From: a plasmid
DNA: 64,000 nucleotides
Direction: 5' to 3' (one strand)
Assembly (NCBI RefSeq): GCF_054482595.1
Contig: NZ_JBTHVH010000004.1
The notes below the pieces were generated by a model. That model had not been told where the DNA came from. It saw nothing but the letters and a program-made list of their open reading frames with translations, and searched no databases. The position numbers were made by a program, and so were the translations under genes. This document shows, piece by piece, positions 1 through 64,000 of the stretch; position 1 is the stretch's first letter, and the number at the start of each line of letters is the position of its first letter.

Positions 1-2
1 GC

Positions 3-1121
3 ACAGGAGCACCCTGCGCTGACCGGATCGGGCTAATGAACGTTATCTTGGCGGAAGGGATCAACCTCGGCTTGCGCAAAATGGCGGATGCGACAAACAC
101 CCACACCTTCTGGGAATTGATCCGCATTGGACGGTGGCATGTCGAGGGCGAAGCCTATGACCGGGCGCTGGCCATGGTGGTCGAGGCACAGGCAGCGTTA
201 CCCATGGCCCGGTTCTGGGGCATGGGCACGTCGGCTTCGAGCGACGGACAGTTCTTCGTCGCTACAGAGCAAGGTGAGGCCATGAACCTGGTCAACGCGA
301 AATATGGCAATACCCCGGGCCTGAAAGCCTATAGCCACGTCTCCGACCAATATGCGCCGTTCGCAACCCAGGTGATTCCTGCAACGGCAAGCGAAGCGCC
401 TTACATCCTCGATGGCCTGCTGATGAACGATGCTGGACGCCATATCCGCGAGCAGTTCACCGACACGGGCGGCTTCACCGATCACGTCTTTGCCGCATGT
501 GCCATTCTCGGCTACCGGTTCGCTCCGCGCATCCGCGACCTGCCATCCAAACGGCTCTACGCGTTCAATCCGTCGGCCGCCCCGGCGCACCTGCGAGCGT
601 TGATCGGCGGAAAGGTCAACCAAGCCATGATCGAGCGCAATTGGCCCGACATCCTGCGCATCGCCGCCACCATTGCTGCCGGGACCGTCGCGCCAAGCCA
701 GATTCTGCGGAAACTCGCCTCCTATCCGCGGCAGAACGAGCTCGCGACAGCCCTGCGGGAAGTCGGTCGCGTCGAGCGCACCCTGTTCATGATCGACTGG
801 ATTCTGGATGCCGAACTCCAACGGCGTGCCCAGATCGGGCTCAACAAAGGCGAAGCTCATCATGCGCTGAAGCGGGCAATCAGCTTCCACCGCCGCGGTG
901 AAATCCGCGACCGTTCCGCCGAAGGCCAGCATTACCGCATCGCCGGCATGAATCTGCTCGCCGCCATCATCATCTTCTGGAACACCATGAAGCTCGGCGA
1001 GGTCGTTGCAAACCAGAAACGCGATGGAAAGCTGCTATCGCCCGATCTCTTGGCCCATGTTTCGCCGCTCGGATGGGAACACATCAATCTCACCGGAGAA
1101 TATCGCTGGCCAAAGCCTTAG
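3..1121 (+). CDS. tnpA: Tn3-family transposase, C-terminal ~370 aa (Tn5393-like); 5' part lies left of the window
   Basis: ORF 36..1121 stays open back to base 3. It aligns with the C-terminal parts of the two full Tn3-family TnpA proteins in this window ([38 protein letters not shown]). Its stop lies inside a 38-bp terminal IR. Confidence 0.85.
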   Translation, partial: TGAPCADRIGLMNVILAEGINLGLRKMADATNTHTFWELIRIGRWHVEGEAYDRALAMVVEAQAALPMARFWGMGTSASSDGQFFVATEQGEAMNLVNAKYGNTPGLKAYSHVSDQYAPFATQVIPATASEAPYILDGLLMNDAGRHIREQFTDTGGFTDHVFAACAILGYRFAPRIRDLPSKRLYAFNPSAAPAHLRALIGGKVNQAMIERNWPDILRIAATIAAGTVAPSQILRKLASYPRQNELATALREVGRVERTLFMIDWILDAELQRRAQIGLNKGEAHHALKRAISFHRRGEIRDRSAEGQHYRIAGMNLLAAIIIFWNTMKLGEVVANQKRDGKLLSPDLLAHVSPLGWEHINLTGEYRWPKP

Positions 1122-1154
1122 CGTAGGATTCCGCCCCCTCCCGCAAACGACCCC
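1117..1154. repeat. 38-bp terminal IR of the Tn5393-like element, outer end at 1154
   Basis: Reverse complement reads GGGGTCGTTTGCGGGAGGGGGCGGAATCCTACGCTAAG. It differs at 2 positions from the IR at 3265..3302, and similarity continues about 40 bp further inward. Confidence 0.85.
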
Positions 1155-2066
1155 GTGATGACCCTGCAGGCATCCCCTGAGACCCGGTTAATGCGCGCCG
1201 AGGTGCAGCGGCATTATCCGCACATCTGGCAGGAGCTGGAGGGGCTGGCGCAGGGACTGGAGGCCACTGTTGATCAGGTCTTTGCCTGGAACTGCCGTGG
1301 CGATCTGGTGCGCTCAACGTCGGATGGCTGTACGACGGTGGCCGGGGTAAACGCCGCAGGCGAGCGGATTATCGCGCATAATGAAGACGGTTTTCCTCAG
1401 TTACGGGATGAATGCTTGCTGGCTACCATTACTCCGAGTCGCGGTCTGAGCTTTACGAGTTTTGCCTATCCGGGGTCGATTTGCGGCCACACCTTTGCGG
1501 TAAATGAAAAAGGTATCGTTAACACGGTGAATAACATCCGTGCAGTGTATCGTCCGCAGGGATTACCGCGTCAGATCCTGGCTCGCGCCTCGCTGAATGC
1601 GAACACCCTCGACGAGGCCATCACTATACTTACCGGCCAGCCGCGATCCGGGGCGTTTCACCATACGCTCGGGCAGCTGGGCGATGCGCGGCTGTTCAGC
1701 GTTGAGGCCACCGGTCAAGGCTGTTCCGTTCTACCCCTGACGACGGTAACCGGGCATGCCAACCATCTGGTGCATGCGGCACTGGCTGGCGTTGAGCAGA
1801 TCGTTACCGACAGTTCAGCGTCGCGGCAGTTACGCCTCGTGCAGTGGCGGGAAACGCAACCTCCGTTTGACGCCGCGGCGGCAAAAACCATTCTCTCAGA
1901 TACCCATGACGCAGAACTGCCAATTTACCGGCTGGCTGCCGACGATCCGGATGAGGAGAACACCCTCGCCACGGCAGTTTTCACCCTCGATGCCAACCAC
2001 GTCAGGTGGCAAATTTTCGACATTAACCGCGACGATGCTAAATTTCATGGAGAAGTGCGTGGGTGA
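1155..2066 (+). CDS. Peptidase C45 / acyl-CoA:6-aminopenicillanic-acid acyltransferase-like protein, probably 5'-truncated
   Basis: 303-aa ORF whose pattern (…IIAHNEDG…) resembles C45-family proteins as I recall them. The GTG start abuts the IR outer end, so the native 5' end was probably lost to the transposon insertion. Confidence 0.4.
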   Translation: MMTLQASPETRLMRAEVQRHYPHIWQELEGLAQGLEATVDQVFAWNCRGDLVRSTSDGCTTVAGVNAAGERIIAHNEDGFPQLRDECLLATITPSRGLSFTSFAYPGSICGHTFAVNEKGIVNTVNNIRAVYRPQGLPRQILARASLNANTLDEAITILTGQPRSGAFHHTLGQLGDARLFSVEATGQGCSVLPLTTVTGHANHLVHAALAGVEQIVTDSSASRQLRLVQWRETQPPFDAAAAKTILSDTHDAELPIYRLAADDPDEENTLATAVFTLDANHVRWQIFDINRDDAKFHGEVRG

Positions 2067-2219
2067 AATAGCCGGTCGTCAGTCATAAAGGGCAGGGGAG
2101 TACCGTTGGCCCGGCGTTCGATAGTACCGTCCGGATACTGCCAGATATCGGCGTCCAGGGAGATGTCCTGAAGCGCGGTGTCCGGAATTTCAGGTTTGTG
2201 TCTCTACAAAGACTAACTA

Positions 2220-3035
2220 TCAGAAAAACTCATCGAGCATCAAATGAAACTGCAATTTATTCATATCAGGATTATCAATACCATATTTTTGAAAAAGCCG
2301 TTTCTGTAATGAAGGAGAAAATTCACCGAGGCAGTTCCATAGGATGGCAAGATCCTGGTATCGGTCTGCGATTCCGACTCGTCCAACATCAATACAACCT
2401 ATTAATTTCCCCTCGTCAAAAATAAGGTTATCAAGTGAGAAATCACCATGAGTGACGACTGAATCCGGTGAGAATGGCAAAAGCTTATGCATTTCTTTCC
2501 AGACTTGTTCAACAGGCCAGCCATTACGCTCGTCATCAAAATCACTCGCATCAACCAAACCGTTATTCATTCGTGATTGCGCCTGAGCGAGACGAAATAC
2601 GCGATCGCTGTTAAAAGGACAATTACTAACAGGAATCGAATGCAACCGGCGCAGGAACGCTGCCAGCGCATCAACAATATTTTCACCTGAATCAGGATAT
2701 TCTTCTAATACCTGGAATGCTGTTTTCCCGGGGAGCGCAGTGGTGAGTAACCATGCATCATCAGGAGTACGGATAAAATGCTTGATGGTCGGAAGAGGCA
2801 TAAATGCCGTCAGCCAGTTTAGTCTGACCATCTCATCTGTAACATCATTGGCAACGCTACCTTTGCCATGTTTCAGAAACAACTCTGGCGCATCGGGCTT
2901 CCCATACAATCGATAGATTGTCGCACCTGATTGCCCGACATTATCGCGAGCCCATTTATACCCATATAAATCAGCATCCAGGTTGGAATTTAATCGCGGC
3001 CTCGAGCAAGACGTTTCCCGTTGAATATGGCTCAT
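2220..3035 (-). CDS. aph(3')-Ia: Aminoglycoside 3'-phosphotransferase APH(3')-Ia (Tn903 type, a few substitutions)
   Basis: 271-aa ORF MSHIQRETSCSRPRLNSN…HLMLDEFF matches the Tn903 kanamycin kinase end to end. The Tn903 promoter region and the IS903 end lie directly upstream. Confidence 0.95.
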   Translation of the reverse strand: MSHIQRETSCSRPRLNSNLDADLYGYKWARDNVGQSGATIYRLYGKPDAPELFLKHGKGSVANDVTDEMVRLNWLTAFMPLPTIKHFIRTPDDAWLLTTALPGKTAFQVLEEYPDSGENIVDALAAFLRRLHSIPVSNCPFNSDRVFRLAQAQSRMNNGLVDASDFDDERNGWPVEQVWKEMHKLLPFSPDSVVTHGDFSLDNLIFDEGKLIGCIDVGRVGIADRYQDLAILWNCLGEFSPSLQKRLFQKYGIDNPDMNKLQFHLMLDEFF

Positions 3036-3139
3036 AACACCCCTTGTATTACTGTTTATGTAAGCAGACAGTTTTATTGTTCATGATGATATATTTTTAT
3101 CTTGTGCAATGTAACATCAGAGATTTTGAGACACAACGT

Positions 3140-3264
3140 GGATTTGTTGAATAAATCGAACTTTTGCTGAGTTGAAGGATCAGATCACGCATCTTCCCGA
3201 CAACGCAGACCGTTCCGTGGCAAAGCAAAAGTTCAAAATCACCAACTGGCCCACCTACAATAAA
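3140..3264 (+). mobile_element. IS903 remnant (terminal IR plus first ~125 bp)
   Basis: ggatttgttgaataaatcgaacttttgctgag… matches the IS903 end. It encodes MKDQITHLPDNADRSVAKQKFKITNW, the transposase N-terminus, and is cut at 3265 by the Tn5393 IR. Confidence 0.8.
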
Positions 3265-3302
3265 GGGGTCGTTTGCGGGAGAGGGCGAAATCCTACGCTA
3301 AG
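3265..3302. repeat. 38-bp terminal IR of Tn5393 (strB end), outer end at 3265
   Basis: GGGGTCGTTTGCGGGAGAGGGCGAAATCCTACGCTAAG, followed by strB in the arrangement known for Tn5393. Confidence 0.85.
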
Positions 3303-3370
3303 GCTTTGGCCAACGATATTCTCCGGTAAGATTGATGTGTTCCCAGGGGATAGGAGAAGTCGCTTGATAT

Positions 3371-4207
3371 CTAGTATGACGTCTGTCGCACCTGCTTGAT
3401 CGCGGCCGCGATAGCTAGATCGCGTTGCTCCTCTTCTCCATCCGCGTTCCAAGCTGCGGAAAGGCACCCATAAGCGTACGCCTGGTCGAGCAGGCGACGC
3501 GGATCGACGTCCAGCGCACGAGAGAATGCGTCCGCCATCTGTGCAATGCGTCTAGGATCGAGACAAAGGTCGTCTCTGTCAGCCGGATCGTAGAACATAT
3601 TGGCGGCGCCAAAGCCCACTTCACCGACCAGACCGACGGGATCTATCACCAGCCAGCCGCGACTGGAGAACATGATGTTTTCATGATGCAGATCGCCATG
3701 TAGCCCACGCAGTTCCGAGGCATTGCTCATCATTTGATCGGCTATAATCGCCGCGTGGACGTAGTCAGTTTGACAACCTGCGTTTTGATCATCGCGCGCC
3801 CGCTGAAACAAAGCTGCAAAGCGATCCCGGATCGGGAGAAGGGCAGAAGGCAGGGGTTCCTCAGATGCGGCATACAGCTTCGCCATTAGTTCCGCTGCAA
3901 TTTCGGTCGCCTGGTAGTCGCCGTGCTCGGCAACGATGTGAGAGAGCATTCGCTCCCCGGCATATTCGAGCAACATCAGATTGTTCTCACGACCGAGCAA
4001 CCGGACTGCTCCCCTCCCATTGCGCCATACCAGATAGTCGGCCCCGCGCAGTTCATCAGCAATGTCTTCTATAGGTTTCAATTCCTTGACGATTGCAGGA
4101 GTCCCGTCTGGCAATGAAACTTTCCAAACGAGGCTGGAAAAGGTGTCCGCAATGAGAACAGGTTGCGAAACGTGCCAATGAGCAGGAAAAACAGGCGGCA
4201 TGAACAT
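3371..4207 (-). CDS. strB: Aminoglycoside 6-phosphotransferase APH(6)-Id
   Basis: The ORF contains the full StrB sequence from MFMPPVFPAHWHVSQPVLIADTF… to …IKQVRQTSY. The start is taken at the MFMPP methionine. Confidence 0.95.
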   Translation of the reverse strand: MFMPPVFPAHWHVSQPVLIADTFSSLVWKVSLPDGTPAIVKELKPIEDIADELRGADYLVWRNGRGAVRLLGRENNLMLLEYAGERMLSHIVAEHGDYQATEIAAELMAKLYAASEEPLPSALLPIRDRFAALFQRARDDQNAGCQTDYVHAAIIADQMMSNASELRGLHGDLHHENIMFSSRGWLVIDPVGLVGEVGFGAANMFYDPADRDDLCLDPRRIAQMADAFSRALDVDPRRLLDQAYAYGCLSAAWNADGEEEQRDLAIAAAIKQVRQTSY

Positions 4208-5010
4208 CAACCCCAAGTCAGAGGGTCCAATCGCAGATAGAAGGCAAGGCGTTCGCGGTCGGGGGCTTCGATCCCCAATACATTGAATAGGACAGCGAAG
4301 GCGCGCTCTGCTTCATCTGGCGCTGCCCAGTTCTCTTCGGCGTTAGCAATCATGAGTGCCAAATCGGCATAGCGATCTGCTGTTCCGAGCCGCCCAAGGT
4401 CGATCAGACCCGTGCATTGAAGAGTTTTAGGGTCCACCATGAAGTTCGGCATGCAGGGATCACCATGGCAAACAACCATATCGGTGCGCTCTTGGTCGAG
4501 CCGCACCGGTAGCTCTCGTTCGACACGAGCCAAAAGATCGAGCTGCGGCGTACTCTTGTCCTCGTCCGGTAAGAAGTCGGGATTGACGGCATTGCGGGAC
4601 ACCACATCAACGGCGCGTCCGAACATTCGCGACAGCCTGCGCTCAAACGGACATTGATCAACCGATAGGCTGTGAACAGCGCCAAGTTGCTGCCCCATTG
4701 ACGGCCACGCTTTGAGCAAATCCGCTCCAGACAGATCAGCCGCCGGTACTCCCGGAATTGCCGTTATCACCAAGCATGCACCCTCCTGTTCCTCCTGCCA
4801 GTTGATCACCTCGGGGCAAGCCACACCTCGACCTTTGAGCCAAATGAGGCGGTCACGCTCTCCAGCGAGCTCACCGCGGCGGGAAGCAGGTGCGATTTTC
4901 GCGAAGGCATGCCCGTCACCACGTCGAAAAACAAAATCACCAGATTCTCCGCCTCTGACAGGCAACCAGTCAGAATGCGATTCACCAAAAAAAATATTAG
5001 TTCGATTCAA
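4207..5010 (-). CDS. strA: Aminoglycoside 3''-phosphotransferase APH(3'')-Ib
   Basis: Full StrA sequence (L/M)NRTNIFFGESHSDWLPVRGG…YLRLDPLTWG with a TTG start at 5008..5010. The longer ORF to 5196 is an upstream read-through. Confidence 0.93.
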   Translation of the reverse strand: MNRTNIFFGESHSDWLPVRGGESGDFVFRRGDGHAFAKIAPASRRGELAGERDRLIWLKGRGVACPEVINWQEEQEGACLVITAIPGVPAADLSGADLLKAWPSMGQQLGAVHSLSVDQCPFERRLSRMFGRAVDVVSRNAVNPDFLPDEDKSTPQLDLLARVERELPVRLDQERTDMVVCHGDPCMPNFMVDPKTLQCTGLIDLGRLGTADRYADLALMIANAEENWAAPDEAERAFAVLFNVLGIEAPDRERLAFYLRLDPLTWG

Positions 5011-5116
5011 TGGAGGTTCCTTCAGTTTTCTGATGAAGCGCGGAGGTGGCTCAACCTGCGAAAAGAAACGAGTTGCTATGGACTTGCACCGGTTGTGTTC
5101 CGGTCTATCTCTCATT

Positions 5117-5287
5117 TTAAGCGGCTTTTTTCTCAAATGCCACCGGCGATTTCCAGCCGAGTGTTGAATGTCTTCGGCGTGGATTATAAAAGCCATTTAC
5201 CCATATAATGCGCCTACTTATCAGCCTTTGGGACGTTGGGACGGTATTTTTCACTATATACCCCCAAGTTTTTAGACATGAAAAAAG
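5117..5287 (-). pseudogene. IS3-family (IS1133-like) transposase C-terminal remnant upstream of strA
   Basis: My reverse-strand translation gives …RRIIWVNGFYNPRRRHSTLGWKSPVAFEKKAA*, the conserved C-terminus of IS3-family OrfB. Its position immediately upstream of strA matches IS1133 in Tn5393. The rest was removed by IS1 at 5288. Confidence 0.55.
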
Positions 5288-5302
5288 GGTAATGACTCCA
5301 AC

Positions 5303-5806
5303 TTATTGATAGTGTTTTATGTTCAGATAATGCCCGATGACTTTGTCATGCAGCTCCACCGATTTTGAGAACGACAGCGACTTCCGTCCCAGCCGTGCCA
5401 GGTGCTGCCTCAGATTCAGGTTATGCCGCTCAATTCGCTGCGTATATCGCTTGCTGATTACGTGCAGCTTTCCCTTCAGGCGGGATTCATACAGCGGCCA
5501 GCCATCCGTCATCCATATCACCACGTCAAAGGGTGACAGCAGGCTCATAAGACGCCCCAGCGTCGCCATAGTGCGTTCACCGAATACGTGCGCAACAACC
5601 GTCTTCCGGAGCCTGTCATACGCGTAAAACAGCCAGCGCTGGCGCGATTTAGCCCCGACGTATCCCCACTGTTCGTCCATTTCCGCGCAGACGATGACGT
5701 CACTGCCCGGCTGTATGCGCGAGGTTACCGACTGCGGCCTGAGTTTTTTAAGTGACGTAAAATCGTGTTGAGGCCAACGCCCATAATGCGGGCTGTTGCC
5801 CGGCAT
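5303..5806 (-). CDS. insB: IS1 InsB' frame (expressed as InsAB' by -1 frameshift)
   Basis: 167-aa ORF overlapping the insA 3' end, with typical IS1 InsB sequence. Confidence 0.85.
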
Positions 5807-6000
5807 CCAACGCCATTCATGGCCATATCAATGATTTTCTGGTGCGTACCGGGTTGAGAAGCGGTGTAAGTGAACTGCAGTTGCCATGTTTTACGGCAGT
5901 GAGAGCAGAGATAGCGCTGATGTCCGGCGGTGCTTTTGCCGTTACGCACCACCCCGTCAGTAGCTGAACAGGAGGGACAGCTGATAGAAACAGAAGCCAC
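5725..6000 (-). CDS. insA: IS1 InsA
   Basis: 91-aa [45 protein letters not shown]…. Confidence 0.95.
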
Positions 6001-6055
6001 TGGAGCACCTCAAAAACACCATCATACACTAAATCAGTAAGTTGGCAGCATCACC

Positions 6056-6234
6056 CGACGCACTTTGCGCCGAATAAATACCTGTGACGGAAGATCACTT
6101 CGCAGAATAAATAAATCCTGGTGTCCCTGTTGATACCGGGAAGCCCTGGGCCAACTTTTGGCGAAAATGAGACGTTGATCGGCACGTAAGAGGTTCCAAC
6201 TTTCACCATAATGAAATAAGATCACTACCGGGCG
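6056..6234 (+). promoter_or_regulatory. Tn9 catA1 upstream/promoter remnant (catA1 itself absent)
   Basis: cgacgcactttgcgccgaataaatacctgtgacggaagatcacttcgcagaataaataaatcctggtgtccc… is the sequence between IS1 and catA1 in Tn9. It stops at …cactaccgggcg, where an IS10 end begins. Confidence 0.7.
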
Positions 6235-6793
6235 CTGAGAGATCCCCTCATAATTTCCCCAAAGCGTAACCATGTGTGAATAAATTTTGAGCTAGTAGGG
6301 TTGCAGCCACGAGTAAGTCTTCCCTTGTTATTGTGTAGCCAGAATGCCGCAAAACTTCCATGCCTAAGCGAACTGTTGAGAGTACGTTTCGATTTCTGAC
6401 TGTGTTAGCCTGGAAGTGCTTGTCCCAACCTTGTTTCTGAGCATGAACGCCCGCAAGCCAACATGTTAGTTGAAGCATCAGGGCGATTAGCAGCATGATA
6501 TCAAAACGCTCTGAGCTGCTCGTTCGGCTATGGCGTAGGCCTAGTCCGTAGGCAGGACTTTTCAAGTCTCGGAAGGTTTCTTCAATCTGCATTCGCTTCG
6601 AATAGATATTAACAAGTTGTTTGGGTGTTCGAATTTCAACAGGTAAGTTAGTTGCTAGAACCCATGGCTCCTTTGCCGACGCTGAGTAGATTTTAGGTGA
6701 CGGGTGGTGACAATGAGTCCGTGTCGAGCGCTGATTTTTTCGGCCTTTAGAGCGAGATTTATACAATAGAATTTGGCATGAGATTGGATTGCT
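6235..6793 (-). mobile_element. IS10 remnant (inside-end IR plus C-terminal part of the transposase)
   Basis: It starts CTGAGAGATCCCCTCATAATTTCCCCAAAG. ORF 6248..6766 is the IS10 transposase C-terminus (…LLVAATLLAQNLFTHGYALGKL), and the frame stays open up to the IS26 junction. Confidence 0.85.
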
Positions 6794-7613
6794 GGCACTG
6801 TTGCAAAGTTAGCGATGAGGCAGCCTTTTGTCTTATTCAAAGGCCTTACATTTCAAAAACTCTGCTTACCAGGCGCATTTCGCCCAGGGGATCACCATAA
6901 TAAAATGCTGAGGCCTGGCCTTTGCGTAGTGCACGCATCACCTCAATACCTTTGATGGTGGCGTAAGCCGTCTTCATGGATTTAAATCCCAGCGTGGCGC
7001 CGATTATCCGTTTCAGTTTGCCATGATCGCATTCAATCACGTTGTTCCGGTACTTAATCTGTCGGTGTTCAACGTCAGACGGGCACCGGCCTTCGCGTTT
7101 GAGCAGAGCAAGCGCGCGACCATAGGCGGGCGCTTTATCCGTGTTGATGAATCGCGGGATCTGCCACTTCTTCACGTTGTTGAGGATTTTACCCAGAAAC
7201 CGGTATGCAGCTTTGCTGTTACGACGGGAGGAGAGATAAAAATCGACAGTGCGGCCCCGGCTGTCGACGGCCCGGTACAGATACGCCCAGCGGCCATTGA
7301 CCTTCACGTAGGTTTCATCCATGTGCCACGGGCAAAGATCGGAAGGGTTACGCCAGTACCAGCGCAGCCGTTTTTCCATTTCAGGCGCATAACGCTGAAC
7401 CCAGCGGTAAATCGTGGAGTGATCGACATTCACTCCGCGTTCAGCCAGCATCTCCTGCAGCTCACGGTAACTGATGCCGTATTTGCAGTACCAGCGTACG
7501 GCCCACAGAATGATGTCACGCTGAAAATGCCGGCCTTTGAATGGGTTCATGTGCAGCTCCATCAGCAAAAGGGGATGATAAGTTTATCACCACCGACTAT
7601 TTGCAACAGTGCC
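6794..7613 (-). mobile_element. IS26 copy 1 (820 bp)
   Basis: GGCACTGTTGCAAAGTTAGCG… to …CGACTATTTGCAACAGTGCC. The flanks (ggattgct / acttgacc) show no 8-bp duplication. Confidence 0.97.
6846..7550 (-). CDS. tnpA: IS26 transposase Tnp26 (234 aa)
   Basis: [34 protein letters not shown]…RLVSRVFEM. Confidence 0.97.
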   Translation of the reverse strand: MNPFKGRHFQRDIILWAVRWYCKYGISYRELQEMLAERGVNVDHSTIYRWVQRYAPEMEKRLRWYWRNPSDLCPWHMDETYVKVNGRWAYLYRAVDSRGRTVDFYLSSRRNSKAAYRFLGKILNNVKKWQIPRFINTDKAPAYGRALALLKREGRCPSDVEHRQIKYRNNVIECDHGKLKRIIGATLGFKSMKTAYATIKGIEVMRALRKGQASAFYYGDPLGEMRLVSRVFEM

Positions 7614-7664
7614 ACTTGACCTGATAGTTTGGCTGTGAGCAATTATGTGCTTAGTGCATCTAAC
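7614..7664 (-). other. First ~50 bp of the class 1 integron 3'-conserved segment, truncated by IS26
   Basis: acttgacctgatagtttggctgtgagcaattatgtgcttagtgcatctaacg is the reverse complement of the start of the 3'-CS. qacEdelta1 and sul1 are absent. Confidence 0.6.
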
Positions 7665-7702
7665 GTCAAAATCAGCGGCGCGTTTTTATGCGTCCGCTGG
7701 AT

Positions 7703-8524
7703 TTACTTGTTGTGCGGCGTCGCAGACTCATTGAACAACCTTTTTGCCTGCGCAATTACAGTTCTCGGAAGCTCGATATTCAGAGGTTCTGTCACGCTCT
7801 TGAACAATTCGAGACTCCACGTCCACGTTTGATGATAGGCTGCACATAGTGCTCTTGGTTCTGCACTGCTTGTGCATGCCAGATAGCGATTATACGAGTC
7901 CTCCGAGATATCCTTTTCGAGCGCGCGTGAAGGTGTCGGCCAGTGGTCTGTTGCCCCTTCGTGGAGTCGAACCAGCTTGAGTAGGTTTTCATGTGCTTTG
8001 CTGAGCAAAGCCCAGGCGCGAGCGTACTCTCCCCGATTTAAAAGATTGGCCCCAAAGAGCATCAGGCTGATGAGGTTCAACACAAGCCCTTCCACCAGCG
8101 GCGCGCCTTCACGTATCGGGGGACCGCCCACGAGAGCGCTTGCGTACCTTGACAACTCTCCTGATCGGTCCAACAAAACAGCCGCCTCAAGCGAGGGAAA
8201 CCACCCATAGCCTTGCCAAGTGGAAATGACCGGTATGTCCGATTTTCGCATGAAATGGAATTCACCGCGAATGCCGTTTTCAAAAAGTGCGGTGTGGTGG
8301 CCGAAGTCGTCCGGAAAGTAAGCAGCAACCGGACTTACGGCATTAAGCCACGAGCGCTGATCGAAATTTTCAAAATGGTCATCCTGGATGAACACTGCGA
8401 ATTCGATATCAGAGAACTCGTCACCCTCTCCGATAGCAAATGAGCCGAACATCAATGCCGCGATTATTCGTGCATCCTCATGACAACCTTCCTTGAAGAG
8501 TTCGATCATTTTCAGTTGAAGCAT
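7703..8524 (-). CDS. lnu(F): Lincosamide nucleotidyltransferase Lnu(F) gene cassette
   Basis: 273-aa ORF MLQLKMIELFKEGCHEDARIIAALMFGSFAIGEGDEFSDIEF… sits in a cassette downstream of aadA2. Confidence 0.9.
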   Translation of the reverse strand: MLQLKMIELFKEGCHEDARIIAALMFGSFAIGEGDEFSDIEFAVFIQDDHFENFDQRSWLNAVSPVAAYFPDDFGHHTALFENGIRGEFHFMRKSDIPVISTWQGYGWFPSLEAAVLLDRSGELSRYASALVGGPPIREGAPLVEGLVLNLISLMLFGANLLNRGEYARAWALLSKAHENLLKLVRLHEGATDHWPTPSRALEKDISEDSYNRYLACTSSAEPRALCAAYHQTWTWSLELFKSVTEPLNIELPRTVIAQAKRLFNESATPHNK

Positions 8525-8596
8525 AGAAATATCCTTTTATTGAAGCCACAGATTATGAGGAAAGGTATACGCAGATTTTTGTTTTTTTTCGTCAGC

Positions 8597-8657
8597 ACAA
8601 CGCCGGAGTTAAGCCGCCGCGCGTAGCGCGGTCGGCTTGAACGAATTGTTAGACATT
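8597..8657 (-). repeat. attC of the aadA2 cassette (approximate)
   Basis: gtctaacaattcgttcaagccgaccgcgctacgcgcggcggcttaactccggcgtt on the minus strand is an imperfect palindrome typical of aadA attC sites. Confidence 0.5.
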
Positions 8658-9447
8658 ATTTGCCGATTACCTTGGTGATCTCGCCTTTCACGTAGTGGAC
8701 AAATTCTTCCAACTGATCTGCGCGCGAGGCCAAGCGATCTTCTTCTTGTCCAAGATAAGCCTGTCTAGCTTCAAGTATGACGGGCTGATACTGGGCCGGC
8801 AGGCGCTCCATTGCCCAGTCGGCAGCGACATCCTTCGGCGCGATTTTGCCGGTTACTGCGCTGTACCAAATGCGGGACAACGTAAGCACTACATTTCGCT
8901 CATCGCCAGCCCAGTCGGGCGGCGAGTTCCATAGCGTTAAGGTTTCATTTAGCGCCTCAAATAGATCCTGTTCAGGAACCGGATCAAAGAGTTCCTCCGC
9001 CGCTGGACCTACCAAGGCAACGCTATGTTCTCTTGCTTTTGTCAGCAAGATAGCCAGATCAATGTCGATCGTGGCTGGCTCGAAGATACCTGCAAGAATG
9101 TCATTGCGCTGCCATTCTCCAAATTGCAGTTCGCGCTTAGCTGGATAACGCCACGGAATGATGTCGTCGTGCACAACAATGGTGACTTCTACAGCGCGGA
9201 GAATCTCGCTCTCTCCAGGGGAAGCCGAAGTTTCCAAAAGGTCGTTGATCAAAGCTCGCCGCGTTGTTTCATCAAGCCTTACGGTCACCGTAACCAGCAA
9301 ATCAATATCGCTGTATGGCTTCAGGCCGCCATCCACTGCGGAGCCGTACAAATGCACGGCCAGCAACGTTGATTCCAGATGGCGCTCAATGACGCTTAGC
9401 ACCTCTGATAGTTGGTTCGAAATTTCGATGGTCACCGCTACCCTCAT
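8656..9447 (-). CDS. aadA2: Aminoglycoside (3'')(9) adenylyltransferase AadA2
   Basis: MRVAVTIEISNQLSEVLSVIERHLESTLLAVHLYGSAVDGGLKPYSDIDLL…GEITKVIGK. The 336-aa ORF in the track is an upstream extension through attI1. Confidence 0.92.
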   Translation of the reverse strand: MRVAVTIEISNQLSEVLSVIERHLESTLLAVHLYGSAVDGGLKPYSDIDLLVTVTVRLDETTRRALINDLLETSASPGESEILRAVEVTIVVHDDIIPWRYPAKRELQFGEWQRNDILAGIFEPATIDIDLAILLTKAREHSVALVGPAAEELFDPVPEQDLFEALNETLTLWNSPPDWAGDERNVVLTLSRIWYSAVTGKIAPKDVAADWAMERLPAQYQPVILEARQAYLGQEEDRLASRADQLEEFVHYVKGEITKVIGK

Positions 9448-9716
9448 GATGTCTAACTTTGTTTTAGGGCGACTGCCCTGCTGCGTAACATCGTTGCTGC
9501 TCCATAACATCAAACATCGACCCACGGCGTAACGCGCTTGCTGCTTGGATGCCCGAGGCATAGACTGTACCCCAAAAAAACAGTCATAACAAGCCATGAA
9601 AACCGCCACTGCGCCGTTACCACCGCTGCGTTCGGTCAAGGTTCTGGACCAGTTGCGTGAGCGCATACGCTACTTGCATTACAGCTTACGAACCGAACAG
9701 GCTTATGTCCACTGGG
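9448..9716 (-). promoter_or_regulatory. Class 1 integron attI1 with P2 (active, GGG insertion) and PcW promoters
   Basis: P2 reads TTGTTA-17 nt-TACAGT (9564..9592) with the GGG insertion. PcW reads TGGACA-17 nt-TAAGCT (9683..9711). Both are on the minus strand, reading into aadA2. Confidence 0.85.
9596..9716 (+). pseudogene. intI1: intI1, first ~40 codons only, truncated by IS26
   Basis: atgaaaaccgccactgcgccg… encodes [40 protein letters not shown] and then runs into the IS26 IR at 9717. Confidence 0.9.
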
Positions 9717-10536
9717 GGCACTGTTGCAAATAGTCGGTGGTGATAAACTTATCATCCCCTTTTGCTGATGGAGCTGCACATGAACCCATTCAAAGGCCGG
9801 CATTTTCAGCGTGACATCATTCTGTGGGCCGTACGCTGGTACTGCAAATACGGCATCAGTTACCGTGAGCTGCAGGAGATGCTGGCTGAACGCGGAGTGA
9901 ATGTCGATCACTCCACGATTTACCGCTGGGTTCAGCGTTATGCGCCTGAAATGGAAAAACGGCTGCGCTGGTACTGGCGTAACCCTTCCGATCTTTGCCC
10001 GTGGCACATGGATGAAACCTACGTGAAGGTCAATGGCCGCTGGGCGTATCTGTACCGGGCCGTCGACAGCCGGGGCCGCACTGTCGATTTTTATCTCTCC
10101 TCCCGTCGTAACAGCAAAGCTGCATACCGGTTTCTGGGTAAAATCCTCAACAACGTGAAGAAGTGGCAGATCCCGCGATTCATCAACACGGATAAAGCGC
10201 CCGCCTATGGTCGCGCGCTTGCTCTGCTCAAACGCGAAGGCCGGTGCCCGTCTGACGTTGAACACCGACAGATTAAGTACCGGAACAACGTGATTGAATG
10301 CGATCATGGCAAACTGAAACGGATAATCGGCGCCACGCTGGGATTTAAATCCATGAAGACGGCTTACGCCACCATCAAAGGTATTGAGGTGATGCGTGCA
10401 CTACGCAAAGGCCAGGCCTCAGCATTTTATTATGGTGATCCCCTGGGCGAAATGCGCCTGGTAAGCAGAGTTTTTGAAATGTAAGGCCTTTGAATAAGAC
10501 AAAAGGCTGCCTCATCGCTAACTTTGCAACAGTGCC
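9717..10536 (+). mobile_element. IS26 copy 2 (820 bp)
   Basis: Both IRs are intact. The flanks ccactggg / gtaaaggc show no duplication. Confidence 0.97.
9780..10484 (+). CDS. tnpA: IS26 transposase
   Basis: Identical 234-aa Tnp26. Confidence 0.97.
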   Translation: MNPFKGRHFQRDIILWAVRWYCKYGISYRELQEMLAERGVNVDHSTIYRWVQRYAPEMEKRLRWYWRNPSDLCPWHMDETYVKVNGRWAYLYRAVDSRGRTVDFYLSSRRNSKAAYRFLGKILNNVKKWQIPRFINTDKAPAYGRALALLKREGRCPSDVEHRQIKYRNNVIECDHGKLKRIIGATLGFKSMKTAYATIKGIEVMRALRKGQASAFYYGDPLGEMRLVSRVFEM

Positions 10537-10964
10537 GTAAAGGCGGCCTTATCCACCATTTCCCGAACAAGCAGGCGCTAATATTCGCCCTGTTCGCGCG
10601 TCTGCTGGCAATCATGGAAGAAGCGATTACCGCGCTGATGCAACAGGATGGCGTGAGCTATGGCCGGTTTACCCGCGCCTATCTGAACTATCTGGCGGAT
10701 CTCACGGACACCCATGAAAGCCGCCAGCTTATGGTTTTGTCGCTGGCAATGCCCGATGAACCGGTGCTGCGCAAATGCTGGCGCGACTGGATGCTGGAGA
10801 AACTGGCGCAGGGCGATGAGCTGGATAACAGCCCAACCGGCACGCTGGTGCGCTACGCCGCTGACGGCATCTGGCTTTCGGAGTTGACGGAAGGGATCAC
10901 CATGAGCGCCGACCACCGTCGCGCGCTGGTTGACTCCCTGAATAAAATGACGCTTCCCGCGTGA
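10537..10964 (+). pseudogene. TetR/AcrR-family regulator, C-terminal part only (orf3 of the fosA3 module)
   Basis: …GGLIHHFPNKQALIFALFARLL… is the end of the HTH region followed by the ligand domain. The apparent start codon lies inside IS26. Confidence 0.7.
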
Positions 10965-10983
10965 AGCACAGACTGAGGCCGCG

Positions 10984-11772
10984 ATGCGCTACAACATCAA
11001 TGCCCGTTTTATCTACGACGCCACCGACGGAACCCTGACGCTGCCGCAAAGCGATGAACCGGACAGCCAGCTATCCCTCACCGCCAGCGCCCTGTTTAAC
11101 TATTTTCTGCGCCATACCGAGATTGTCAGCCGGGAAGATGTTCTGAAAAAAGTCTGGGATGACAATGGATTAACCTCATCCAACAGCAATCTGAATCAGT
11201 ATCTCAGCATGCTGCGGAAGACCTTTCGCCATTACGGCGTCGATAACATCATCGTCACCGTCTCGCGCGGCTATTTGCAGCTTAATCCCGAGGTCATTAT
11301 CGAAGCGCTGGACGACGCGCCGCCGGTTTCACCACAACAGACGCCTGCCGAACCGCCGCCCGTTACGACAACGCCAGACGCACCGCGCTCCGCACATGCT
11401 CGCGGGATGTGCTGGTACATGGCCGGAGCCTGCTTGCTCACCATTGCCCTGCTTCTGGTTGCCTTCAGTCTGGTCGGCATCAGTGAATCCCAGCCTATCG
11501 CGCTGACCCGCCTCAGCCATAGCCAGTGCGAACTGCTGGCCAGCGATGAAATGCGACGTTCGGTCAGTGAAGAGTCCTACGGCAAAAACTTCGATGAGGT
11601 ACGCCAGCGGCTGAATATTGCCTGTAAACCCGGTGAACGTTTTCTTTTCTTCTACGGCGATCGGCTCGAAACCAACGGGCTGGGGCGCGTGTTCCTTGCC
11701 CACTGCGCCATGCATGAAGATAACCCGTTCAGCTATTGCGATAACTACTTTTACTACTCCTGGAAGCCGTAA
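10984..11772 (+). CDS. CadC/ToxR-like membrane-anchored winged-helix regulator
   Basis: It has an N-terminal OmpR/CadC-type wHTH (…LSMLRKTFRHYGVDNIIVTVSRGYLQL), a Pro-rich linker, one TM segment (WYMAGACLLTIALLLVAFSLV) and a C-terminal periplasmic domain. Confidence 0.6.
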   Translation: MRYNINARFIYDATDGTLTLPQSDEPDSQLSLTASALFNYFLRHTEIVSREDVLKKVWDDNGLTSSNSNLNQYLSMLRKTFRHYGVDNIIVTVSRGYLQLNPEVIIEALDDAPPVSPQQTPAEPPPVTTTPDAPRSAHARGMCWYMAGACLLTIALLLVAFSLVGISESQPIALTRLSHSQCELLASDEMRRSVSEESYGKNFDEVRQRLNIACKPGERFLFFYGDRLETNGLGRVFLAHCAMHEDNPFSYCDNYFYYSWKP

Positions 11773-12290
11773 TGAGACTCGCGCCGCGTCCGTTCTTTGC
11801 CCTCTGCGTTCTGGTATTTATTGCCGCCGCCGCGTTTAGCGCCTGGCGGCTGCTGCCTGCCGACAACGCGGGTGTCATGAGCTGTTCCACTAAGGGCATC
11901 ATGCGCTTTGAGAACATGGACAAAGAGAACGTTAACGGCAATATTCACTTCAATTTTGGCGCGCAGGGTAAAGGCTCGATGGTGGTCGAAGGTTACACCG
12001 ACTCCGCCGCCGGCTGGCTCTACCTGCAACGCTACGTGAAGTTTACCTACAGCAGCAAACGCATCTCGGCCACCGAGCGTCATTACCGCATCAATCAGTG
12101 GGAATCGAGCGCCTCCTCGATTGATGAATCGCCGAACGTGATTTTCGACTACTTTATGCGCGAGATGTCCGACAGCCACGACGGGCTGTTTCTCAACGCT
12201 CAGAAGCTCAACGAAAAGGCTATCTTGCTCAGCTCTATCAATTCACCGCTGTGGATCTGCACGTTGAAATCCGGCAGTAAGCTGAACTAA
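11772..12290 (+). CDS. Hypothetical exported/membrane protein
   Basis: 172-aa ORF with an N-terminal hydrophobic segment. Its start overlaps the upstream stop (TAATG). Confidence 0.5.
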   Translation: MRLAPRPFFALCVLVFIAAAAFSAWRLLPADNAGVMSCSTKGIMRFENMDKENVNGNIHFNFGAQGKGSMVVEGYTDSAAGWLYLQRYVKFTYSSKRISATERHYRINQWESSASSIDESPNVIFDYFMREMSDSHDGLFLNAQKLNEKAILLSSINSPLWICTLKSGSKLN

Positions 12291-12294
12291 CCCG

Positions 12295-12711
12295 TCAATC
12301 AAAAAAGACCATCCCCTTGTAGGGGCGTTCGCGACAGGCGGCCAGCCGCTGCGCCAGATTCCCCACATGCAGCTCCAGCTTATGGCCGTCAGGGTCGAGA
12401 AAATAGTAAGACGCCCCTTCACTGCGGTTATCTTTCCATACCTCAGCCCCCGCCTGCGCCAGCAGAGCCACCACCCCGGCAAACTCTTCTTCCGCCACGC
12501 TGAAGGCGTAGTGGGTATAGTCGCTTTCCTGAGGGGGCGTTTTACGCCGCTGCTCATCCAGCGACAAGCACAGCCACAGCGCCCCACAGGAGAGATAGGC
12601 TCCGCTATCCCAGCTGGCGTGCAGGCGCATTCCAGGTAACTGCTGATAAAATGCCAGGCTTGACGCCAGATCGCTGACCGCCAGCGTCAGATGATTCAAT
12701 CCCTGCAGCAT
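12295..12711 (-). CDS. fosA3: Fosfomycin glutathione transferase FosA3
   Basis: 138 aa, [56 protein letters not shown]…PYKGMVFFD. It sits in the IS26-bounded arrangement known for fosA3. Confidence 0.92.
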
Positions 12712-13033
12712 GACTTTTCCTCCCGTTATCAAACCCTGTTGTAAACTGTGATCGGCGACGCATCCCCTCCCGGCCTCACCTCATCACCGGCTAAAAAGCG
12801 CATTTTTTGCGTTTAGCCTGCCATCGGAAACCTGCGCCTCGCCACACTAATCCCCGCTCTATGTTACCCCTTTTTTGAAATCATTTAGCAATCCAATAAC
12901 ATTTCATCCCCCCGGAAAAAGCGGGCTAAAAATCGCCTTATTGAAGACCAAATCAGCACCGACATTACAGCATAAAGACATAAATAAACGCCCTAAAAAG
13001 ACTAAATCACAGAGCTATATCCTAAATAATTAC

Positions 13034-14594
<1,561 letters not shown>

Positions 14595-14703
14595 CTGTCA
14601 GACCAAGTTTACTCATATATACTTTAGATTGATTTAAAACTTCATTTTTAATTTAAAAGGATCTAGGTGAAGATCCTTTTTGATAATCTCATGACCAAAA
14701 TCC

Positions 14704-14741
14704 CTTAACGTGAGTTTTCGTTCCACTGAGCGTCAGACCCC
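14704..14741. repeat. Tn2/Tn3 right-end 38-bp IR (outer end at 14741)
   Basis: Reverse complement reads GGGGTCTGACGCTCAGTGGAACGAAAACTCACGTTAAG. Confidence 0.9.
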
Positions 14742-15355
14742 GTATATCGCTTGCTGATTACGTGCAGCTTTCCCTTCAGGCGGGATTCATACAGCGGCCA
14801 GCCATCCGTCATCCATATCACCACGTCAAAGGGTGACAGCAGGCTCAGAAGACGCTCCAGTGTGGCCAGAGTGCGTTCACCGAAAACGTGCGCCACAACT
14901 GTCCTCCGTATCCTGTCATACGCGTAAAACAGCCAGCGCTGACGTGATTTAGCACCGACGTAGCCCCACTGTTCGTCCATTTCAGCGCAGACAATCACAT
15001 CACTGCCCGGTTGTATGCGCGAGGTTACCGACTGCGGCCTGAGTTTTTTAAGTGACGTAAAACCGTGTTGAGGCCAACGCCCATAATGCGGGCAGTTGCC
15101 CGGCATCCAACGCCATTCATGGCCATATCAATGATTTTCTGGTGCGTACCGGGTTGAGAAGCGGTGTAAGTGAACTGCAGTTGCCATGTTTTACGGCAGT
15201 GAGAGCAGAGATAGCGCTGGTGTCCGGCAGTGCTTTTGCCGTTACGCACCACCCCGTCAGTAGCTGAACAGGAGGGACAGCTGATAGAAACAGAAGCCAC
15301 TGGAGCACCTCAAAAACACCATCATACACTAAATCAGTAAGTTGGCAGCATCACC
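14742..15355 (-). mobile_element. IS1 variant, truncated (614 bp; lacks ~154 bp of the insB end)
   Basis: It is collinear with IS1 at 5442..6055 but carries scattered substitutions, so it is a different IS1 isoform. It was interrupted by the Tn2 end. Confidence 0.9.
15025..15300 (-). CDS. insA: IS1 InsA (in the truncated copy)
   Basis: 91-aa ORF differing by one residue from the insA at 5725..6000. Confidence 0.85.
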
Positions 15356-15401
15356 CGATGCAGCTTTCGTCAATCATGACAGTTATGAGTTTTCCGGTTA
15401 C

Positions 15402-15725
15402 TTATCCATTTTTGCCAGCGTGTTCCGCAACATCTGTTTTACTGTTTACACAGCACTCTTCACGTAAGAATTCGATGATAGCTTCCAGTATTTCGTATTG
15501 AGAGACACACATGAGCGTTCGACTCTCCCGGTTTTGTGTGACGAGCCCTACTGATACCAGGGCTGAAATATGATGACTTAACGTTGATGAGGGAATGCCA
15601 AGCTGCTTTTGCAATTCACCTACAGGCAAACCTTGTTCTCCAGCTTTTACAAGATGTTTGAATATGAACAAACGGGTCGGGTGACCCAGCTCTTTTAGTG
15701 CTTTAGCTACTTCTTCCAGTTGCAT
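15402..15725 (-). CDS. ArsR/SmtB-family metalloregulator
   Basis: 107 aa containing …LGHPTRLFIFKHLVKAGEQGLPVGELQKQLGIPSSTLSHHISALVSVGLV…, with C-terminal cysteines (EECCVN). Confidence 0.8.
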   Translation of the reverse strand: MQLEEVAKALKELGHPTRLFIFKHLVKAGEQGLPVGELQKQLGIPSSTLSHHISALVSVGLVTQNRESRTLMCVSQYEILEAIIEFLREECCVNSKTDVAEHAGKNG

Positions 15726-15745
15726 GTGACAACCCTCTGTCTAAT

Positions 15746-15803
15746 GATATTTCGATAATACCAGAAATATCTTGACCAGAATTATATTTCGATTATTCTA
15801 GAA
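15746..15803. promoter_or_regulatory. Two tandem ArsR-type operator-like repeats in the divergent promoter region
   Basis: ATATTTCGATAATACCAGAAATAT (15746..15769; 7-bp arms ATATTTC/GAAATAT) is repeated as ATATTTCGATTATTCTAGAAA (15783..15803). Confidence 0.55.
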
Positions 15804-15830
15804 ACGTAGATTTTGTCAAGAGGGTTTAGT

Positions 15831-16964
15831 ATGAATAGTTGGATTTCTATGCTGCAAGATGCCGCAGAGATGTTTTTGTTTTTGGCCGTCGAGCTATCTT
15901 TGCTGTTTATTGTCATCAGTGCCGGTGTGAGCCTGATAAGGCAAAAGGTCCCGGACCATAAAATCCAGCAATTGATAGGGGCGAAAAAAGGAAAAGGCTA
16001 CCTGCTGGCCTCGTTGTTGGGAGCCGTTACCCCTTTCTGTAGTTGCTCAACAATTCCAATGCTACGAGGGTTGTTGTCGGCGAAAGCAGGGTTTGGTCCG
16101 ACACTCACTTTTTTGTTTGTTTCACCGTTGCTTAATCCCATTATCGTGGGGTTAATGTGGGTTACCTTTGGCTGGAAAGTAACTTTGTTGTACGCGATCA
16201 TCGCTGCCGGTGTCTCAGTCCTTGCCAGTATCGTATTGGATTTACTAGGATTTGAACGTCATATTGTTGATCACAAAAACTCAGCATCAAGTGGTTGCAC
16301 CACGAAATGCGATGATTCCGAAGCTTCGGTAAAAACGTCGGCGGGTTCCAGTTGTTGCAGCACTAGCTCGACTCAATTGCCTTTAAAAACGAGTTGCTGT
16401 ACTTCATCAGCGAACCCCATAATTAACTTAAGGACGGTAAAGAACGAGCAGAACGTATCAGCGTGTTGTTCATCAATATCATCTGAACAACCAGCTGTTA
16501 GCTGTTGCAGCAGCGAGAATCTGGGCAATGTGAATCTCACAACGAATACCACCTCTGGCCCAATAAAGTTAGCTATGAAAGATGCCTTACAGCAGTTTAA
16601 GGATGTTCTGCCTTATCTTTTGTTAAGTGTATTAATAGGTTCATTTATTTATGGCTTTATCCCTTCAGAGTGGATTGCAGCTCATGCCGGAGCAGATAAT
16701 CCCTTAGCCATACCGCTGAGTGCAGTTGTTGGTATTCCGTTGTATATCCGCGCAGAGGCAGTGATACCACTTGCATCAGTGCTGATGACTAAAGGAATGG
16801 GCCTGGGGGCATTAATGGCCTTGATAATCGGTAGTGCTGGAGCGAGTTTGACAGAAGTAATACTGCTTAAATCAATGTTCAGAATGCCTATGATAGTCGC
16901 TTTTCTGACAGTAATCCTGGGTATGGCCATACTTATGGGGTATCTGACCCAATTGCTTTTTTAA
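15831..16964 (+). CDS. COG0701/ArsP-like permease with a Cys/Ser-rich central loop
   Basis: It is a polytopic membrane protein with the vicinal-cysteine motif TPFCSCS. The central ~80-aa loop carries four CC dipeptides. The start is taken at MNSWISML, which follows an AGAGGG. Confidence 0.65.
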   Translation: MNSWISMLQDAAEMFLFLAVELSLLFIVISAGVSLIRQKVPDHKIQQLIGAKKGKGYLLASLLGAVTPFCSCSTIPMLRGLLSAKAGFGPTLTFLFVSPLLNPIIVGLMWVTFGWKVTLLYAIIAAGVSVLASIVLDLLGFERHIVDHKNSASSGCTTKCDDSEASVKTSAGSSCCSTSSTQLPLKTSCCTSSANPIINLRTVKNEQNVSACCSSISSEQPAVSCCSSENLGNVNLTTNTTSGPIKLAMKDALQQFKDVLPYLLLSVLIGSFIYGFIPSEWIAAHAGADNPLAIPLSAVVGIPLYIRAEAVIPLASVLMTKGMGLGALMALIIGSAGASLTEVILLKSMFRMPMIVAFLTVILGMAILMGYLTQLLF

Positions 16965-16980
16965 TAATAATAGTAAGGGT

Positions 16981-16988
16981 CTTCTGGT
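16981..16988. repeat. 8-bp target-site duplication of IS26 copy 4 (partner at 17809..17816)
   Basis: cttctggt lies immediately on both sides of the IS. Confidence 0.85.
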
Positions 16989-17808
16989 GGCACTGTTGCA
17001 AATAGTCGGTGGTGATAAACTTATCATCCCCTTTTGCTGATGGAGCTGCACATGAACCCATTCAAAGGCCGGCATTTTCAGCGTGACATCATTCTGTGGG
17101 CCGTACGCTGGTACTGCAAATACGGCATCAGTTACCGTGAGCTGCAGGAGATGCTGGCTGAACGCGGAGTGAATGTCGATCACTCCACGATTTACCGCTG
17201 GGTTCAGCGTTATGCGCCTGAAATGGAAAAACGGCTGCGCTGGTACTGGCGTAACCCTTCCGATCTTTGCCCGTGGCACATGGATGAAACCTACGTGAAG
17301 GTCAATGGCCGCTGGGCGTATCTGTACCGGGCCGTCGACAGCCGGGGCCGCACTGTCGATTTTTATCTCTCCTCCCGTCGTAACAGCAAAGCTGCATACC
17401 GGTTTCTGGGTAAAATCCTCAACAACGTGAAGAAGTGGCAGATCCCGCGATTCATCAACACGGATAAAGCGCCCGCCTATGGTCGCGCGCTTGCTCTGCT
17501 CAAACGCGAAGGCCGGTGCCCGTCTGACGTTGAACACCGACAGATTAAGTACCGGAACAACGTGATTGAATGCGATCATGGCAAACTGAAACGGATAATC
17601 GGCGCCACGCTGGGATTTAAATCCATGAAGACGGCTTACGCCACCATCAAAGGTATTGAGGTGATGCGTGCACTACGCAAAGGCCAGGCCTCAGCATTTT
17701 ATTATGGTGATCCCCTGGGCGAAATGCGCCTGGTAAGCAGAGTTTTTGAAATGTAAGGCCTTTGAATAAGACAAAAGGCTGCCTCATCGCTAACTTTGCA
17801 ACAGTGCC
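16989..17808 (+). mobile_element. IS26 copy 4 (820 bp), the only copy with a direct 8-bp duplication
   Basis: Both IRs are intact and flanked by cttctggt on each side. Confidence 0.97.
17052..17756 (+). CDS. tnpA: IS26 transposase
   Basis: Identical 234-aa Tnp26. Confidence 0.97.
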   Translation: MNPFKGRHFQRDIILWAVRWYCKYGISYRELQEMLAERGVNVDHSTIYRWVQRYAPEMEKRLRWYWRNPSDLCPWHMDETYVKVNGRWAYLYRAVDSRGRTVDFYLSSRRNSKAAYRFLGKILNNVKKWQIPRFINTDKAPAYGRALALLKREGRCPSDVEHRQIKYRNNVIECDHGKLKRIIGATLGFKSMKTAYATIKGIEVMRALRKGQASAFYYGDPLGEMRLVSRVFEM

Positions 17809-17919
17809 CTTCTGGTTTCATGTTGAACAAAGAAGACCCTTTAGCTTCTGTAATCCATTTAATCAGTCTGAATGAAATAGATTATAAATTCTGCTCTGCA
17901 TACCTGCTTAACCAAAGTC

Positions 17920-18324
17920 TCATGATTCTGATTGTCGGTACAGTGCCTGAATGTGGCATATCTGGGAGGTGCTGTACCCTGTTGCATCTGCCGTTTCTTT
18001 CTTGACCTGCCGGTAGTAAAGTACCTTTTGATGCCGTTCCTGAGCGACCTGTTTTCCCTGATATTTACCCAGCGTATGTGCGAGTTCAACTCCCTGCTTT
18101 TGGCGCTGGCGGTCAATTTGCTCGACCAGCAAAATATCATTGCGGTGACTGTCCATCAGTAAGCGACCCAGTTCCGGTCGGTCAAGTTTTGTACCGCTGA
18201 TATTCTCCCGGTAGTAACTGGCTATTTTATGCCCCCGCTCCTAAACAAACTGCTCCAGCATCTCTTTTGCCCGATCGGTGAACTGATCTTCCGTCTATGC
18301 CCTTAAATAAGTGCTGATGAACAT
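17920..18324 (-). pseudogene. tnpR: Serine resolvase (tnpR) pseudogene of a Tn3-family element
   Basis: My translation gives MFISTYLRA*TEDQFTDRAKEMLEQFV*ERGHKIASYYRENISGTKLDRPELGRLLMDSHRNDILLVEQIDR-QRQKQGVELAHTLGKYQGKQ… An amber codon sits at the catalytic Ser position (18295..18297) and a second stop lies at 18241..18243. About 50 aa appear to be missing after EQIDR. Confidence 0.75.
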
Positions 18325-18491
18325 TTTTTCACCGCATTACCGCATTTAGGTTATTGCATTTAATCTATCGCATATAGGCTATGTCGTTCATTGTGTGCCG
18401 TCACGTTTAGATTATGGTGTCAGGGTATACCCTTATGCGATAACCATTTTTGTTAAAAATAACGCATCGAATAATTTATGAGGAAAACTAT
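18325..18491. promoter_or_regulatory. res-like divergent region between tnpR and tnpA
   Basis: The region is AT-rich, with the 9-bp inverted pair TATCGCATA (18366..18374) / TATGCGATA (18434..18442) and several further CGCAT-containing half-sites. Confidence 0.45.
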
Positions 18492-21479
18492 ATGGCAAGG
18501 AGGCAGATTCTTTCTCTGTCGGAAAGAGAATCATTACTGGCATTACCGGACGATGAGTTAACGCTGACCCGAATGGCCTATTTCAGTGAGCATGATCTGG
18601 CGCTTATCAGTGCTCACCGTAAACCCGCCAGCCGTTTTGGTTTTGCCGTCCTTCTTTGCTATCTGAAAAATGTCGGCTTTGCCCCGGATAAAAAAATCTC
18701 TCCCTCTGATGCGCTGCTGAAGCATATCGCCAGCAGGCTAAAGCTTACCGGGGATCTCTGGCCTGCTTACCTTTCCGGCCGGGATACGACCCTGCGTGAG
18801 CATTTAACCGAACTGTACCGCTATCTTGGCGTAAAGGCGTTCACCGGCAAAATACAGCAGGACTGTATTACGCACCTGTTATCGATGGCGACGCGCACCG
18901 ATAAAGGCATTCTCCTAGCCGAAGAGTTACTTGTCTATCTCCGGCAGAACAACGTGATAATCCCCGCGATTGATGTCGTGGAGCGTACCTGTGCTGAAGT
19001 CATGGCAGGCGGCGATAAAATCGTATTTCAGACCCTGAATGCCCCGTTAACTCCGGCTCACAGGGATGCCCTGGATCATTTACTTGAGTCATCAGATAAT
19101 CAGCCTTCCAGGCTGACATGGCTTCTGCAACCGCCGGGTAAAATCAATGGTAAGAACGTGCTGCAACATCTTGATCGGCTCAGCAGCATTGAATCGCTGG
19201 CATTACCTGAAGGTATAGATCGTACCATTCACCAGAACCGGTTGCTGAAACTGGCGCGGGAAGGCCGAAAGATGAGTAGCCGGGATTTGACCCGATTTTC
19301 AGCTGCCCGGCGTCATGCGATCCTGGTGTGCGTGCTGGAAGAAGCCAGAGCCACACTGACAGACGAAGTGATTGAGCTGCATGAGCGAATGCTGAATAGT
19401 CTTTTCAGCAAAGCCAAACGAACACAGGCTGAGCGCCTTCAGCAGACCGGAAAGCTGATCCAGTCAAAACTGAGGCAGTACATCGATGTCGGTCAGGCGC
19501 TGTCTGATGCCCGTGATTCCGGTGGCGATCCCTGGCTCGCAATAGAAAACATACTCCCATGGGCTGAATTTGTCGCCAGTCTGGATGAAACACGCCATCT
19601 CGCCAGAAAAAATAATTTTGACCCGCTGCATATTATTACCGAGAAATACAGCACATTACGGAAATATGCCCCACGCATGTTGTCCGCTTTACAGTTAGTC
19701 GCAACCCCGGCAGCGCAACCTCTGGCTGATGCACTGGTTGTGATCAAGGATATGTACCGGAAGCAGTCACGTAAAGTTCCGGCGGCAGCGCCGCTTGAGT
19801 TTGTCCCTGAAAGCTGGCGCAAGGTGGTGATTACACCTGTGGGTATTGACCGGCAGTACTATGAGTTTTGTGCACTCAGCGAGCTTAAGGGGGCGTTGCG
19901 CTCCGGGGATATCTGGGTTAAAGGCTCGCGCCGCTACAAAAATTTTGATGATTACCTCATACCCGAGAAGGACTTTGACAAACTCACACCGGCACTGCCA
20001 CTGCCCGTATCTGCTGATTATCATGAGTACATTACCAGCCGTATGACCCTGCTTCAGTCCAGACTTGAAGAGGTCAATGCCATGGCTGCCCTTGGTGAAC
20101 TGCCCGATGTGGAAATATCCGACAGGGGCGTAAAAGTCTCTCCGCTGGATAACTGCGTTCCGGCGCAGGTTTCACCGCTGGCAGAGCTGGTTTACAGCAT
20201 GCTACCGCGACCTAAAATCACGGAAATTCTCGATGAGGTAAACAGCTGGACGACGTTTACCCGACATTTTTCGCATATAAAAAATGACATTACCCGTCCC
20301 GATACCCGCTTGCTCCTCACCACCATTCTTGCGGATGGCATCAATCTTGGCCTGACCAAAATGGCAGAAGCCTGCCCCGGGAGCACCAAATCATCACTCG
20401 AAGATATTCAGGCATGGTACATCCGTGACGAAACCTATTCAGCCGCTCTTGCAGAGCTGGTAAATGCGCAGGGGAAAAGACCGTTGGCGGCATTTTGGGG
20501 AGACGGAACAACGTCATCATCAGATGGACAAAATTTCAGAACCGGCAGCTCAGGCCGCTACGCAGGGCAGGTTAACCCGAAATATGGGCAAGAGCCTGGA
20601 CGTCAGTTTTATACCCATATTTCGGATCAATACAGCCCGTTTTACACCTGCATAATCAGTCGGGTCAGGGATTCAACCCATGTTCTCGATGGCTTGCTGT
20701 ACCACGAAAGCGACCTGGAAATCAGGGAACATTACACCGATACCGCTGGTTTCACCGATCATGTCTTTGCCCTGATGCATCTGTTGGGATTTGCGTTCTG
20801 TCCGCGAATCAGGGATCTCCACGACAAAAAACTGTTTATCAAAGGGAAAGCAGAGAAATACCCGGCGCTTCAGTCACTGATATCAACGACCAGCCTGAAT
20901 CTGAAAGAGATCGAAATCCACTGGCGTGAAGTGCTGCGTCTGGCAACCTCGATAAAGCAGGGAACCGTGACGGCATCCCTGATGCTGAAAAAGCTTGCCA
21001 GCTATCCCAAGCAAAACGGACTTGCCAAAGCACTGAGAGAAATTGGCCGCATTGAGCGAACCCTGTTTATGCTCGACTGGTTCCGCGACCCGGCTCTGCG
21101 TCGGCGGGTACAGGCGGGGCTGAATAAAGGCGAAGCCCGTAACGCGCTGGCGCGTGCGGTATTTATGCACCGACTGGGAGAAATCAGGGACAGAAAACCG
21201 GAAAATCAGAGCTATCGCGCCAGTGGACTGACGCTGCTGACGGCTGCCATATCCCTGTGGAATACCGTCTATATGGAAAGAGCGGTCGATGCCCTGAAGC
21301 GTAAAGGGGTGAAGATCAACGAGCAACTGCTGTCGCATTTGTCGCCGTTGGGCTGGGAACACATCAATCTGACAGGTGATTATATCTGGAAAAGCAACCG
21401 GATACCGGCTTCTGGTAAGTTTCGTCGGCTAAGACCAGCTAAAGTCGAAAGGTCAAAAAACAGCCTTAACGTACAATAA
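18492..21479 (+). CDS. tnpA: Tn3-family transposase, full length (995 aa)
   Basis: From [19 protein letters not shown] onward it aligns over its whole length with the Tn21-type TnpA at 59496..62447. The stop lies inside the terminal IR. Confidence 0.9.
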   Translation: MARRQILSLSERESLLALPDDELTLTRMAYFSEHDLALISAHRKPASRFGFAVLLCYLKNVGFAPDKKISPSDALLKHIASRLKLTGDLWPAYLSGRDTTLREHLTELYRYLGVKAFTGKIQQDCITHLLSMATRTDKGILLAEELLVYLRQNNVIIPAIDVVERTCAEVMAGGDKIVFQTLNAPLTPAHRDALDHLLESSDNQPSRLTWLLQPPGKINGKNVLQHLDRLSSIESLALPEGIDRTIHQNRLLKLAREGRKMSSRDLTRFSAARRHAILVCVLEEARATLTDEVIELHERMLNSLFSKAKRTQAERLQQTGKLIQSKLRQYIDVGQALSDARDSGGDPWLAIENILPWAEFVASLDETRHLARKNNFDPLHIITEKYSTLRKYAPRMLSALQLVATPAAQPLADALVVIKDMYRKQSRKVPAAAPLEFVPESWRKVVITPVGIDRQYYEFCALSELKGALRSGDIWVKGSRRYKNFDDYLIPEKDFDKLTPALPLPVSADYHEYITSRMTLLQSRLEEVNAMAALGELPDVEISDRGVKVSPLDNCVPAQVSPLAELVYSMLPRPKITEILDEVNSWTTFTRHFSHIKNDITRPDTRLLLTTILADGINLGLTKMAEACPGSTKSSLEDIQAWYIRDETYSAALAELVNAQGKRPLAAFWGDGTTSSSDGQNFRTGSSGRYAGQVNPKYGQEPGRQFYTHISDQYSPFYTCIISRVRDSTHVLDGLLYHESDLEIREHYTDTAGFTDHVFALMHLLGFAFCPRIRDLHDKKLFIKGKAEKYPALQSLISTTSLNLKEIEIHWREVLRLATSIKQGTVTASLMLKKLASYPKQNGLAKALREIGRIERTLFMLDWFRDPALRRRVQAGLNKGEARNALARAVFMHRLGEIRDRKPENQSYRASGLTLLTAAISLWNTVYMERAVDALKRKGVKINEQLLSHLSPLGWEHINLTGDYIWKSNRIPASGKFRRLRPAKVERSKNSLNVQ

Positions 21480-21502
21480 TTTTCGATATCCAAACTGACC
21501 CC
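21465..21502. repeat. 38-bp terminal IR of the unnamed Tn3-family element (outer end at 21502)
   Basis: Reverse complement reads GGGGTCAGTTTGGATATCGAAAATTATTGTACGTTAAG, which carries the GGGG…ACGnTAAG family signature. Confidence 0.8.
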
Positions 21503-21687
21503 GAATACAAGGACAATGCCGGTACCGCCTGATTACTTCTGGCGTCGTCTACAATGTTACTCCAGGCATATGCTGCGTCGTCCGGGGTTTGTTTTGGATC
21601 TATGTCCAATGTCGGCCAGACGTGGCCCTGATGATTCTTGCCCTTTGTACAGGAAGTGATTAAGTGTACTGAGCGTTCAGAGAACAT
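21503..21687 (-). pseudogene. N-terminal fragment of a gene cut by the Tn3-family insertion (possibly DUF6884-like)
   Basis: MFSERSVHLITSCTKGKN…AVPALSLYSGSVW then reads straight into the IR. The SCxxxK … A..LY.G pattern resembles DUF6884 as I recall it. Confidence 0.3.
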
Positions 21688-21832
21688 TATCTTCCTTACA
21701 TACCCATAGAACAGCTTTCTAAGAACGGTGGGCTCGGCTGAAAATTACAAATCAGCCCCTTTCACGGCATCATTTTGATTCTTCGCGTCTGCCCCAGTAA
21801 GATGACCGGTTTTCTGCATGACAGTGTTATTC

Positions 21833-22126
21833 CTAACAAACGCAACACAAAACCACGCCAGCCAGAGCAAATTTTTTCATTTGCTGCGTAAAGAGCCTAT
21901 TGTTTTCTCTTTTAAGCTTCGCCCACTCGTTACAGAGGGTAACATCATCAAGCGCTGTTATATGCTTCGCCTCACCTTCGACGATAACGGTATGGATACC
22001 GTATGCTGTAAATCTCATACTATTTTCCAGAACCCAGTTGCGGTATTCGTCGAGTCCACCTTCGGAACCGGTAGCTCTGCGCCACATTTCAATTTGCTTG
22101 TGTGATGGGTCAAGTGTACTTGTCAT
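21833..22126 (-). CDS. Hypothetical protein (97 aa)
   Basis: ORF only, with no recognisable motif. It is transcribed divergently from the 22769 operon. Confidence 0.4.
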   Translation of the reverse strand: MTSTLDPSHKQIEMWRRATGSEGGLDEYRNWVLENSMRFTAYGIHTVIVEGEAKHITALDDVTLCNEWAKLKRENNRLFTQQMKKFALAGVVLCCVC

Positions 22127-22768
22127 TGAAGCCTCGTCTCAGCGATAACGCTTGAAATAGCCCGCTTTGGTCATCATGAAATTAGCCATCTGACTGGCGA
22201 TTTGATTGTATCTTACTCATAGTGCCCTACCTATAGGTTAAAAAGGGGCATTTTCGCTTTATAGCGTGTTCAGCAGCATCAATCCTCCCAAGAAAGGCTG
22301 GCTTATTAAGCCGGTCCATCATTTTCTGTATATCTCTCATCAATTTTTATATCCGCCCTGGAGTGCACCGTTCAAGCACACCGATTAGGCAGATAGTCAC
22401 TAGTTAACTCTTTACTAGTGACTAAATTCCATTGATATACGTGACAACGTCACGTCATGAAAGCTTTTAAATGCCTATTTTTCATACAATGGGATTTAAT
22501 TAGGAGTAAATCCCATAGGCTTACATAAGGATGACAATTAAAAGCGTTAAATATCAACCAGATAGAATGATTACCCCCAATTAATGGGCTCATCACATTA
22601 TTTCACTGGCTGGGGTTATTGCTGGCATATCTGAAAGTGCTAATATGTTAGTCATTAGTAATTAGTAAAGCCTTTACTAAACGCGTTTCTACGTAAATTC
22701 TATAGGTTTTATAGTGTCCTACCTTTGCTCAAATCAAAATGTTCTGACATACCAAAATGGAGTGTAAA

Positions 22769-23587
22769 ATGACTCAAAACCAGGGTTCTGAGCCAGTACC
22801 GGCGAGCCGGACAGGGCAGCTCATCAGCGCCCGGGATATGGCCATGCAGAAATTCGAAGAAGGGATGCGGTTAATCTCGGAAGCGTCGGAACTGTGCGGT
22901 CTCTCTCTCTTCACCAGCAGAATTATGCAGCCCAACGCATTTGGTCTTCCGTCGTCACTGGATCGCACCATCGAGGAGGGGCGTAAGGAAATTGACCGTA
23001 AAACGTGGAAAAGGCTCTTTGAAGAAACAGGTATGGACCGGTACTGGAACCATAAGCAAAAAGAAGCCTTTAACGAATCCCTTCGTACGGATCCGCCCGT
23101 CGCTTCCCTGGAGATTGTTAAGGGAACATTACAGCATGCACTGGCTAACAGACGAGACACCCTTGCAGAAGGTTTCGTTGATGTTCTCAACAAGCTTGAC
23201 CGAAGTTTCAAAAGCAATGCCAGGCAATATACAATGCCAAAAAAGCTTGTTCTTCGGGGGATTTTTCCTGGTGTGAACGTGCTGAGGTACAACGGTTTCT
23301 CGCAGGACAATCACTTTTGTTTACGCGACTTTGAGAATATTGTATGCATCTGTTCTGATACTCCAACACCTGCAACCGGCGGTGGGCTGAGTATGGTCGA
23401 CAGGCTGACGGCCATGAGAAATACAGAATTCACAGGCGAGGTCAGTGATGAGAATGGCTGGCGGTGTCGCCTGTTTGAGAATGGAAACGTTCATATTTGC
23501 ATCGACAGTATCTCGCTTCTGAATGCTCTGAACGATCTTATCAGCATATATTTTGCAAACCAGCTTCCGGCCGCAGGAAAAAAATGA
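22769..23587 (+). CDS. DUF4942-domain protein, stand-alone (no methyltransferase domain)
   Basis: Segments …WKRLFEETGMDRYWNHKQKEAFNESLRTDPP…FVDVLNKLDRSFKSN… and …LFENGNVHICI…LNALNDLISIYF resemble the DUF4942 module found N-terminal to plasmid/ICE N6-methylases. The start is taken at MTQNQ after a GGAG; an alternative start lies at 22757. Confidence 0.55.
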   Translation: MTQNQGSEPVPASRTGQLISARDMAMQKFEEGMRLISEASELCGLSLFTSRIMQPNAFGLPSSLDRTIEEGRKEIDRKTWKRLFEETGMDRYWNHKQKEAFNESLRTDPPVASLEIVKGTLQHALANRRDTLAEGFVDVLNKLDRSFKSNARQYTMPKKLVLRGIFPGVNVLRYNGFSQDNHFCLRDFENIVCICSDTPTPATGGGLSMVDRLTAMRNTEFTGEVSDENGWRCRLFENGNVHICIDSISLLNALNDLISIYFANQLPAAGKK

Positions 23588-24789
23588 TGATTGAAAATGA
23601 TAAAGAAAAAAGCCTGAACGATGCTACCCCGCCAGAGGTGCAGAATGACATCCGCAGCGAATCCACTGAAAAATCAAAGGAAATGGGTCGTTCAAGGTAC
23701 TCATCTATCGCGATGATCGATTACTTCAATGCAATCGAACGTCTGTGCAAAGAGAAAGAAATTAACCCGGAAAATATCGATCTGAGCTTCAAAGTTCACT
23801 GGCTCAGAAACGCTGTTGGCGGCTCGTTTGCAAGGTCACAGGAGATGTTCGCGGAGTACCAGAAGTATGTTAAAGAGGTTCCTGAAGAGGCCCGTTACCT
23901 GGATATACCCGATGAGGTAAAGGTTGCACTCGGCGATATTATCTCGTACATCACCTGGCACTACCGTAGAAGCTATACCGCAATACAGAATGATAGTGTT
24001 AAAAAAGCTGAAGCACGTAGCATGCAGCTGGAGGAGGAGGTAACGCAGCTGTTACAGCGGCTTGAGCAAAGCGCTACCGATATGGATGAGCTGAAACTTG
24101 AGAATCAGGCACTACAGGGTCGATTAGAGATCCGGGACAGTACCGTCAAGGAGTTAGAAACAAGGCTGAATGTTGCCGAAGCAGAACTCGAAACCTGCCA
24201 TCACCAGTTAGATAGCACACGGCATGAATTGAGCCTCGCACAGCAGTCAAATGACTCACTCTCCCAGCAACTGGCTGAACGTAAAACAGAGATCGCTGGT
24301 CACCTTGAATATCAAAAAAAGCTGAACGAAGAGATCAACACGCAGCGTTCTGATAACGCCGGTCTTTCCAGACAATGCGACCAGTTAAGTCAGACTGTGT
24401 CAGATACAAAGGCAGAGAGGGACAGGTTTGAACAGGAATTGATTGCTGCACAGAACCTTTGTACTGAGCTGAAAAGTGCACTGTCCGGGAAAGAGGGTGA
24501 CCTGGTGGCGGTGAATGCCGAGCTTACTGAACTCCATAAACTAAACGAGTCGCTGAGCGCCGACCTGAATAAAGTAACTTTGGTCAGCCAGGGCTATGAA
24601 GCGGAAGTGGCTGAACAAAGCAATGAACTCAAAACGCTCCAGGCCAAAGTAATGAAGCTGGAAGCTACCCTGGAGGCGGAGAAAACAATCTCAGAATCCC
24701 TAAAAGGCACCATTGATACATTAACTGGTGCAATGGCAGGGGGAGGTACTGGAAAGTCAAAACAGCCGCGTAGCAGAAAAACATCATGA
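23584..24789 (+). CDS. KfrA-like protein: N-terminal DNA-binding-like domain plus long coiled coil
   Basis: The ATGA start/stop overlap with the upstream gene suggests translational coupling. The N-terminus (…AIERLCKEKEINPENIDLSFKVHWLRNAVGGSFARSQEMFAEYQ) resembles KfrA_N. About 250 aa of heptad-rich Q/E/L sequence follow. Confidence 0.5.
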   Translation: MMIENDKEKSLNDATPPEVQNDIRSESTEKSKEMGRSRYSSIAMIDYFNAIERLCKEKEINPENIDLSFKVHWLRNAVGGSFARSQEMFAEYQKYVKEVPEEARYLDIPDEVKVALGDIISYITWHYRRSYTAIQNDSVKKAEARSMQLEEEVTQLLQRLEQSATDMDELKLENQALQGRLEIRDSTVKELETRLNVAEAELETCHHQLDSTRHELSLAQQSNDSLSQQLAERKTEIAGHLEYQKKLNEEINTQRSDNAGLSRQCDQLSQTVSDTKAERDRFEQELIAAQNLCTELKSALSGKEGDLVAVNAELTELHKLNESLSADLNKVTLVSQGYEAEVAEQSNELKTLQAKVMKLEATLEAEKTISESLKGTIDTLTGAMAGGGTGKSKQPRSRKTS

Positions 24790-24842
24790 TAAATGAAGCC
24801 AGGTTGATACACTTCTCTGCATCCCCTGGCACATAAGAACTT

Positions 24843-24867
24843 CTGCGGACATTCAGCCCGTCCGCAG
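24843..24867. terminator. Hairpin between convergent genes
   Basis: CTGCGGAC-attcagccc-GTCCGCAG followed by a T-run. It overlaps the stop of the 67-aa ORF. Confidence 0.5.
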
Positions 24868-25056
24868 GAGTTTTCGTCCTTCAGTCAACAAATGCACTAC
24901 CTTTTTTGAGTCTCCACTTTCCAGAGCAGAAAACACGTTACCGATTCTACCAACAGCTTGTATCTGAGTGATAACCCCAGTCTTGTAATCATCTAGGATC
25001 CCTGACAGGAAAGCGTTCAGTTTTGTCTGTTCGCTTAGCGAAAGCATGTAGGACAT
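24853..25056 (-). CDS. Hypothetical small protein (67 aa), last gene of the dcm-led cassette
   Basis: The ORF starts 12 bp after the DUF1173 stop. No motif was recognised. Confidence 0.45.
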   Translation of the reverse strand: MSYMLSLSEQTKLNAFLSGILDDYKTGVITQIQAVGRIGNVFSALESGDSKKVVHLLTEGRKLLRTG

Positions 25057-25068
25057 TTTTTCTCCATT

Positions 25069-26388
25069 TTAAGCAGGTGTGTCAGTTGAAAGAGGTTTGC
25101 GTGATTCTGGAAAATGAGGCAGCACCATAGTTTCAGATGCTGTGGTCGCATCCCAGTGCCACCATCCATAAGGCCCATATTCACGGTTGTAATAATCTTT
25201 TTTGAGTTGCTTTCGGGCCAGATAAGCAGGAGTGGCCATACCAAATACTTCCATCGGGAACGGCTTATCGCTTTTTGTGTCGAGCAGGTAGAAGTCAGGG
25301 AACACCTCACTAATACTCGCATCATAACGCATGGGCTTAACGTACTGCCGGTGCTCTGCATCCAGCTTTTCTGCAACAACCGCCTCATAGGAGGAGTCCA
25401 GAGGTATCCAGTTCTCGCTAACGTGCATCAGCACAATTTGATGAGCTCTTACAGAAGGGCCTCTGCCGGTTACCGCAGCTGGTGACGTCAACGCAAAGAC
25501 AACTATTTTCGCCCCGGATTTCCATGCTGCGTACTCCGATGAAAATCGTTTCTTTACGCTATCCCAATGGACTTCTGAATTGAAAAAAATCAGCGGTAGC
25601 CCCCCAAAATTCCGCAGGGGTAAAAATTTAAGTGGCTTCTCATGCTTTTCAGCATCGTAGCGAGGTAAAACTGACAGGAGCATGAGACGTTTATCACTCA
25701 TCGCCTGTGATGAAAGACGCTGAATTTGCGACTGAGCGACAGGTTGTTTCGGGTCAGGTACACCAATGAATAAATGGTCACCTATGCAGGCTCTGCCGGT
25801 ACGAATTTGTTTAGCGGTTTCAAGCAGACGATACCGTACCAGTGAATCGTTACGTTTCCCTGCCATTTTCGGGTACCAGACATTCAGACCAGACTCTGTC
25901 CACAAAAGACTAAGCAAGCCCAGGAGGGTCATTGAGGCCTGACCTCCTTCTGGTCGCTGAACATGGGGCAGGGGAGGCACTTCTGATTTTTCAGGAGGAT
26001 CTTTCTCTGTCATACCGATACCGAGCCTTACAGCCATATCACCTTCGGTTGTAATCCGGACCACACCACTCGCATATCCTTTCAGGCCGGTATGCCGGGC
26101 ATCAAGGGAGAAGAATACACAGGAAGGATCATGCTCAATGCCCGTGTTAGCGGCTTTGACGAGAATAAAGGCATCACCGTTCGGTAAAGCACGAACATAA
26201 AGTCGCTTTTCTCCTTTTCCACGACATCCGCAGGTGATGACTGATTTTTGACCTGAGGTGTGGTGTGCCTTTTTAAGAGCCGACTGCCACCCTTTAGCAA
26301 ACTCATCCTGCGTTTGAAAGTCAGGTGAATACCTTTTGACGTTTGGATCGTCGTCGTAAGCAATCATCACTGCGAATTTTTGGCTCAT
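25069..26388 (-). CDS. DUF1173-family protein (439 aa)
   Basis: The family assignment rests on three blocks recalled from DUF1173 proteins of plasmids and ICEs: VITCGCRGKGEKRLYVRA, LLGLLSLLWTESGLNVWYPKMAGKRNDSLVRYRLL and SENWIPLDS. Confidence 0.6.
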   Translation of the reverse strand: MSQKFAVMIAYDDDPNVKRYSPDFQTQDEFAKGWQSALKKAHHTSGQKSVITCGCRGKGEKRLYVRALPNGDAFILVKAANTGIEHDPSCVFFSLDARHTGLKGYASGVVRITTEGDMAVRLGIGMTEKDPPEKSEVPPLPHVQRPEGGQASMTLLGLLSLLWTESGLNVWYPKMAGKRNDSLVRYRLLETAKQIRTGRACIGDHLFIGVPDPKQPVAQSQIQRLSSQAMSDKRLMLLSVLPRYDAEKHEKPLKFLPLRNFGGLPLIFFNSEVHWDSVKKRFSSEYAAWKSGAKIVVFALTSPAAVTGRGPSVRAHQIVLMHVSENWIPLDSSYEAVVAEKLDAEHRQYVKPMRYDASISEVFPDFYLLDTKSDKPFPMEVFGMATPAYLARKQLKKDYYNREYGPYGWWHWDATTASETMVLPHFPESRKPLSTDTPA

Positions 26389-26410
26389 AGTAGTCTCCTA
26401 AACAGGAAGT

Positions 26411-26578
26411 TTAATATCCCAACCAGAGCAACACTTCCTGAGCGTCATACTGTTCCTTTACGCCCATGTCGCTAAAGAATTCTTCGAAATCTGTTTCGGG
26501 AACGCAATGCCTGGACAGTTCTTGTAATGCTCGTTCTTTAGATACCGTCTCACCTTCAGCTGATTCGAAATACGTCAT
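26411..26578 (-). CDS. Small acidic protein (55 aa), not in the supplied ORF track
   Basis: My translation gives MTYFESAEGETVSKERALQELSRHCVPETDFEEFFSDMGVKEQYDAQEVLLWLGY*. A GAGG lies 6 nt upstream, and the ORF sits between dcm and the DUF1173 gene. Confidence 0.5.
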   Translation of the reverse strand: MTYFESAEGETVSKERALQELSRHCVPETDFEEFFSDMGVKEQYDAQEVLLWLGY

Positions 26579-26638
26579 GGTTGACCTCTGACATTATTAC
26601 AACAATCTTAAGCATTTAAATTGATGAAGGAGCTCAGG

Positions 26639-28066
26639 TCAGCTGACTTCGTCGTAAAACTGCCGCAAGCGCTGGGAGGCTGCAAATTCAATTCGTGACT
26701 TCAGCAGTTTGGCGACGGCCGCAAAGACATCAACGACCACGGAGTTCCCAAACTGTCTGTAAGCCTGTGTATTGGACACAGGGATACGGAAAACACTTTC
26801 CCCGGGTTTATCGAAGCCCATTAGCCTGCTGCATTCACGTGGCGTTAGCATGCGTGGCCGACGGTCCATGTTGTATGTGTTATGGAAATCAGTTTCTCCC
26901 AGTTCATGAGACCAGCCCCGATCAATAAGAATTTCAGATCCGTCTTTCATATAGCGGCTTGAGAGGGTTATGGTGACACTATTAACATTGGAAGGATCTA
27001 CTAGTCCAAAACCAAAACCATTGCCTTTTGCCGCATGTTTCTTTGCATAGTTGTATAAGTACTCCCAGAGTTTAGGGGAGAGGATGTATTTACTATCTAC
27101 GCTCGGATCCAGTAAATCTGAGAGAGAAGGGCGCTTGTCCGGATAAAAGTCTTTAATGTCTCTCAGAGTAAAACCGTCTTTCAGACGTAGGTCGCGGCGA
27201 AAACCAATAAGGACGATACGTTCACGGTGCTGGGGTCGGAAATGACGGCCATCGATGACTTTAGGATCATCCGCGCCCGTGCTTTCGCTGTTTGCGACGT
27301 CGTAGCCAAGCTCATCGAGCGTTTTCATGATGATGTTAAAGGTATTACCCTTATCGTGACTCTTCAGATTTTTTACGTTTTCCAGAACAAAAATTGCAGG
27401 TTGTTTTGCCCGGATGATCCTGGCCACATCAAAGAAGAGCGTACCCTGAGTGTCGCACTCGAAACCGTGTTTGCGACCCATAGAGTTCTTTTTACTGACA
27501 CCGGCGATGCTGAATGGCTGGCATGGAAATCCCGCAAGAAGAACATCATGATCCGGGATAGAGGCATCGATAAATTTGTATGCCTCGTCATCAGTAACCT
27601 CGGGCCGGTTGCTAAGAGTGATGTCACGGATGTCTGAATTGAAGCGGTGCTCGTTCTCATCGCAATACCAGTTCGCCCGGTAAGTACGGCTGGAATAAGT
27701 ATTCCATTCGCTCGTGAAAAGACATTTACCACCGATGGCATCAAATCCGCTTCGCAGTCCACCTATCCCTGCAAACAGATCGATAAAGCTAAAGTGCCTG
27801 TCCTCATAATCAGCAGGTCGTGAAGGTATTAAAGTCTGTAGATAGCGTCCATCTGCGATACTCAGCTCACAATGCTCAGGTATGCATGTAACCTGACGTT
27901 TAAGGGATGCACGGGACCAATTACTGCCATTTTCATCATTTAATACCTGAGCCAGATATTTCAGGTCATAAATGGTCGAAGCTGTTAACAAAGTTTTGTG
28001 GATCAGAGATGGTGTTTTATCCACATCATTCAGGTCTGTCTCAAGATCATGAGTGTAACGTTTCAT
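26639..28066 (-). CDS. dcm: DNA cytosine-5 methyltransferase, Dcm / M.EcoRII-like (predicted CCWGG)
   Basis: All C5-MTase motifs are present: [42 protein letters not shown] and GNSVVV. By eye it is collinear with E. coli Dcm, including the ~95-aa N-terminal extension. An alternative GTG start lies at 28108. Confidence 0.85.
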
Positions 28067-28277
28067 CCAAACTCTCTCAGGAATAATATCTTTGAGATAG
28101 ATTAACACGCTTAATTTGGATTATTTTTTGGTTCAGGTTCTAAATTTATTGTGATTATTCTGCCTTTAAGTTGCAAAAAGATTGGTTTTAAGCCCGCCCA
28201 TGAAATAATGACTTGTTAAAATACTGCCTGTAAATAGGCTTGTGGATACATGTCTGTACTCAACAAATCAAGGTGAA

Positions 28278-28796
28278 ATGATGTTTTTTTTAACAAAGTT
28301 ACTTTTGCCCATCATGATTGTTGTATTCCCAGTGGCGTCCTGGGGGAACTCAACAACTTTTGAGGCAAAGGTGGTTAAGATTGTTGACGGTGACACCATA
28401 ACTGCGTTGGATGCTCAAAACACAACCATCAAAATACGGATGTATGGTATAGACGCTCCTGAATCTAAACAGGCTTTTGGCCAAAAAGCAAAACAGGCCT
28501 TAACCACAGCTATAGCAACTAAAATCGTTACCGTGATAGACCATGGTACGGATATCTATGGCCGTATGTTAGGTACCATCTGGTTAGATGGATATGATAT
28601 CAATGCCTCTATGGTGGACAGTGGATATGCGTGGGTTTATCGGTTCGAAGATAACGCCATTGTCCCTGGCTATATCAAATATGAATCCGCAGCACAAAAG
28701 GAGGCAAAAGGGTTATGGGCAGACACCAACCCTGTCCCACCATGGCAGTGGAGACAGGCAAACGAAAAGCCCAGAAAGGTGAAAGAGAAGAAATAA
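28278..28796 (+). CDS. nuc: Staphylococcal-nuclease-like (thermonuclease) exported endonuclease
   Basis: It has a signal peptide (MMFFLTKLLLPIMIVVFPVASW) and an SNase core (VVKIVDGDTI…IRMYGIDAPE…YGRMLG…GYAW). An alternative start lies at 28242. Confidence 0.8.
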   Translation: MMFFLTKLLLPIMIVVFPVASWGNSTTFEAKVVKIVDGDTITALDAQNTTIKIRMYGIDAPESKQAFGQKAKQALTTAIATKIVTVIDHGTDIYGRMLGTIWLDGYDINASMVDSGYAWVYRFEDNAIVPGYIKYESAAQKEAKGLWADTNPVPPWQWRQANEKPRKVKEKK

Positions 28797-28798
28797 CC

Positions 28799-29695
28799 AT
28801 GATGAAAGAGCCTCATCCGTTACTTCAGTTGGTACTAAACGATTCCGGTCGTCTAACCATGCCTGTTTATTATAGAGATCAACAGTATTGCCCGACTTGC
28901 CTTACAAAGGTGTTGAAGAGTGAGGATGGAAGTTTGGCGCACCTCGGGGAAATAAATCAAAATACATGTAGACCTTCTATTTCAGTAGTTGTGACAAAAG
29001 CAATTATTGAAATGTTATGTGACGGGGAAAAAATATATGTAAATCCAATACGACACCGAGGCCGGGTGCTGGCACCCTCAGTAATTTTTTCTCCCGACAC
29101 TCACACTTTCAAACCGTTTATAAATACAGACTATCAGCCTGTGGGAGCAAACTGGAAAAGTGAAAAGGGATATAAACTCGGTCTGTTTTATCTCAAAGAT
29201 CGAGCCAACTCTATCAATAAAGAGGAATTTGATTTCATTGCCGTTATAGACCCTGAGGCAATGCAGAAAGAATTTATTTCGGCCTGGTCTGAGGTTGATG
29301 AAAAAAATCCATTGGAAACGCTGAAGCAGATCTTACGATCTAAAAACAACTCTTCTTTATGGGTAAAATGGCCTGGCAAAATTGAGCATGCGCAAAAAGG
29401 AAATTACAACGAAAATTACTGGTTCGATTATCAATCTGATAATCAGGAAGTGAACTGTACGGTCTCTGTTGTAGGTATCGAAGGTAACAGTTCCGGTGAG
29501 ACAATTTATAGATTGCAAACTTTGCTAAAGCGTAAGCTCAATGAATATCAACTGGTTCGGTCTTTAGGGACTATTATGCTTCTTGATAATACCGGGAATA
29601 TGATTCCATCAAACCATCCTTATTTTGAAGTCATCTCAAAAGCATGTATAAATGGAGTGCGTGACTTTGTTCGTCAAAACCCGTGGGTAGTCTGA
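28799..29695 (+). CDS. Hypothetical protein (298 aa) with N-terminal CxxC
   Basis: It starts 2 nt after the nuc stop. It contains YCPTCLTKV…H…C near the N-terminus. No family was recognised. Confidence 0.5.
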   Translation: MMKEPHPLLQLVLNDSGRLTMPVYYRDQQYCPTCLTKVLKSEDGSLAHLGEINQNTCRPSISVVVTKAIIEMLCDGEKIYVNPIRHRGRVLAPSVIFSPDTHTFKPFINTDYQPVGANWKSEKGYKLGLFYLKDRANSINKEEFDFIAVIDPEAMQKEFISAWSEVDEKNPLETLKQILRSKNNSSLWVKWPGKIEHAQKGNYNENYWFDYQSDNQEVNCTVSVVGIEGNSSGETIYRLQTLLKRKLNEYQLVRSLGTIMLLDNTGNMIPSNHPYFEVISKACINGVRDFVRQNPWVV

Positions 29696-29742
29696 CGGTC
29701 AACTATAAAGCATAATATAATTAGTAATAACAAGGAACAGAC

Positions 29743-30150
29743 ATGAATGAAAACTCAGTAATCTTAATAAGTTTATTTTGGTTTTTTTTGGGATCGAGTG
29801 TTGTAGCTGGTTTTATGGATGCATCATTATATTGCTGGATTTTTGCAGCCATAAGCGCATTGTTTCTTCTTTCGGTGATACAAACACCAAAGGAGTTAAC
29901 GGTATCTATTAGTCATATGACAAGCAAAACGCTGATCTCAAAGACAGATGATGGATACACATTTAGCATTTCACCTTACGGAGACGGGTACCGCTTATCA
30001 GTCTCGCCTGAAAATCGTCACAATGGTACCCAAAGCTTTGACGGCTGGTTCCCACGTTTTTTTTCCGAACCACAGTATGCCAAATCATCTTTAACTAAAT
30101 TTCTCGGTGAGTCCTTAGTATGGGAAGAAGATTCAAGTAATGCTCTATGA
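29743..30150 (+). CDS. Small membrane protein (135 aa; 2 predicted TM segments plus a soluble tail)
   Basis: AAGGAA RBS upstream. The N-terminus is hydrophobic: ILISLFWFFLGSSVVAGF / YCWIFAAISALFLLSVI. Confidence 0.5.
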   Translation: MNENSVILISLFWFFLGSSVVAGFMDASLYCWIFAAISALFLLSVIQTPKELTVSISHMTSKTLISKTDDGYTFSISPYGDGYRLSVSPENRHNGTQSFDGWFPRFFSEPQYAKSSLTKFLGESLVWEEDSSNAL

Positions 30151-30195
30151 GATTACTTATTATAAATTTTTCTATTAATCTCCATGGAGTGATAT

Positions 30196-30450
30196 ATGAA
30201 TTTGGCCTATTTTTTATTTTTGTCTATAACTGTTATGCTTACGAGCTTTATTATTAAATCACTTGTCGTATTGGTAAAGTTCAAATTACTTCGTGATGAA
30301 CGTCTCGAATATACCAGCAATAAAAATATTGATGAGATGTACGATTTAATGAATGCGAAGGAAGAAATCCTCATAAGGCATCATAAGCAGATGTTGGCAT
30401 TGCATCTTTCACTATTAATATTCGTTCTATTTATTGCTTACATTTACTAA
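30196..30450 (+). CDS. Small membrane protein (84 aa; TM-helix-TM)
   Basis: GGAG RBS upstream. It has hydrophobic ends and a charged middle. Confidence 0.5.
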   Translation: MNLAYFLFLSITVMLTSFIIKSLVVLVKFKLLRDERLEYTSNKNIDEMYDLMNAKEEILIRHHKQMLALHLSLLIFVLFIAYIY

Positions 30451-30487
30451 AAATAATTTTATTCAACATTTCAACAAAGGGTTTTCA

Positions 30488-30775
30488 ATGGAAAGCTTCG
30501 AAACTGAACAAATGATTCAATATGCTTTCTACATAAATATCGTAATAACGACTGGTTTGGCATGGTTTTGCTTGCGGTCAGGATTGCATTACAATTTTTT
30601 CAGAAAAGCAGAGAGTGCCAGAACAAAAGGGCTGAGTAGTACCTCTACTGAACACGGTCCAGCAATAGTGAGACTAAAGAAGCTACAAGCATTAGTAGAT
30701 TTTATTAGTAACTGTGCTTTTCTAATCCTTTCAATTGGCACAGCTTATATTTTGTATGTTTGGAGCCACAGTTAA
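30488..30775 (+). CDS. Small membrane protein (95 aa; 2 TM)
   Basis: The start is taken at MESFETEQ. It has two hydrophobic segments separated by a basic loop. Confidence 0.45.
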   Translation: MESFETEQMIQYAFYINIVITTGLAWFCLRSGLHYNFFRKAESARTKGLSSTSTEHGPAIVRLKKLQALVDFISNCAFLILSIGTAYILYVWSHS

Positions 30776-30844
30776 CTCATACGAGGTAACTTCGGCAGGT
30801 AACAACTTCTAATGCAGGACTTTAATAACTCTAAGGGATTCTAC

Positions 30845-31042
30845 ATGAAAAAAGACGATCTAATTACGCGTTGTAAATTACTTAAAGGCGAACGCGATGA
30901 GTCTATCTTTACCATATTAATTGGGATAGTAGTAAAGCTGGGGCTGGTAGGCCTGGCATTCTATCTGTTGCTTGGTTCCACGATTGATTGGTCAAGCTGG
31001 AAAACTTATGCCGCCATGTTGATCTTGGGAGCATTTCTCTAA
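30845..31042 (+). CDS. Small membrane protein (65 aa; 2 TM)
   Basis: The start is taken at MKKDDLI after an AAGGGA. Hydrophobic segments are IFTILIGIVVKLGLVGLAFYLLL and YAAMLILGAFL. Confidence 0.45.
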   Translation: MKKDDLITRCKLLKGERDESIFTILIGIVVKLGLVGLAFYLLLGSTIDWSSWKTYAAMLILGAFL

Positions 31043-31156
31043 AATCTTGAACCTTTTTTCACTCATTACAAGCCATGACCTAGTGCGTAGATCATACGAT
31101 CTTTAAACCTTATGTCATTGATTTATAAGTACATATAACAAAGATTATGTTAAATA

Positions 31157-31172
31157 CTGTATGTATGTACAG
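31157..31172. promoter_or_regulatory. LexA (SOS) box candidate
   Basis: taCTGTATGTATGTACAGca versus the E. coli consensus TACTGTATATATATACAGTA shows 3 mismatches in 20, with a perfect CTG-N10-CAG core. Confidence 0.6.
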
Positions 31173-31378
31173 CATCAACAGTTGCCCCCCTCATATTGAG
31201 GTAATTGCTACATTCATACCACTATTCTTCTTATAGTATCGACATCCTGAATTATTGCACCCTACTGCTTTGTCTTTAGCTGTTCCGAATTAAAATTCAT
31301 TGCTCAATTTGGATCACATGACGATCAGCGTATTCCTTTGCTTTATCAAAGTTAAGTTTTTAAAACATAAGATATGTA

Positions 31379-31840
31379 ATGACAAATTCTCAATCTGATT
31401 TTCCTTTGAACGATCAAAATTTTCAGGCAGATTTGCTGAAAATCAAAAAGGTTTTCGCCGACCTTATAACGCAGGCATCAGATGGTAAGATACCCATAAG
31501 GTCTTCTCATGTACACGGCTTACACCATTTCGAGGAGCTCTACATCCGGGCAAGAGCAGGCATGTGTTCGGTCCTGGGATATCCGGTCATGGTTGTTTCA
31601 ACTATCTCAGTTAAAGAGCCCGGCACAGGCATTTTTAGAGCGCTTCTTGCAGAATTGAAATGTATTGCAGATGAACAAAATTACATTTTGAAAATTGAAA
31701 ATGTACTGCCTCCCCTATTCCGCAAATACCTTATTCAAGAAGGTTTTGTTTTCCCAGGTGAACCTTGGATGTGTGGTTCCGGCTATTGGTTTAAGAACCC
31801 ACAAGTACTTCATGAAAATATTGAGTTATTATCTGTTTAA
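31379..31840 (+). CDS. Hypothetical protein, GNAT-fold-like (153 aa)
   Basis: VKEPGTGIFRALLAELKCIADEQNYILKIENVLPPLFRKYLIQEGF resembles GNAT motif A and the following beta strands. This is a pattern-level call only. Confidence 0.35.
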   Translation: MTNSQSDFPLNDQNFQADLLKIKKVFADLITQASDGKIPIRSSHVHGLHHFEELYIRARAGMCSVLGYPVMVVSTISVKEPGTGIFRALLAELKCIADEQNYILKIENVLPPLFRKYLIQEGFVFPGEPWMCGSGYWFKNPQVLHENIELLSV

Positions 31841-31869
31841 GTCGATCTAACAATTTCACTGGAGCTAAC

Positions 31870-32277
31870 ATGTCCCCGGAATTGGTATCAGACATTGCAA
31901 GAGTGGCGCATGAAAAGCTACTTTCAATTTTAACGGAGTGCGGCATAGAGAAGACGGCAGGCACTTGCCTTTTTGCAAGCTATCTTGTGTGTTATTTAGC
32001 AAAAACTAAAGGTCTAGATGCTGTTGTCCGTGGGGGTAACGGTGCAGATGATGGCGGTATATTTATAGAGTGTGGTGGCTTTGGCCATTATTGGTGTGAG
32101 TTGAATTTCGAAGAAGTGCAATATTATATTGACATCACTTCCGAACAGTTTGGGTTTCATCCATACATAGTGAAACTCGCCAACGATATAACAGGATGGC
32201 CTCGATATATTCCTGGTGATCAGGAAACGGTCGATAGTCATTTAGAACAATTATTACGCGACGGCTATACAGAATAG
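31870..32277 (+). CDS. Hypothetical protein, transglutaminase/papain-like Cys-His-Asp candidate (135 aa)
   Basis: AGTCLFASYLVCYLAKTKGLDAVVRGG … GHYWCELNF…YYIDIT mirrors the GxCxxFA … HxW.E … D core of transglutaminase-like cysteine peptidases. A GGAG RBS lies upstream. Confidence 0.4.
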   Translation: MSPELVSDIARVAHEKLLSILTECGIEKTAGTCLFASYLVCYLAKTKGLDAVVRGGNGADDGGIFIECGGFGHYWCELNFEEVQYYIDITSEQFGFHPYIVKLANDITGWPRYIPGDQETVDSHLEQLLRDGYTE

Positions 32278-32304
32278 GCTGCGTATACCCTATCGCAGCC
32301 TTTC
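32277..32304. terminator. Bidirectional hairpin terminator between convergent genes
   Basis: GGCTGCG-tataccctat-CGCAGCC followed by TTT. Confidence 0.55.
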
Positions 32305-32327
32305 AGGCTCTTAACCCTTGTGACCTG

Positions 32328-32855
32328 TTAACGGAACCACTCAGGATGACGCTGCCGATCAACTTTGATAACCTGCGAATTAAATTCAACGACATCCGCT
32401 GGAGTAAGCATTAATTCATCAGGATTTACAATAAATGGTCTTAAAACCACTTCGCCACCGTCTTCTTTTGCACCGTAGATATTAATAAGAAAGTGCAGTC
32501 GTTGATTTCCTTCAGCATTGCGTTGCCATTCTCTAAAAGTCAAAGTTTGTTTAATATAGTTTGTTAAAAGAAATGCGAATTCAGATTCTTCCGTTTGTGA
32601 GATACCGATTTTGTTAGACATTTTTTTTAGTATCTTTCCGAGCATGGACACACAGGCATCTAGACTTAACGATGTTGAAATTTTGGTCGTATTAAAATCC
32701 TCCTGCGAAAGTGAAATCATCCATGTATTATCTTTATGATAGTCGGTAATATAAATAAAATGAGATGTAAAAGGCGTTGAGTGATTGAACTCTCCTAAGT
32801 TCCATCCATACTGACTCACTGTATTTGAGCTAAGTTCTTTGTCGGTAATGTTCAT
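32328..32855 (-). CDS. Hypothetical protein (175 aa)
   Basis: ORF only, with no motif recognised. Confidence 0.4.
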   Translation of the reverse strand: MNITDKELSSNTVSQYGWNLGEFNHSTPFTSHFIYITDYHKDNTWMISLSQEDFNTTKISTSLSLDACVSMLGKILKKMSNKIGISQTEESEFAFLLTNYIKQTLTFREWQRNAEGNQRLHFLINIYGAKEDGGEVVLRPFIVNPDELMLTPADVVEFNSQVIKVDRQRHPEWFR

Positions 32856-33021
32856 AATTCATACCTTTCGATAAAGTCTGTAATGATAATTAGCTATCTC
32901 AAAGGACCAGAACAACTCTTGAAATAACCACACTCGAAGAATTTATCATATTGAACACCCCTACCTAATAACCTTGCCGACTTAATAAATCACAATAGCC
33001 CTCCCCTGACATTTTAAAATG

Positions 33022-33408
33022 CTACTTGAATTTTTGATAGCTTATGGTTGTTTTATGTTCTTTGTGATACGCATATGTCATCTTCTCTTTCCAGTACCAA
33101 TCTTGTAGATCCTGCAAGTCTAGCCCATTTTTCTCACGTATGCTTTCGTGTAATTCGCTAAGCGCGAGTTTATCATTAGGTTTATAAATGGCTAATTTTT
33201 CTTCAAATAAATCCAGCCAACGTTTCCCCATCTTACGACGCAAAACAAACACCATCGTGATAAATGTAATGAAATGCACAGCAATTAGTTCCAACTTATG
33301 CGATTGCTGACCAGATAAAATTACTATTGTAACAACAGGGATGGCCGTATATAAAGCAATCAAAGCGACCATAAGTTGGTATGGTTTTTCCCGTATTACC
33401 ATGTTCAT
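33022..33408 (-). CDS. Hypothetical membrane protein (128 aa; 2 TM plus a cytoplasmic tail)
   Basis: Hydrophobic segments are LMVALIALYTAIPVVTIVIL and LIAVHFITFITMVFVL. Confidence 0.4.
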   Translation of the reverse strand: MNMVIREKPYQLMVALIALYTAIPVVTIVILSGQQSHKLELIAVHFITFITMVFVLRRKMGKRWLDLFEEKLAIYKPNDKLALSELHESIREKNGLDLQDLQDWYWKEKMTYAYHKEHKTTISYQKFK

Positions 33409-33448
33409 GGGTAAACCAGAGGACGCTACTGCTTGCCAAAATCTTAAA

Positions 33449-33486
33449 GGGGAGCCCGCAGAATTCGGAAAAAATCGTACGCTAAG
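33449..33486. repeat. Tn1721 38-bp IR (outer end at 33449)
   Basis: GGGGAGCCCGCAGAATTCGGAAAAAATCGTACGCTAAG. Confidence 0.9.
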
Positions 33487-35235
33487 GTTTTCCGGGCATC
33501 CGTAAGGGCCGAAACTTCCCGTCTTCCAGTCTGCGGCTCTGCCGCCAGACGTAATCGCCGGTTAGGTTGATGTGCTCCCAGCCCAGCGGCGACAGGAATT
33601 GCAGCAGCTCGCCGTCCACCGGCTTGCCGGCCTCGACCAACCCCTGGGTGGCGCGTTCCAGGTACACCGTGTTCCACAGCACGATAGCCGCCGTCACCAG
33701 GTTGAGGCCGCTGGCCCGGTAGCGCTGCTGCTCGAAGCTCCGATCCCTGATTTCCCCAAGGCGGTTGAAGAACACCGCCCTGGCCAGCGAGTTGCGCGCC
33801 TCACCTTTGTTCAGGCCGGCATGCACGCGGCGGCGCAGTTCAACACTTTGCAGCCAGTCCAGGATGAACAGCGTGCGCTCGATCCGGCCCAGCTCGCGCA
33901 GGGCCACGGCCAGTCCGTTCTGGCGCGGGTAGCTGCCGAGCTTGCGCAGCATCAGCGAGGCGGTGACGGTGCCCTGCTTGATCGAGCTGGCCAGGCGCAG
34001 GATGTCGTCCCAGTGGGCACGCACGTGCTTGATGTTCAGGGTGCCGCCGATCAGCGGGCGCAACGTCGGGTAGGCTTGCACGCCCTGCGGCACGTACAGC
34101 TTGGTTTCGCCGAGGTCGCGGATGCGCGGCGCGAAGCGGAAGCCTAGCAGGTGCATCAGGGCAAAGACGTGATCGGTGAAGCCGGCCGTGTCGGTGTAGT
34201 GCTCCTCGATCCGCAGGTCGGACTCGTGGTACAGCAGGCCGTCGAGCACATAGGTGGAATCGCGGACGCCGACATTCACCACGCGGGTGCTGAACGGCGC
34301 GTACTGGTCGGAGATATGGGTATAGAACAGCCGTCCCGGCTCGCTACCGTACTTCGGGTTGACGTGCCCGGTGCTCTCGCCCCGGCCACCCGCGCGGAAG
34401 CGCTGGCCATCGGAGGATGAGGTCGTGCCGTCGCCCCAGTGGGCGGCAAAGGCGTGGCGATACTGGTGGTTGACCAGCTCGGCCAAGGCCGCCGAATAGG
34501 TTTCGTCGCGGATGTGCCAGGCTTGCAGCCAGGACAGCTTGGCGTAGGTCAGGCCGGGGCTCGACTCGGCCATCTTGGTCAGCCCGAGGTTGATCGCATC
34601 ACCGAGGATTGCGGACAGCAGCAACGTCCTGTCTTTGGCCTCGGCCCCGTCCTTCAAGTGGGTGAAGTGGCGGCTGAAGCCCGTCCAGTCGTCCACGTCC
34701 ATCAGCAGTTCGGTGATCTTGATGCGCGGCAGTAACTGGCTGGTTTGGTCGATCAGCGCCTGCGCCCGATCCGGCACCGCCGCATCCAGCGGGGTGATTT
34801 TCAGCCCTGACTCGGTGAGGATGGCATCGGGCAGCTCGTTGTCCTTGGCCAGGCGGGTGACGGTGGCCAACTGCTCGTCCAGCAGCTGCAAACGCTCTTC
34901 CAGGTACTGGTCGCTGTTCGGGTTGATCGCCAGGGGCAGGGCCTGCTCGCGCTTGAGTGCGGCGAACTTCTCGGCCGGCAGCAGGTAGTCGTCGAAGTCG
35001 CGGAACTGCCGCGAGCCCTTGACCCAGATGTCGCCGGAGCGCAGGGCGTTCTTCAGCTCGGACAGGGCGCAGATTTCGTAGAATTTCCGGTCGAGGCCTT
35101 CCGGGGTGATCACCAGCGGCTTCCAGCGCGGCTTGATGAAGGCCGTGGGTGCATCGGCCGGCACCTTGCGCAGGTTGTCGGCGTTCATCTCACGCAGGGT
35201 CTGCACGGCTGCCAGCACGCCTTGCGCGGCCGGCC
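33482..35235 (-). pseudogene. tnpA: Tn1721 right-end truncated transposase copy (C-terminal ~580 aa)
   Basis: It aligns with residues ~400-983 of the Tn21-type TnpA in this window. The N-terminal residues of the ORF are unrelated. Confidence 0.85.
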
Positions 35236-35329
35236 CGTGCTGTTCCCCAACTTTTCGCTCGGCGAAGAGTATGAACATGCGCCGCCGGCGACGAATCGCC
35301 AAATCTCACCGTATCTCCCGAGCGGACGA

Positions 35330-35629
35330 TTTCGCACCGGTCTGCCCGTCGAAGGGCTTGCGATCGAACGGGGCGACCTTTTCTATGCATGTCCGCGAGC
35401 CAGCGTCTTTTATGGCACGGCGCTCGACGCCGACCTTCGGACGCGCGGCGTAAGCACGCTTGTCATGGCCGGGATAAGCACCACCGGCGTTGTTCTTTCA
35501 AGCGTCGCCTGGGCTAGTGATGCGGACTACGACGTGCGTTTGGTCCAGGACTGCTGCTACGACCCGGATCGGGATGCCCACGAAGCTCTGTTGCGTTCCG
35601 GGTTCGGCGGACGTGTACAGGTCGTGTAA
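35330..35629 (+). pseudogene. Isochorismatase-family (cysteine hydrolase) C-terminal fragment
   Basis: …RASVFYGTALDADLRTRGVSTLVMAGISTTGVVLSSVAWASDADYDVRLVQDCCYD…. Confidence 0.55.
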
Positions 35630-35766
35630 TTTTCGGGCCTCGCATGATCGCGGCCATAGCCGCAGGTGGATTGGTGCGAGGCAGGGCCAGTCCAAGTCAG
35701 GGTGCGGTCATCGCGGCGCCTGCAACTCTCAAAAACCCATCGCCGTAGCGGAGGTCTTGTAATCGC

Positions 35767-36651
35767 ATGTCATTACGCACGCCCGATTTATTGTTCACAG
35801 CGATAGCACCTGCCATTTGGGGCAGCACCTACATTGTCACCACCCAATACCTGCCGAACTTCTCACCGATGACGGTCGCGATGCTGCGGGCGTTGCCGGC
35901 GGGTTTATTGCTCGTGATGATCGTCCGACAGATTCCAACGGGAATCTGGTGGATGCGCATCTTCATCCTCGGCGCACTTAATATTTCGCTATTCTGGAGC
36001 TTGTTGTTTATTTCGGTCTACCGCCTGCCGGGCGGGGTCGCGGCGACGGTAGGCGCTGTGCAGCCGCTGATGGTCGTGTTCATCTCTGCCGCTCTGCTAG
36101 GTAGCCCGATACGATTGATGGCGGTCCTGGGGGCTATTTGCGGAACTGCGGGCGTGGCGCTGTTGGTGTTGACACCAAACGCAGCGCTAGATCCTGTCGG
36201 CGTCGCAGCGGGCCTGGCGGGGGCGGTTTCCATGGCGTTCGGAACCGTGCTGACCCGCAAGTGGCAACCTCCCGTGCCTCTGCTCACCTTTACCGCCTGG
36301 CAACTGGCGGCCGGAGGACTTCTGCTCGTTCCAGTAGCTTTAGTGTTTGATCCGCCAATCCCGATGCCTACAGGAACCAATGTTCTCGGCCTGGCGTGGC
36401 TCGGCCTGATCGGAGCGGGTTTAACCTACTTCCTTTGGTTCCGGGGGATCTCGCGACTCGAACCTACAGTTGTTTCCTTACTGGGCTTTCTCAGCCCGGG
36501 GACCGCCGTGTTGCTAGGATGGTTGTTCTTGGATCAGACGCTGAGTGCGCTTCAAATCATCGGCGTCCTGCTCGTGATCGGGAGTATCTGGCTGGGCCAA
36601 CCTTCCAACCGCACTCCTAGGGCGCGTATAGCTTGCCGGAAGTCGCCTTGA
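35767..36651 (+). CDS. pecM: EamA/DMT-family transporter PecM (Tn1721)
   Basis: 294-aa polytopic protein in the Tn1721 position downstream of tetA(A). Confidence 0.85.
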   Translation: MSLRTPDLLFTAIAPAIWGSTYIVTTQYLPNFSPMTVAMLRALPAGLLLVMIVRQIPTGIWWMRIFILGALNISLFWSLLFISVYRLPGGVAATVGAVQPLMVVFISAALLGSPIRLMAVLGAICGTAGVALLVLTPNAALDPVGVAAGLAGAVSMAFGTVLTRKWQPPVPLLTFTAWQLAAGGLLLVPVALVFDPPIPMPTGTNVLGLAWLGLIGAGLTYFLWFRGISRLEPTVVSLLGFLSPGTAVLLGWLFLDQTLSALQIIGVLLVIGSIWLGQPSNRTPRARIACRKSP

Positions 36652-36682
36652 CCCGCATGGCATAGGCCTATCGTTTCCACGA

Positions 36683-37584
36683 TCAGCGATCGGCTCGTTG
36701 CCCTGCGCCGCTCCAAAGCCCGCGACGCAGCGCCGGCAGGCAGAGCAAGTAGAGGGCAGCGCCTGCAATCCATGCCCACCCGTTCCACGTTGTTATAGAA
36801 GCCGCATAGATCGCCGTGAAGAGGAGGGGTCCGACGATCGAGGTCAGGCTGGTGAGCGCCGCCAGTGAGCCTTGCAGCTGCCCCTGACGTTCCTCATCCA
36901 CCTGCCTGGACAACATTGCTTGCAGCGCCGGCATTCCGATGCCACCCGAAGCAAGCAGGACCATGATCGGGAACGCCATCCATCCCCGTGTCGCGAAGGC
37001 AAGCAGGATGTAGCCTGTGCCGTCGGCAATCATTCCGAGCATGAGTGCCCGCCTTTCGCCGAGCCGGGCGGCTACAGGGCCGGTGATCATTGCCTGGGCG
37101 AGTGAATGCAGAATGCCAAATGCGGCAAGCGAAATGCCGATCGTGGTCGCGTCCCAGTGAAAGCGATCCTCGCCGAAAATGACCCAAAGCGCGGCCGGCA
37201 CCTGTCCGACAAGTTGCATGATGAAGAAGACCGCCATCAGGGCGGCGACGACGGTCATGCCCCGGGCCCACCGGAACGAAGCGAGCGGGTTGAGAGCCTC
37301 CCGGCGTAACGGCCGGCGTTCGCCTTTGTGCGACTCCGGCAAAAGGAAACAGCCCGTCAGGAAATTGAGGCCGTTCAAGGCTGCCGCGGCGAAGAACGGA
37401 GCGTGGGGGGAGAAACCGCCCATCAGCCCACCGAGCACAGGTCCCGCGACCATCCCGAACCCGAAACAGGCGCTCATGAAGCCGAAGTGCCGCGCGCGCT
37501 CATCGCCATCAGTGATATCGGCAATATAAGCGCCGGCTACCGCCCCAGTCGCCCCGGTGATGCCGGCCACGATCCGCCCGATAT
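36683..37584 (-). pseudogene. tet(A): tetA(A), 5'-truncated (last ~300 codons, native C-terminus …LWSGAGQRADR)
   Basis: It is identical by eye to 52229..53102 on the other strand. It is interrupted at …atatcggg by the Tn2 IR. Confidence 0.92.
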
Positions 37585-37622
37585 GGGGTCTGACGCTCAG
37601 TGGAACGAAAACTCACGTTAAG
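37585..37622. repeat. Tn2/Tn3 right-end 38-bp IR (outer end at 37585)
   Basis: GGGGTCTGACGCTCAGTGGAACGAAAACTCACGTTAAG. Confidence 0.9.
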
Positions 37623-37731
37623 GGATTTTGGTCATGAGATTATCAAAAAGGATCTTCACCTAGATCCTTTTAAATTAAAAATGAAGTTTTAAATCAATCT
37701 AAAGTATATATGAGTAAACTTGGTCTGACAG

Positions 37732-38970
<1,239 letters not shown>

Positions 38971-39153
38971 GTCCTGCGAATATGTGAGTTTTGACCTAAT
39001 GAGCCACAAAAACTCATTTTCGCCCACGATAATTTTTCTACTTCCTTTCTTTGGAATGCTCATTTCAATATTCACATAACGTCGCTATCAATCGCGGAAA
39101 AGGCGTAGTGCGCGAAGCGAACGAAGCTTTTTGCCGTCGATTGCATAGCTTTG

Positions 39154-39636
39154 TTAACCCTTTTTCCAAATTTGATAGCAATAGTTAATGTTTGAAGTAA
39201 AGTGTTGCTCAAAAACAACTTCGAAGGTATTTGGAATACTCGGGAAGAAAACATCCCCCTCTGGCTCGATGTCGATCGTCGATAAGTGGAGCGTAGAGGC
39301 CATGGGTAATGTTTCTCGGTAAATTTCTCCGCCACCAGACACTATAACGTGACCGGTGAATTCAGCTAGCCTGTCCATGGCCTCTTCGATTGACTGAAAT
39401 ACAACTACATTGTCATCATTTGATGTCCAACCTGAGCGGGTAACGACCGCGTATTTCCTATTGGGGAGTGCGCCCATAGATTCAAACGTCTTGCGACCCA
39501 CCAGAAGCCACTGATTGTAGGTCAATGCTTTAAAAAGTAGCTGCTCCCCTTTCGCGGACCAGGGTATGTCTGGACCGCAACCAATCACGCCGTTTTTCGC
39601 TTTCGCAGCCATCAATGATACTTTCAAGGTTCTCAT
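39154..39636 (-). CDS. dfrA14: Trimethoprim-resistant dihydrofolate reductase, DfrA14 (DfrA5/A14 group)
   Basis: 160 aa, [55 protein letters not shown]…[10 protein letters not shown]. It is the last cassette of the array. Confidence 0.85.
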
Positions 39637-39639
39637 CCT

Positions 39640-39701
39640 GGGTTAACGCTTGAGTTAAGCCGCGCCGCGAAGCGGCGTCGGCTTGAACGAATTGTTAGAC
39701 A
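39640..39701 (-). repeat. attC of the aadA1 cassette (approximate)
   Basis: gtctaacaattcgttcaagccgacgccgcttcgcggcgcggcttaactcaagcgttaac on the minus strand. Confidence 0.6.
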
Positions 39702-40493
39702 TTATTTGCCGACTACCTTGGTGATCTCGCCTTTCACGTAGTGAACAAATTCTTCCAACTGATCTGCGCGCGAGGCCAAGCGATCTTCTTCTTGTCCAAG
39801 ATAAGCCTGTCTAGCTTCAAGTATGACGGGCTGATACTGGGCCGGCAGGCGCTCCATTGCCCAGTCGGCAGCGACATCCTTCGGCGCGATTTTGCCGGTT
39901 ACTGCGCTGTACCAAATGCGGGACAACGTAAGCACTACATTTCGCTCATCGCCAGCCCAGTCGGGCGGCGAGTTCCATAGCGTTAAGGTTTCATTTAGCG
40001 CCTCAAATAGATCCTGTTCAGGAACCGGATCAAAGAGTTCCTCCGCCGCTGGACCTACCAAGGCAACGCTATGTTCTCTTGCTTTTGTCAGCAAGATAGC
40101 CAGATCAATGTCGATCGTGGCTGGCTCGAAGATACCTGCAAGAATGTCATTGCGCTGCCATTCTCCAAATTGCAGTTCGCGCTTAGCTGGATAACGCCAC
40201 GGAATGATGTCGTCGTGCACAACAATGGTGACTTCTACAGCGCGGAGAATCTCGCTCTCTCCAGGGGAAGCCGAAGTTTCCAAAAGGTCGTTGATCAAAG
40301 CTCGCCGCGTTGTTTCATCAAGCCTTACGGTCACCGTAACCAGCAAATCAATATCACTGTGTGGCTTCAGGCCGCCATCCACTGCGGAGCCGTACAAATG
40401 TACGGCCAGCAACGTCGGTTCGAGATGGCGCTCGATGACGCCAACTACCTCTGATAGTTGAGTCGATACTTCGGCGATCACCACTTCCCTCAT
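39702..40493 (-). CDS. aadA1: Aminoglycoside (3'')(9) adenylyltransferase AadA1
   Basis: MREVVIAEVSTQLSEVVGVIERHLEPTLLAVHLYGSAVDGGLKPHSDIDLL…GEITKVVGK. Confidence 0.92.
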   Translation of the reverse strand: MREVVIAEVSTQLSEVVGVIERHLEPTLLAVHLYGSAVDGGLKPHSDIDLLVTVTVRLDETTRRALINDLLETSASPGESEILRAVEVTIVVHDDIIPWRYPAKRELQFGEWQRNDILAGIFEPATIDIDLAILLTKAREHSVALVGPAAEELFDPVPEQDLFEALNETLTLWNSPPDWAGDERNVVLTLSRIWYSAVTGKIAPKDVAADWAMERLPAQYQPVILEARQAYLGQEEDRLASRADQLEEFVHYVKGEITKVVGK

Positions 40494-40509
40494 GATGTTT
40501 AACTTTGTT

Positions 40510-41310
40510 TTAGCCACCAATGATGCCCTCACTTTCCATGATTTTGGTGGGAATGGATTTTCTTAGCGGCAACTTACTTTCGTTGTCTATATCCATGTTA
40601 AAGGCGAAAAAGTAAACCTCTGTCTCCTTCTCAACCCACCCAACCCACCATGCGACACCAGGATTTGACTCAGTTCCCACACCAGAAAAACCAGTTTTTG
40701 AATGCACTAGATATTCAGGTGCCGCCTCCGTTACCAAAGCCTCTTTTACTATTAGCTGGTTTTCTTTAGATGCTGACAATTTATTTAAATATAGAGACTC
40801 TAGAAACTCCACTTGATTAACTGCGGAAATTCTAAGCTGGCCTTCCAACCAGAATTTGTCAATGCCACCACTGATATTCTGGTTGCCATAGGAAAATTTT
40901 TTAAGGTATTTCTGCATTCTTACTTCGCCAACTTCTCTGGCGATTTGTTGAAATACGGGAACAGCTGAAACTTGTATTGCCCCTCTTAAGGTCAAGTCTC
41001 TTTCCCATTGCTTCATGGCTCTTGGCTTTCCGTCCCATTTGAAAACCTGATGCTCATTCTTTATGACACCAGTTTCTAGGCCGATAATTGCGTTGGGGAT
41101 CTTAAATGTTGATGCTGGAAGATATTCCTTTGATGCACGAGCTAAGTCATTGGTAGCGCAGGATTTACTGCTACTTTTACAAAGCACGAAGACACCATTG
41201 ACGGCTTCGGCAGAGAACTCTTTGTTCCAAGACGTATTTTCTGTAATTGAACCAGCTAATGCCGTACTCGAAAGACACGCGATAATTACATATGCGGCAA
41301 ATGTTTTCAT
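40510..41310 (-). CDS. blaOXA-10: Class D beta-lactamase OXA-10
   Basis: 266 aa, [73 protein letters not shown]…. Confidence 0.93.
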
Positions 41311-41574
41311 GGCACCTTCTTGGTGGCTAACGTTAATTCGACCTCAGAGGCGTTTAAGTCAAAATACCTCTGACGTCTAACATGATTAATCAAAGTCTGA
41401 TTTTTTAACAAAATCAGAAAGATAGACGCGAAACTTTAAAACAAAGGCGTCAACACTTCAAGTAGCGATCTTTCGCTTCGGCGAGGCCTAACGCCTGAGC
41501 TCAGCCGACCGAAACCGCGTAGCGGTTTTGGGTCGGCTGCAGCGATTTGTTGGGCGATAGCTTGCCACATTCTC

Positions 41575-42834
41575 TCAACGATTGGGATTTGATGTACTTT
41601 CCGCACTTTGTAGCGCGACCACATCATGCTCCCCCTGGCCGCGAGAGCCCTTCACTCGGGAAACACAAGACAGACCGAGCACGACTGTTGCAAGGGTCAA
41701 ACAGTACACGACAACCGGCCAAGCCGTGTTGCGCGGCAACAGCGAAATGATCAACGTTCCGATGCTTCCTAGCAGTACACCGCCCAAGCAGAAGTAGACT
41801 GCCGTGACCGTTCCAGCAACATGGTCGAATCCTCGAAGAGCGCCATTGGGCGACACAGATACCGCTGTGGCGACACCAATACCCACTAGCCACATTGGAG
41901 CAATAAAGCCTAACACGGACTGCGAAGCCCATATTTCGGTGATGGCAAGCAATACTGCTCCAGCTATCAGGCATCCCATTCCCATTCGCAAGACACTTGG
42001 GCTGCCCCACTTGGGTATCACACGCCCCATAAAACGAGCCGTAAACACCATGGCAATTGCCACTGTGGCGAACAGCAGGCTGAAGCCAAGCTGAGACACA
42101 CCTTGCCTGCCCATCATTAGTCCGGGCGCAATGGAGAAAAAGACGAAGAAGCTACCCATTCCAGCGGCGTAACACAACGTGTACAACCAGAAGTTCAGGC
42201 ACTTAACGGGGAGTAGCAGCTGCGACCATTGCAAGCCCGCAACTCGTTGCACCCGGGTTTCAGGCCAGAATCGCCACGCTGCTGCAGATGCAGCGATCAT
42301 GCCCAAACCTAGAAACGCAAAGATAGCCCGCCACCCAAGCCACATGTCGACGAGCGCTCCGAGCAATGGGCCTACCGCCGGGACCATGGCCAGCATGGAT
42401 CCGAGTATGCCGTAAATGACATTACTTTCCTCGCGACCTGCGTAAATGTCACGTACTGTTGCAAATGTGGAAACAAGGCACGCCGAGGCACCACAAGCCT
42501 GAAGAATCCGAAGCCCCAGAAAGACTTCAGCCGATGACGTAAGAGCGAGGCCCATTGACGCCACAACGTAGGCGAGGCCACCTCCCAGTAGAACGGGGCG
42601 GCGCCCCAGTCGGTCCGATAGCGGTCCAAACAAGAGCTGACCGGCACCAATCATGACCAAGTACGTTGTCAGCGTAAGCTGAATTGTGCTCGCTGTCGTA
42701 CCAAGCGCGTTTGGCATAAACGGCACTGCTGGCAAGTACATGTCCATGCCGAGTGATGCCAATAAATCGAACGGTGATAACAACAACACCGTGGCGGCAA
42801 GGGAGTACCGCCAACTAAAGTTTTTTGAGCGCAC
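41575..42834 (-). CDS. cmlA: Chloramphenicol efflux MFS transporter CmlA (419 aa, GTG start)
   Basis: (V)RSKNFSWRYSLAATVLLLSPFDLLASLGMDMYLPAVPFMPNALG…ESTSNPNR. Confidence 0.92.
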   Translation of the reverse strand: MRSKNFSWRYSLAATVLLLSPFDLLASLGMDMYLPAVPFMPNALGTTASTIQLTLTTYLVMIGAGQLLFGPLSDRLGRRPVLLGGGLAYVVASMGLALTSSAEVFLGLRILQACGASACLVSTFATVRDIYAGREESNVIYGILGSMLAMVPAVGPLLGALVDMWLGWRAIFAFLGLGMIAASAAAWRFWPETRVQRVAGLQWSQLLLPVKCLNFWLYTLCYAAGMGSFFVFFSIAPGLMMGRQGVSQLGFSLLFATVAIAMVFTARFMGRVIPKWGSPSVLRMGMGCLIAGAVLLAITEIWASQSVLGFIAPMWLVGIGVATAVSVSPNGALRGFDHVAGTVTAVYFCLGGVLLGSIGTLIISLLPRNTAWPVVVYCLTLATVVLGLSCVSRVKGSRGQGEHDVVALQSAESTSNPNR

Positions 42835-42932
42835 GAAACCATCTCCTTGAACAAAGGATTTGGCGGCGCTCCCGTAGAGCAAAAGGATTCATGAGAACGC
42901 CGCAACAACCGAAAAATGAAGGTTGCTGCGGC

Positions 42933-42962
42933 TTACTTGTCTGCGTTCTTGGAAGTGCTCAT
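42933..42962 (-). promoter_or_regulatory. cmlA translational-attenuation leader peptide (MSTSKNADK) with adjacent stem-loop
   Basis: ATGAGCACTTCCAAGAACGCAGACAAGTAA is followed by GCCGCAGCAACC…GGTTGTTGCGGC (about 42895..42930). Confidence 0.8.
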
Positions 42963-43154
42963 CTGCTGACTATCTCATGATTGAATTTGAATCGTAACAA
43001 CTTTCAAGCAACTCTGCGAGGAGCCTTATTGTGCGCCCAACGCCGCCATAAACGGCGACAGGGTGGCGCGCCTATTGCGCATAAAATGGCGAAGCCATGC
43101 GCAACAGGCGCGGAATCTCTGGCGTCCGGTTTGATGGCTTTGTTATGCAAAGGA

Positions 43155-43607
43155 CTAGTCTTCAATGACGTGTAAACCACGGCGCTTTAAGTCCTCTAAC
43201 GAATCCAACATTCCCCTTATTAATTCAACAGGATGCCCCTCCCAGTCTTCAACAACGCCAACAATTCTCAAGGGTTCGCAGGTTCTATAGGACTGTGTTG
43301 GATTACCGGGAAATTTTTTGTTCGTAAGATTCGGATCGTCTTCGAACGGTCCTGTTGGCTCAACTATGTATATGTAGCCGCGACCCTCGAGGCCAGACAG
43401 TGACATAGCAAGTTCAGCTCCCCAAACTGCTGGCTCCATCAAGGCTGAAAAGTAGATGTGCTTAAGAATACGACCGTCCTCGAAATGAGAGATGAACCCT
43501 GTGGTTAGCAAGTCACCAATCGCCAAATTGGCTTTGGTTCCATGATAGAACGGTCCTTGCACCTGCTTGTAATTATCATGAGAGATGGGAATCCAATCTT
43601 TTACCAT
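43155..43607 (-). CDS. arr: Rifampin ADP-ribosyltransferase Arr (arr-2/arr-3 type; allele not resolved)
   Basis: 150 aa, MVKDWIPISHDNYKQVQGPFYHGTKANLAIGDLLTTGFISHFEDGRILKH… It is the first cassette after attI1. Confidence 0.9.
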   Translation of the reverse strand: MVKDWIPISHDNYKQVQGPFYHGTKANLAIGDLLTTGFISHFEDGRILKHIYFSALMEPAVWGAELAMSLSGLEGRGYIYIVEPTGPFEDDPNLTNKKFPGNPTQSYRTCEPLRIVGVVEDWEGHPVELIRGMLDSLEDLKRRGLHVIED

Positions 43608-43900
43608 TTTAAGACCCTTAATTGTTGGGATTTGGCTGCATAACTTTGTTTTAGGGCGACTGCCCTGCTGCGTAACATCGTTGCTGCTCCATAACATCAA
43701 ACATCGACCCACGGCGTAACGCGCTTGCTGCTTGGATGCCCGAGGCATAGACTGTACAAAAAAACAGTCATAACAAGCCATGAAAACCGCCACTGCGCCG
43801 TTACCACCGCTGCGTTCGGTCAAGGTTCTGGACCAGTTGCGTGAGCGCATACGCTACTTGCATTACAGCTTACGAACCGAACAGGCTTATGTCCACTGGG
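43608..43900 (-). promoter_or_regulatory. attI1 and PcW of the second integron; P2 in its inactive 14-nt-spacer form
   Basis: ttgttatgactgtttttttgtacagt lacks the GGG insertion. TGGACA-17-TAAGCT lies within the intI1 5' end on the minus strand. Confidence 0.8.
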
Positions 43901-44785
43901 TTCGTGCCTTCATCCGTTTCCACGGTGTGCGTCACCCGGCAACCTTGGGCAGCAGCGAAGTCGAGGCATTTCTGTCCTGGCTGGCGAACGAGCGCAAGGT
44001 TTCGGTCTCCACGCATCGTCAGGCATTGGCGGCCTTGCTGTTCTTCTACGGCAAGGTGCTGTGCACGGATCTGCCCTGGCTTCAGGAGATCGGAAGACCT
44101 CGGCCGTCGCGGCGCTTGCCGGTGGTGCTGACCCCGGATGAAGTGGTTCGCATCCTCGGTTTTCTGGAAGGCGAGCATCGTTTGTTCGCCCAGCTTCTGT
44201 ATGGAACGGGCATGCGGATCAGTGAGGGTTTGCAACTGCGGGTCAAGGATCTGGATTTCGATCACGGCACGATCATCGTGCGGGAGGGCAAGGGCTCCAA
44301 GGATCGGGCCTTGATGTTACCCGAGAGCTTGGCACCCAGCCTGCGCGAGCAGCTGTCGCGTGCACGGGCATGGTGGCTGAAGGACCAGGCCGAGGGCCGC
44401 AGCGGCGTTGCGCTTCCCGACGCCCTTGAGCGGAAGTATCCGCGCGCCGGGCATTCCTGGCCGTGGTTCTGGGTTTTTGCGCAGCACACGCATTCGACCG
44501 ATCCACGGAGCGGTGTCGTGCGTCGCCATCACATGTATGACCAGACCTTTCAGCGCGCCTTCAAACGTGCCGTAGAACAAGCAGGCATCACGAAGCCCGC
44601 CACACCGCACACCCTCCGCCACTCGTTCGCGACGGCCTTGCTCCGCAGCGGTTACGACATTCGAACCGTGCAGGATCTGCTCGGCCATTCCGACGTCTCT
44701 ACGACGATGATTTACACGCATGTGCTGAAAGTTGGCGGTGCCGGAGTGCGCTCACCGCTTGATGCGCTGCCGCCCCTCACTAGTG
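43780..44785 (+). CDS. intI1: Class 1 integron integrase IntI1, 335 of 337 codons, fused in frame to IS26 sequence
   Basis: [20 protein letters not shown]…[11 protein letters not shown] is followed by 35 IS26-encoded residues. The ORF runs to 44892. Confidence 0.9.
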
Positions 44786-45605
44786 GGCACTGTTGCAAAG
44801 TTAGCGATGAGGCAGCCTTTTGTCTTATTCAAAGGCCTTACATTTCAAAAACTCTGCTTACCAGGCGCATTTCGCCCAGGGGATCACCATAATAAAATGC
44901 TGAGGCCTGGCCTTTGCGTAGTGCACGCATCACCTCAATACCTTTGATGGTGGCGTAAGCCGTCTTCATGGATTTAAATCCCAGCGTGGCGCCGATTATC
45001 CGTTTCAGTTTGCCATGATCGCATTCAATCACGTTGTTCCGGTACTTAATCTGTCGGTGTTCAACGTCAGACGGGCACCGGCCTTCGCGTTTGAGCAGAG
45101 CAAGCGCGCGACCATAGGCGGGCGCTTTATCCGTGTTGATGAATCGCGGGATCTGCCACTTCTTCACGTTGTTGAGGATTTTACCCAGAAACCGGTATGC
45201 AGCTTTGCTGTTACGACGGGAGGAGAGATAAAAATCGACAGTGCGGCCCCGGCTGTCGACGGCCCGGTACAGATACGCCCAGCGGCCATTGACCTTCACG
45301 TAGGTTTCATCCATGTGCCACGGGCAAAGATCGGAAGGGTTACGCCAGTACCAGCGCAGCCGTTTTTCCATTTCAGGCGCATAACGCTGAACCCAGCGGT
45401 AAATCGTGGAGTGATCGACATTCACTCCGCGTTCAGCCAGCATCTCCTGCAGCTCACGGTAACTGATGCCGTATTTGCAGTACCAGCGTACGGCCCACAG
45501 AATGATGTCACGCTGAAAATGCCGGCCTTTGAATGGGTTCATGTGCAGCTCCATCAGCAAAAGGGGATGATAAGTTTATCACCACCGACTATTTGCAACA
45601 GTGCC
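44786..45605 (-). mobile_element. IS26 copy 6 (820 bp)
   Basis: Both IRs are intact. The flanks cactagtg / cgttctca show no duplication. Confidence 0.97.
44838..45542 (-). CDS. tnpA: IS26 transposase
   Basis: Identical 234-aa Tnp26. Confidence 0.97.
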
Positions 45606-46310
45606 CGTTCTCATAATGCGATACACCCGCTTTGCATTAACCACAGGCAGGCCGTCCCGCTCCGACTCCCGTCGCAGCAGCGCCCACACACGGCGATAAC
45701 CATACGTCGGCAGGTCAGCCACCGCCATGTTTATCCGGGACAATACGGTGGTATCGTCAGAACGGGGCTGCCGTCTGCGATCCTGTCAGTCAGATGGCCG
45801 GTGAACCCGAATGCTCAACTGCGCACGCGACACGCTAAGACTTCTGCAAACGTCGCTTATTCGTCGTTCCCAGGCAACGAGGGCGCATGCGCAATCCATT
45901 TTTTTGCCCGGCCGAACTCCACGGCCTCTTTGAGTATCTCGGCTTCCATCGTCTTTTTGCCCAGAAGGCGCTGGAGTTCGCGAATTTGCTTATTGGCGGC
46001 AGCGAGTTCGGAGGCCGGCACCACTTCCTCGCCCGATGCAACAGCCGTCAGTGAACCGTCTTAATATTGCTTGCGCCATTTGAATATCTGGTTTGCATTG
46101 ATGCCATGCAGGCGCGCGACATGAGACACGGTCATACCGGGCTCCATAGTCTGCTGAATAATGGCAATTTTTTCCTGCGGTGTACGACGCCGACGCCGCT
46201 CAGGTCCTGATAACACTTCAACCATCTTATCGTTCTGACTGGTATTAAACATAGTTCCAAGACTACCTCTTATTTTAAGAGAGTCGAAGTGTCTGGTGAT
46301 CTATGGGGCC
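45606..46310 (-). mobile_element. IS2-like (IS3 family) left part: IR, orfA and the start of orfB, truncated by IS26 and carrying nonsense mutations
   Basis: The orfA product …[118 protein letters not shown] parallels IS2 InsC. The orfB start reads …[36 protein letters not shown]. The element end reads TGGCCCCATAGATCACC. Confidence 0.7.
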
Positions 46311-46619
46311 AGTCTAGCCCTCTTCCAAGTGTAGGGAGATATAGTCAAAGTTTGCTTCTCCGCCGATGAGTCCGCCCTGCGTCGGATAGTCCGATTTTTT
46401 ACCGGCGAAGCACGGCTCTCCTAACCCTATCTAAAGCGAATAACTTTTTTCAACAGGGCCGCGTGCCAATGCAAGAGCGATAGGCGCTCTACGCGCCAAT
46501 TTGACCACTTAAAACAGGTAAATTGAGGGGTTGTAATGTGTTGATGTAACAGGCTTTTATTTTAATGTCTTGGCATATGTATAATGGTAGTCTAGCCCTC
46601 CTTTCAACAAGGAGTACTC

Positions 46620-47276
46620 ATGGAAACCTACAATCATACATATCGGCACCACAACTTTTCACATAAAGACTTAAGTGATCTCACCTTCACCGCTTGCACA
46701 TTCATTCGCAGCGACTTTCGACGTGCTAACTTGCGTGATACGACATTCGTCAACTGCAAGTTCATTGAACAGGGTGATATCGAAGGCTGCCACTTTGATG
46801 TCGCAGATCTTCGTGATGCAAGTTTCCAACAATGCCAACTTGCGATGGCAAACTTCAGTAATGCCAATTGCTACGGTATAGAGTTCCGTGCGTGTGATTT
46901 AAAAGGTGCCAACTTTTCCCGAACAAACTTTGCCCATCAAGTGAGTAATCGTATGTACTTTTGCTCAGCATTTATTTCTGGATGTAATCTTTCCTATGCC
47001 AATATGGAGAGGGTTTGTTTAGAAAAATGTGAGTTGTTTGAAAATCGCTGGATAGGAACGAACCTAGCGGGTGCATCACTGAAAGAGTCAGACTTAAGTC
47101 GAGGTGTTTTTTCCGAAGATGTCTGGGGGCAATTTAGCCTACAGGGTGCCAATTTATGCCACGCCGAACTCGACGGTTTAGATCCCCGCAAAGTCGATAC
47201 ATCAGGTATCAAAATTGCAGCCTGGCAGCAAGAACTGATTCTCGAAGCACTGGGTATTGTTGTTTATCCTGACTAA
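46620..47276 (+). CDS. qnrS1: Pentapeptide-repeat quinolone-resistance protein QnrS1
   Basis: 218 aa, METYNHTYRHHNFSHKDLSDLTFTACTFIRSDFRRANLRDTTFVNCKFIEQGDIEG…ALGIVVYPD. Confidence 0.96.
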   Translation: METYNHTYRHHNFSHKDLSDLTFTACTFIRSDFRRANLRDTTFVNCKFIEQGDIEGCHFDVADLRDASFQQCQLAMANFSNANCYGIEFRACDLKGANFSRTNFAHQVSNRMYFCSAFISGCNLSYANMERVCLEKCELFENRWIGTNLAGASLKESDLSRGVFSEDVWGQFSLQGANLCHAELDGLDPRKVDTSGIKIAAWQQELILEALGIVVYPD

Positions 47277-47360
47277 TTGCTTTGATGTGTGATTTTAAAC
47301 GCTCAAATTTATAAAACGAATAATATTGTCAACCTTGCAATAATAGACATAGGGACAACC

Positions 47361-47523
47361 ATGTATAAATTTTTACCCTCAGGCGTCTTCACAATAGAGC
47401 CATATAGCAGTGGGTCACTTAGTGGGCTTAATTTTTCCATTAAAGATAATATTAATATTGCTCAGTATAAAACATCATATGGTAGCCCATCTTGGCAAGT
47501 AAACATAAGGCTGCCATTTATAA
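47361..47523 (+). pseudogene. Amidase-signature enzyme, N-terminal ~54 codons only
   Basis: MYKFLPSGVFTIEPYSSGSLSGLNFSIKDNINIAQYKTSYGSPSW is cut by an IS6-family IR at 47524. Confidence 0.35.
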
Positions 47524-47537
47524 GGCACTGTTGCAAA
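47524..47537. repeat. Solo IS26-type 14-bp IR (GGCACTGTTGCAAA) with ~20 bp of diverged IS6-family end
   Basis: ggcactgttgcaaaaatgtggaggtgata compared with the IS26 left end GGCACTGTTGCAAATAGTCGGTGGTGATA. Confidence 0.5.
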
Positions 47538-47594
47538 AATGTGGAGGTGATAGGGGTACTACGCCGGAACCCCAGATTTTTCCGTCCGTTCAAA

Positions 47595-48023
47595 TTATCC
47601 ACGGTTGAGCAGCTTGATCCCGTCCGCCCGCAGTTGACCAACAGGGGAAATATGCCTGTACAAAGTTTGCCGGGTTATCCCAAGTTCCTGGCATAGCGTA
47701 CTGACCTTTGTTTCTGATTGTCCCATTGATGCCATTGCCAGTCGCAGTTTGACTGGCGTCATTTTATAAGGTCGGCCGCCGTTCCGCCCACGGGCTCTTG
47801 CTGATGCCAGACCTGCAGTCGTTCTTTCAGCAATCAGTTCGCGCTCAAACTCCGCCAGTGCGGCAAAGATACCGAAGACAAGCTTGCCAGCGGCCGTTGT
47901 TGTGTCGATAGTCGCCCCGTGACCGGTCAGCACTTTCAGACCGGTCCCCCTCGCGGTCAGGTCGTGCACTGTATTAATGAGATGACGAAGATCACGACCG
48001 AGGCGGTCCAGCTTCCATACGAC
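47595..48023 (-). pseudogene. tnpR: Serine resolvase, N-terminally truncated (catalytic region missing)
   Basis: …VVWKLDRLGRDLRHLINTVHDLTARGTGLKVLTG…FAALAEFERELIAERT…CQELGITRQTLYRHI. The upstream part is replaced by the ISKpn19-like element. Confidence 0.8.
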
Positions 48024-48055
48024 CGAGAGCATAAAAAATATTGGGGCAGCGTGAG

Positions 48056-49450
48056 CTATGCTGCCATCGCTGGTCCCTTCCCGTCACTTTGAAAACCCGG
48101 ATACCAGCAGACAAATTTATCCTGCAGTTCGTTATTCAAAACGGCGGTCCGGGTCTGTAACAAATAATGAGCCCCTTTTCTGCTCCACTGCATCTGCTGC
48201 TTTTTGGCCATTCGTCTGGCGATCACTTCATTGATCGTGGATTCCACAAACGCGGTTGATACCGGCTCTCCGTACCGACGCATTTCGCCGTAGTTTGGGA
48301 TCATCATCTTATTATTCCGGATGTAGGTATACATTTCATCCAGATGTTTTTGCAGGGATTTCAGGCTAGGATAGCTGAGTTCAGGGTCATCGCAATACAT
48401 AACGCAATTATCAATATGTTCCAGCGCAGCGACAACATTGCCATGCCAGAGATATCGTTTAATGCTTTCCAGCAGTGCCAGAACTTTACTCCCCGCCTCT
48501 GGATCTGATACCAGCAGTCCCCGGGCATATTGCATGAGCACCTTCAGCCTCATGGTGATATGAAACCAGTCCAGCACATGCGTTGACTCAGGGTACATAC
48601 CGAACTGGAGGTCCCTGAGATTATCCGCGCCGTCGGACAGAAAAAATATCTGCTGGTTGGCCTGCATTCCCTGCGCTGAAAGGTGGGTCATGAGCCTGCG
48701 TTCCGGATGACAGTCATCCTTCTGAACAAAACCGAAGCGGCGGGTGTCAGCAGGCGCACCAACGGAAAAAGACTTCCCGGCAATAATTTCAAAATTACGC
48801 TTTTTGTCATCCCGATCGCGAACATAACCACCATCTATACCCACCACAAGCGGTTTTCCTGGCCTGGGCAGGTTCCCCCAGTCGCGGGGGCAGCCGGAAA
48901 GAAAACCTGAATGAGCTTCAGCCTCAGCGTCAAGACGCTGCGCCACCTGGCATAAATGATTCCTCACCGTTGAGGCATTCAGGCTGTGGCCCACCGGCAG
49001 AATATCTTTCAGCAGACGAGTCGTCATTTCATAGGAGATCATCGAGGCCCAGCGGGTTTCAATATATTTCAGTGCCGGGTGAGAATAATCGCCGGCCCAG
49101 TCGCTGAGCAAACTGACTGTCTTTGTATCACTCTCTTCACAACGGCACCGGTACACCCGAAGCCCGGATACCGGAATAACGCCAAACAGCGTCCGGTACC
49201 GTATTTTCTGTTTGCCTTTGATTCTGCGCGCAGCAAGGCAGTGAGGGCACCGGATATGGTGTTGAGTATATTCGTCTGCCTGCAGCTGGACCACCGACTG
49301 CTGGACCGTATTCAGCAACAGCTTGGATTCTGACACCGATAATCCGATGTCGTTCCGGGTCTCCCCTGATTTCTGGATTGTCATCAGTTCCTCCGTTCGA
49401 CTGGAGCCTGATTCATCGGTGATGACTATCTGGAGCGTCAGTTGCATCAT
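48056..49450 (-). CDS. ISKra4-family DDE transposase (464 aa)
   Basis: MMQLTLQIVITDESGSSRTEELMTIQKSGE…HHIRCPHCLAARRIKGKQKIRYRTLFG… shows the zinc-ribbon plus DDE layout. Confidence 0.7.
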   Translation of the reverse strand: MMQLTLQIVITDESGSSRTEELMTIQKSGETRNDIGLSVSESKLLLNTVQQSVVQLQADEYTQHHIRCPHCLAARRIKGKQKIRYRTLFGVIPVSGLRVYRCRCEESDTKTVSLLSDWAGDYSHPALKYIETRWASMISYEMTTRLLKDILPVGHSLNASTVRNHLCQVAQRLDAEAEAHSGFLSGCPRDWGNLPRPGKPLVVGIDGGYVRDRDDKKRNFEIIAGKSFSVGAPADTRRFGFVQKDDCHPERRLMTHLSAQGMQANQQIFFLSDGADNLRDLQFGMYPESTHVLDWFHITMRLKVLMQYARGLLVSDPEAGSKVLALLESIKRYLWHGNVVAALEHIDNCVMYCDDPELSYPSLKSLQKHLDEMYTYIRNNKMMIPNYGEMRRYGEPVSTAFVESTINEVIARRMAKKQQMQWSRKGAHYLLQTRTAVLNNELQDKFVCWYPGFQSDGKGPAMAA

Positions 49451-49483
49451 TGCCTCCTGCTGTGGTGGATGACTATCTCCCGG

Positions 49484-50056
49484 CTACTGGTTGTTCATCT
49501 GGTGACGAAGCTTATAATATGTGGAAACGCCAAGGCCCGCATGGTCGCAGGCGATCCTGAGCCTGACCCCTCTGCTTCTGAGTGCGTCAATTTCCTGGAT
49601 CTTTTTGATATCGGCGCCGGGGCGCCCTGTTTTTTCACCCCGTGCTTTTTTCGCGGCGATGCCGTCGGCCTGCCTTTCCTTCAGTAAGGCTCGTTCAAAC
49701 TGGCTGAATGCCGACATCATGTGCAGCTGCAGTTCCTGCATCGGATTGTTTGTGCCGGCGCTGAACGTCAGCTGCTCTTTCAGAAAAATAAGGGTAACGC
49801 CCTGGTCACGAAGCCGGGTGGTGACAGCGCACATATCCGACATATTCCGGCAAAGGCGATCGATGGAATGAACCAGAAGCGTATCACCAGGGCGTAATTG
49901 CCCCAGGAGTTCCTGTAACCCCGGGCGGTTTGTGTCCTTCGCGCTGGCATGCTCAACACAAATTTTATCAGGCTGAAAACCCGCCTTTGACAATGCCTCT
50001 TCCTGACGGGCCGTATTCTGATCGGCCGAGCTTACCCTGATGTAGGCATATTGCAC
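49484..50056 (-). CDS. Serine recombinase (resolvase/invertase family, 190 aa), apparently intact
   Basis: MQYAYIRVSSADQNTARQEEAL…GDTLLVHSIDRLCRN…FSQFERALLKERQ… with a C-terminal HTH. Confidence 0.85.
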   Translation of the reverse strand: MQYAYIRVSSADQNTARQEEALSKAGFQPDKICVEHASAKDTNRPGLQELLGQLRPGDTLLVHSIDRLCRNMSDMCAVTTRLRDQGVTLIFLKEQLTFSAGTNNPMQELQLHMMSAFSQFERALLKERQADGIAAKKARGEKTGRPGADIKKIQEIDALRSRGVRLRIACDHAGLGVSTYYKLRHQMNNQ

Positions 50057-50192
50057 GCAAAACCTCCGGAAGGTCTTTAAACATCATAGAGATTTAAAGA
50101 ATAATCCATAAACACTGATTTAGGGAGGTTTATAGACATTTTTTCGGGGATCTGAGAGGCATGCTGAAAACGTATACCTTTATAGACATCAG

Positions 50193-50783
50193 TCAGCGAC
50201 GACGGCCCAGCCAGATAACTTCAGGCTCCAGTACCGGAGATGCAAGGTCGAGCCTGCTCAGTTGCCGGTTGATTTTGTGGCGGTTGAACCTGACAGCATC
50301 CAGGTCGTCAGCAAAAGGGCGGATCTCGCCGACCGTTGTTTCATCATCCGCATTAACGATAGCTTCAAGAAACGCCAGGGTTTTATCGAACTCATCCGCA
50401 GCTGTGGCTCCGGGCATACCATGGCCGCTTATACAAAACGGCGCTTTCAGCGTAGAGTTTTCATAAATGGCCTCAACACGAATGTCATGAAGCCAGTGCT
50501 CAAAGAAATTGTATTCATAGGTAAAGCGATCGCCAGCATCAAAAGCAAAATCATCAATCACGACCCGGAACGGATTATCGACAAAACCGATGCCTCCTTC
50601 GTAGGAGATACCGTAATCTTTGCCATAAATGTGAAATTGATGGAGATGGTCGTCCCCCCAGCCCTGCACTATCTGGAAAATGAAGTGAAGCGCGGCCAGT
50701 GACGTGTCGGCAGCAATTCTCAGCCGACGCCAGACCATCGGACTGACTCCATGAACTGCTATTTTGATGACGTAGATCTTCAT
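50193..50783 (-). CDS. Plasmid pRiA4b ORF-3-like (PF07929-type) protein
   Basis: IKIAVHGVSPMVWRRLRIAADTSLAALHFIFQIVQGWGDDHLHQFHIYGKDYG… is the characteristic N-terminal pattern of this family. Confidence 0.7.
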   Translation of the reverse strand: MKIYVIKIAVHGVSPMVWRRLRIAADTSLAALHFIFQIVQGWGDDHLHQFHIYGKDYGISYEGGIGFVDNPFRVVIDDFAFDAGDRFTYEYNFFEHWLHDIRVEAIYENSTLKAPFCISGHGMPGATAADEFDKTLAFLEAIVNADDETTVGEIRPFADDLDAVRFNRHKINRQLSRLDLASPVLEPEVIWLGRRR

Positions 50784-51174
50784 AGTCAGCAGGTATTGTT
50801 ATGAAATGATGGTGGTTATTTTAACCCCTGTAGATGGCATCATTCGATGGCTGCCCCGAGGTTTTTCATGCTCTCCTATCTCATCTGCGCAAGGCAGAAC
50901 GTGAAGACGGCCGCCCTGGACCTCGCCCGCGAGCGCCAGGCGCACGAGGCCGGCGCGCGGACCCGCGCCACGGCCCACGAGCGGACGCCGCAGCAGGAGC
51001 GCCAGAAGGCCGCCAGAGAGGCCGAGCGCGGCCGTGAGGCTTGGACGCTAGGGCAGGGCATGAAAAAGCCCGTAGCGGGCTGCTACGGGCGTCTGACGCG
51101 GTGGAAAGGGGGAGGGGATGTTGTCTACATGGCTCTGCTGTAGTGAGTGGGTTGCGCTCCGGCAGCGGTCCTGA

Positions 51175-51825
51175 TCAATCGTCACCCTTTCTCGGTCCTT
51201 CAACGTTCCTGACAACGAGCCTCCTTTTCGCCAATCCATCGACAATCACCGCGAGTCCCTGCTCGAACGCTGCGTCCGGATCGGCTTCGTCGAAGGCGTC
51301 TATCGCGGCCCGCAACAGCGGCGAGAGCGGAGCCTGTTCAACGGTGCCGCCGCGCTCGCCGGCATCGCTGTCGCCGGCCTGCTCCTCAAGCACGGCCCCA
51401 ACAGTGAAGTAGCTGATTGTCATCAGCGCATTGACGGCGTCCCCGGCCGAAAAACCCGCCTCGCAGAGGAAGCGAAGCTGCGCGTCGGCCGTTTCCATCT
51501 GCGGTGCGCCCGGTCGCGTGCCGGCATGGATGCGCGCGCCATCGCGGTAGGCGAGCAGCGCCTGCCTGAAGCTGCGGGCATTCCCGATCAGAAATGAGCG
51601 CCAGTCGTCGTCGGCTCTCGGCACCGAATGCGTATGATTCTCCGCCAGCATGGCTTCGGCCAGTGCGTCGAGCAGCGCCCGCTTGTTCCTGAAGTGCCAG
51701 TAAAGCGCCGGCTGCTGAACCCCCAACCGTTCCGCCAGTTTGCGTGTCGTCAGACCGTCTACGCCGACCTCGTTCAACAGGTCCAGGGCGGCACGGATCA
51801 CTGTATTCGGCTGCAACTTTGTCAT
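51175..51825 (-). CDS. tetR(A): Tetracycline repressor TetR(A)
   Basis: 216 aa, MTKLQPNTVIRAALDLLNEVGVDGLTTRKLAERLGVQQPALYWHFRNKRALLDALAEAML…. Confidence 0.95.
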   Translation of the reverse strand: MTKLQPNTVIRAALDLLNEVGVDGLTTRKLAERLGVQQPALYWHFRNKRALLDALAEAMLAENHTHSVPRADDDWRSFLIGNARSFRQALLAYRDGARIHAGTRPGAPQMETADAQLRFLCEAGFSAGDAVNALMTISYFTVGAVLEEQAGDSDAGERGGTVEQAPLSPLLRAAIDAFDEADPDAAFEQGLAVIVDGLAKRRLVVRNVEGPRKGDD

Positions 51826-51832
51826 GCTTGAC

Positions 51833-51882
51833 ACTTTATCACTGATAAACATAATATGTCCACCAACTTATCAGTGATAAAG
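51833..51882. promoter_or_regulatory. tet operators O1/O2 in the tetR-tetA divergent promoter
   Basis: ACTTTATCACTGATAAAC and AACTTATCAGTGATAAAG. Confidence 0.85.
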
Positions 51883-51930
51883 AATCCGCGCGTTCAATCG
51901 GACCAGCGGAGGCTGGTCCGGAGGCCAGAC

Positions 51931-53130
51931 GTGAAACCCAACAGACCCCTGATCGTAATTCTGAGCACTGTCGCGCTCGACGCTGTCGGCATCGGCCTGA
52001 TTATGCCGGTGCTGCCGGGCCTCCTGCGCGATCTGGTTCACTCGAACGACGTCACCGCCCACTATGGCATTCTGCTGGCGCTGTATGCGTTGATGCAATT
52101 TGCCTGCGCACCTGTGCTGGGCGCGCTGTCGGATCGTTTCGGGCGGCGGCCGGTCTTGCTCGTCTCGCTGGCCGGCGCTGCTGTCGACTACGCCATCATG
52201 GCGACGACGCCTTTCCTTTGGGTTCTCTATATCGGGCGGATCGTGGCCGGCATCACCGGGGCGACTGGGGCGGTAGCCGGCGCTTATATTGCCGATATCA
52301 CTGATGGCGATGAGCGCGCGCGGCACTTCGGCTTCATGAGCGCCTGTTTCGGGTTCGGGATGGTCGCGGGACCTGTGCTCGGTGGGCTGATGGGCGGTTT
52401 CTCCCCCCACGCTCCGTTCTTCGCCGCGGCAGCCTTGAACGGCCTCAATTTCCTGACGGGCTGTTTCCTTTTGCCGGAGTCGCACAAAGGCGAACGCCGG
52501 CCGTTACGCCGGGAGGCTCTCAACCCGCTCGCTTCGTTCCGGTGGGCCCGGGGCATGACCGTCGTCGCCGCCCTGATGGCGGTCTTCTTCATCATGCAAC
52601 TTGTCGGACAGGTGCCGGCCGCGCTTTGGGTCATTTTCGGCGAGGATCGCTTTCACTGGGACGCGACCACGATCGGCATTTCGCTTGCCGCATTTGGCAT
52701 TCTGCATTCACTCGCCCAGGCAATGATCACCGGCCCTGTAGCCGCCCGGCTCGGCGAAAGGCGGGCACTCATGCTCGGAATGATTGCCGACGGCACAGGC
52801 TACATCCTGCTTGCCTTCGCGACACGGGGATGGATGGCGTTCCCGATCATGGTCCTGCTTGCTTCGGGTGGCATCGGAATGCCGGCGCTGCAAGCAATGT
52901 TGTCCAGGCAGGTGGATGAGGAACGTCAGGGGCAGCTGCAAGGCTCACTGGCGGCGCTCACCAGCCTGACCTCGATCGTCGGACCCCTCCTCTTCACGGC
53001 GATCTATGCGGCTTCTATAACAACGTGGAACGGGTGGGCATGGATTGCAGGCGCTGCCCTCTACTTGCTCTGCCTGCCGGCGCTGCGTCGCGGGCTTTGG
53101 AGAAATTCTTCAAATTCCCGTTGCACATAG
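51931..53130 (+). CDS. tet(A): Tetracycline efflux protein TetA(A), 399 aa, last 9 residues replaced at an ISCR2 junction
   Basis: GTG start, VKPNRPLIVILSTVALDAVGIG… The C-terminus …RRGLWRNSSNSRCT differs from the native …RRGLWSGAGQRADR seen at 36683. Confidence 0.9.
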   Translation: MKPNRPLIVILSTVALDAVGIGLIMPVLPGLLRDLVHSNDVTAHYGILLALYALMQFACAPVLGALSDRFGRRPVLLVSLAGAAVDYAIMATTPFLWVLYIGRIVAGITGATGAVAGAYIADITDGDERARHFGFMSACFGFGMVAGPVLGGLMGGFSPHAPFFAAAALNGLNFLTGCFLLPESHKGERRPLRREALNPLASFRWARGMTVVAALMAVFFIMQLVGQVPAALWVIFGEDRFHWDATTIGISLAAFGILHSLAQAMITGPVAARLGERRALMLGMIADGTGYILLAFATRGWMAFPIMVLLASGGIGMPALQAMLSRQVDEERQGQLQGSLAALTSLTSIVGPLLFTAIYAASITTWNGWAWIAGAALYLLCLPALRRGLWRNSSNSRCT

Positions 53131-53396
53131 CCCGGCAATTCCTTTCCCTGCTCTGCCATAAGCGCAGCGAATGCCGGGTAATACTCGTCAACGATCTGAT
53201 AGAGAAGGGTTTGCTCGGGTCGGTGGCTCTGGTAACGACCAGTATCCCGATCCCGGCTGGCCGTCCTGGCCGCCACATGAGGCATGTTCCGCGTCCTTGC
53301 AATACTGTGTTTACATACAGTCTATCGCTTAGCGGAAAGTTCTTTTACCCTCAGCCGAAATGCCTGCCGTTGCTAGACATTGCCAGCCAGTGCCCG
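53103..53396 (-). mobile_element. ISCR2 5' end (upstream region plus first ~61 codons of the IS91-like transposase), truncated at the tetA junction
   Basis: MPHVAARTASRDRDTGRYQSHRPEQTLLYQIVDEYYPAFAALMAEQGKELPGYVQREFEEFL is the ISCR2 transposase N-terminus as I recall it. Confidence 0.6.
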
Positions 53397-53702
53397 TCAC
53401 TCCGCGGTCTTCACTGCGTGATCGAGTTGATCGACACCCGCCGTGACACGCTCCATGAAGTGCCTGCCTGCGTCTGTTAGCCGAACGCCCCGCGCATGGC
53501 GCTCAAATAGCAGGACACCAAGGTTATCCTCCAGCGCTTTCACACGCGCGCTGACGCTCGACTGGCTGATACCAAGTGCCTTGGCCGCATGCCGAAAATT
53601 CAGATGCTCGGCGACGGCGATGAACTGAACAAGGGAAATGAGCGGTATCCTGCCAGACAGGATACCGACATTCACGAGGTTTCGATGGTTAGTGCGCCGC
53701 AT
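53397..53702 (-). pseudogene. LysR-family regulator, N-terminal HTH part only
   Basis: …LVQFIAVAEHLNFRHAAKALGISQSSVSARVKALEDNLGVLLFERHARGVRLTDAG… lies downstream of floR, as in known floR modules. Confidence 0.8.
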
Positions 53703-53729
53703 CGGAGCGGGCCTGCTACCAGTCGTCGG

Positions 53730-54944
53730 TTAGACGACTGGCGACTTCTCGGTGGCAGCCCCACGGAGCCGAAGGAGCACCAGCCCCAACGAAACCAGTA
53801 CCGCCATCGCCGTGGCGTAACAGATCACGGGCCACGCTGTGTCACCGTTTAAAAGTGCCACCGCCAATGTCCCGACAATGCTGACTATCAGGCTTTGAAC
53901 GCAGAAGTAGAACGCGACCGCTGATCCCGCGATGTCGTCGAACTCTGCCAAAGCGCCGTTCGCGGTAACGGACACCGTGAAGACAATACCGACCGCGACA
54001 ACCCACATCGGTAGGATGAAGGTGAGGAATGACGGCGAGCCGTAAAGTTCGCCGATCCCCAACAGGACCGCTCCGCAAACAAGCAACGCCATCCCACGCG
54101 CCACGCATCCTGCGATGCCCCATCTGGCGACAAAGGACTTCGCGAAACGGGTTGTCACGATCATTACAAGCGCGACAGTGGCGAAGGCAAAGCTGAATCC
54201 GATCTCGGAATATTCCGCTTGGCCTATGAGCACACGGGTAGCCGTCGAGAAGAAGACGAAGTAGGTGCCCATACCGGCGCTAAAGCCGACAGTGTAAACC
54301 CAAAAAGCCGGACTCGCGAAGATCGGCAAGACAGATCGGCGCGTCTTGACTTGATCCAGAGGGCGGGTTTCGTGCCACCTGAAACCCGCATTTAGGAGTG
54401 CGAGCATCGCCAGTATAGCCAAAGTAATGAATATCGCCTGCCATCCCAAGAACTCGCCGATCAATGCTCCGGCGATAGGGCCGAGCGCAGGCACGAACGC
54501 CAGCATCGAACTGAAAAGGCCGTAGATGACGACACCCTCAGGACGGTTGGCATAAACGTCGCGAACCGTCGCGAACGTCGCCACCAGCATGGCCGACGCG
54601 CCCACTGCTTGAAGTAGACGGAAAGCGACAAAGGCCGGTGCAGTTGAAGACCAAGCTGCTCCCAGAGACGCAATGACGAAAGCCGTTGCGCCCGCAAGTA
54701 GAATTGGCCGTCGCCCGATTCTGTCTGAGAGCGGACCAAAAATCACCTGGCCCACGCCGAGCATCACCATATAGAGGCTCAACGTGAGTTGGATCATAGC
54801 GGGCGTCGTGTTCAGGATGCCGGGCATCGCTGGAACGACAGGGAGATAAATATCCATCGCCAGTGAAGCGAGGATGTCGAAAGGAGCCATCAGCAGCAGT
54901 GCTGCCGGCAGCGTATAGGCCCACGCGGGGCGTGTGGTGGTCAT
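53730..54944 (-). CDS. floR: Florfenicol/chloramphenicol efflux MFS transporter FloR
   Basis: 404 aa, MTTTRPAWAYTLPAALLLMAPFDILASLAMDIYLPVVPAMPGILNTTPAMIQLTLSLYM…. Confidence 0.95.
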   Translation of the reverse strand: MTTTRPAWAYTLPAALLLMAPFDILASLAMDIYLPVVPAMPGILNTTPAMIQLTLSLYMVMLGVGQVIFGPLSDRIGRRPILLAGATAFVIASLGAAWSSTAPAFVAFRLLQAVGASAMLVATFATVRDVYANRPEGVVIYGLFSSMLAFVPALGPIAGALIGEFLGWQAIFITLAILAMLALLNAGFRWHETRPLDQVKTRRSVLPIFASPAFWVYTVGFSAGMGTYFVFFSTATRVLIGQAEYSEIGFSFAFATVALVMIVTTRFAKSFVARWGIAGCVARGMALLVCGAVLLGIGELYGSPSFLTFILPMWVVAVGIVFTVSVTANGALAEFDDIAGSAVAFYFCVQSLIVSIVGTLAVALLNGDTAWPVICYATAMAVLVSLGLVLLRLRGAATEKSPVV

Positions 54945-55050
54945 GACGAATCAACCCTCGATTAAGGAATACCGGGCGACGTCTGCTCGTCAGCAATCAG
55001 ATGAGACTAGCCTTACAGAGCGCCGCAACAACAATACTGGTTGTTGCGGC

Positions 55051-55080
55051 TTACTTGTCTGCTGACTTGGAATTTCCCAT
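55051..55080 (-). promoter_or_regulatory. floR upstream leader-peptide-like mini-ORF (MGNSKSADK) with adjacent stem-loop
   Basis: ATGGGAAATTCCAAGTCAGCAGACAAGTAA is followed by GCCGCAACAAC-n7-GTTGTTGCGGC (55022..55050). This is collinear with the cmlA attenuator at 42895..42962. Confidence 0.6.
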
Positions 55081-55160
55081 CTGATTACTCCACGCTTACG
55101 AATATGAATTGCTACATTTTATCCGATTATCTTTTGCTTCGCAATGCGGCATGGGCGCAC

Positions 55161-56045
55161 TCAGCGTTCCAGCCCCCTCTGCCGCCCTAACTGCCACGAC
55201 ACCGACCCGCCCTGCACGATGCCCATAACCTCGCGGCCGAGTTGGCGGTCGATGATCGGCCGCCACGGGACAAGGGTGAACTCATGGGATTTCTCGACCA
55301 CGGCGAACTTGCCGCTCGATAGATGCACGGTTCCGGTAAACTTGCCGCTGACGCTCTCGCCGTCCGTGGCGGCGCGGAACGGCAGGCCCTTACTCAAAGC
55401 CATATCCGATCCGACGCCGGCTACCTCGCGCTCCCGCAGGATGGCGAGAAGGTTGCGCCGGTAGAAGACGCGGCTGTCCCGGCTGCGGGTGGCGTCGCCC
55501 TGTTCGATATGGTGCTCGCGGCGCTGGTCCATGGCTTCGCGGACTTGTTGCCCGAAGCCGGTTGGCGCAAGGTCGGCCGTCTCGCCGTGGATCAGCCGCC
55601 GGTCCAGCCAGGTCGCGCCGTCCGATCCGATCTGTTTGTTCAGATCGACCGGGGAAAGGACGCGAACGCTGGCCTGACTGTCTCGGCCGGCGTCATGGGC
55701 GGCGGCACGGCTGACCAGATCATCGGGGATGCGCCATTGGTCGGCGTCGATCCGCTCGACGATACCGGCCCGGCGTAGCGCCTCCAGCCGGCGCACATGG
55801 GCATCGACATAGCCCTCATAGTCGCCGCCTGGAACGCGGCACGTATAGGAAGAATAAACGCCCTTTTCACCCAAGTCCAACAGCTTTGGACCGCAGTTGA
55901 CTCTTTCGACACCCCTGCGATGCAACCCAATCCGGCTGACGGGGAGCCAGCAACGCTGAAAATTTACCCTCCTCTTTCCCACTAGCGGCTCCTTTTCCGA
56001 CAACCAGCACGGCGGATCCCTGCCGCGGCGCTGTGAACGCAGCAT
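55161..56045 (-). CDS. DUF3363 / VirD2-like relaxase-related protein (probably a gene fragment)
   Basis: …VRRLEALRRAGIVERIDADQWRIPDDLVSRAAAHD… occupies the position between ISCR2 and floR usually annotated as virD2. Confidence 0.5.
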   Translation of the reverse strand: MLRSQRRGRDPPCWLSEKEPLVGKRRVNFQRCWLPVSRIGLHRRGVERVNCGPKLLDLGEKGVYSSYTCRVPGGDYEGYVDAHVRRLEALRRAGIVERIDADQWRIPDDLVSRAAAHDAGRDSQASVRVLSPVDLNKQIGSDGATWLDRRLIHGETADLAPTGFGQQVREAMDQRREHHIEQGDATRSRDSRVFYRRNLLAILREREVAGVGSDMALSKGLPFRAATDGESVSGKFTGTVHLSSGKFAVVEKSHEFTLVPWRPIIDRQLGREVMGIVQGGSVSWQLGRQRGLER

Positions 56046-56075
56046 TTTGATTGGTATCGTTGGCCTTCAGGCTCG

Positions 56076-56907
56076 TCAGTCAAACAGACCCAGGAGCAGC
56101 TCAGCCGGTGGCGCCCGGCTTTCGGGTAACGCCCTGGTCCCGCTGGTTTCGGCTTTGTGCTTCAGGTGATCAAGGATCTGCTTGATCACTATAGGGTCTT
56201 CAATGCAGGCGATGACTTTCATGGCGCCGCCGCAGCCGCTGCAGGTCTCGATGTCGATATTGAAAACACGCTTGAGCCGTTGCGCCCATGTCATCGACGC
56301 TCGCCGTTGTGCTGGTGTTGCCGGTTCATCAGCCACCCTGACCTTGTTGCCCCTGCCCCGTTTTGCCGGCGTGACCAACGCCCGGTGCCGACTGTTGGGT
56401 GCGAACACCCCGTGGAAGCGGGTTAGGTTGACTCTGGGCTTCGGTACCAGGGCGGCCAGCCTTGCAATGAAATCCAATGGTTCGAAAATGACGTGCGTGG
56501 TGCCGTCCCGGTACGGCGTCTTGAGCTGGTAGCGCACGTTGCCGCCTCGTGTTAACGACAGCCGCTTCTCGGATACCGCCGGGCGGCTGATGTACCGGCA
56601 CAGCCGTTCGAGCTTCTTGCGTTCATCGGCCCTGGCCGCCACGCCGGCGTGCAGGCTGGACCCGGCTACCTTGCCAATCCCGTCACCGAACGGATCACCA
56701 CTGGTCGGCAGAGTTTGCAAAGTGAACACCTTTCGCCCCGCCTGTGAACCGACAGCGATACGGTAAGTGATCGAGTGCCCCAGCAGGGGTGTCATCGGGT
56801 CGTCATCCACCGCATCCGAGGCCAGATAGCTGTTTTCGACATCCCGTTCCAGCAGGCCTTGCCGTTCCAGATAGCGACCCACCCGGTGGGCGATGGTGTG
56901 CGTCAGC
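56076..56907 (-). pseudogene. ISCR2 (IS91-like) transposase, C-terminal ~277 aa; N-terminus removed by the IS1006-like element
   Basis: …CRYISRPAVSEKRLSLTRGGNVRYQLKTPYRDGTTHVIFEPLDFIARLAALVPKPRVNLTRFHGVFAPNSRHR…. Confidence 0.75.
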
Positions 56908-57726
56908 GGCACTGTTGCAAATAACCACGAATGGTAAGCTGAAGACTGTTTTAGCTAAAGGTGCAGCATATGAATCCTTTCCATGGTCGGCATTTTCAGG
57001 GCGAAATCATTCTTTGGGCTGTGCGCTGGTATTGTAAATATGGCATTAGCTATCGTGAACTGCAGGAAATGCTGGCCGAACGGGGTGTGAATGTTGATCA
57101 CACGACTATTTACCGTTGGGTTCAACGTTATGCTCCTGAAATAGAAAAACGTTTACGCTGGTATTGGCGTAATCCTACAGATCTGAGCTCGTGGCATATT
57201 GATGAAACCTATGTAAAAGTGAATGGACGATGGTCTTATCTGTATCGTGCAGTCGATCAACGTGGCGATACCATTGATTTTTATCTTTCTTCTAGACGTA
57301 ATACCAAATCAGCATATTGTTTTCTTGGAAAAATTTTAAATAATGTGAAGAAGTGGCAAATTCCACAAGTGATCAACACGGATAAAGCACCCACATATGG
57401 ACGTGCTTTATCACGGTTAAAACGGGAAGGTAAATGTCCACCAGACCTTGAGCACAGGCAGATTAAGTATAAAAATAACGTGATTGAATGTGATCATGGC
57501 AAGCTAAAGCGGATCATCAGGGCCACATTAGGATTCAAATCTATGAAGACGGCTTATGCCACAATTAAAGGTATTGAAGTCATGCGTGCACTACGTAAAG
57601 GACAAGCATCGTCATTTTATTATGGTCAGCCTCAGGGTGAAGTGTGTCTAATCAACAGGGTTTTCGGTCTCTAAGTACTTTTTAAAGGGAACATCATCGA
57701 CTCAAATCTCTATTTGCAACAGTGCC
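56908..57726 (+). mobile_element. IS6-family element, IS1006-like (819 bp)
   Basis: GGCACTGTTGCAAATAACCACG… to …TCTATTTGCAACAGTGCC. Its IRs share the outer 14 bp with IS26, but the interior and the transposase are clearly diverged. Confidence 0.7.
56970..57674 (+). CDS. IS1006-like transposase (234 aa)
   Basis: [105 protein letters not shown]… is collinear with Tnp26, with many substitutions. Confidence 0.85.
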   Translation: MNPFHGRHFQGEIILWAVRWYCKYGISYRELQEMLAERGVNVDHTTIYRWVQRYAPEIEKRLRWYWRNPTDLSSWHIDETYVKVNGRWSYLYRAVDQRGDTIDFYLSSRRNTKSAYCFLGKILNNVKKWQIPQVINTDKAPTYGRALSRLKREGKCPPDLEHRQIKYKNNVIECDHGKLKRIIRATLGFKSMKTAYATIKGIEVMRALRKGQASSFYYGQPQGEVCLINRVFGL

Positions 57727-57758
57727 AAAAAAACCAACTTCAAGTTGGTTTTTCTTTT
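57727..57758. terminator. A/T-flanked hairpin (bidirectional terminator-like)
   Basis: aaaaaaaCCAACttcaaGTTGGtttttctttttt. Confidence 0.5.
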
Positions 57759-58091
57759 TTAATCATCAGTGGCGACCTTAACACCATATCCAATTAAACC
57801 TGCAAGGCTAGCATAGGCTATTTTGGCATAAATCGAACCCCACCAGACCGTAATTTTACTGGCACCAAATTCCCGAACCGTTTGCCCCATAAAATTAGTG
57901 GTTTCATAGAAATTTTTAGCAGAATAACCTAACGCAATATGATCAAGGACAGGGAATAAACTAAAAGCTAAACCTACTGCTGCTGCGGGGAAAGTAAACT
58001 CTCTTGATAGACCGAATTTTCCAGTAATAAATACAAGCGATACCACGATAATTAATCTAATGATAGTCCATAGCATCACTGTGAAAGGCAA
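57759..58091 (-). CDS. Hypothetical membrane protein, possibly the C-terminal part of a gene cut by the Tn21-type IR
   Basis: 110-aa hydrophobic ORF. The reading frame stays open upstream to the IR at 58136. Confidence 0.3.
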   Translation of the reverse strand: MPFTVMLWTIIRLIIVVSLVFITGKFGLSREFTFPAAAVGLAFSLFPVLDHIALGYSAKNFYETTNFMGQTVREFGASKITVWWGSIYAKIAYASLAGLIGYGVKVATDD

Positions 58092-58135
58092 GTTAAAGAT
58101 GCCTGCTCCCTGCCACGCAAGACCGCAAACAACTA

Positions 58136-58157
58136 GGGGTCGTCTCAGAAAACGGAA
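58136..58157. repeat. Tn21-family 38-bp IR, outer 22 bp (the remaining 16 bp lie at 59485..59500)
   Basis: GGGGTCGTCTCAGAAAACGGAA | IS5075 | AATAAAGCACGCTAAG. Confidence 0.85.
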
Positions 58158-59484
58158 TCTATGGTCACTCCCGTTTTTGCAACACCGATTTTGACGACAA
58201 GTTGGCTTGCTTGAATCTATCCGGCGTCTGAATGGGATTTTATTCCCGCGCCTCGATGAGTTCCGCGCCTGATGAACCTCCAGAAAATATACGGCTTCAA
58301 TGAGCCTTTCCGTTTTACAGGTTCCTCAACAGGCCGGTGGGCCGTTAGTATCATCAATATCAGTATTCGCAAAACCAGATGAATGATTGTTTAAACTGGT
58401 GTATTTCTGCCTTTATGCTTCGTAAGTTTGCTGTCGCGCCGTCAGTGCCCAGGCTATTCTGGCCAGCTTGTTTGCCAGAGCACAGGTGACGACAAAGTTG
58501 CTTTTCCGACACAACAACTCCCTGACCCAGTCGGCCAACTTGCCAGACTGGTGTTCCAGTTTTTGTATGAATACCCTGGCACACTGAACCAACAAAGTTC
58601 GGATCTTTTTGTTGCCCCGCTTGCTAATCCCTAACAATGTCGTCCGACCTCCCGTGCTGTACTGTCGGGGTACCAGCCCTGTTGCCGCCGCAAAGTCACG
58701 GCTGCTGGCGTACTGCTTCCCGTCGCCAATCTCAGTTGAAATAGTACTGGCAGTCAGCGTTCCAACGCAGGGAATACTCAGCAAGCGCTGTCCAACCTCA
58801 TCTTCGTCCAACTTTCGTTTCAACTGAGATTCCAGATCTTTAATCTGCTCAACAAGATAGTGATAATGCTGTTGTAATTTCAGCAGTAACTGGCTGAGAT
58901 AAAGAGGCAAACTACTGTCCTCAAGAAGGGTACTCAGTCGACTAATAACGGCAGCACCTCGCGGAACGCTGATACCAAATTCCAGCAGAAAAGCATGCAT
59001 CTGATTAGTTGTTTTCACCTTATCCTGAACCAGGGATTCACGGACACGATGCAGAGCTCGCATTGCCTGCTGAGATTCGGTTCTGGGCTGCACGAAACGC
59101 ATAGATGGACGTGATGCTGCTTCACAGATAGCTTCAGCATCAACGAAGTCATTTTTGTTGCTTTTAACGAATGGGCGGACAAATTGCGGTGATATCAGCT
59201 TTGGAAAATGCCCTAACTCTTCCAGCTTGCGTGCCATAAAGTGAGAACCGCCACAGGCTTCCATCGCGATGGTTGTTGCCGGGCATGTCGCCAGAAATTC
59301 GATTAGCTTTGGTCGGGTGAATTTTTTACGGTAAACGGCCTTCCCACGATGATCCTGACAATGAATATGGAAAGAGTTCTTACCCAGATCGATACCAATA
59401 AGCGCAATGTTTTCCATGATGGTTCTCCGAATGAAAGCCTGTCCTCAGCATAGTACTGGGAAGGAGGGAGTGACCATCTCATTA
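58158..59484 (-). mobile_element. IS5075/IS4321-type element (IS110/IS1111 family), 1327 bp, inserted in the Tn21-type IR
   Basis: The size and the position inside the 38-bp IR match the known target specificity of IS5075/IS4321. Confidence 0.85.
58413..59417 (-). CDS. IS5075/IS4321 transposase (334 aa)
   Basis: MENIALIGIDLGKNSFHIHCQDHRGKAVYRKKFTRPKLIEFLATCPATTIAMEACGGSHFMARKL…. Confidence 0.9.
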   Translation of the reverse strand: MENIALIGIDLGKNSFHIHCQDHRGKAVYRKKFTRPKLIEFLATCPATTIAMEACGGSHFMARKLEELGHFPKLISPQFVRPFVKSNKNDFVDAEAICEAASRPSMRFVQPRTESQQAMRALHRVRESLVQDKVKTTNQMHAFLLEFGISVPRGAAVISRLSTLLEDSSLPLYLSQLLLKLQQHYHYLVEQIKDLESQLKRKLDEDEVGQRLLSIPCVGTLTASTISTEIGDGKQYASSRDFAAATGLVPRQYSTGGRTTLLGISKRGNKKIRTLLVQCARVFIQKLEHQSGKLADWVRELLCRKSNFVVTCALANKLARIAWALTARQQTYEA

Positions 59485-59495
59485 AATAAAGCACG

Positions 59496-62447
59496 CTAAG
59501 CCGGTTGCAGAGGCCGTAGCGGCCTGAACTTCCCCGCGCCGATCTTGGCGCTGCTGCGCCATAGGTAATCACCGGTCAGGTTGATGTGCTCCCAGCCGAG
59601 TGGCGACAGGTACTGCAATAGCGAGTCATCGACGGCATGACCATTGCCGCGCAACGCATGCGCCGCACGCTCCAGGTAGACCGTGTTCCACAGCACGATG
59701 GCCGCCGTCACCAGGTTGAGGCCGCTGGCCCGGTAGCGCTGCTGCTCGAAACTGCGGTCACGGATTTCACCAAGGCGGTTGAAGAACACGGCACGGGCCA
59801 GCGCATTGCGCGCCTCGCCCTTGTTCAGCCCGGCATGCACGCGGCGGCGTAGCTCGACGCTTTGCAGCCAGTCGAGGATGAACAGCGTGCGCTCGATGCG
59901 GCCCAACTCGCGCAGCGCGACGGCCAAGCCGTTCTGGCGCGGGTAGCTGCCGAGTTTCCTGAGCATCAGCGAGGCCGTCACCGTGCCCTGCTTGATCGAG
60001 GTGGCCAGCCGCAGGATTTCGTCCCAATGGGCGCGGACGTGCTTGATGTTGAGCGTGCCGCCGATCATCGGCTTGAGCGCGTCATAGGCGGCATCGCCCT
60101 TCGGGATGTAGAGCTTGGTGTCGCCCAGGTCGCGGATGCGCGGCGCGAAGCGGAAGCCCAAGAGGTGCATCAGGGCGAAGACGTGATCGGTGAAGCCCGC
60201 CGTGTCGGTGTAGTGCTCCTCGATCCGCAGGTCGGATTCGTGGTACAGCAGGCCGTCGAGCACGTAGGTTGAGTCGCGCAGGCCGACATTGACCACCTTG
60301 GTGTGGAATGGCGCGTATTGGTCGGAGATGTGGGTGTAGAAAGTCCGTCCTGGGCTGCTGCCATATTTTGGGTTGATGTGCCCCGTGCTCTTTGCCTTGC
60401 TAGCGGTTCGGAAATTCTGTCCGTCCGATGATGATGTGGTGCCATCGCCCCAGTGCCCGGCAAAGGGATGCCGAAACTGAGCGTTGACCAGTTCAGCCAA
60501 CGCTGTCGAGTACGTTTCGTCGCGGGTATGCCAGGCTTGCAGCCAAGCGAGCTTCGCGTAGGTCGTGCCGGGGCAGGACTCGGCCATCTTGGTCAGGCCC
60601 AGGTTGATCGCGTCGGCCAGGATCGTGGTCAACAACAGGTTCTTGTCCTTGGCCAGATCGCCCGATTTCAAGTGCGTGAAGTGCCGGGTGAAGCCCGTCC
60701 ACTCATCGACTTCGAGCAGCAGTTCGGTGATCTTGACGTGCGGCAGGACCATGGCTGTCTGGTCTATCAGCGCCTGCGCGGTGTCGGGCACCGCCGCATC
60801 CAGCGGCGTGATCTTCAAGCCCGACTCGGTGATGATGGCATCCGGCAGGTCGTTGGCTGCCGCCATGCGGTTGACGGTGGCAAGTTGTGCTTCCAGCAGC
60901 GTCAGCCGCTCATGCAGATATTGTTCGCAGTCGGTGGCCACGGCCAGCGGCAATTCGCTGGACTGCTTGAGGCTGGTGAACTTCTCGGGCGGTACCAGGT
61001 AGTCCTCGAAGTCCTTGAACTGGCGTGAACCCTGCACCCAGATGTCGCCCGAGCGCAGGGAGTTCTTCAACTCGGACAGCGCGCACAGTTCGTAGTAGCG
61101 CCGGTCGATGCCGGCGTCGGTCATCACCAGTTTCTGCCAGCGCGGCTTGATGAAGCCGGTCGGTGCATCGGCTGGCAGCTTGCGGGCGTTGTCGGTGTTC
61201 ATGCCGCGCAGCACCTCAATGGCATCAAGCACGTTTTTGGCGGCGGGCGCGGCCCGCAGCTTGAGCACGGCAAGGAATTCCGGTGCATAGCGGCGCAGGG
61301 TGGCGTAGCTCTCGCCGATGCGATGCAGGAAATCGAAGTCATCGGGTTGCGCGAGCTTCTGCGCCTCGGTGACGCTCTCGGCAAAGGAATCCCAGGACAT
61401 GACGGCCTCGATGGCGGCAAACGCATCGCGGCCTGATTGCTTGGCGTCGATCAGCGCCTGACCGATGCGCCCGTACAGACGTACCTTGGCGTTGATGGCC
61501 TTGCCTGACGCCTGGAACTGCTGCTGATGCTTATTCTTGGCAGCGTTAAACAGCTTACCCAGGATGCGGTCGTGCAGGTCGATGATTTCGTCGGTGACGG
61601 TGGCCAGCGCCACGAGAGTGGCGTAGCGCCGTTGCGGCTCGAATTTGGCCAGGTCGGCGGGTGTCATCTGGCCGCCCTCGCGGGCAATCTTGAGCAGGCG
61701 GTTCTGGTGAACCAGCCGCTCGATGCCGGTAGGCAGATCGAGTGCCTGCCATGCCTTGAGGCGTTCGATGTGTTCCAGCATATGCCGCGAATTTGGCTTG
61801 GCCGGAGACTGGCGCAACCAAGCCAACCAGGTCGTCTTGCCGTTGTCCCGGCGCTTGAGCAGATCGTCGAGGCGGCGGCGATGCGCGTCCGCCAGTGGTT
61901 CGGCCAAGGCGTCGTAGATGCGCCGGTTAGCACGGGTGATCGCCTCGGCACTCGCCCGCTCGACGGCGTTGAGGGCGGGCAGAATGACCGACTGCCGCCG
62001 CAGGTGCCCGATCAAGGCGCTGGCCAGCACGATGCCTTTGTCGGTTTGCATCGCCAGCTCGGTCAGCATCTGGACGGCCTGCCGGTAATGGCTCATGGTG
62101 AAGGGCCGGAAACCGAACACGGTTTGCAGCTCGCTCAGGTGCTCGCGCCGGGTCTGCTCCCGCTGGCCGTACTCGTTCCAGCTTTCGACGCCGACCTTGA
62201 GCTGGTCGGCGACCAGCTTCAACAAGGGCGGGAACGGTAGTTCATCGACGCCCAGGATGACGCCGGGAAAGCGCAGGTAACAGAGCTGCACCGCGAAGCC
62301 CAGCCGATTGGCTGGCCCGCGCCGCTGTCGGATGATCGAGAGGTCGGTATCGTTGAATGTGTAATGTCGGATCAGGTCGTCCTTGGAGTCCGGCAACGCC
62401 AGCAGGCTTTCCCGCTCGGCGGCGGACAGGATGGAACGACGTGGCAT
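59496..62447 (-). CDS. tnpA: Tn21-type transposase TnpA (983 aa; apparent 5-aa in-frame deletion)
   Basis: [44 protein letters not shown]…[12 protein letters not shown]. The stop lies inside the IR. Confidence 0.9.
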
Positions 62448-62449
62448 AT

Positions 62450-62862
62450 TTACTGATCCGTTCTCAAGTATTGATACAGGGTTTCGCGACTGATTCCGAA
62501 TTCACGAGCAAGCTTGGTCTTTTGCTCGCCAGCCTCGACACGTTGGCGCAGTTCGGCAATACGCTCAGACGACAGGGATTTCTTCCTGCCACGGTAAGCC
62601 CCGCGTTGCTTGGCGAGCGCAATACCCTCGCGCTGACGCTCGCGGATCAGGGCGCGCTCGAACTCGGCGAACGCGCCCATCACCGAGAGCATCAGGTTCG
62701 CCATCGGAGAGTCTTCGCCAGTAAAACTGAGGTGTTCCTTGACGAATTCGATATGCACGCCGCGTTGTGTCAGCGTTTGCACGATCCGGCGCAAATCATC
62801 GAGATTGCGCGCCAGGCGATCCATGCTATGCACCACCACGGTGTCGCCGGTGCGGGCGAAGC
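62450..62862 (-). pseudogene. tnpR: Tn21-type resolvase, N-terminally truncated by IS26
   Basis: …GDTVVVHSMDRLARNLDDLRRIVQTLTQRGVHIEFVKEHLSFTGEDSPMANLMLSVMGAFAEFERALIRERQ…YQYLRTDQ. The catalytic Ser region is missing. Confidence 0.88.
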
Positions 62863-63682
62863 GGCACTGTTGCAAATAGTCGGTGGTGATAAACTTATCA
62901 TCCCCTTTTGCTGATGGAGCTGCACATGAACCCATTCAAAGGCCGGCATTTTCAGCGTGACATCATTCTGTGGGCCGTACGCTGGTACTGCAAATACGGC
63001 ATCAGTTACCGTGAGCTGCAGGAGATGCTGGCTGAACGCGGAGTGAATGTCGATCACTCCACGATTTACCGCTGGGTTCAGCGTTATGCGCCTGAAATGG
63101 AAAAACGGCTGCGCTGGTACTGGCGTAACCCTTCCGATCTTTGCCCGTGGCACATGGATGAAACCTACGTGAAGGTCAATGGCCGCTGGGCGTATCTGTA
63201 CCGGGCCGTCGACAGCCGGGGCCGCACTGTCGATTTTTATCTCTCCTCCCGTCGTAACAGCAAAGCTGCATACCGGTTTCTGGGTAAAATCCTCAACAAC
63301 GTGAAGAAGTGGCAGATCCCGCGATTCATCAACACGGATAAAGCGCCCGCCTATGGTCGCGCGCTTGCTCTGCTCAAACGCGAAGGCCGGTGCCCGTCTG
63401 ACGTTGAACACCGACAGATTAAGTACCGGAACAACGTGATTGAATGCGATCATGGCAAACTGAAACGGATAATCGGCGCCACGCTGGGATTTAAATCCAT
63501 GAAGACGGCTTACGCCACCATCAAAGGTATTGAGGTGATGCGTGCACTACGCAAAGGCCAGGCCTCAGCATTTTATTATGGTGATCCCCTGGGCGAAATG
63601 CGCCTGGTAAGCAGAGTTTTTGAAATGTAAGGCCTTTGAATAAGACAAAAGGCTGCCTCATCGCTAACTTTGCAACAGTGCC
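62863..63682 (+). mobile_element. IS26 copy 7 (820 bp)
   Basis: Both IRs are intact. The flanks ggcgaagc / cacaccag show no duplication. Confidence 0.97.
62926..63630 (+). CDS. tnpA: IS26 transposase
   Basis: Identical 234-aa Tnp26. Confidence 0.97.
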   Translation: MNPFKGRHFQRDIILWAVRWYCKYGISYRELQEMLAERGVNVDHSTIYRWVQRYAPEMEKRLRWYWRNPSDLCPWHMDETYVKVNGRWAYLYRAVDSRGRTVDFYLSSRRNSKAAYRFLGKILNNVKKWQIPRFINTDKAPAYGRALALLKREGRCPSDVEHRQIKYRNNVIECDHGKLKRIIGATLGFKSMKTAYATIKGIEVMRALRKGQASAFYYGDPLGEMRLVSRVFEM

Positions 63683-63683
63683 C

Positions 63684-64000
63684 ACACCAGAACGTATTGA
63701 ACAAATTTTGGAATTTTCCGAGGGTAGTAACCCAAGCGAAGCAATGAGTCTTAGAGCTGACGAAGTTGCTGTACTGGCACGTATTGGAAAGGCAGTTATG
63801 TCGATTGCGCCTGTTTATCAGTGCGAGTTTTGCCACCATGACGCAACCGGGCAACTTCAGTGGCACTGGGAAGATGTGAACAAAGCTTTTTATGATAAAT
63901 ACGATCCAGACAGACGCGGAAGACGTCGAATCCTCTATACCGCCCCGCCGATGCCTTTAGTTTCGGCTGACCTGCTTAACATGGCTTCATCTGCTATTGA
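63684..64000 (+). CDS. Partial ORF with no start or stop in the window (5' end cut by IS26, continues past the window)
   Basis: My translation gives TPERIEQILEFSEGSNPSEAMSLRADEVAVLARIGKAVMSIAPVYQCEFCHHDATGQLQWHWEDVNKAFYDKYDPDRRGRRRILYTAPPMPLVSADLLNMASSAI, 105 codons without a stop. Confidence 0.4.

Follow-up and report, generated by a model that had tools for sequence, protein, structure and literature searches.

Remnant of a widespread Tn3-family transposon, lacking its left end, with an inactivated resolvase gene and arsR/permease cargo on an IncHI2 resistance plasmid

We analyzed positions 15356–21502 of a 64,000-nt stretch of plasmid DNA, hereafter the window. The features that a first-pass annotation had described from the sequence were all found where it had placed them, and its observation stands. 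The region and its immediate borders comprise the following:

14704–14741: Tn2/Tn3-type inverted repeat, which abuts and cuts IS1
14741/14742–15355, minus strand: IS1 fragment retaining 615 of 768 bp, with the Tn2/Tn3-type repeat on its far side
15402–15725, minus strand: arsR-like gene for a 107-aa ArsR/SmtB-family regulator (NF033788, HTH_20, HTH_5), transposon cargo
15831–16964, plus strand: gene for a 377-aa ArsP-family permease (Pfam ArsP_1) with a Cys/Ser-rich insert, cargo
3′ of the permease gene: hairpin AAGGGTCTTC...GAAGACCCTT, which spans the IS26 insertion site
16989–17808, plus strand: IS26, with the 8-bp duplication CTTCTGGT at 16981–16988 and 17809–17816
17920–18324, minus strand: tnpR pseudogene, its lesions defined by alignment to intact relatives, annotated by PGAP as a pseudogene with an internal stop
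18325–18491: res-like spacer between tnpR and tnpA, with repeated TATCGCATA / ACCGCATT / TATGCGATA motifs
18492–21479, plus strand: tnpA, an intact gene for a 995-aa Tn3-family transposase, identified by profile matches
21465–21502, minus strand: 38-bp right terminal inverted repeat (IRR), GGGGTCAGTTTGGATATCGAAAATTATTGTACGTTAAG; the same repeat bounds complete copies
21503–21507: GAATA, the presumed surviving copy of a 5-bp target duplication in the IncHI2 backbone

TnpA is a Tn3-family transposase of the ~1000-aa DDE type. It scored 1128 bits against the Tn3 transposase model NF033527 (cutoff 500), spanning positions 2–954 of the 954 in the profile, and also matched Pfam DDE_Tnp_Tn3 and DUF4158. 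The IRR has the length (~38 bp), the GGGG start and the TAAG end of the family's terminal repeats. It occurs once in the window, where none is expected by chance. Both tnpA and this repeat are intact, as had been noted at first pass, and no matching left repeat (IRL) occurs anywhere in the 64,000 nt, again in agreement with the earlier reading.

The divergent tnpR has been inactivated several times over. In a single frame it reads MFISTYLRA(stop)TEDQ...EQFV(stop)ERGH...EQIDR/QRQKQ..., the slash marking a deletion. Alignment to intact relatives placed the first stop at the catalytic Ser10 (TCG to TAG, 18295–18297) and the second at Gln28 (CAG to TAG, 18241–18243), 18 codons beyond it. These two stops were correctly read at first pass; the deletion of ~50 aa reported with them is in fact an in-frame loss of 222 bp (74 codons) after EQIDR, with its junction near 18108/18109, and is accompanied by a second deletion of 12 bp (4 codons). 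The lesions were the same in every copy examined. Of a resolution module consisting of res and a functional recombinase, the element therefore keeps the res-like spacer, which is ~90% identical to that of relatives with an intact tnpR, together with a tnpR that carries two nonsense codons and is short of 78 codons overall. A dead tnpR is no bar to membership of the Tn3 family, some accepted members of which also lack a resolvase.

The 3′ part of the pseudogene had no relative above about 80–85% identity in PLSDB or the complete E. coli genomes, and matched only short fragments in a large protein collection. We considered whether this part derives from a different element, which would make tnpR a hybrid gene. 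This idea is unnecessary, as the two intact relatives differ from each other just as much at the 3′ end. No ancestor combining an intact tnpR with the arsR/permease cargo was found in PLSDB, the complete E. coli genomes or the protein collection.

A search for intact relatives recovered the IRL in complete copies of the element, and an intact tnpR in relatives with other cargo. The complete element is 6.4 kb long and is ordered IRL, 269 bp, IS1, arsR, permease gene, dead tnpR, res, tnpA and IRR. An IRL identical to the IRR of the window was present in the complete copies L006, L008, L011 and L021. The copy in L006 (NZ_CP080128.1, locus 4925–11318) is 6394 bp and is flanked by the 5-bp duplication TTCTC, and that in L011 is 6391 bp and is flanked by TAAAA. 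Each of these two plasmids has the other's insertion site empty. Its insertions thus carry the 5-bp target duplication of the family. As the two copies lie at different sites with their own duplications, the resolvase-dead, IS1-bearing element has moved as a unit at least twice. An in-place inversion of the L006 copy was rejected as the origin of the L011 copy, since the latter was inserted separately and is flanked by a duplication of its own. Further distinct junctions were GAATA in IncHI2, AAAAA, AGATA and that of one chromosomal copy. The last of these (L022) was not counted as a proven insertion, its flanks being TAAAT and AAATA with no clean 5-bp duplication. Together, these data show the region studied to be what remains, on the right-hand side, of a widespread Tn3-family transposon, a genuine but for the most part ordinary component of an IncHI2 resistance plasmid. 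More specifically, it very probably consists of the rightmost 5.3 kb of a 6.4-kb transposon from the TnEc1/Tn6901 group, together with an IS26 that inserted later. On grounds of parsimony, tnpR would have decayed before the element spread. The insertions could have been made by TnpA itself or catalyzed in trans by a related transposase.

In the usual Tn3-family route, TnpA would act on the two 38-bp repeats in a replicative transposition that generates the 5-bp target duplication. Since the element's own resolvase is destroyed, the resulting cointegrates would have to be resolved in some other way. Recombination by host RecA between the two 6.4-kb copies would be the likeliest route. Judging from Tn3, tnpA would also be freed from repression once TnpR is lost. 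It is possible, though on the unlikely side, that a TnEc1/Tn6901-type resolvase acting in trans on the retained res, and not RecA, resolves the cointegrates. The similarity of the spacer to that of the intact-tnpR relatives is consistent with such a role, as are the frequency of these relatives in the same hosts (106 plasmids in the literature) and the position of both complete copies within the remnant of a related element. However, the tnpR of this neighboring remnant also appears fragmented, being predicted in L021 as genes of 55 and 65 aa, and the window holds no compatible resolvase. Its sole other serine recombinase (49484–50056, minus strand), put forward at first pass as a partner for res, is only 25% identical to the resolvase of this family and is unlikely to act there.

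Because both deletions are multiples of three, the helix-turn-helix end of tnpR is still in frame, and it might yield a protein that binds DNA at res and controls tnpA while carrying out no recombination. The corresponding ORF encodes 78 aa from an internal Met (17920–18156); some records list a 109-aa version, and products of 78–109 aa are called by gene finders and in NCBI records alike. Nevertheless, we judge such a protein quite improbable: the ORF has no Pfam match, the chance of two in-frame deletions together is about 1 in 9, and the copies carry no sequence variation by which purifying selection could be gauged. A broader scenario is that a resolvase-dead Tn3-family transposon is now among the commoner elements of farm-origin E. 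coli and Salmonella plasmids, in which loss of TnpR may derepress the transposase, the in-frame helix-turn-helix stub might bind res, and RecA or the resolvases of related elements would resolve the products. Taken as a whole, this scenario is unlikely.

Profile searches also characterized the two cargo genes. The ArsR-like protein scored 63 bits against NF033788 (cutoff 55) and matched HTH_20 and HTH_5. The permease scored 180 bits against ArsP_1 (PF03773; cutoff 32.3) and did not reach the cutoffs set for related efflux models in NCBIfam. It contains TPFCSCS, which we take to be the conserved cysteine motif of ArsP. The genetic context is also that of an ars locus, with a divergent ArsR regulator and, in L005, an adjoining arsH. 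In Campylobacter jejuni, ArsP is a permease for the efflux of organoarsenicals (PMC6205960). The permease of the window resembles this protein in its ArsP_1 match, its ArsR-family partner and the arsH neighbor of the non-transposon copies, and differs from it by a long Cys/Ser-rich insert. Efflux of trivalent organoarsenicals, as by the C. jejuni protein, is the predicted function.

The arsR/permease pair had been assigned at first pass to the same mobile unit as tnpR-tnpA, and the complete copies bear this out: in L006 and L011, the pair lies between IRL and IRR, within perfect 5-bp duplications at two different sites. Moreover, the corresponding place downstream of tnpR is occupied by different cargo in relatives. 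Against these data, there is very little likelihood that the pair is flanking plasmid DNA joined to a transposon stump by rearrangement, even though diverged alleles (90–98% identity) occur outside any transposon, beside arsH and a ProQ/FinO gene on IncF and IncC/N plasmids, the homology to those plasmids ends at the permease stop codon, and the IS1 beside arsR lacks a duplication.

Among 5426 complete E. coli genomes, 145 had the pseudogene junction, as did 247 PLSDB plasmids. There is practically no chance that the stops and deletions are sequencing or assembly errors concealing an intact resolvase, a reading for which we found no supporting point: a 675-bp stretch comprising the pseudogene and res is exactly identical in four independently sequenced plasmids (L003, L006, L007 and L011) and is matched at 99–100% identity by about 250 PLSDB plasmids and 157 E. 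coli records in RefSeq, PGAP annotates the internal stop, and a 222-bp deletion is atypical of read errors. The occurrence of the same stops in independent assemblies, together with the PGAP pseudogene flag, indicates that they are genuine, so the earlier claim of decay survives this check.

At first pass, the inverted repeat had not been recognized as that of a named transposon. A literature search with the 38-bp repeat sequence indeed returned no match; the name TnEc1 was reached through cluster annotations and papers that mention it. The structure in the window has already been labelled ΔTnEc1 in a paper on IncHI2 plasmids (PMC8920835), and the repeat is identical to the right repeat of a relative that carries frmRAB. 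TnEc1 is the name given in ISfinder to an E. coli element of the Tn3 family, which has been described as having a working resolvase and no cargo. It shares with the window element the gene order, in which tnpR diverges from tnpA with res between them, and, according to the literature, has near-identical terminal repeats. PGAP names the TnpA of the window only 'Tn3 family transposase'; this protein is 91% identical to those named 'TnEc1 family transposase', suggesting that the element is a relative of TnEc1 and probably not the same element. Unlike TnEc1, which consists of tnpR and tnpA only, the complete copies carry arsR, the permease gene and IS1 between IRL and tnpR, and their tnpR is dead.

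A second set of relatives comprises the formaldehyde-resistance (frmR-frmA-gloA-frmB) Tn3-family transposons known in the literature as Tn6901, Tn6399 and Tn7489. A complete 6901-bp copy that fits this description (L002) has a right 38-bp repeat identical to that of the window and a left repeat that differs by one base. Its TnpA is 96.7% identical and its tnpA-res DNA 94.5% identical to those of the window element. Residues 1–72 of its TnpR are 93% identical, whereas identity falls to only about 80% in the 3′ part of tnpR. The two elements also share the position of the cargo, downstream of tnpR. By contrast, the cargo itself differs (frmR-frmA-gloA-frmB versus arsR and the ArsP-type permease), the left-end sequences are unrelated beyond about 49 bp, and the resolvase of the window element is inactivated.

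Elements of the IS1071/Tn1071 type and other resolvase-less members of the Tn3 family also have Tn3-family transposases and 38-bp-class inverted repeats, and move without a resolvase of their own, host or other functions separating the cointegrates. They have neither tnpR nor res, either by design or because both were lost long ago. The window element differs in that it keeps a recognizable tnpR pseudogene and res, and in that its transposase belongs to the Tn3/TnEc1 branch.

The comparison with complete copies also revised the history of the left end. The first-pass annotation took the partial IS1 to have cut the element. However, the same IS1, with the same IS1/arsR junction, is present in L006, L008 and L011, and is therefore a resident of the complete 6.4-kb element. 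The IS1 lacks a target duplication of its own within the element, so the DNA on its two sides may originally not have been contiguous. The window copy is missing IRL, the 269 bp and 153 bp of IS1; its left 420 bp were lost because the resident IS1 was cut by a Tn2 end. Since the left end is lost, the partner copy of GAATA is also absent. Throughout the window, we found neither the 269-bp left end nor the left half of the interrupted backbone gene. An empty IncHI2 target site (...ACCTGAATACAAGG...) is present in pSTm-A54650. In a search with a chimeric query, no record had the left junction at the IncHI2 site; an apparent 12-bp extension in the top matches came from a different flank that resembled the query by chance.

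IS26 inserted late, into the stretch that separates the cargo from tnpR. The sibling plasmids L006 and L003, which lack this IS26, run uninterrupted through the site with a single CTTCTGGT, consistent with the earlier reading of a clean 8-bp duplication with contiguous flanks. The same duplication has been described beside ΔTnEc1 in an IncHI2 plasmid (PMC8920835). The events at this site would begin with insertion of the element into the IncHI2 backbone at GAATA. Loss of IRL, the 269 bp and part of IS1 would have followed, probably through Tn2 insertion into IS1 and an IS26-associated deletion, with IS26 landing between cargo and tnpR. With its left end gone, the window copy is no longer capable of normal two-ended transposition. 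What persists is a fixed remnant at the edge of the resistance region that still encodes a transposase and retains one inverted repeat.

The main value of these findings lies in annotation and plasmid archaeology. The remnant marks where the IncHI2 multiresistance region ends on its right, and the surviving GAATA junction gives the point of the original insertion. What papers have drawn as 'hp-hp-IS26-ΔTnEc1' is one transposon with an arsR and ArsP-type cargo pair. Organoarsenical additives in the feed of poultry and pigs might plausibly have selected for this pair. Work on tnpR mutants, and the existence of family members that have no resolvase, had in principle already made movement without a dedicated resolvase known; the two duplication-flanked insertions provide a mildly notable natural case of a Tn3-family element moving without its own resolvase.

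Reading of 15000-22000 recovered every feature named in the first-pass annotation. With the adjoining 14704-14741, the layout is:

14704-14741: Tn2/Tn3-type 38-bp IR, beside the truncated blaTEM and butted on the cut IS1
15355: IS1 end, ~615 of 768 bp present, far side adjoining the Tn2/Tn3-type IR
15402-15725, minus: ArsR/SmtB-family gene, divergent from the permease gene
15831-16964: permease gene, 377 aa, Pfam ArsP_1
16989-17808: IS26, flanked on both sides by CTTCTGGT
17920-18324, minus: tnpR pseudogene
18492-21479: Tn3-family transposase gene tnpA, 995 aa, NCBIfam model matched end to end
21502: element terminus, 38-bp IR GGGGTCAGTTTGGATATCGAAAATTATTGTACGTTAAG, single occurrence in the window, 0 expected by chance

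In agreement with that annotation, tnpA and the 38-bp IR were intact. The permease has a long insert rich in Cys and Ser, at about residues 160-245, and its gene differs in length among alleles (359 aa in pSMS35_130 versus 377 aa in the window). The cargo resembles a module for organoarsenical efflux.

The tnpR lesions were defined by aligning the window gene with those of the two intact-tnpR relatives recovered: L001, E. coli pFG31-1-76kb, and L002, an Edwardsiella plasmid holding a complete 6901-bp transposon. Four lesions were found: TAG in place of TCG at Ser10, where the motif YLRASTEDQ places the catalytic serine; TAG in place of CAG at codon 28; an in-frame 222-bp deletion that removes residues 73-146; and a 12-bp deletion. 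The resolvase gene is dead, as first proposed, and the initial estimate of a ~50-aa deletion was too low. A single reading frame runs throughout the pseudogene. Its in-frame C-terminal end forms an ORF of 78 aa starting at an internal Met (17920-18156, minus), for which a Pfam search returned no match; in some database records, products of 80-109 aa labelled 'recombinase family' are annotated from this region. Identity to the relatives was 91-94% in the 5' part of tnpR and ~80-85% in the 3' part. Because L001 and L002 are equally diverged from each other in the 3' part, a hybrid origin of tnpR is unneeded.

The 675 bp spanning the pseudogene and res, the tnpR-tnpA spacer (18325-18491), were identical in four other plasmids, and the pseudogene junction was found in 247 PLSDB plasmids and 145 of 5426 complete E. 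coli genomes. In the PGAP annotation, tnpR is a pseudogene containing an internal stop. The lesions are therefore real, and the stops are not sequencing errors.

The full unit occurs in pPK8568-122kb (L006, NZ_CP080128.1), where 6394 bp comprising IRL, 269 bp, a complete IS1, arsR, the permease gene, dead tnpR, res, tnpA and IRR are flanked by the 5-bp duplication TTCTC; IRL and IRR are identical in sequence. Intact relatives, recommended for comparison at the outset, had supplied an undamaged tnpR for alignment (L001, L002), and L006 supplied the left IR. A 6391-bp copy in pPK8217-139kb (L011), 99.7% identical to the L006 unit, is flanked by TAAAA. The arsR/permease pair lies within the boundaries of both duplication-flanked copies, which bears out its proposed membership of the tnpR-tnpA unit. 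The proposed contiguity of the DNA on either side of IS26 also held: in the IS26-free plasmids L006 and L003, the insertion site is uninterrupted and carries only one CTTCTGGT. A terminator-like hairpin spans this site.

The L006 and L011 insertion sites are ~85 bp apart, the copies are oppositely oriented, and each plasmid is empty at the site occupied in the other. The separate duplications and reciprocal empty sites therefore indicate that the IS1-bearing, resolvase-dead unit transposed twice independently. Both copies lie inside the same related Tn3-family remnant (L006 4200-4924 and 11319-11400; L011 8875-9011 and 15403-15650) on plasmids with a P1-like backbone, one insertion being in the res region and the other in the truncated tnpA. 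This shared target hints at a preference for related res/tnpA DNA. Junctions at further loci were as follows:

GAATA: IncHI2 backbone; window, L007, L012 and others
AAAAA: beside the H-NS/topB region; L003, L014, L020
AGATA: beside a BREX locus; L008
Chromosomal copy L022: E. coli E47 chromosome NZ_CP121151.1, 4366-8762; no clean duplication

The L022 flanks, TAAAT and AAATA, show a one-base offset, not a clean 5-bp duplication, and its tnpA has an internal deletion.

Rightward of the window IR is IncHI2 backbone, and the empty site ...ACCTGAATACAAGG... occurs in an IncHI2 plasmid with an uninterrupted target gene. No PLSDB record held a left junction matching this site. A search of the window did not find IRL, already reported as missing, the element's 269-bp left end or the interrupted gene's left half; so the window copy lost 420 bp from the left side of the element, together with neighbouring backbone. 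With one IR only, it cannot undergo ordinary transposition. The IS1 had been proposed to cut the left end. However, IS1 is resident in the complete L006 element, the Tn2 end sits within the window IS1 and, upstream, blaTEM is truncated by IS26; therefore the IS1 belongs to the element and was itself cut, rather than being what cut the element. Further upstream, an ORF that we take to be fosA3 (12295-12732, minus) is followed by the IS26 (~13034-13853) responsible for truncating blaTEM (13857-14594) at its 5' end.

Comparison of flanks in the complete copies revealed no target duplication of the internal IS1's own. This IS1 has probably brought about a deletion or recombination next to it, which means that the ancestral cargo may once have comprised more than the present pair. 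Diverged alleles of the pair occur elsewhere outside any transposon, with arsH adjoining. The 269-bp left-end sequence is also present in an Enterobacter IncFIB plasmid (L009, NZ_CP059424.1, 5001-5400), in which an IS110-family element interrupts IRL and the sequence runs beyond the point of IS1 insertion, into unrelated DNA; L009 may preserve the pre-IS1 state. A second, complete IS1 in the window (5288-6055) is 96.9% identical to the resident one and thus represents another variant. Several additional transposon ends or stumps in the window are indicated by five more 38-bp IRs of Tn3-family type:

1117-1154, minus: presumably Tn5393-like
3265-3302, plus: presumably Tn5393-like
33449-33486, plus: presumably Tn1721/Tn21-type
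37585-37622, plus: presumably Tn2/Tn3-like
59463-59500, plus

The suggested absence of this IR from named transposons was not upheld. The protein cluster containing the window TnpA also holds entries named by PGAP 'Tn3-like element TnEc1 family transposase', to which it is 91% identical; identity to the L002 and L001 transposases is 96.7% and 96.8%, respectively. In IncHI2 plasmids, an 'IS26 upstream of ΔTnEc1' was described in 2022 (PMC8920835), together with the 8-bp duplication CTTCTGGT and, nearby, a blaTEM-IS1 segment; this is the structure in the window. According to a preprint (10.1101/2022.09.12.507718), TnEc1 lacks cargo, and frmRAB-carrying relatives are named Tn6901, Tn6399 and Tn7489. 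L002 fits the latter type. The element thus belongs to this known group, from which its cargo and its decayed resolvase set it apart. Our literature search found no paper on the arsR/permease form in its complete state or on the inactivated tnpR.

Overall, the transposase gene of the element is intact, as are the IRs of complete copies; 5-bp duplications are present at two sites, and the tnpR lesions are identical in all copies examined. Parsimony suggests that tnpR decayed before the element spread. According to established Tn3 biology, replicative transposition would generate cointegrates. Without TnpR, these should persist unless the two copies undergo RecA recombination; alternatively, a compatible resolvase might act on the retained res. 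Loss of TnpR should also derepress tnpA. Identity of the res spacer to that of the intact relatives is ~90%, and motifs of the TATCGCATA type recur within it. The window encodes just one other serine recombinase (49484-50056, minus), which is 25% identical to the element family's resolvase and is unlikely to substitute for it. This intact 190-aa protein is encoded beside a 464-aa transposase ORF (48056-49450; region 48056-50056, minus), and annotation of the sibling plasmid p3M-23 names the two a recombinase family protein and ISKpn19. The element provides natural evidence, mildly interesting, that a resolvase-dead Tn3-family transposon kept transposing.

Follow-up and report, generated by a model that had tools for sequence, protein, structure and literature searches.

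In permeases of the ArsP family (TC 2.A.119), a hydrophilic loop that varies in size separates two homologous halves (PMC7176098; PMC2963123); a 2010 study distinguished a long type, into which a hydrophilic stretch of ~100 aa is inserted (PMC2963123). A C(S/T)C motif is universal in the ArsPs of ars operons, the form 'tPF-CSC' being that of ArsP cluster 2 (PMC4435449). Among the closest described systems, Campylobacter jejuni ArsP (TC 2.A.119.1.1) carries the C(S/T)C motif, is linked to an arsR gene in an ars context and is reported to export MAs(III) and Rox(III) (PMC6205960). On the regulatory side, AfArsR of Acidithiobacillus ferrooxidans represents the type 2 repressors with a three-cysteine As(III) site, and the MAs(III)-selective SpArsR of Shewanella putrefaciens 200 is described as lacking the third C-terminal ligand, C102 (PMC13236881; PMC11868830). 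A divergent pair of such genes has been annotated as the arsP-arsR of the ars2 cluster of R64 (PMC6449608).

The same gene pair is present in the window analysed here, a stretch of 64,000 nucleotides of plasmid DNA. An intact ORF on the minus strand (arsR2, 15402-15725) encodes a 107-aa ArsR/SmtB repressor and diverges from an ORF on the plus strand (15831-16964) encoding a 377-aa ArsP-type permease of family PF03773/TC 2.A.119 that is identical to WP_001089729. Database labels for the two are just "ArsR/SmtB family transcription factor" and "permease". The pair is already known: it belongs to a plasmid arsenic-resistance cluster sequenced long ago, of which it is a stranded fragment. R64 ars2, whose function is given in the literature found by annotation only, contains both genes in the same divergent order with the operators shared, at 96% nucleotide identity and with an identical loop sequence, and the pESI-like plasmid pN55391 is 95% identical to the window pair. 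In R64 and pESI-like plasmids the pair adjoins arsH-sigma-arsD-arsA; compared with these, the window has lost arsH, sigL, arsD and arsA to IS1 and has gained an IS26 copy 24 bp past arsP. Judging from these sequence comparisons, we lean towards the reading that an R64 'ars2'-type cluster left its arsR-arsP end here, cut off by IS1 and IS26 in an IncHI2 multiresistance region, and that the pair would encode a trivalent-(organo)arsenical-inducible exporter with a thiol-capture loop.

Both borders of the pair are formed by insertion sequences. The terminal part of IS1 (15300-15355, minus strand; insA/insB ORFs at 14705-15300), with its inverted repeat ...GGCAGCATCACC ending at 15355, cuts the ars cluster just downstream of arsR2 at the point where arsH-sigL-arsD-arsA were lost, and homology to the R64, pESI and Salmonella clusters begins at 15355-15357. 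None of the remaining ars genes (arsH, arsD, arsA) is present elsewhere in the window. On the other side, IS26 (16989-17808, plus strand) is bounded by an 8-bp duplication, CTTCTGGT, at 16981-16988 and 17809-17816. The ancestral flank continues beyond it (17809-17882, plus strand) and precedes a decayed Tn3-family element, the two spanning 17809-21502 together. This element comprises a tnpR pseudogene (17935-18324, minus strand), tnpA (18450-21479) and, at 21465-21502, a right inverted repeat of 38 bp, whereas the left one is missing in the window; in Salmonella L005 the left inverted repeat of the Tn3-family element occupies 11224-11261, 90 bp downstream of the permease stop. The first-pass annotation had regarded the module as the passenger of a Tn3-family transposon, which is incorrect: it is flanked by IS1 and IS26 and, by the Salmonella arrangement, lies outside the element. 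At its present location the gene pair may have hitch-hiked as a remnant without being selected for its function.

The region between the genes contains two tandem operator-like sites, as had been proposed, though only the first is an exact 7-10-7 inverted repeat. Site 1 (15747-15770) reads ATATTTC-GATAATACCA-GAAATAT, lies within the arsR2 leader just upstream of the permease -35 and is the same in all 7 of the orthologous intergenic regions compared, which range from Aeromonas to E. coli. Site 2 (15784-15807) reads ATATTTC-GATTATTCTA-GAAACGT and carries 2 mismatches; its right arm is degraded here and is GAAATAT in most orthologues. Both sites are conserved across genera over the same range, and they are the sole matches to the pattern ATATTTC-N10-GAAATAT in the 64 kb, against a chance expectation of 0.26. 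A consensus scan alone yielded two candidate promoters, one for the permease gene (15772-15799, plus strand; TTGACC, 16-nt spacer, TATTCT), of which the TTGA core of the -35 is kept in orthologues, and one for arsR2 (15792-15819, minus strand; TTGACA, 16-nt spacer, AATAAT, 11/12 matches). Site 2 overlaps the -10 hexamers of both.

ArsR2 scored 63.2 bits with the NCBIfam ArsR/SmtB metalloregulator model NF033788 (cut-off 55), and the Pfam models PF12840 (55) and PF01022 (31.6), both above their cut-offs, identified a winged-helix ArsR-type domain. Its top match in the PDB was AfArsR (6j05, E = 1.8e-11). The protein contains Cys73 and a vicinal Cys91-Cys92 pair near the C-terminus, and in the alignment with 6j05 the pair, which closes the C-terminal helix, falls in register with the As(III)-binding Cys95/Cys96 of AfArsR. 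No equivalent of AfArsR Cys102 follows Cys92 in the aligned sequences of ArsR2 and its close orthologues; by this alignment, the AfArsR-type three-cysteine As(III) site is incomplete in ArsR2. Among 118 homologues, Cys73 was conserved in all 118, Cys91 in 114 and Cys92 in 113, and 25% of the homologues have an extra cysteine 4-7 residues past the CC pair. AfArsR has a tyrosine at the position of the invariant Cys73. SpArsR, which was not found by name among 120 ArsR2 homologues, resembles ArsR2 in being without C102. MAs(III) selectivity cannot be inferred for ArsR2 from this resemblance, because Cys73 could act as the third ligand and complete a three-coordinate As(III) site.

The assignment of the permease to the ArsP family was confirmed by PF03773 (ArsP_1; E = 6e-53, 180.3 bits against a cut-off of 32.3), with a match spanning residues 16-380 and profile positions 4-293/294. 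Translation likely starts at ATG 15831, the RefSeq start, which is preceded by the Shine-Dalgarno sequence GAGGG; TTG 15813 is less likely. The C(S/T)C motif in the membrane domain that typifies the family is found as TPFCSCS (16029-16049, plus strand; residues 67-73, with Cys70 and Cys72), and T67, P68, F69 and C70 are at least 90% conserved among 98 diverse homologues. This motif had been considered characteristic of organoarsenical permeases; it is a PF03773-wide signature and is common to Cu/Zn exporters. An AF2 model built on the 98 diverse homologues reached a pLDDT of 82.5, compared to 37 with 21 close orthologues, and its helix pattern repeats at residues 2-138 and 244-376, giving the two halves expected of the family. 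The nearest solved folds to the core (pLDDT >90) are transporters of the IT superfamily (DASS/INDY, Pho90, ArsB). We interpret the short helix pairs of the model as two re-entrant hairpins. TPFCSCS sits at the break between helices 55-66 and 71-83, and from the model we infer that it forms the tip of the first hairpin and supplies the translocation-site thiols.

The divergent pair is widespread. In Salmonella it directly follows arsRDABC-arsH, on E. fergusonii and E. coli chromosomes arsRBC, and in a Citrobacter prophage arsRDABC. A copy of ~83% identity stands behind arsRBC in about 45% of complete E. coli genomes, and in PLSDB the pair occurs on 652 plasmids, many of them from poultry and pigs. 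In Aeromonas the two genes form a stand-alone module. Cys-rich-loop loci of other lineages have an Acr3-type neighbour in only 2 of 23 cases, and the link to arsenic is therefore confined to the Enterobacteriaceae; on this distribution it may go back to one or two ancestral linkage events.

Such a history leaves room for a module that is not directed at arsenicals, its adjacency to ars genes being a historical accident. The permease would then be an exporter of soft metals (Cu(I), Zn, Cd, Hg or Ag) with the loop as a metal-binding domain, and the cysteine triad of ArsR2 would bind metal through its thiolates, as CadC or CmtR does. The permease has its best partial NCBIfam match in the SO_0444 Cu/Zn efflux family and its next best in SaoE; like it, both subfamilies belong to the PF03773 superfamily and have the CSC motif, and Cd and Cu induce SO_0444-type genes (PMC10092412). 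The module also stands alone at most Vibrio, Shewanella, Pseudomonas and Halomonas loci, as it does in Aeromonas, and some relatives, such as P0258, have His/Cys-rich loops typical of divalent-metal sites. However, the scores fall far under the curated cut-offs (116 against 300 for SO_0444, NF033936; 87.7 against 325 for SaoE, NF040736), and the gene neighbourhoods of these subfamilies differ from that of the window permease. The pair is repeatedly linked to ars genes, arsH among them, in Salmonella, Escherichia, Citrobacter and the R64/pESI plasmids, and the closest solved relative of ArsR2 senses arsenite and aligns with it at the CC pair. We therefore regard a soft-metal module as unlikely.

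The feature that sets the permease apart from C. jejuni ArsP, as the latter is described, is a long-type insertion of ~100 aa rich in cysteine. This central loop (16263-16559, plus strand; residues 145-243) is Ser/Thr/Cys-rich and predicted to be disordered, with a pLDDT of about 40-50 in the AF2 model. Ser, Thr and Cys make up 45% of the loop, compared to 11% of the remaining permease, and 10 of the 12 permease cysteines fall within it. They form one CxxxC motif (GCTTKC; Cys codons 16296-16298 and 16308-16310, plus strand) and four CC pairs on the same strand: SSCCSTSS (CC codons 16353-16358), TSCCTSS (CC codons 16395-16400), SACCSSIS (CC codons 16464-16469) and VSCCSSEN (CC codons 16503-16508). 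The motifs are all as first described; the length had been put at ~80 aa and is 99. A recent DNA repeat expansion behind the CC motifs was considered and rejected, as Tandem Repeats Finder returned nothing and just a 13-nt similarity coding for SCCS was seen.

To place the loop relative to the membrane, we considered the distribution of positive charge. Among 98 homologues, mean K+R counts were 4.6 for loop 1-2 and 2.6 for loop 7-8, compared to about 0.6 for the 3-4 turn and loop 5-6. This bias fits a hairpin, inverted-repeat topology in which the central loop is probably cytoplasmic. The classical 4+4 parallel topology with eight transmembrane segments, which places the loop on the N-terminal side, was rejected: it does not fit the K+R counts (loop 1-2 at 4.6 against loop 5-6 at 0.6) and is also opposed by the DASS/ArsB-type fold neighbours from the IT superfamily.

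Across 120 orthologues, the loop cysteines are 94-99% conserved, compared to 24% for the remaining loop residues. At least one CC pair was present in all 120 and at least two in 117. The number of loop cysteines is odd in 46 of the 120, so that free thiols are favoured over obligatory disulfides. The loop has a dN/dS of 0.41-0.44 against 0.05 for the core and is therefore not neutral. The fourfold repetition of the CC motif as such is not essential, because natural alleles carry one to four pairs and the pESI allele, of 345 aa, is shorter by 32 loop residues, two CC pairs among them.

Several findings bear on how unusual the loop is. First, CC motifs occurred in the loop of 32 of 95 full-length representatives of 50%-identity clusters, with at least two in 15 and as many as 7-9 in some; together with the ~100-aa insertion published in 2010, this overturns the initial impression that a reiterated-thiol loop is not a known feature of ArsP. 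Second, the loop ranges from 18 to 146 aa across the family and is a linker of about 25-35 aa in many relatives; by these comparisons it is a lineage-variable expansion of a short linker. Third, CC or CxC repeats are found in about a third of diverse family representatives, and the same position holds CxC-rich or His-rich loops in other members, which suggests a hot spot for ligand tuning. Common occurrence was one half of what had been named as grounds for abandoning the original claim, the other being functional characterisation; searches of the literature found none, with nothing relevant on a Cys-rich loop in ArsP or on the pESI arsenic permease and no experiments on this permease or any long-loop ArsP. 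A small Thioredoxin_3 protein often adjoins relatives with Cys-free loops and does not do so for those with Cys-rich loops.

The same variability raises the question of whether the loop evolves fast as a tolerated linker, with cysteines that serve redox or persulfide gating, autoinhibition or buffering, or with no role in transport at all. Close orthologues have loops of 54-102 aa, to be added to the range across the family and the variable number of pairs, and the segment evolves at about eight times the dN/dS of the core and is predicted to be disordered. C. jejuni ArsP is active, and a length of about 315 aa would leave it no space for such a loop, and ArsR2 is weakly similar to the sulfite sensor BigR. 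We nevertheless consider this reading quite unlikely, given that specific cysteines are kept while their neighbours vary, that a dN/dS of 0.4 still indicates constraint and that CC/CxC enrichment has arisen repeatedly at one position in distant members of the family. The similarity to BigR is also slight, ArsR2 scoring 37.8 with the BigR-type sulfite/persulfide sensor model NF040642 against a cut-off of 155.

Thiol capture of soft metal(loid)s by the loop remains the most reasonable reading. In ArsD, vicinal cysteine pairs feed ArsA; ArsD and the metal-binding loops or domains of CDF, ZIP and P1B-ATPase transporters are functional analogues in which reiterated vicinal cysteine pairs or metal-binding motifs lie on a flexible cytoplasmic segment beside a transport site, without sequence homology to the loop; in CDF, ZIP and P1B transporters such loops and domains feed the transporter. 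Unlike in these analogues, the cysteine motif of the window permease is fused into the loop between the repeats. For the arsenical exporter that we favour, the system could work as follows. A dimer of ArsR2 would occupy the two tandem 7-10-7 operators over the back-to-back promoters and repress both genes. Binding of a trivalent arsenical to the Cys91-Cys92 thiolates, possibly together with Cys73 of the partner subunit, would release the repressor, the candidate inducers being methylarsenite and roxarsone or arsanilate in reduced form, with As(III) or Sb(III) less certain. The permease would then export the thiol-reactive species through the Cys70/Cys72 site at the tip of the re-entrant hairpin, while the loop, predicted to be disordered and probably cytoplasmic, would serve as an arm of the permease itself that captures the substrate and hands it on. 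One R-As(III) could be held by each CC pair and would move on to the CSC site by ligand exchange.

A bolder form of this idea, which we think very unlikely, is that the loop is a fused metallochaperone domain that sets the intake of the permease and replaces a separate thiol partner, in line with the Thioredoxin_3 neighbours of Cys-free-loop relatives, and that in ars2-type clusters it is also the surface where ArsD and ArsA feed and energise ArsP. ArsB is the established partner of ArsA, and ArsB is among the fold neighbours of the AF2 model. Castillo and Saier proposed coupling and co-evolution of ArsA and ArsP, citing long-type ArsPs of E. coli, Aeromonas and Yersinia (PMC2963123), and the ars2 cluster of R64/pESI has arsD and arsA without arsB or acr3; still, a relay from ArsD through ArsA and the cytoplasmic Cys loop, as docking and metalloid-transfer surface, to the CSC site, with the permease half alone surviving here, is highly doubtful, as arsA is absent near most orthologues (the chromosomes of E. 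fergusonii and E. coli carry arsRBC alone, and there is none in Aeromonas), a complete arsA-arsB-arsC set lies next door in R64, and there is no evidence of an interaction. If the loop did act as a fused chaperone coupled to ArsA, there would be a second, ArsB-independent, ATP-driven arsenical pump in about 45% of E. coli genomes and on hundreds of plasmids associated with livestock.

The module is thus a correctly described, already catalogued remnant, and its one unusual feature, the loop, is common in the family. If the export of trivalent organoarsenicals is borne out, the module would connect arsenicals used in feed, roxarsone and arsanilic acid for example, with the co-selection of multiresistance plasmids, and the natural loop alleles, with one to four cysteine pairs, would offer a means of probing how a disordered thiol-rich arm feeds a transporter.

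The module comprises two intact, divergently oriented genes: arsR2 (15402-15725, - strand), which encodes an ArsR/SmtB-type regulator of 107 aa, and an arsP-type permease gene (15831-16964, + strand) of 377 aa. For the permease, ATG 15831, which has GAGGG upstream and matches the RefSeq start, is the most likely start codon; TTG 15813 is less likely. Profile searches matched the permease to Pfam ArsP_1 (PF03773, E 6e-53) and the regulator to Pfam HTH_20/HTH_5, and the regulator also passed an NCBIfam metalloregulator model (63.2 bits vs a cut-off of 55). We consider an arsenical-related ArsR-ArsP module to be the probable identity of this pair. That it is instead a soft-metal exporter is rather unlikely: the permease fell far below the NCBIfam cut-off for the SO_0444 Cu/Zn-efflux equivalog (116 vs 300), as it did for SaoE (88 vs 325), though the CSC motif within TPFCSCS (residues 67-73) lacks the specificity to organoarsenical permeases that the first-pass annotation had presumed.

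The four vicinal cysteine (CC) pairs and GCTTKC originally described between the permease halves are all present and hold 10 of its 12 cysteines. The segment containing them spans residues 145-243 (nt 16263-16559), not about 80 aa, and is 45% Ser+Thr+Cys, compared to 11% elsewhere in the permease. Repeat analysis of the DNA led us to reject a recent DNA repeat as the source of the CC motifs. Among 120 orthologues at >=65% identity, the membrane core was 88% conserved, compared to 24% at non-cysteine loop positions, while Cys156, Cys189, Cys225 and Cys226 were 94-99% conserved. Loops ranged from 54 to 102 aa, and the pESI allele lacks a 32-residue segment that includes the first CC pair of the window permease. 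Between 377-aa alleles, dN/dS was 0.41-0.44 in the loop and about 0.05 in the core, with all ten loop cysteines retained. Compared to plasmid R64 (L094:8474-9607), the window gene (15831-16964) has identical loop segments (dS = 0) but membrane-core codons at dS 0.21; the allele is a mosaic, which implies recombination within the permease gene.

In a wider set, 50%-identity clusters were represented by 95 full-length proteins with 30-56% identity to the query; of these, 32 carried at least one loop CC, 15 had two or more, and 20 had at least two CC or CxC motifs; another 32 had no loop cysteine and loops of merely about 20-35 aa. At this position, single relatives had as many as 7-9 CC pairs, or else CxC repeats or His-rich stretches. 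Judged from this survey and the cysteine conservation, a short linker has truly been expanded to give the loop, which is constrained at its cysteines and common in the family. The long-loop ArsP type has already been described, in a clustering that cites E. coli, Aeromonas and Yersinia homologues and leaves the loop cysteines undiscussed (PMC2963123). The literature searched yielded no functional study of the loop. By analogy to the vicinal cysteine pairs of ArsD and the metal-binding loops of other transporters, which are established, the loop may serve substrate capture, a role to which we give slightly less than an even chance. A regulatory or redox role, or none, is distinctly unlikely. 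The loop has an odd cysteine count in 46 of the 120 orthologues and at least one CC pair in all of them (two or more in 117, four in only 14).

In the AF2 prediction from a deep alignment, the core was confident (mean pLDDT 82.5, pTM 0.78) and the loop, at a pLDDT of about 40-50 over roughly residues 150-240, came out disordered. In the model, each half opens with a long and then a short helix, continues with two 12-13-residue helices separated by a break at a conserved motif (TPFC in half one, YIR in half two), and closes with a broken helix and one last helix. Read as hairpins, segments 55-83 and 293-320 would give an inverted-repeat topology in which the central loop shares a side with loops 1-2 and 7-8, opposite the 3-4 turn and loop 5-6. 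In 98 homologues, Lys+Arg counts agreed with this model (4.55 and 2.57 for loops 1-2 and 7-8; 0.55 and 0.60 for the 3-4 turn and loop 5-6) and contradicted a plain eight-helix model. Together these suggest that the central loop is cytoplasmic, in agreement with its many unpaired cysteines.

The module is already known, having been in databases since R64 was sequenced and named arsP-arsR in print, and its carriers number hundreds of plasmids and thousands of E. coli genomes. Over 1.67 kb the module matches IncHI2 plasmids such as E. coli pTB-nb4 at 100% identity, and this segment has matches in 652 PLSDB plasmids, mostly from Escherichia and Salmonella and many from chicken, duck and pig. The module is 96% identical to IncI1 plasmid R64, in which the pair adjoins arsH, a sigma-70 gene, arsD and arsA (the ars2 cluster), an arrangement shared by a pESI-like Salmonella Infantis plasmid. 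A pair about 83% identical was found in 2,426 complete E. coli genomes out of 5,426, on the chromosome in nearly all cases; it sits directly past arsRBC, with arsC on one side and slp on the other. In Salmonella, E. fergusonii and a Citrobacter prophage it likewise follows arsRBC or arsRDABC(-arsH). The Aeromonas pair stands alone without ars neighbours. A role for the loop in coupling ArsP with ArsA, within ars2-type clusters, is very unlikely.

Among 80 family loci on one-genome-per-species contigs, the 23 with Cys-rich loops usually had an ArsR2-type neighbour (16 matches) and rarely ars genes (2 Acr3-type); Thioredoxin_3 (PF13192) was absent from their top neighbour families. A small Thioredoxin_3 protein was commoner beside the about 28 Cys-free-loop loci (8 matches), which also had HTH_5 regulators, two LMW-phosphatase-type ArsC and one ArsB. 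What is conserved is therefore the regulator-permease unit, and by gene neighbourhood the arsenic linkage is strong in Enterobacteriaceae only. These patterns hint that the loop could substitute for a separate thiol partner. One Salmonella ars island holds both kinds: a 333-aa paralogue accompanied by Thioredoxin_3 (L006:1913-3159) and by an ECF sigma factor (L006:3357-3899), and a 377-aa long-loop copy. A sigma-70/ECF-type gene, 'sigL', also lies between arsH and arsD in ars2 (L094:6681-7226; L003:6681-7226); it is an unusual ars-operon component, and we know of no role assigned to it.

In the window the ars cluster is cut on both sides. An IS1 end at 15355 accounts for the absence of arsH, sigL, arsD and arsA, and no other ars genes were found in the 64 kb. 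IS26 (16989-17808) lies 24 bp past the permease stop, flanked by an 8-bp duplication, CTTCTGGT; beyond it the ancestral flank resumes for 74 bp, followed by a decayed Tn3-family element with a tnpR pseudogene (17935-18324), tnpA (18450-21479) and, as the only terminal repeat kept, the right 38-bp inverted repeat (21465-21502). In the intact arrangement on a Salmonella chromosome, the left inverted repeat is located 90 bp past the permease stop; the module therefore adjoins the transposon and is not its passenger. Apart from this claim, the loop length and the motif specificity, the first-pass annotation was accurate. The decayed element (17809-21502) is 92.8% identical to the intact Salmonella transposon (L005:11224-19095), whose cargo is a TauE/SafE sulfite-exporter gene and a 123-aa ORF; R64 likewise has TauE and a wHTH gene adjoining ars2. 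Elsewhere, a blaTEM frame following an IS26 copy (13079-13801) opens at an internal GTG (245 aa, 13857-14594), which suggests 5' truncation, and IS1 lies directly downstream.

The regulator carries Cys73 and the expected CC pair, Cys91-Cys92. Its closest solved structure is the arsenite sensor AfArsR (6j05, E 1.8e-11), whose As(III) ligands Cys95-Cys96 align with the CC pair; AfArsR Cys102, however, has no counterpart, and AfArsR has Tyr in place of Cys73. According to secondary accounts, SpArsR of Shewanella putrefaciens has exactly the two-cysteine arrangement of the window regulator and responds to methylarsenite, not arsenite (PMC13236881, PMC11868830). Cys73 was kept in 118 of 118 homologues (Cys91 in 114, Cys92 in 113). 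Its alignment position probably puts it close to where the C-terminal helix begins (the N-terminal end), from which it might reach the CC pair of the partner subunit and complete a three-coordinate site; with this possible third ligand, the regulator's selectivity cannot be called. About a quarter of ArsR2 homologues, including Shewanella benthica, S. atlantica, a Ferrimonas MAG and a Vibrionales isolate, have an extra Cys 4-7 residues past the pair, restoring an AfArsR-like C95/C96/C102 triad that enterobacterial and Aeromonas proteins lack. The family may therefore comprise As(III)-type as well as MAs(III)-type sensors. No characterisation of this regulator was found in the literature searched.

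Two tandem inverted repeats do occupy the shared promoter: site 1 (15747-15770) is a perfect ATATTTC-N10-GAAATAT and site 2 (15784-15807) has two mismatches, its right arm being GAAATAT in most orthologues. The pattern had 2 matches in 64 kb, compared to 0.26 expected. Orthologues from Aeromonas to E. coli show no variation in site 1 and very little in site 2, while adjacent intergenic DNA diverges; by this comparison both are phylogenetic footprints. A consensus scan gave candidate promoters, as pattern matches only, for the permease (TTGACC/TATTCT) and the regulator (TTGACA/AATAAT), predicted to lie back to back with both -10 hexamers within site 2.

We propose a mechanism that, as a whole, we hold to be somewhat better than an even bet. 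ArsR2 on the two operators would repress both genes, and a trivalent arsenical binding Cys91-Cys92, with or without Cys73, would release it. The flexible cytoplasmic loop would capture the substrate on its vicinal thiol pairs and hand it over by ligand exchange, and the permease would export thiol-reactive species through Cys70 and Cys72. The function of the loop and regulator is a worthwhile but modest experimental question.

What the first reader, a model, noticed from the sequence alone, without database searches (positions are those of the whole stretch)
24853..28108. Dcm/EcoRII-type C5 methyltransferase without Vsr or a cognate endonuclease, heading a tight four-gene cassette with a DUF1173 protein
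The methylase (26639..28066) is collinear with E. coli Dcm / M.EcoRII, including the N-terminal extension, so CCWGG specificity is the obvious prediction. In E. coli, dcm overlaps vsr; in EcoRII, the endonuclease is adjacent. Neither is present here.

Instead, the gene is followed on the same strand, with short gaps (about 60, 22 and 12 bp), by three ORFs:
- a 55-aa acidic ORF missed by the ORF track
- a 439-aa DUF1173 protein
- a 67-aa ORF

The DUF1173 protein has an N-terminal Cys cluster (TCGCRGKG…H..C). Its C-terminal segment (RYDASISEVFPDFYLLDTKSDKPFPMEVFG) looks to me like a degenerate PD-(D/E)xK-type nuclease core. A methylase co-transcribed with a putative nuclease of unknown function could be an unrecognised modification-linked system, either restriction-like or anti-restriction.
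Basis: partly seen in the sequence, partly recalled or inferred. Interest (0 to 1): 0.7.

Follow-up and report, generated by a model that had tools for sequence, protein, structure and literature searches.

The report
Orphan Dcm methylase operon, IncHI2 plasmid
This is a conserved backbone operon of IncHI2 resistance plasmids in which an orphan Dcm/EcoRII-type cytosine methylase (most likely shielding the plasmid from EcoRII-type restriction) was placed upstream of DUF1173, a widespread but uncharacterised nuclease-fold protein of conjugative elements that is not the methylase's partner.

Summary
In detail: four same-strand genes with 60, 22 and 12 bp gaps, all under purifying selection. The segment is IncHI2 plasmid backbone, identical in more than 1,100 sequenced plasmids, where the methylase is already labelled dcm.

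The methylase is 65% identical to E. coli Dcm without gaps. No Vsr or EcoRII endonuclease is present anywhere in the window. Complete EcoRII systems do sit on IncN and Klebsiella IncHI1B/FIB plasmids, and a plasmid-borne orphan dcm has been shown to give about 2,700-fold protection from EcoRII.

DUF1173 does have a nuclease fold, as published in 2010. Modelling adds a zinc-bearing OB-fold N-terminal domain and a conserved acidic/lysine residue set in 81% of family representatives.

The proposed methylase-nuclease system is not supported. Only 1 of 20 DUF1173 lineages has an adjacent C5 methylase. The sister Klebsiella lineage has DUF1173 alone, with its Dcm-type methylase about 120 kb away. 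Methylase-dead variants keep DUF1173 intact. Elsewhere the neighbours are conjugation, partition and establishment genes.

The acidic 55-aa ORF matches the first early gene of T7-like phages and is an anti-defence candidate. DUF1173's function remains unknown. Interest is modest.

The parts
26639..28066 (-). Orphan Dcm/EcoRII-family C5 DNA methyltransferase, 475 aa (the ORF is open up to a GTG at 28108). Motifs present: [19 protein letters not shown]. Predicted CCWGG specificity.
   Evidence: PF00145 E = 1.4e-74. NF007772 841.6 bits. PADLOC 'orphan methyltransferase' E = 4e-205. 65% identical to E. coli Dcm over 438 residues without gaps. 65-66% identical to the methylases of true EcoRII systems. 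RefSeq WP_000833382.1.
26411..26578 (-). orf55: a 55-aa acidic protein (pI 4.2, net charge about -9) ending in WLGY. It is found in every cassette that carries the methylase. It is homologous to the first early gene of T7-like podophages.
   Evidence: WP_000220758.1; pN/pS 0.17-0.41; phrog_25588, E = 1.8e-24; phage Nobby gp02 at 796-954.
25069..26388 (-). DUF1173 (PF06666) protein, 439 aa: a zinc-bearing OB-fold domain, a middle alpha/beta domain and a C-terminal PD-(D/E)XK-fold domain.
   Evidence: AF2 pLDDT 88.7, pTM 0.90; 2,523 clusters at 50% identity. RefSeq WP_000078514.1.
26014..26388 (-). DUF1173 residues about 1-125: an OB-fold-like beta-barrel carrying the invariant C53-x-C55 ... H86-x3-C90 zinc motif.
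25144..25416 (-). DUF1173 residues about 325-415: PD-(D/E)XK-fold nuclease-like domain with candidate active-site residues E335, K351, P364-D365, D370, E380 (E-V-F in place of E-x-K) and K396.
24853..25056 (-). orf67: a 67-aa basic protein (pI 9.2), the last gene of the unit. It is conserved only in cassettes whose DUF1173 is at least 80% identical.
   Evidence: 61-70% aa identity, pN/pS 0.16-0.27. Replaced by other ORFs in L008 and L010.
24843..24867 (-). GC-rich hairpin (9-bp stem) overlapping the orf67 stop codon. It is a candidate terminator between the cassette and the convergent coiled-coil gene.
   Evidence: This is a consensus scan only, and the T-tail is weak.
28205..28234 (-). Promoter-like site in the divergent SNase/methylase intergenic region.
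   Evidence: 9 of 12 matches. The number of such sites in the region is not above the shuffled expectation, so this is suggestive only.
26593..26620 (-). Promoter-like site (TTTAAA, 16-nt spacer, TG-AATAAT) in the 60-bp gap upstream of orf55. It could drive orf55, DUF1173 and orf67 independently of the methylase.
   Evidence: Consensus match only.
28242..28796 (+). Context: divergent SNase-type thermonuclease with a signal-peptide-like N-terminus. It neighbours DUF1173 in both the IncHI2-like and the Klebsiella lineages.
   Evidence: (PF00565, E = 4.6e-24).
22757..24789 (+). Context: convergent pair of a DUF4942 protein and a coiled-coil protein of about 400 aa. The pair is syntenic with the cassette throughout the IncHI2-like clade.
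   Evidence: DUF4942 hits phrog_38825, E = 2e-100.

Best explanation
**What the region is.** It is a conserved backbone transcription unit of IncHI2-type conjugative plasmids. It is a composite, not a dedicated methylase-nuclease system.

**1. The methylase.** The first gene is an orphan member of the Dcm/M.EcoRII family. It is inferred to methylate CCWGG on the plasmid and the host genome. This would pre-protect the plasmid from EcoRII-type restriction systems, which are carried by competing plasmids in the same hosts, and from their post-segregational killing.

**2. The 55-aa ORF.** The methylase and the acidic 55-aa gene behave as a two-gene module. They appear to have been inserted between the SNase gene and DUF1173. 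This is inferred from the sister lineage, which lacks both. The 55-aa protein is homologous to the first early gene of T7-like phages, so it is a candidate anti-defence or host-takeover factor.

**3. DUF1173.** It is an older, independent backbone gene of conjugative plasmids and ICEs. It combines a zinc-bearing OB-fold domain, which suggests single-stranded nucleic-acid binding, with a C-terminal PD-(D/E)XK nuclease-fold domain that in most members keeps a plausible catalytic residue set. My most likely reading is a DNA-processing or DNA-binding factor that serves plasmid transfer, establishment or maintenance. It is not the methylase's cognate endonuclease.

**Shown versus inferred.**
- Shown: gene identities, folds, residue conservation, phyletic and neighbourhood patterns, and the natural knock-outs.
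- Inferred: CCWGG specificity, the protective role, ssDNA binding, nuclease activity, and any role for orf55 or orf67.
For: **Plasmid identity**
- IncHI2A, MOBH, MPF_F. 1,133 records are at least 99% identical.

**Methylase**
-.
- No Vsr or EcoRII endonuclease in the window.
- True EcoRII pairs (EcoRII-N plus EcoRII-C) accompany 65-66%-identical methylases on IncN and Klebsiella IncFIB/IncHI1B plasmids.
- Experimental precedent: deleting a plasmid dcm raised EcoRII restriction about 2,700-fold (PMC11602122).
- Orphan methylases are enriched among plasmid establishment genes (PMC11541004).
- CCWGG is not avoided in the window: 148 observed against 116 ± 10.5 expected.

**DUF1173 is independent of the methylase**
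- 72 of 72 non-IncHI2 loci have no adjacent C5 methylase.
- Only 1 of 20 lineages at 60% identity has the link.
- In the Pfam census of 19 lineages, PF00145 has at most one member per batch. The neighbours are T4SS coupling protein, TrbI, VirB8, relaxases, ParA/ParB, Toprim/DUF7146, KfrB, SSB and integrases.
- The Klebsiella lineage has SNase directly next to DUF1173, and one such plasmid has its Dcm-type methylase about 120 kb away.
- Methylase-dead cassettes keep DUF1173 intact.

**DUF1173 architecture**
-, and PMC3045609.

**orf55**
-.
Against: - Within the IncHI2-like clade, the order methylase, orf55, DUF1173 has been kept with short gaps while synonymous sites saturated. DUF1173 identity falls to 53% across that clade. 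This is compatible with real functional coupling in that clade.
- However, the whole neighbourhood (SNase, orf326, coiled-coil gene, DUF4942) is equally syntenic.
- The natural methylase knock-outs are all in E. coli or Salmonella. These hosts normally carry chromosomal Dcm, so they do not exclude a CCWGG-directed nuclease.
- No experiment addresses this methylase, orf55 or DUF1173.
- The cassette's position relative to oriT was not determined.
Confidence: 0.62

Rival explanations
1. **Novel type II-like restriction-modification system.** DUF1173 is the endonuclease that cuts unmethylated CCWGG (or a related site), and the Dcm-type enzyme is its cognate methylase.
For: - Same strand and tight spacing.
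- Nuclease fold with conserved acidic and Lys residues.
- The linkage persisted through saturated synonymous divergence in the IncHI2-like clade.
- The methylase-dead variants are in hosts that usually have chromosomal Dcm, so they would remain protected.
Against: - 19 of 20 DUF1173 lineages have no adjacent C5 methylase yet keep the same conserved residue set. These include Pseudomonas, Pantoea, Betaproteobacteria and Rhizobiales.
- The sister Klebsiella lineage has DUF1173 alone. The Dcm-type methylase of that plasmid type is paired with a genuine EcoRII endonuclease elsewhere.
- In Photorhabdus the methylase has lost its catalytic core while DUF1173 stays intact at 82% identity.
- There is no sequence relationship to R.EcoRII.
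- The OB-fold domain points to single-stranded rather than duplex-site recognition.
Confidence: 0.07
2. **Vsr analogue.** DUF1173 takes the place of vsr downstream of dcm. It nicks T:G mismatches that arise from 5-methylcytosine deamination at CCWGG, offsetting the mutagenic cost of the plasmid methylase.
For: - Its position corresponds to vsr in the E. coli dcm-vsr operon.
Against: - No sequence similarity to Vsr: no Pfam Vsr hit, and Vsr tblastn against the window finds nothing at this locus.
- The conserved residues (E, K, PD, D, E, K) are of the classical PD-(D/E)XK type. Vsr uses an Asp/His set with its zinc site inside the nuclease domain (established knowledge), whereas here the zinc motif lies in the N-terminal domain.
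- Most family members have no C5 methylase nearby.
- E. coli hosts already encode Vsr.
Confidence: 0.06
3. **Integrated anti-defence/establishment operon.** All four genes cooperate during plasmid entry:
- the methylase modifies incoming DNA
- orf55 inhibits a host nuclease or restriction enzyme
- DUF1173 binds or processes the transferred single strand, or degrades a host or competitor nucleic acid

A sub-variant is that orf55 acts as a small acidic inhibitor (immunity or antitoxin-like) of the DUF1173 nuclease.
For: - One transcription unit, with a hairpin at its end.
- orf55 is acidic and homologous to the first early gene of T7-like phages, the position Ocr occupies in T7.
- DUF1173 has an OB fold typical of ssDNA binders. 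It sits among conjugation and establishment genes in other elements, including SSB, PsiA, ParB, Toprim and H-NS.
- Orphan methylases are typical leading-region genes.
Against: - orf55 and DUF1173 each occur without the other: phages have orf55 only, and 19 lineages have DUF1173 only. An obligatory inhibitor/nuclease pair is therefore unlikely.
- The cassette's position relative to oriT in IncHI2 is unknown here.
- There are no expression or phenotype data.
- The promoter predictions are not above chance.
Confidence: 0.2

Closest known systems
E. coli Dcm and M.EcoRII (C5 methyltransferases, CCWGG)
   Same: - 65-66% identity, collinear over about 440 residues including the N-terminal DNA_meth_N extension.
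- All catalytic motifs are present.
   Different: - No overlapping vsr, unlike the chromosomal dcm-vsr operon.
- No convergent R.EcoRII, unlike the IncN and Klebsiella IncHI1B/FIB plasmids.
- Followed instead by orf55, DUF1173 and orf67.
Plasmid-borne orphan dcm of pKAZ3 and leading-region orphan methyltransferases
   Same: - An orphan Dcm-type methylase on a large conjugative multidrug-resistance plasmid.
- The pKAZ3 dcm was shown to protect about 2,700-fold against EcoRII (PMC11602122).
- Orphan methylases are a prominent class of plasmid establishment genes (PMC11541004).
   Different: - No experimental data exist for the IncHI2 enzyme.
- Its position relative to oriT was not determined here.
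- Identity to the pKAZ3 gene was not measured.
DUF1173 / PF06666 as described by Laganeckas, Margelevicius and Venclovas, 2010
   Same: An N-terminal CxC...Hx3-5C zinc motif and a C-terminal domain related to PD-(D/E)XK nucleases (PMC3045609). Both are confirmed here.
   Different: - That paper reported no conserved active-site signature. In 177 representatives here, 81% keep E335, K351, D365, D370, E380 and K396, and the losses are correlated.
- The OB-fold assignment of the zinc domain and the conjugative-element context are additions.
Vsr and Vsr-like PD-(D/E)XK nucleases (I-Bth0305I, RAP domains), Hjc, VRR-NUC
   Different: - No detectable sequence homology.
- A different conserved residue set.
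- DUF1173 has an extra 320-residue N-terminal region with a Zn-OB domain.
- It is not generally linked to C5 methylases.
T7 gp0.3 Ocr-type early anti-restriction proteins (comparison for orf55 only)
   Same: - Small and strongly acidic.
- The homologue is the first rightward gene at the left end of T7-like podophage genomes.
   Different: - No sequence similarity to Ocr was shown.
- 55 aa against 117 aa for Ocr (from my own knowledge).
- Function untested. The resemblance is positional only.

Membership tests
Dcm/M.EcoRII-family C5 DNA methyltransferase | C5-methyltransferase catalytic core: AdoMet motif FxGxG, catalytic PCQ, ENV and GN motifs | tested here: met
   PF00145 E = 1.4e-74 over profile positions 1-322 of 324. 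The motifs [17 protein letters not shown] and FGNS are visible in the translation and the alignment.
Dcm/M.EcoRII-family C5 DNA methyltransferase | Full-length collinearity with Dcm, including the N-terminal extension and the target-recognition region | tested here: met
   NF007772 841.6 bits (cut-off 710), covering profile positions 14-468 of 472. PF18284 DNA_meth_N present. 65% identity over 438 aa with zero gaps to K-12 Dcm.
Dcm/M.EcoRII-family C5 DNA methyltransferase | Methylates the inner cytosine of CCWGG | not testable with these tools
   Predicted only, from ungapped 65% identity through the variable region. Needs bisulfite, EM-seq or nanopore 5mC data, or an EcoRII/BstNI digestion assay.
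Orphan (solitary) methyltransferase | No cognate restriction endonuclease and no Vsr next to it | tested here: met
   No EcoRII-N/EcoRII-C protein in the window (best tblastn E = 0.28). No Vsr (best E = 0.2). The flanking ORFs have no restriction-enzyme hits in Pfam or PADLOC.
Type II restriction-modification system with DUF1173 as the endonuclease | Endonuclease and methylase genes are co-inherited across lineages | tested here: not met
   An adjacent C5 methylase is found in 8 of 80 loci, which is 1 of 20 lineages. PF00145 has at most one member per batch in the census of the other 19 lineages. The two genes are about 120 kb apart on Klebsiella plasmid NZ_CP082938.1.
Type II restriction-modification system with DUF1173 as the endonuclease | The endonuclease cannot persist when the methylase is inactivated | tested here: inconclusive
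   The methylase is disrupted by IS1203, IS100, a 61-bp insertion or an internal deletion while DUF1173 stays intact. However, the E. coli and Salmonella hosts normally have chromosomal Dcm, and the Dcm status of the Photorhabdus host is unknown.
DUF1173 (PF06666) | Match to the family profile above the gathering score, with the CxC...Hx3-5C motif | tested here: met
   134.8 bits against a cut-off of 25. C53, C55, H86 and C90 are invariant in 177 representatives.
PD-(D/E)XK nuclease superfamily | Alpha-beta-beta-beta-alpha-beta core fold | tested here: met
PD-(D/E)XK nuclease superfamily | Canonical catalytic signature E ... PD ... (D/E)xK | tested here: inconclusive
   E335 (95%), P364-D365 (90% and 86%) and E380 (88%) are present. 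The Lys position of ExK is an aromatic residue (F382). K351 (99%) or K396 (86%) could substitute.
Vsr (very short patch repair endonuclease) | Sequence membership in the Vsr family, with the Vsr-type catalytic and zinc site inside the nuclease domain | tested here: not met
Plasmid leading-region anti-defence island | Located in the first-transferred DNA next to oriT and expressed early after transfer | not tested
   oriT and the relaxase were not mapped relative to the cassette. In this window the backbone island is flanked by resistance transposons. PMC9599605 places dcm beyond an MDR region that follows transfer region 1 and umuC.

The most novel reading that the evidence does not exclude
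DUF1173 defines a large, unstudied class of zinc-OB-fold nucleases that are core equipment of conjugative plasmids and ICEs. They act on the transferred single strand, or on host or competitor nucleic acid, during establishment.

In the IncHI2 clade this gene has been wired into one operon with two other parts: an orphan Dcm methylase and a homologue of a phage first-early gene (orf55). Together they would form a three-part restriction-evasion and establishment module.
Probability: 0.2. Interest if true: 0.6.

Novelty: new member of a known kind. Interest (0 to 1): 0.35.

Why it matters
**Clinical relevance**
- IncHI2 plasmids are major carriers of mcr-1, mcr-9 and multidrug resistance.
- Knowing that their backbone encodes an EcoRII-proof orphan methylase helps explain their host range.

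**The open question: DUF1173**
- It is present on about 4% of sequenced plasmids (2,918 of 72,556), including IncHI2 and Klebsiella IncHI1B/FIB plasmids, and on ICEs of many Proteobacteria.
- It has a confident Zn-OB plus nuclease-fold model.
- No experimental data were found.

**A cheap lead: orf55**
- Its link to phage early genes makes it an easy candidate to test for a new anti-defence protein.

None of this overturns current understanding. It mainly redirects the question from "a new R-M-like system" to "what does this conjugative-element nuclease do".

Tried and rejected
**Searches that gave nothing useful**
- A profile search of the DUF1173 alignment against PDB sequences gave only noise.
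- The search for related loci with the 35-sequence alignment failed because no stretch was conserved enough. It was repeated with a 14-sequence core alignment.
- Literature searches for DUF1173 and PF06666 returned only the 2010 fold paper and an incidental mention.
- In the IncHI2 papers, dcm is used only as a map landmark.

**Methods that needed adjusting**
- The first de novo neighbour clustering was polluted by shadow ORFs in high-GC loci. It was replaced by greedy non-overlapping ORFs and a batch Pfam census.

**Ideas tested and dropped**
- orf326 is not detectably related to the PLD-like neighbour in the Klebsiella lineage.
- DUF4942 has no solved relative by sequence.
- The orf55/DUF1173 toxin-antitoxin idea is unlikely, because each gene occurs widely without the other.
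- The Vsr-analogue and R-M readings were rejected on phyletic grounds.

**Not possible or not done**
- Model coordinates are not exposed, so the geometry of the candidate active site could not be checked.
- oriT mapping and an orf67 homologue search were not done.

Full report
**1. Observation**

- methylase, 26639..28066 (the frame stays open to a GTG at 28108)
- 55-aa ORF, 26411..26578
- 439-aa ORF, 25069..26388
- 67-aa ORF, 24853..25056

The gaps are 60, 22 and 12 bp. Megablast of 24700-28300 finds 1,210 plasmid records, 1,133 of them at least 99% identical, mostly 200-350-kb conjugative plasmids of Escherichia, Salmonella and Enterobacter. An intact example, pSTM6-275, is typed IncHI2A, MOBH, MPF_F. 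It annotates the methylase (WP_000833382.1), the 55-aa protein (WP_000220758.1) and a 'DUF1173 family protein' (WP_000078514.1). The segment is therefore IncHI2 backbone. In this window it forms a low-GC island of about 10 kb between resistance transposons.

**2. The methylase**

- It matches Pfam DNA_methylase (E = 1.4e-74) plus the DNA_meth_N extension.
- It scores 841.6 bits on NCBIfam NF007772, against a cut-off of 710.
- Its best PADLOC model is 'orphan methyltransferase'.
- It is 65% identical to E. coli K-12 Dcm over 438 residues without a single gap.

CCWGG specificity is a reasonable but untested prediction.

Neither partner of known Dcm-family genes is present. Vsr finds nothing in the 64-kb window (best E = 0.2). 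Nor does R.EcoRII (best E = 0.28).

Dcm-type methylases occur on 3,923 plasmids. Two sampled contexts, an IncN plasmid and a Klebsiella IncFIB/IncHI1B plasmid, both carry a convergent endonuclease of about 400 aa with EcoRII-N and EcoRII-C domains. Their methylases are 65-66% identical to the window enzyme. So complete EcoRII systems circulate on competing plasmids in the same hosts, and the IncHI2 gene is the orphan form.

There is direct precedent for what such an orphan does. Deleting a plasmid-borne dcm of pKAZ3 increased EcoRII restriction about 2,700-fold, and chromosomal Dcm protected every plasmid tested (PMC11602122). Orphan methylases are also a prominent class among plasmid establishment genes (PMC11541004). 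CCWGG is not avoided in the window: 148 sites against 116 ± 10.5 expected. That fits protection by modification rather than by site avoidance, although much of the window is transposon DNA. In the IncHI2 literature the gene is simply called dcm and used as a map landmark.

**3. DUF1173**

The protein matches PF06666 (134.8 bits). The only paper found that treats the family is Laganeckas et al. 2010. It described an N-terminal CxC...Hx3-5C zinc motif and a C-terminal domain related to PD-(D/E)XK nucleases 'lacking the conserved active site signature' (PMC3045609).

I extended it in three ways.

*Family size and conservation.*
- A profile search finds 2,523 clusters at 50% identity.
- In 177 full-length representatives C53, C55, H86 and C90 are essentially invariant.
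- The C-terminal block is also conserved: E335 (95%), K351 (99%), D365 (86%), D370 (98%), E380 (88%) and K396 (86%).
- 144 of 177 keep all six residues. The losses are correlated, with 17 lacking both D365 and E380. This is how a catalytic site behaves when a minority subclade has been inactivated.
- The signature is non-canonical. It reads PD ... E-V-F, with an aromatic residue where the Lys of ExK should be.

*C-terminal fold.*
- An AlphaFold2 model built from 35 homologues is confident (pLDDT 88.7, pTM 0.90).
- Foldseek against the PDB finds nothing.

*N-terminal fold.*
- A separate model of residues 1-325 (pLDDT 84.5) returns almost exclusively nucleic-acid-binding OB folds.
- The hits are Stn1/Ten1, RPA subunits, SSBs, aaRS anticodon-binding domains and the zinc-bearing N-domains of MCM and MCM10.

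**4. Is DUF1173 linked to the methylase?**

*Within the IncHI2-like clade.* Relatives with 53-82% DUF1173 identity keep this block:
- SNase on the opposite strand
- methylase, a 55-59-aa ORF and DUF1173 on the same strand
- the coiled-coil gene and DUF4942 on the opposite strand

*Outside that clade.*
- The 42%-identical Klebsiella lineage has SNase directly beside DUF1173, with PsiA and H-NS nearby and no methylase.
- The Pseudomonas ICE-type lineage has none either.
- A scan of one genome per species returned 80 loci. Only the 8 IncHI2-type loci have the methylase. The other 72 have no adjacent C5 methylase by BLAST or by motif, with one weak hit 6 kb away in L037.
- The loci fall into 20 lineages at 60% identity, so the link exists in 1 of 20.
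- A Pfam census of 292 neighbouring proteins from the other 19 lineages shows T4SS coupling proteins, TrbI, VirB8, TrbL, relaxases, ParA/ParB, Toprim/DUF7146, KfrB, SSB, integrases and Strawberry-notch-like helicases. PF00145 has at most one member per batch.
- On Klebsiella plasmid NZ_CP082938.1, DUF1173 and the Dcm-type methylase are about 120 kb apart.

The simplest history is that a methylase-orf55 module was inserted into the SNase/DUF1173 intergenic region in the ancestor of the IncHI2-like clade. L010 and L011 carry further insertions at the same spot.

**5. Natural knock-outs**

- Methylase disrupted, DUF1173 identical and intact: IS1203 at about 27,405, IS100 at about 27,851, or a 61-bp insertion at 27,565.
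- The reverse case: one plasmid has a 37-bp insertion in DUF1173 with the methylase intact.
- In Photorhabdus the methylase retains only residues 16-143 and 438-475, while orf55, DUF1173 and orf67 are intact.

The caveat is that E. coli and Salmonella normally have chromosomal Dcm. These cases therefore argue against dependence but do not prove independence.

**6. The small ORFs**

Both are real genes. Against diverged cassettes they keep their length, have no internal stops, and show pN/pS of 0.16-0.41 at saturated dS.

*orf55.*
- It is strongly acidic (pI 4.2, net charge about -9).
- It is confined to IncHI2-like elements among cellular sequences.
- It also matches phrog_25588 (E = 1.8e-24) and 35 phage genomes.
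- In Pectobacterium phage Nobby (Autographiviridae) the homologue is gp02 at 796-954, the first rightward gene. In Escherichia phage PGT2 it lies at 1699-1854.
- That is the early region, where T7 encodes Ocr. This makes orf55 an anti-defence or host-takeover candidate on positional grounds only.

*orf67.*
- It is basic (pI 9.2).
- It is conserved only in the closest cassettes.

*Transcription signals.*
- A GC-rich hairpin overlaps the orf67 stop codon.
- Promoter-like sites lie upstream of the methylase and in the gap before orf55.
- These scans are not above the shuffled expectation.

**7. Verdict**

The nuclease-fold call for DUF1173 is correct but was published in 2010.

Three additions came out of this work:
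- the Zn-OB architecture and the largely conserved residue set of DUF1173
- its identity as a backbone gene of conjugative elements
- the link between orf55 and phage early genes

DUF1173's actual function remains unknown.

Noticed in passing
window 26411..26578 (-); L098 (phage Nobby) 796-954: The acidic 55-aa ORF is homologous (54.5% identity, full length) to the first rightward early gene of T7-like Pectobacterium and Escherichia podophages (phrog_25588). That is the genomic position Ocr holds in T7, so it is a candidate anti-defence protein.
   Followed up: partly
window 28242..28796 (+); L003 7324-7818; L008 4560-5090; L010 2914-3387; L032, L034, L080: A signal-peptide-bearing SNase-type thermonuclease is the divergent neighbour of DUF1173 in both the IncHI2-like and the Klebsiella IncHI1B/FIB lineages. 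SNase homologues also lie within 10 kb in three unrelated lineages. This may be a real DUF1173-SNase association.
   Followed up: no
window 22757..24789 (+): A DUF4942 protein (strong hit to phrog_38825, E = 2e-100) and a coiled-coil protein of about 400 aa (weak SMC/LmuB/JetC-like hits) form a pair. The pair is conserved convergent to the cassette throughout the IncHI2-like clade. Its function is unknown.
   Followed up: partly
L014, L015, L016, L017 (IncHI2 plasmids MK461930, CP051359, OR782950, MT499884): The methylase gene is a recurrent insertion target in natural IncHI2 plasmids (IS1203, IS100 and a 61-bp insertion). One plasmid instead has a 37-bp insertion in DUF1173. One search lists further IS3, ISEc62 and ISCR1 insertions in this 3.6-kb segment that were not mapped.
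   Followed up: partly
L007 6137-6669 (Photorhabdus tasmaniensis contig): The methylase has lost about 294 internal codons (its catalytic core). orf55, DUF1173 and orf67 stay intact, and a group II intron reverse transcriptase lies nearby.
   Followed up: partly
L057/L080 5361-9950 (-) and related Rhizobiales loci: DUF1173 is divergently adjacent to a 1,529-aa Strawberry-notch-like helicase (AAA_34 plus Helicase_C_4). The N-terminal 490 residues of that protein give a weak methyltransferase (MTS) hit. Toprim_3/DUF7146 and YspA/SLOG genes are nearby.
   Followed up: partly
plasmid hits H131-H137 (Klebsiella pneumoniae plasmids): In a group of Klebsiella plasmids the DUF1173 gene is split into two annotated pieces covering only 69% of the query. 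This suggests pseudogenisation in that sublineage.
   Followed up: no
window 18450..21479 (+) and flanks 1-22000, 33000-64000: The backbone island is embedded among resistance transposons: a Tn3-family/TnAs3 transposase, cmlA, tet(A) and integron-type high-GC blocks. This explains the mosaic GC profile.
   Followed up: no
window, whole: CCWGG sites are slightly over-represented rather than avoided: 148 observed against 116 ± 10.5 expected, with none of 100 shuffles reaching 148.
   Followed up: no

Follow-up and report, generated by a model that had tools for sequence, protein, structure and literature searches.

The window analyzed here is a 64,000-nucleotide stretch of plasmid DNA (NCBI RefSeq assembly GCF_054482595.1, contig NZ_JBTHVH010000004.1) that consists of backbone from a large IncHI2 resistance plasmid, with 100% identity to pSTM6-275. 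Within it, a gene for a staphylococcal-nuclease-type (SNase) enzyme is followed closely by a 298-aa open reading frame, here called the orphan, and the two diverge from a Dcm-like methylase gene. The genes and features of the locus are as follows:

25069..26388, minus strand: DUF1173 protein (Pfam DUF1173, E 4.6e-39)
26411..26578, minus strand: conserved 55-aa ORF, syntenic member of the backbone module
26639..28066, minus strand: Dcm/EcoRII-type C5 cytosine methyltransferase, 475 aa from the RefSeq start (NCBIfam, Pfam)
28067..28277, no strand: divergent intergenic region between methylase and nuclease, 211 bp with the RefSeq ATG start
28278..28796, plus strand: nuclease, SNase-type (thermonuclease family), 172 aa (Pfam SNase, RefSeq WP_001572389.1)
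28278..28343, plus strand: predicted signal peptide of the nuclease, approximately aa 1-22, read from the sequence
28799..29695, plus strand: orphan, 298 aa, RefSeq WP_000975182.1 'hypothetical protein', founder of a narrow unannotated family
28889..28969, plus strand: putative zinc-ribbon segment of the orphan, C31-x2-C34...H48...C57, from a reading of the sequence
29743..30150, plus strand: 135-aa ORF downstream of the orphan (tblastn, no family match)

The region is found in ~1,200 plasmids and in 286 of 5,426 complete E. coli genomes (~5%). The nuclease-orphan gene pair is present in ~1,400 sequenced plasmids, within the conserved IncHI2/IncHI1 backbone. Plasmids of the IncHI2 and IncHI1 groups, among them the typhoid plasmid pHCM1, are major vehicles of multidrug resistance.

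The nuclease gene begins at ATG 28278, with a GTG upstream at 28242, and ends with the TAA at 28794-28796. Position 28109, given as the start of the pair in an earlier note on this DNA, lies immediately beyond the longest methylase ORF and does not mark the start of the nuclease. The protein, which RefSeq annotates as 'thermonuclease family protein', matches the Pfam SNase model PF00565 over positions 1-107 of 107 (E 3.9e-24, 85.6 bits, cut-off 21), and PADLOC returns only its generic SNc+LTD model (E 3.2e-11). Aligned with a S. aureus nuclease reference sequence, it retains D19/G20/D21/T22, R35, D40, E43, D83, Y85 and R87. A Sec signal peptide can be read in its N-terminus, MMFFLTKLLLPIMIVVFPVASW, and K-rich, hydrophobic, AxA-type N-termini are likewise read in seven of seven diverged nuclease homologues. 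The PF00565 match, the catalytic residues and the conserved signal-peptide-like N-termini bear out the earlier description of an exported non-specific SNase, and the N-terminus suggests that the enzyme is exported to the periplasm or the outside of the cell. We also agree that such an enzyme is an implausible restriction partner for the methylase.

Following the nuclease's TAA, two letters, CC, precede an ATGATG at 28799, which places the orphan's start 2 nt past the stop and confirms by coordinates that the two genes lie 2 nt apart, divergent from the dcm-like gene. In seven lineages, the orphan starts 2, 2, 5, 5, -4, 11 and 17 nt after the nuclease stop. The pair is conserved together on other plasmids, a point that the earlier note had left to be checked: it is adjacent throughout the nuclease-linked clade examined, in every lineage and down to an orphan identity of ~20%, and it is still adjacent in one clade where two genes displace the methylase. 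Because a spacing of -4 to +17 nt is kept to ~20% identity, the nuclease and the orphan form a conserved bicistronic operon, and the two are probably translationally coupled. Across the seven lineages, every nuclease N-terminus is signal-peptide-like and no orphan N-terminus is. The orphan of the window, with a pI of 7.0, carries no signal peptide and is predicted to be cytoplasmic.

On the other side of the intergenic region, the methylase matches NCBIfam PRK10458 with 841 bits (cut-off 710) and Pfam DNA_methylase with an E of 1.4e-74, plus DNA_meth_N; its best PADLOC match is 'orphan methyltransferase'. A dcm gene is present at every nuclease-linked locus for which an upstream flank is available. 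The AT-rich region between the divergent genes is confirmed, with ~36% GC and a spacer of 169-211 bp, the lower value applying if the methylase starts at GTG 28108 (longest ORF); at 28000-28199 the GC content is 35.5%, compared with 42-50% in the flanking genes. A consensus scan of the intergenic region found no convincing sigma-70 promoter on the plus strand and one 9/12 match on the minus strand, and promoter and terminator scans of the region were no better than shuffles. An imperfect direct repeat of 21 nt is located at 28149 and 28213. A conserved operator in the intergenic region was rejected, as an alignment of five lineages displayed little conservation.

The neighboring genes are shared in part. 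DUF1173 and the 55-aa ORF are syntenic in the diverged loci examined, IncHI1B apart. In the 135-aa ORF, aa 59-131 are 56-62% identical in L002, L007 and L025 (tblastn), and the C-terminal ~75 aa are conserved 3' of the orphan in other lineages; against Pfam, it matches only DUF3165, under the cut-off (E 0.045). The literature contained nothing on DUF1173 in plasmids or on IncHI nucleases.

Purifying selection marks the orphan as a real gene: dN/dS is 0.16 versus L020 and 0.17 for L002 versus L008, although no gene in the module evolves faster. The distribution of its family is very narrow: a profile search of 1.84 billion representatives yielded 25 matches, each of them on an IncHI-like element, and the family is restricted to conjugative MOBH elements. 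The orphan had no match in Pfam, NCBIfam, PADLOC or PHROGs; searches of PDB sequences, by single sequence and by profile, gave chance matches only (E of at least 0.7), and a word-indexed search with a 30-sequence profile returned further family members only. No retrieved relative has a Pfam domain that could link the group to a known family. The residues invariant throughout the family are P93, W119, G124, W188, E234, L261 and C283, and neither a D...(D/E)xK nor an HNH catalytic motif is conserved in the alignment. Similarly, no DNA-binding motif was recognized in the orphan, and its neutral pI offers no support for DNA binding; across lineages its pI ranges from 5.5 to 8.1. Two AF2 models were obtained, with pLDDT values of 73.9 and 79.0, and fold matches for the orphan model were at the noise level, with weak likenesses to restriction-endonuclease-like and SpoVG-like folds. 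No biochemical or genetic data on the protein were found in the literature. It is, in short, a conserved protein without an assigned family, fold or function.

CoiA-like proteins combine a CoiA_N zinc ribbon with a PD-(D/E)xK nuclease domain, and the orphan's N-terminus had been likened to the former. The CxxC...H...C arrangement is indeed present, and the CxxC is kept in most orphan relatives; it is missing from P0022/P0023 and P0042, and short orphan forms lack the N-terminal CxxC region altogether. The N-terminus of P0049, a distant member, matches DUF7828 with an E of 1.6e-4 and 21.8 bits (cut-off 25.7) and also matches DUF7830, again below threshold. The best CoiA_N (PF25164) match among 21 family members has an E of 0.079 and 12.9 bits (cut-off 26.3). 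The window's orphan itself matches none of CoiA_N, DUF7828 and DUF7830, and in Pfam it does not match the CoiA nuclease domain. The likeness to a CoiA-type zinc ribbon is therefore weakly supported, through the sub-threshold matches of distant members.

The nuclease and the orphan are separable. The nuclease family is present on at least 5000 plasmids and the orphan on 1466, and an obligate pairing does not fit the wide occurrence of the nuclease without it. On IncHI1B plasmids, where dcm and the orphan are missing, a gene for a PLD-family protein (PLDc_2, E 1.8e-7) follows the nuclease; on IncC plasmids, a HU-like gene does so. That the orphan might be a relative of its IncHI1B positional analogue was considered and rejected (hhalign probability 0.1% versus the PLDc_2 protein). 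In the other direction, orphan relatives of 341-344 aa adjoin genes for parAB and an Ig-like protein on ~130 plasmids, with no adjacent nuclease, and short solo forms also occur. The earlier note would have taken a wide occurrence of the orphan without the nuclease, or the reverse, as a sign of coincidental coupling; the nuclease does occur widely without the orphan, and the opposite is found in part, with orphan relatives on these ~130 plasmids.

Two independent natural knock-outs of the orphan, seen in a few lineages or isolates, have an intact nuclease. In an E. coli island carrying the nuclease P0071 (L034-L036), an internal deletion removes approximately aa 71-225 of the orphan, and the P0071 nuclease beside it keeps all catalytic residues; 24 contigs of the island were read, three of the three places shown carry the deletion, and the island is indexed in 67 blocks. 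In pABW_A19a, IS1203 splits the orphan, and both the nuclease and the methylase are intact. The orphan is accordingly not retained with every intact nuclease, whether in these two cases or in most nuclease homologues. At L037 the situation is reversed, with a nuclease that lacks D83/Y85/R87 next to an intact orphan of 310 aa. This separability disfavors two roles for the orphan, that of an obligate inhibitor or immunity factor and that of a restriction enzyme.

An orphan that protects the cell from its neighbor would be a cytoplasmic safeguard that binds the nuclease precursor prior to export, as an inhibitor, an immunity protein or an export chaperone, in the manner of barstar for barnase or NuiA for NucA. 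The immediate adjacency and probable translational coupling in all nuclease-linked lineages would suit such a role, as would the different compartments that the sequences predict, with a cytoplasmic orphan and an exported nuclease. It would also suit the orphan's rank as the fastest-evolving gene of the module and the situation at L008, where nuclease and orphan have diverged together and DUF1173 is still 95% identical. The divergences of nuclease and orphan track each other more closely than those of any other pair (Pearson 0.96), but all module gene pairs are highly correlated (0.87-0.92 for the others), so that the distance-matrix test is not discriminating and the value of 0.96 may reflect linkage alone. 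Against a safeguard, thousands of plasmid SNase homologues do without such a partner, the nuclease is intact where the orphan is deleted or split by an IS, and orphan relatives are known without a nuclease. Known nuclease inhibitors are small and acidic, whereas the orphan has 298 aa and a pI of 5.5-8.1. Furthermore, SNase requires Ca2+ at high concentration and should show almost no activity in the cytoplasm, which would make an antidote unnecessary. We consider this role unlikely, and the inhibitor or immunity factor that the earlier note had listed first among its options is disfavored by the natural knock-outs.

The methylase invites a different interpretation, in which the orphan serves the Dcm-type enzyme as its cognate, fast-evolving endonuclease and the locus is an unrecognized restriction-modification (R-M) or addiction module. 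The orphan is near to, and divergent from, a C5 methylase that accompanies every nuclease-linked locus with an available upstream flank; its length of ~300 aa and its lack of detectable homologues would be usual for a restriction enzyme; dcm and the orphan are jointly absent from IncHI1B; and the orphan decays while the methylase stays, both in the P0071 island and in pABW_A19a, as happens in decaying R-M systems. However, neither D...(D/E)xK nor HNH is conserved among the orphan's invariants, and there is no restriction-enzyme match in PADLOC, Pfam or NCBIfam. An exported nuclease separates the orphan from the methylase, with two further genes in one clade, and no methylase was seen within 6-7 kb of the relatives that stand beside parAB or alone. 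We judge a cognate endonuclease highly improbable. The analysis narrows the options in this way, with antidote and restriction enzyme both improbable: the orphan is probably neither.

What, then, might the orphan do from its place in the backbone? It may be an anti-defense or establishment effector, directed against a host defense or nuclease and expressed together with a protective orphan methylase. Plasmid leading regions are enriched in methylases and anti-defense genes (PMC11541004). The orphan adjoins an orphan C5 methylase, and its family is narrow, fast-evolving and limited to conjugative MOBH elements; in relatives, the DNA directly 3' of the module is variable and carries Thoeris, SMODS/S_4TM and T6SS genes, and in IncHI1B psiA adjoins it. 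The orphan, however, matches no known anti-defense family, its fold matches are at the noise level, and a dN/dS of 0.16 bears no sign of an arms race. Because no tra genes or oriT were found near the locus within the window, 'establishment module' is an analogy here and not a mapped leading region. Such an effector is a doubtful proposition, and equally doubtful is its more specific form, according to which the orphan would found a new IncHI-specific family, be expressed along with both the protective methylase and the exported nuclease, and bind either a nucleic-acid-targeting component of host defense or the incoming plasmid DNA. Were the effector reading true, the paralogues next to parAB would play the same part at a locus of their own.

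The explanation we tentatively prefer, at a little short of an even chance, is that the orphan is a co-expressed but independently acting cytoplasmic protein of the plasmid backbone, neither an inhibitor nor a restriction enzyme, and possibly a binder of nucleic acid or of a partner that handles it. The nuclease-orphan operon would be inherited vertically as backbone of IncHI1/IncHI2 plasmids and related integrated elements. The nuclease, exported by Sec, would act as a Ca2+-dependent, non-specific enzyme that cuts DNA and RNA in the periplasm or outside of the cell, and the orphan would remain in the cytoplasm and act alone. If the orphan acts alone, then its link to the nuclease is one of co-expression and not of physical partnership; yet the tight coupling and the Pearson correlation of 0.96 would equally fit a physical partnership. 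The predicted parts of the orphan are an optional C2HC zinc-ribbon-like N-terminus, an alpha/beta center, and a C-terminal four-stranded sheet with a helix. Weak sequence similarities suggest that it possibly binds nucleic acid; as a lineage-specific 'establishment/maintenance' accessory protein, it would bind nucleic acid or a partner that handles nucleic acid, and such proteins would cluster with the orphan Dcm methylase, DUF1173 and DUF4942. In the pLS20 plasmid family, the putative establishment genes include SNase-like nucleases and C5 methylases (PMC8708921).

As it stands, the locus presents an uncharacterized backbone gene and not a demonstrated new system. Knowledge of the orphan's function would fill a gap in what is understood of the establishment or maintenance of IncHI plasmids or of their interaction with host defense.

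As in SsoII/EcoRII-type R-M systems, a Dcm/EcoRII-type methylase with DNA_meth_N diverges across an AT-rich spacer of ~200 bp. In contrast to those systems, what diverges from the methylase here is a non-specific, exported nuclease together with an unrelated orphan, neither of them recognizable as a restriction enzyme; the lineages share no conserved operator; and the methylase is closest in PADLOC to orphan methyltransferases. CoiA-like, DUF7828 and DUF7830 proteins resemble the orphan in having an N-terminal CxxC...H...C followed by an alpha/beta domain; the orphan differs from CoiA-like proteins in that it has no gathering-score match, no CoiA nuclease-domain match and no conserved acidic catalytic motif, and in that several members have lost the zinc ligands.

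Nuclease/inhibitor pairs include barnase-barstar, NucA-NuiA and the colicin DNases with their Im proteins. The IncHI pair is like them in that an exported nuclease gene directly precedes a co-transcribed gene with a predicted cytoplasmic product. It is unlike them in that the orphan is large, neutral in pI and dispensable in natural knock-outs, in that most of the nuclease family occurs without it, and in that it has relatives without a nuclease. The nuclease itself resembles the SNases of other plasmids, such as the nuc of IncC, with which it shares a full SNase domain, the Ca-binding and catalytic residues, a signal-peptide-like N-terminus and residence on large conjugative plasmids; RK2 ParB is another plasmid-borne SNase-type nuclease. 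Most other plasmid SNases are solitary or stand before unrelated genes (PLD-family, HU-like), whereas the IncHI1/IncHI2 nuclease is the first gene of a bicistronic operon whose second gene is the orphan.

The nuclease and the orphan lie directly one after the other, divergent from a methylase gene, as read from the ORF list and the sequence and as the earlier note had described:

26639 to 28066 (RefSeq start) or 28108 (longest GTG ORF), minus strand: Dcm-type methylase (dcm), upstream of the pair
28278..28796, plus strand: SNase-type nuclease, 172 aa
28799..29695, plus strand: orphan, 298 aa

One coordinate in that description needs correction: position 28109, where the pair was said to begin, is the edge of the methylase ORF and not the start of the nuclease. 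The nuclease's TAA is followed by CC and then by the ATGATG that opens the orphan at 28799, and the pair is an operon. The methylase–nuclease intergenic region is 169–211 bp long, depending on the methylase start, and has a GC content of 35.5%, compared to 42–50% in the flanking genes. It contains an imperfect 21-nt direct repeat (28149-28169 and 28213-28233, 76% identity, 64-nt spacing), which showed no conservation in more distant lineages when intergenic regions were aligned.

The nuclease (WP_001572389.1, ‘thermonuclease family protein’ in RefSeq) is an unremarkable representative of a known family, which conjugative plasmids carry very commonly (at least 5,000 records). It covers the whole Pfam SNase model (E 3.9e-24) and, in an alignment to a reference sequence, retains the Ca-binding/catalytic residues of staphylococcal nuclease (D21, R35, D40, E43 and R87, with Y85). 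The N-termini of all diverged homologues run from lysine-rich to hydrophobic to AxA-like, which reads as a Sec signal peptide, and the nuclease is predicted to be exported. This agrees with the SNase core and signal peptide proposed earlier.

A 4.1-kb stretch here has 100% identical counterparts in many IncHI2 plasmids (e.g. pSTM6-275; IncHI2A, MOBH, MPF_F). Of the 1,206 plasmid records that it matches, 1,131 reach at least 99% identity, and it is found in 286 of 5,426 complete E. coli genomes, nearly always plasmid-borne. The orphan gene (WP_000975182.1, ‘hypothetical protein’) is common in clinically important plasmids while having no assigned function; nothing we found points to a new mechanism. 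On the reference plasmid, the locus lies between sil/pco metal-resistance genes and a resistance region, with no tra genes nearby. An ORF at 33482..35302 (minus strand, listed at 606 aa), which by eye resembles a Tn3-family transposase, marks the start of that resistance region (tet(A), class 1 integron).

The pair is conserved together on other plasmids within one clade, the nuclease coming first and −4 to +17 nt separating the two genes. This order is present in IncHI2 (the window and homologous locus L020), in IncHI1/pHCM1 and related chromosomal islands (L002) and in four additional diverged lineages (L008, L007, L028 and the L014/L038/L040 group), and orphan identity falls to 20–22% in the diverged lineages that carry the pair. 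In most, synteny extends over the entire module: DUF4942, a coiled-coil protein, a 67-aa ORF, DUF1173, a 55-aa ORF and dcm, with the nuclease and orphan divergent. The pair also stays together in the L038 group, where two other genes lie between it and dcm. The two tiny minus-strand ORFs (55 aa, 26411..26578, between DUF1173 and dcm; 67 aa, 24853..25056, after DUF1173) occupy the same places in the diverged lineages examined and have no family match.

The region just 3′ of the pair varies between elements (L002/L005/L006 8244-9691; L008 11365-12939; L010 7046-8620; L007 8640-12942) and resembles a hot spot for cargo or defence genes, carrying Thoeris-like genes (ThsB_TIR and ThsA_Macro), SMODS and S_4TM, T6SS genes or a Big_3 Ig-like protein. 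In the window, a 135-aa ORF (29743..30150) follows the orphan; its C-terminal ~75 aa, here fused to a hydrophobic N-terminal segment, recur elsewhere downstream of the orphan as a separate small ORF (L002 6961-7191; L007 7696-7923), and in a second IncHI2 lineage (L016-L019 8945-9879) the same ORF is split by a ~530-bp insertion.

Sequence change within the module differs from gene to gene. Compared to a homologue with 81% identity, the orphan's dN/dS is 0.16 (nuclease 0.11, methylase 0.12, DUF1173 0.08); these values place the gene under purifying selection and mark it as a real one. It is the most divergent module gene in every comparison. This divergence is partly age and not relaxed constraint, because dS against L020 climbs along the region from 0.07 (DUF1173) through 0.25 (dcm) and 0.37 (nuclease) to 0.66 (orphan), a gradient that indicates a mosaic history. 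In L008, identity to the window is 95% for DUF1173, 66% for the nuclease and 44% for the orphan, and thus the pair seems to have been exchanged as a unit; together with the dS gradient, this suggests recombination breakpoints near the dcm–nuclease intergenic region. Pairwise distances correlate most highly between nuclease and orphan (0.96), but gene pairs across the module all correlate at 0.87–0.92, so this is no demonstration of co-evolution beyond linkage. Between the two IncHI2 lineages (the window and L017), nuclease and orphan differ by six amino-acid changes and no synonymous ones, too few for a positive-selection test.

The evidence says that nuclease and orphan are not interdependent. 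Most plasmid SNase genes have no orphan-type neighbour, and the nuclease is widespread without the orphan: in IncHI1B it is still divergent from DUF1173 and precedes a PLD-family protein that has no relation to the orphan, and in IncC a HU-like gene comes after it. The IncHI1B plasmid group, exemplified by L012 5962-8187 (K. pneumoniae IncFIB/IncHI1B plasmid NZ_CP055058), lacks dcm; here a PLDc_2-family protein and an H-NS-like gene come after the nuclease, with psiA nearby. The reverse separation is partial. The orphan is nuclease-adjacent within the one clade, but relatives of 341–344 aa with the CxxC retained are found downstream of parAB, beside Ig-like protein genes and with no adjacent nuclease, in ~130 Klebsiella and Raoultella MOBH plasmids, and short forms of ~255 aa, lacking the N-terminal segment, stand alone. 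The paralogous clade, with large Ig-like protein genes on one side and parAB on the other, includes L011 6749-7774, L026 3368-4402, L043 and L044.

Disruption of either gene has also occurred. An E. coli island retains only residues ~1-70 and a short C-terminal piece of the orphan, next to a full-length nuclease (P0071) with all catalytic residues; P0071 was read on 24 contigs, and the deletion is present in all three places shown. On pABW_A19a (NZ_CP067308, 2233-4442), an IncHI2 plasmid identical in other respects, the orphan is interrupted by IS1203 with both nuclease and methylase undamaged, a ready-made natural knock-out. Conversely, the L037 nuclease lacks 29 residues, including D83, Y85 and R87, beside an intact orphan. 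The earlier note had raised an inhibitor or immunity role; that the orphan is a pre-export inhibitor or chaperone of the nuclease is unlikely, as the orphan knock-outs keep the nuclease intact and the phyletic pattern of the two genes also stands against it.

The orphan itself belongs to no characterised family that our remote-homology searches could reach. It has no match in Pfam, NCBIfam, PADLOC, PHROGs or PDB sequences; a search of 5.8 billion clusters returned 34 matches and a profile search reading all 1.84 billion representatives returned 25. Nothing but further family members, none of them carrying a Pfam domain, came from a second profile search. The protein goes unmentioned in the literature searched. 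Two AlphaFold2 models (pLDDT 73.9 and 79.0, pTM 0.60 and 0.62) agree on a predicted architecture:

short, beta-rich N-terminal segment, carrying C31, C34, H48 and C57
residues ~61-190, central alpha/beta domain
residues 195-216, disordered loop
residues 220-293, four-stranded sheet and long helix

The CoiA-type zinc ribbon suggested earlier is partly echoed by sub-threshold matches at the N-terminus of a distant family member (DUF7828, E 1.6e-4, under the cut-off; DUF7830; CoiA_N), but nothing exceeds the cut-off and several family members lack the cysteines. Membership tests did not place the orphan among CoiA-like proteins, PLD proteins, nuclease inhibitors, restriction enzymes or known defence proteins. 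The family's invariant (P93, W119, G124, W188, E234, L261, C283) and near-invariant (S121, K123, N183, D263) residues form no recognisable nuclease motif. That the orphan is a restriction enzyme cognate to the methylase is highly improbable: the catalytic motif is missing, and relatives occur without a methylase.

The orphan lacks a signal peptide, which suggests that it stays in the cytoplasm while the nuclease would be exported. Its large size, neutral pI, dispensability for carriage of an intact nuclease and nuclease-free relatives argue that the two would be linked by co-expression and not by physical partnership. DNA-related accessory genes make up the neighbourhood: an orphan Dcm methylase, DUF1173 and DUF4942, joined in relatives by psiA and H-NS. 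An anti-defence or establishment effector is compatible with everything seen and draws its support from this context, though we consider it a doubtful identity for the orphan. We tentatively prefer an accessory protein that is specific to the IncHI lineage and associated with nucleic acids; the neighbourhood, weak structural hints and a parallel in the pLS20 plasmid family together point to this. The orphan represents an uncharacterised family, restricted to one lineage, that accompanies a known kind of plasmid nuclease locus. In the pLS20 family, SNase-like nucleases and C5 methylases are both among the putative establishment genes (PMC8708921).
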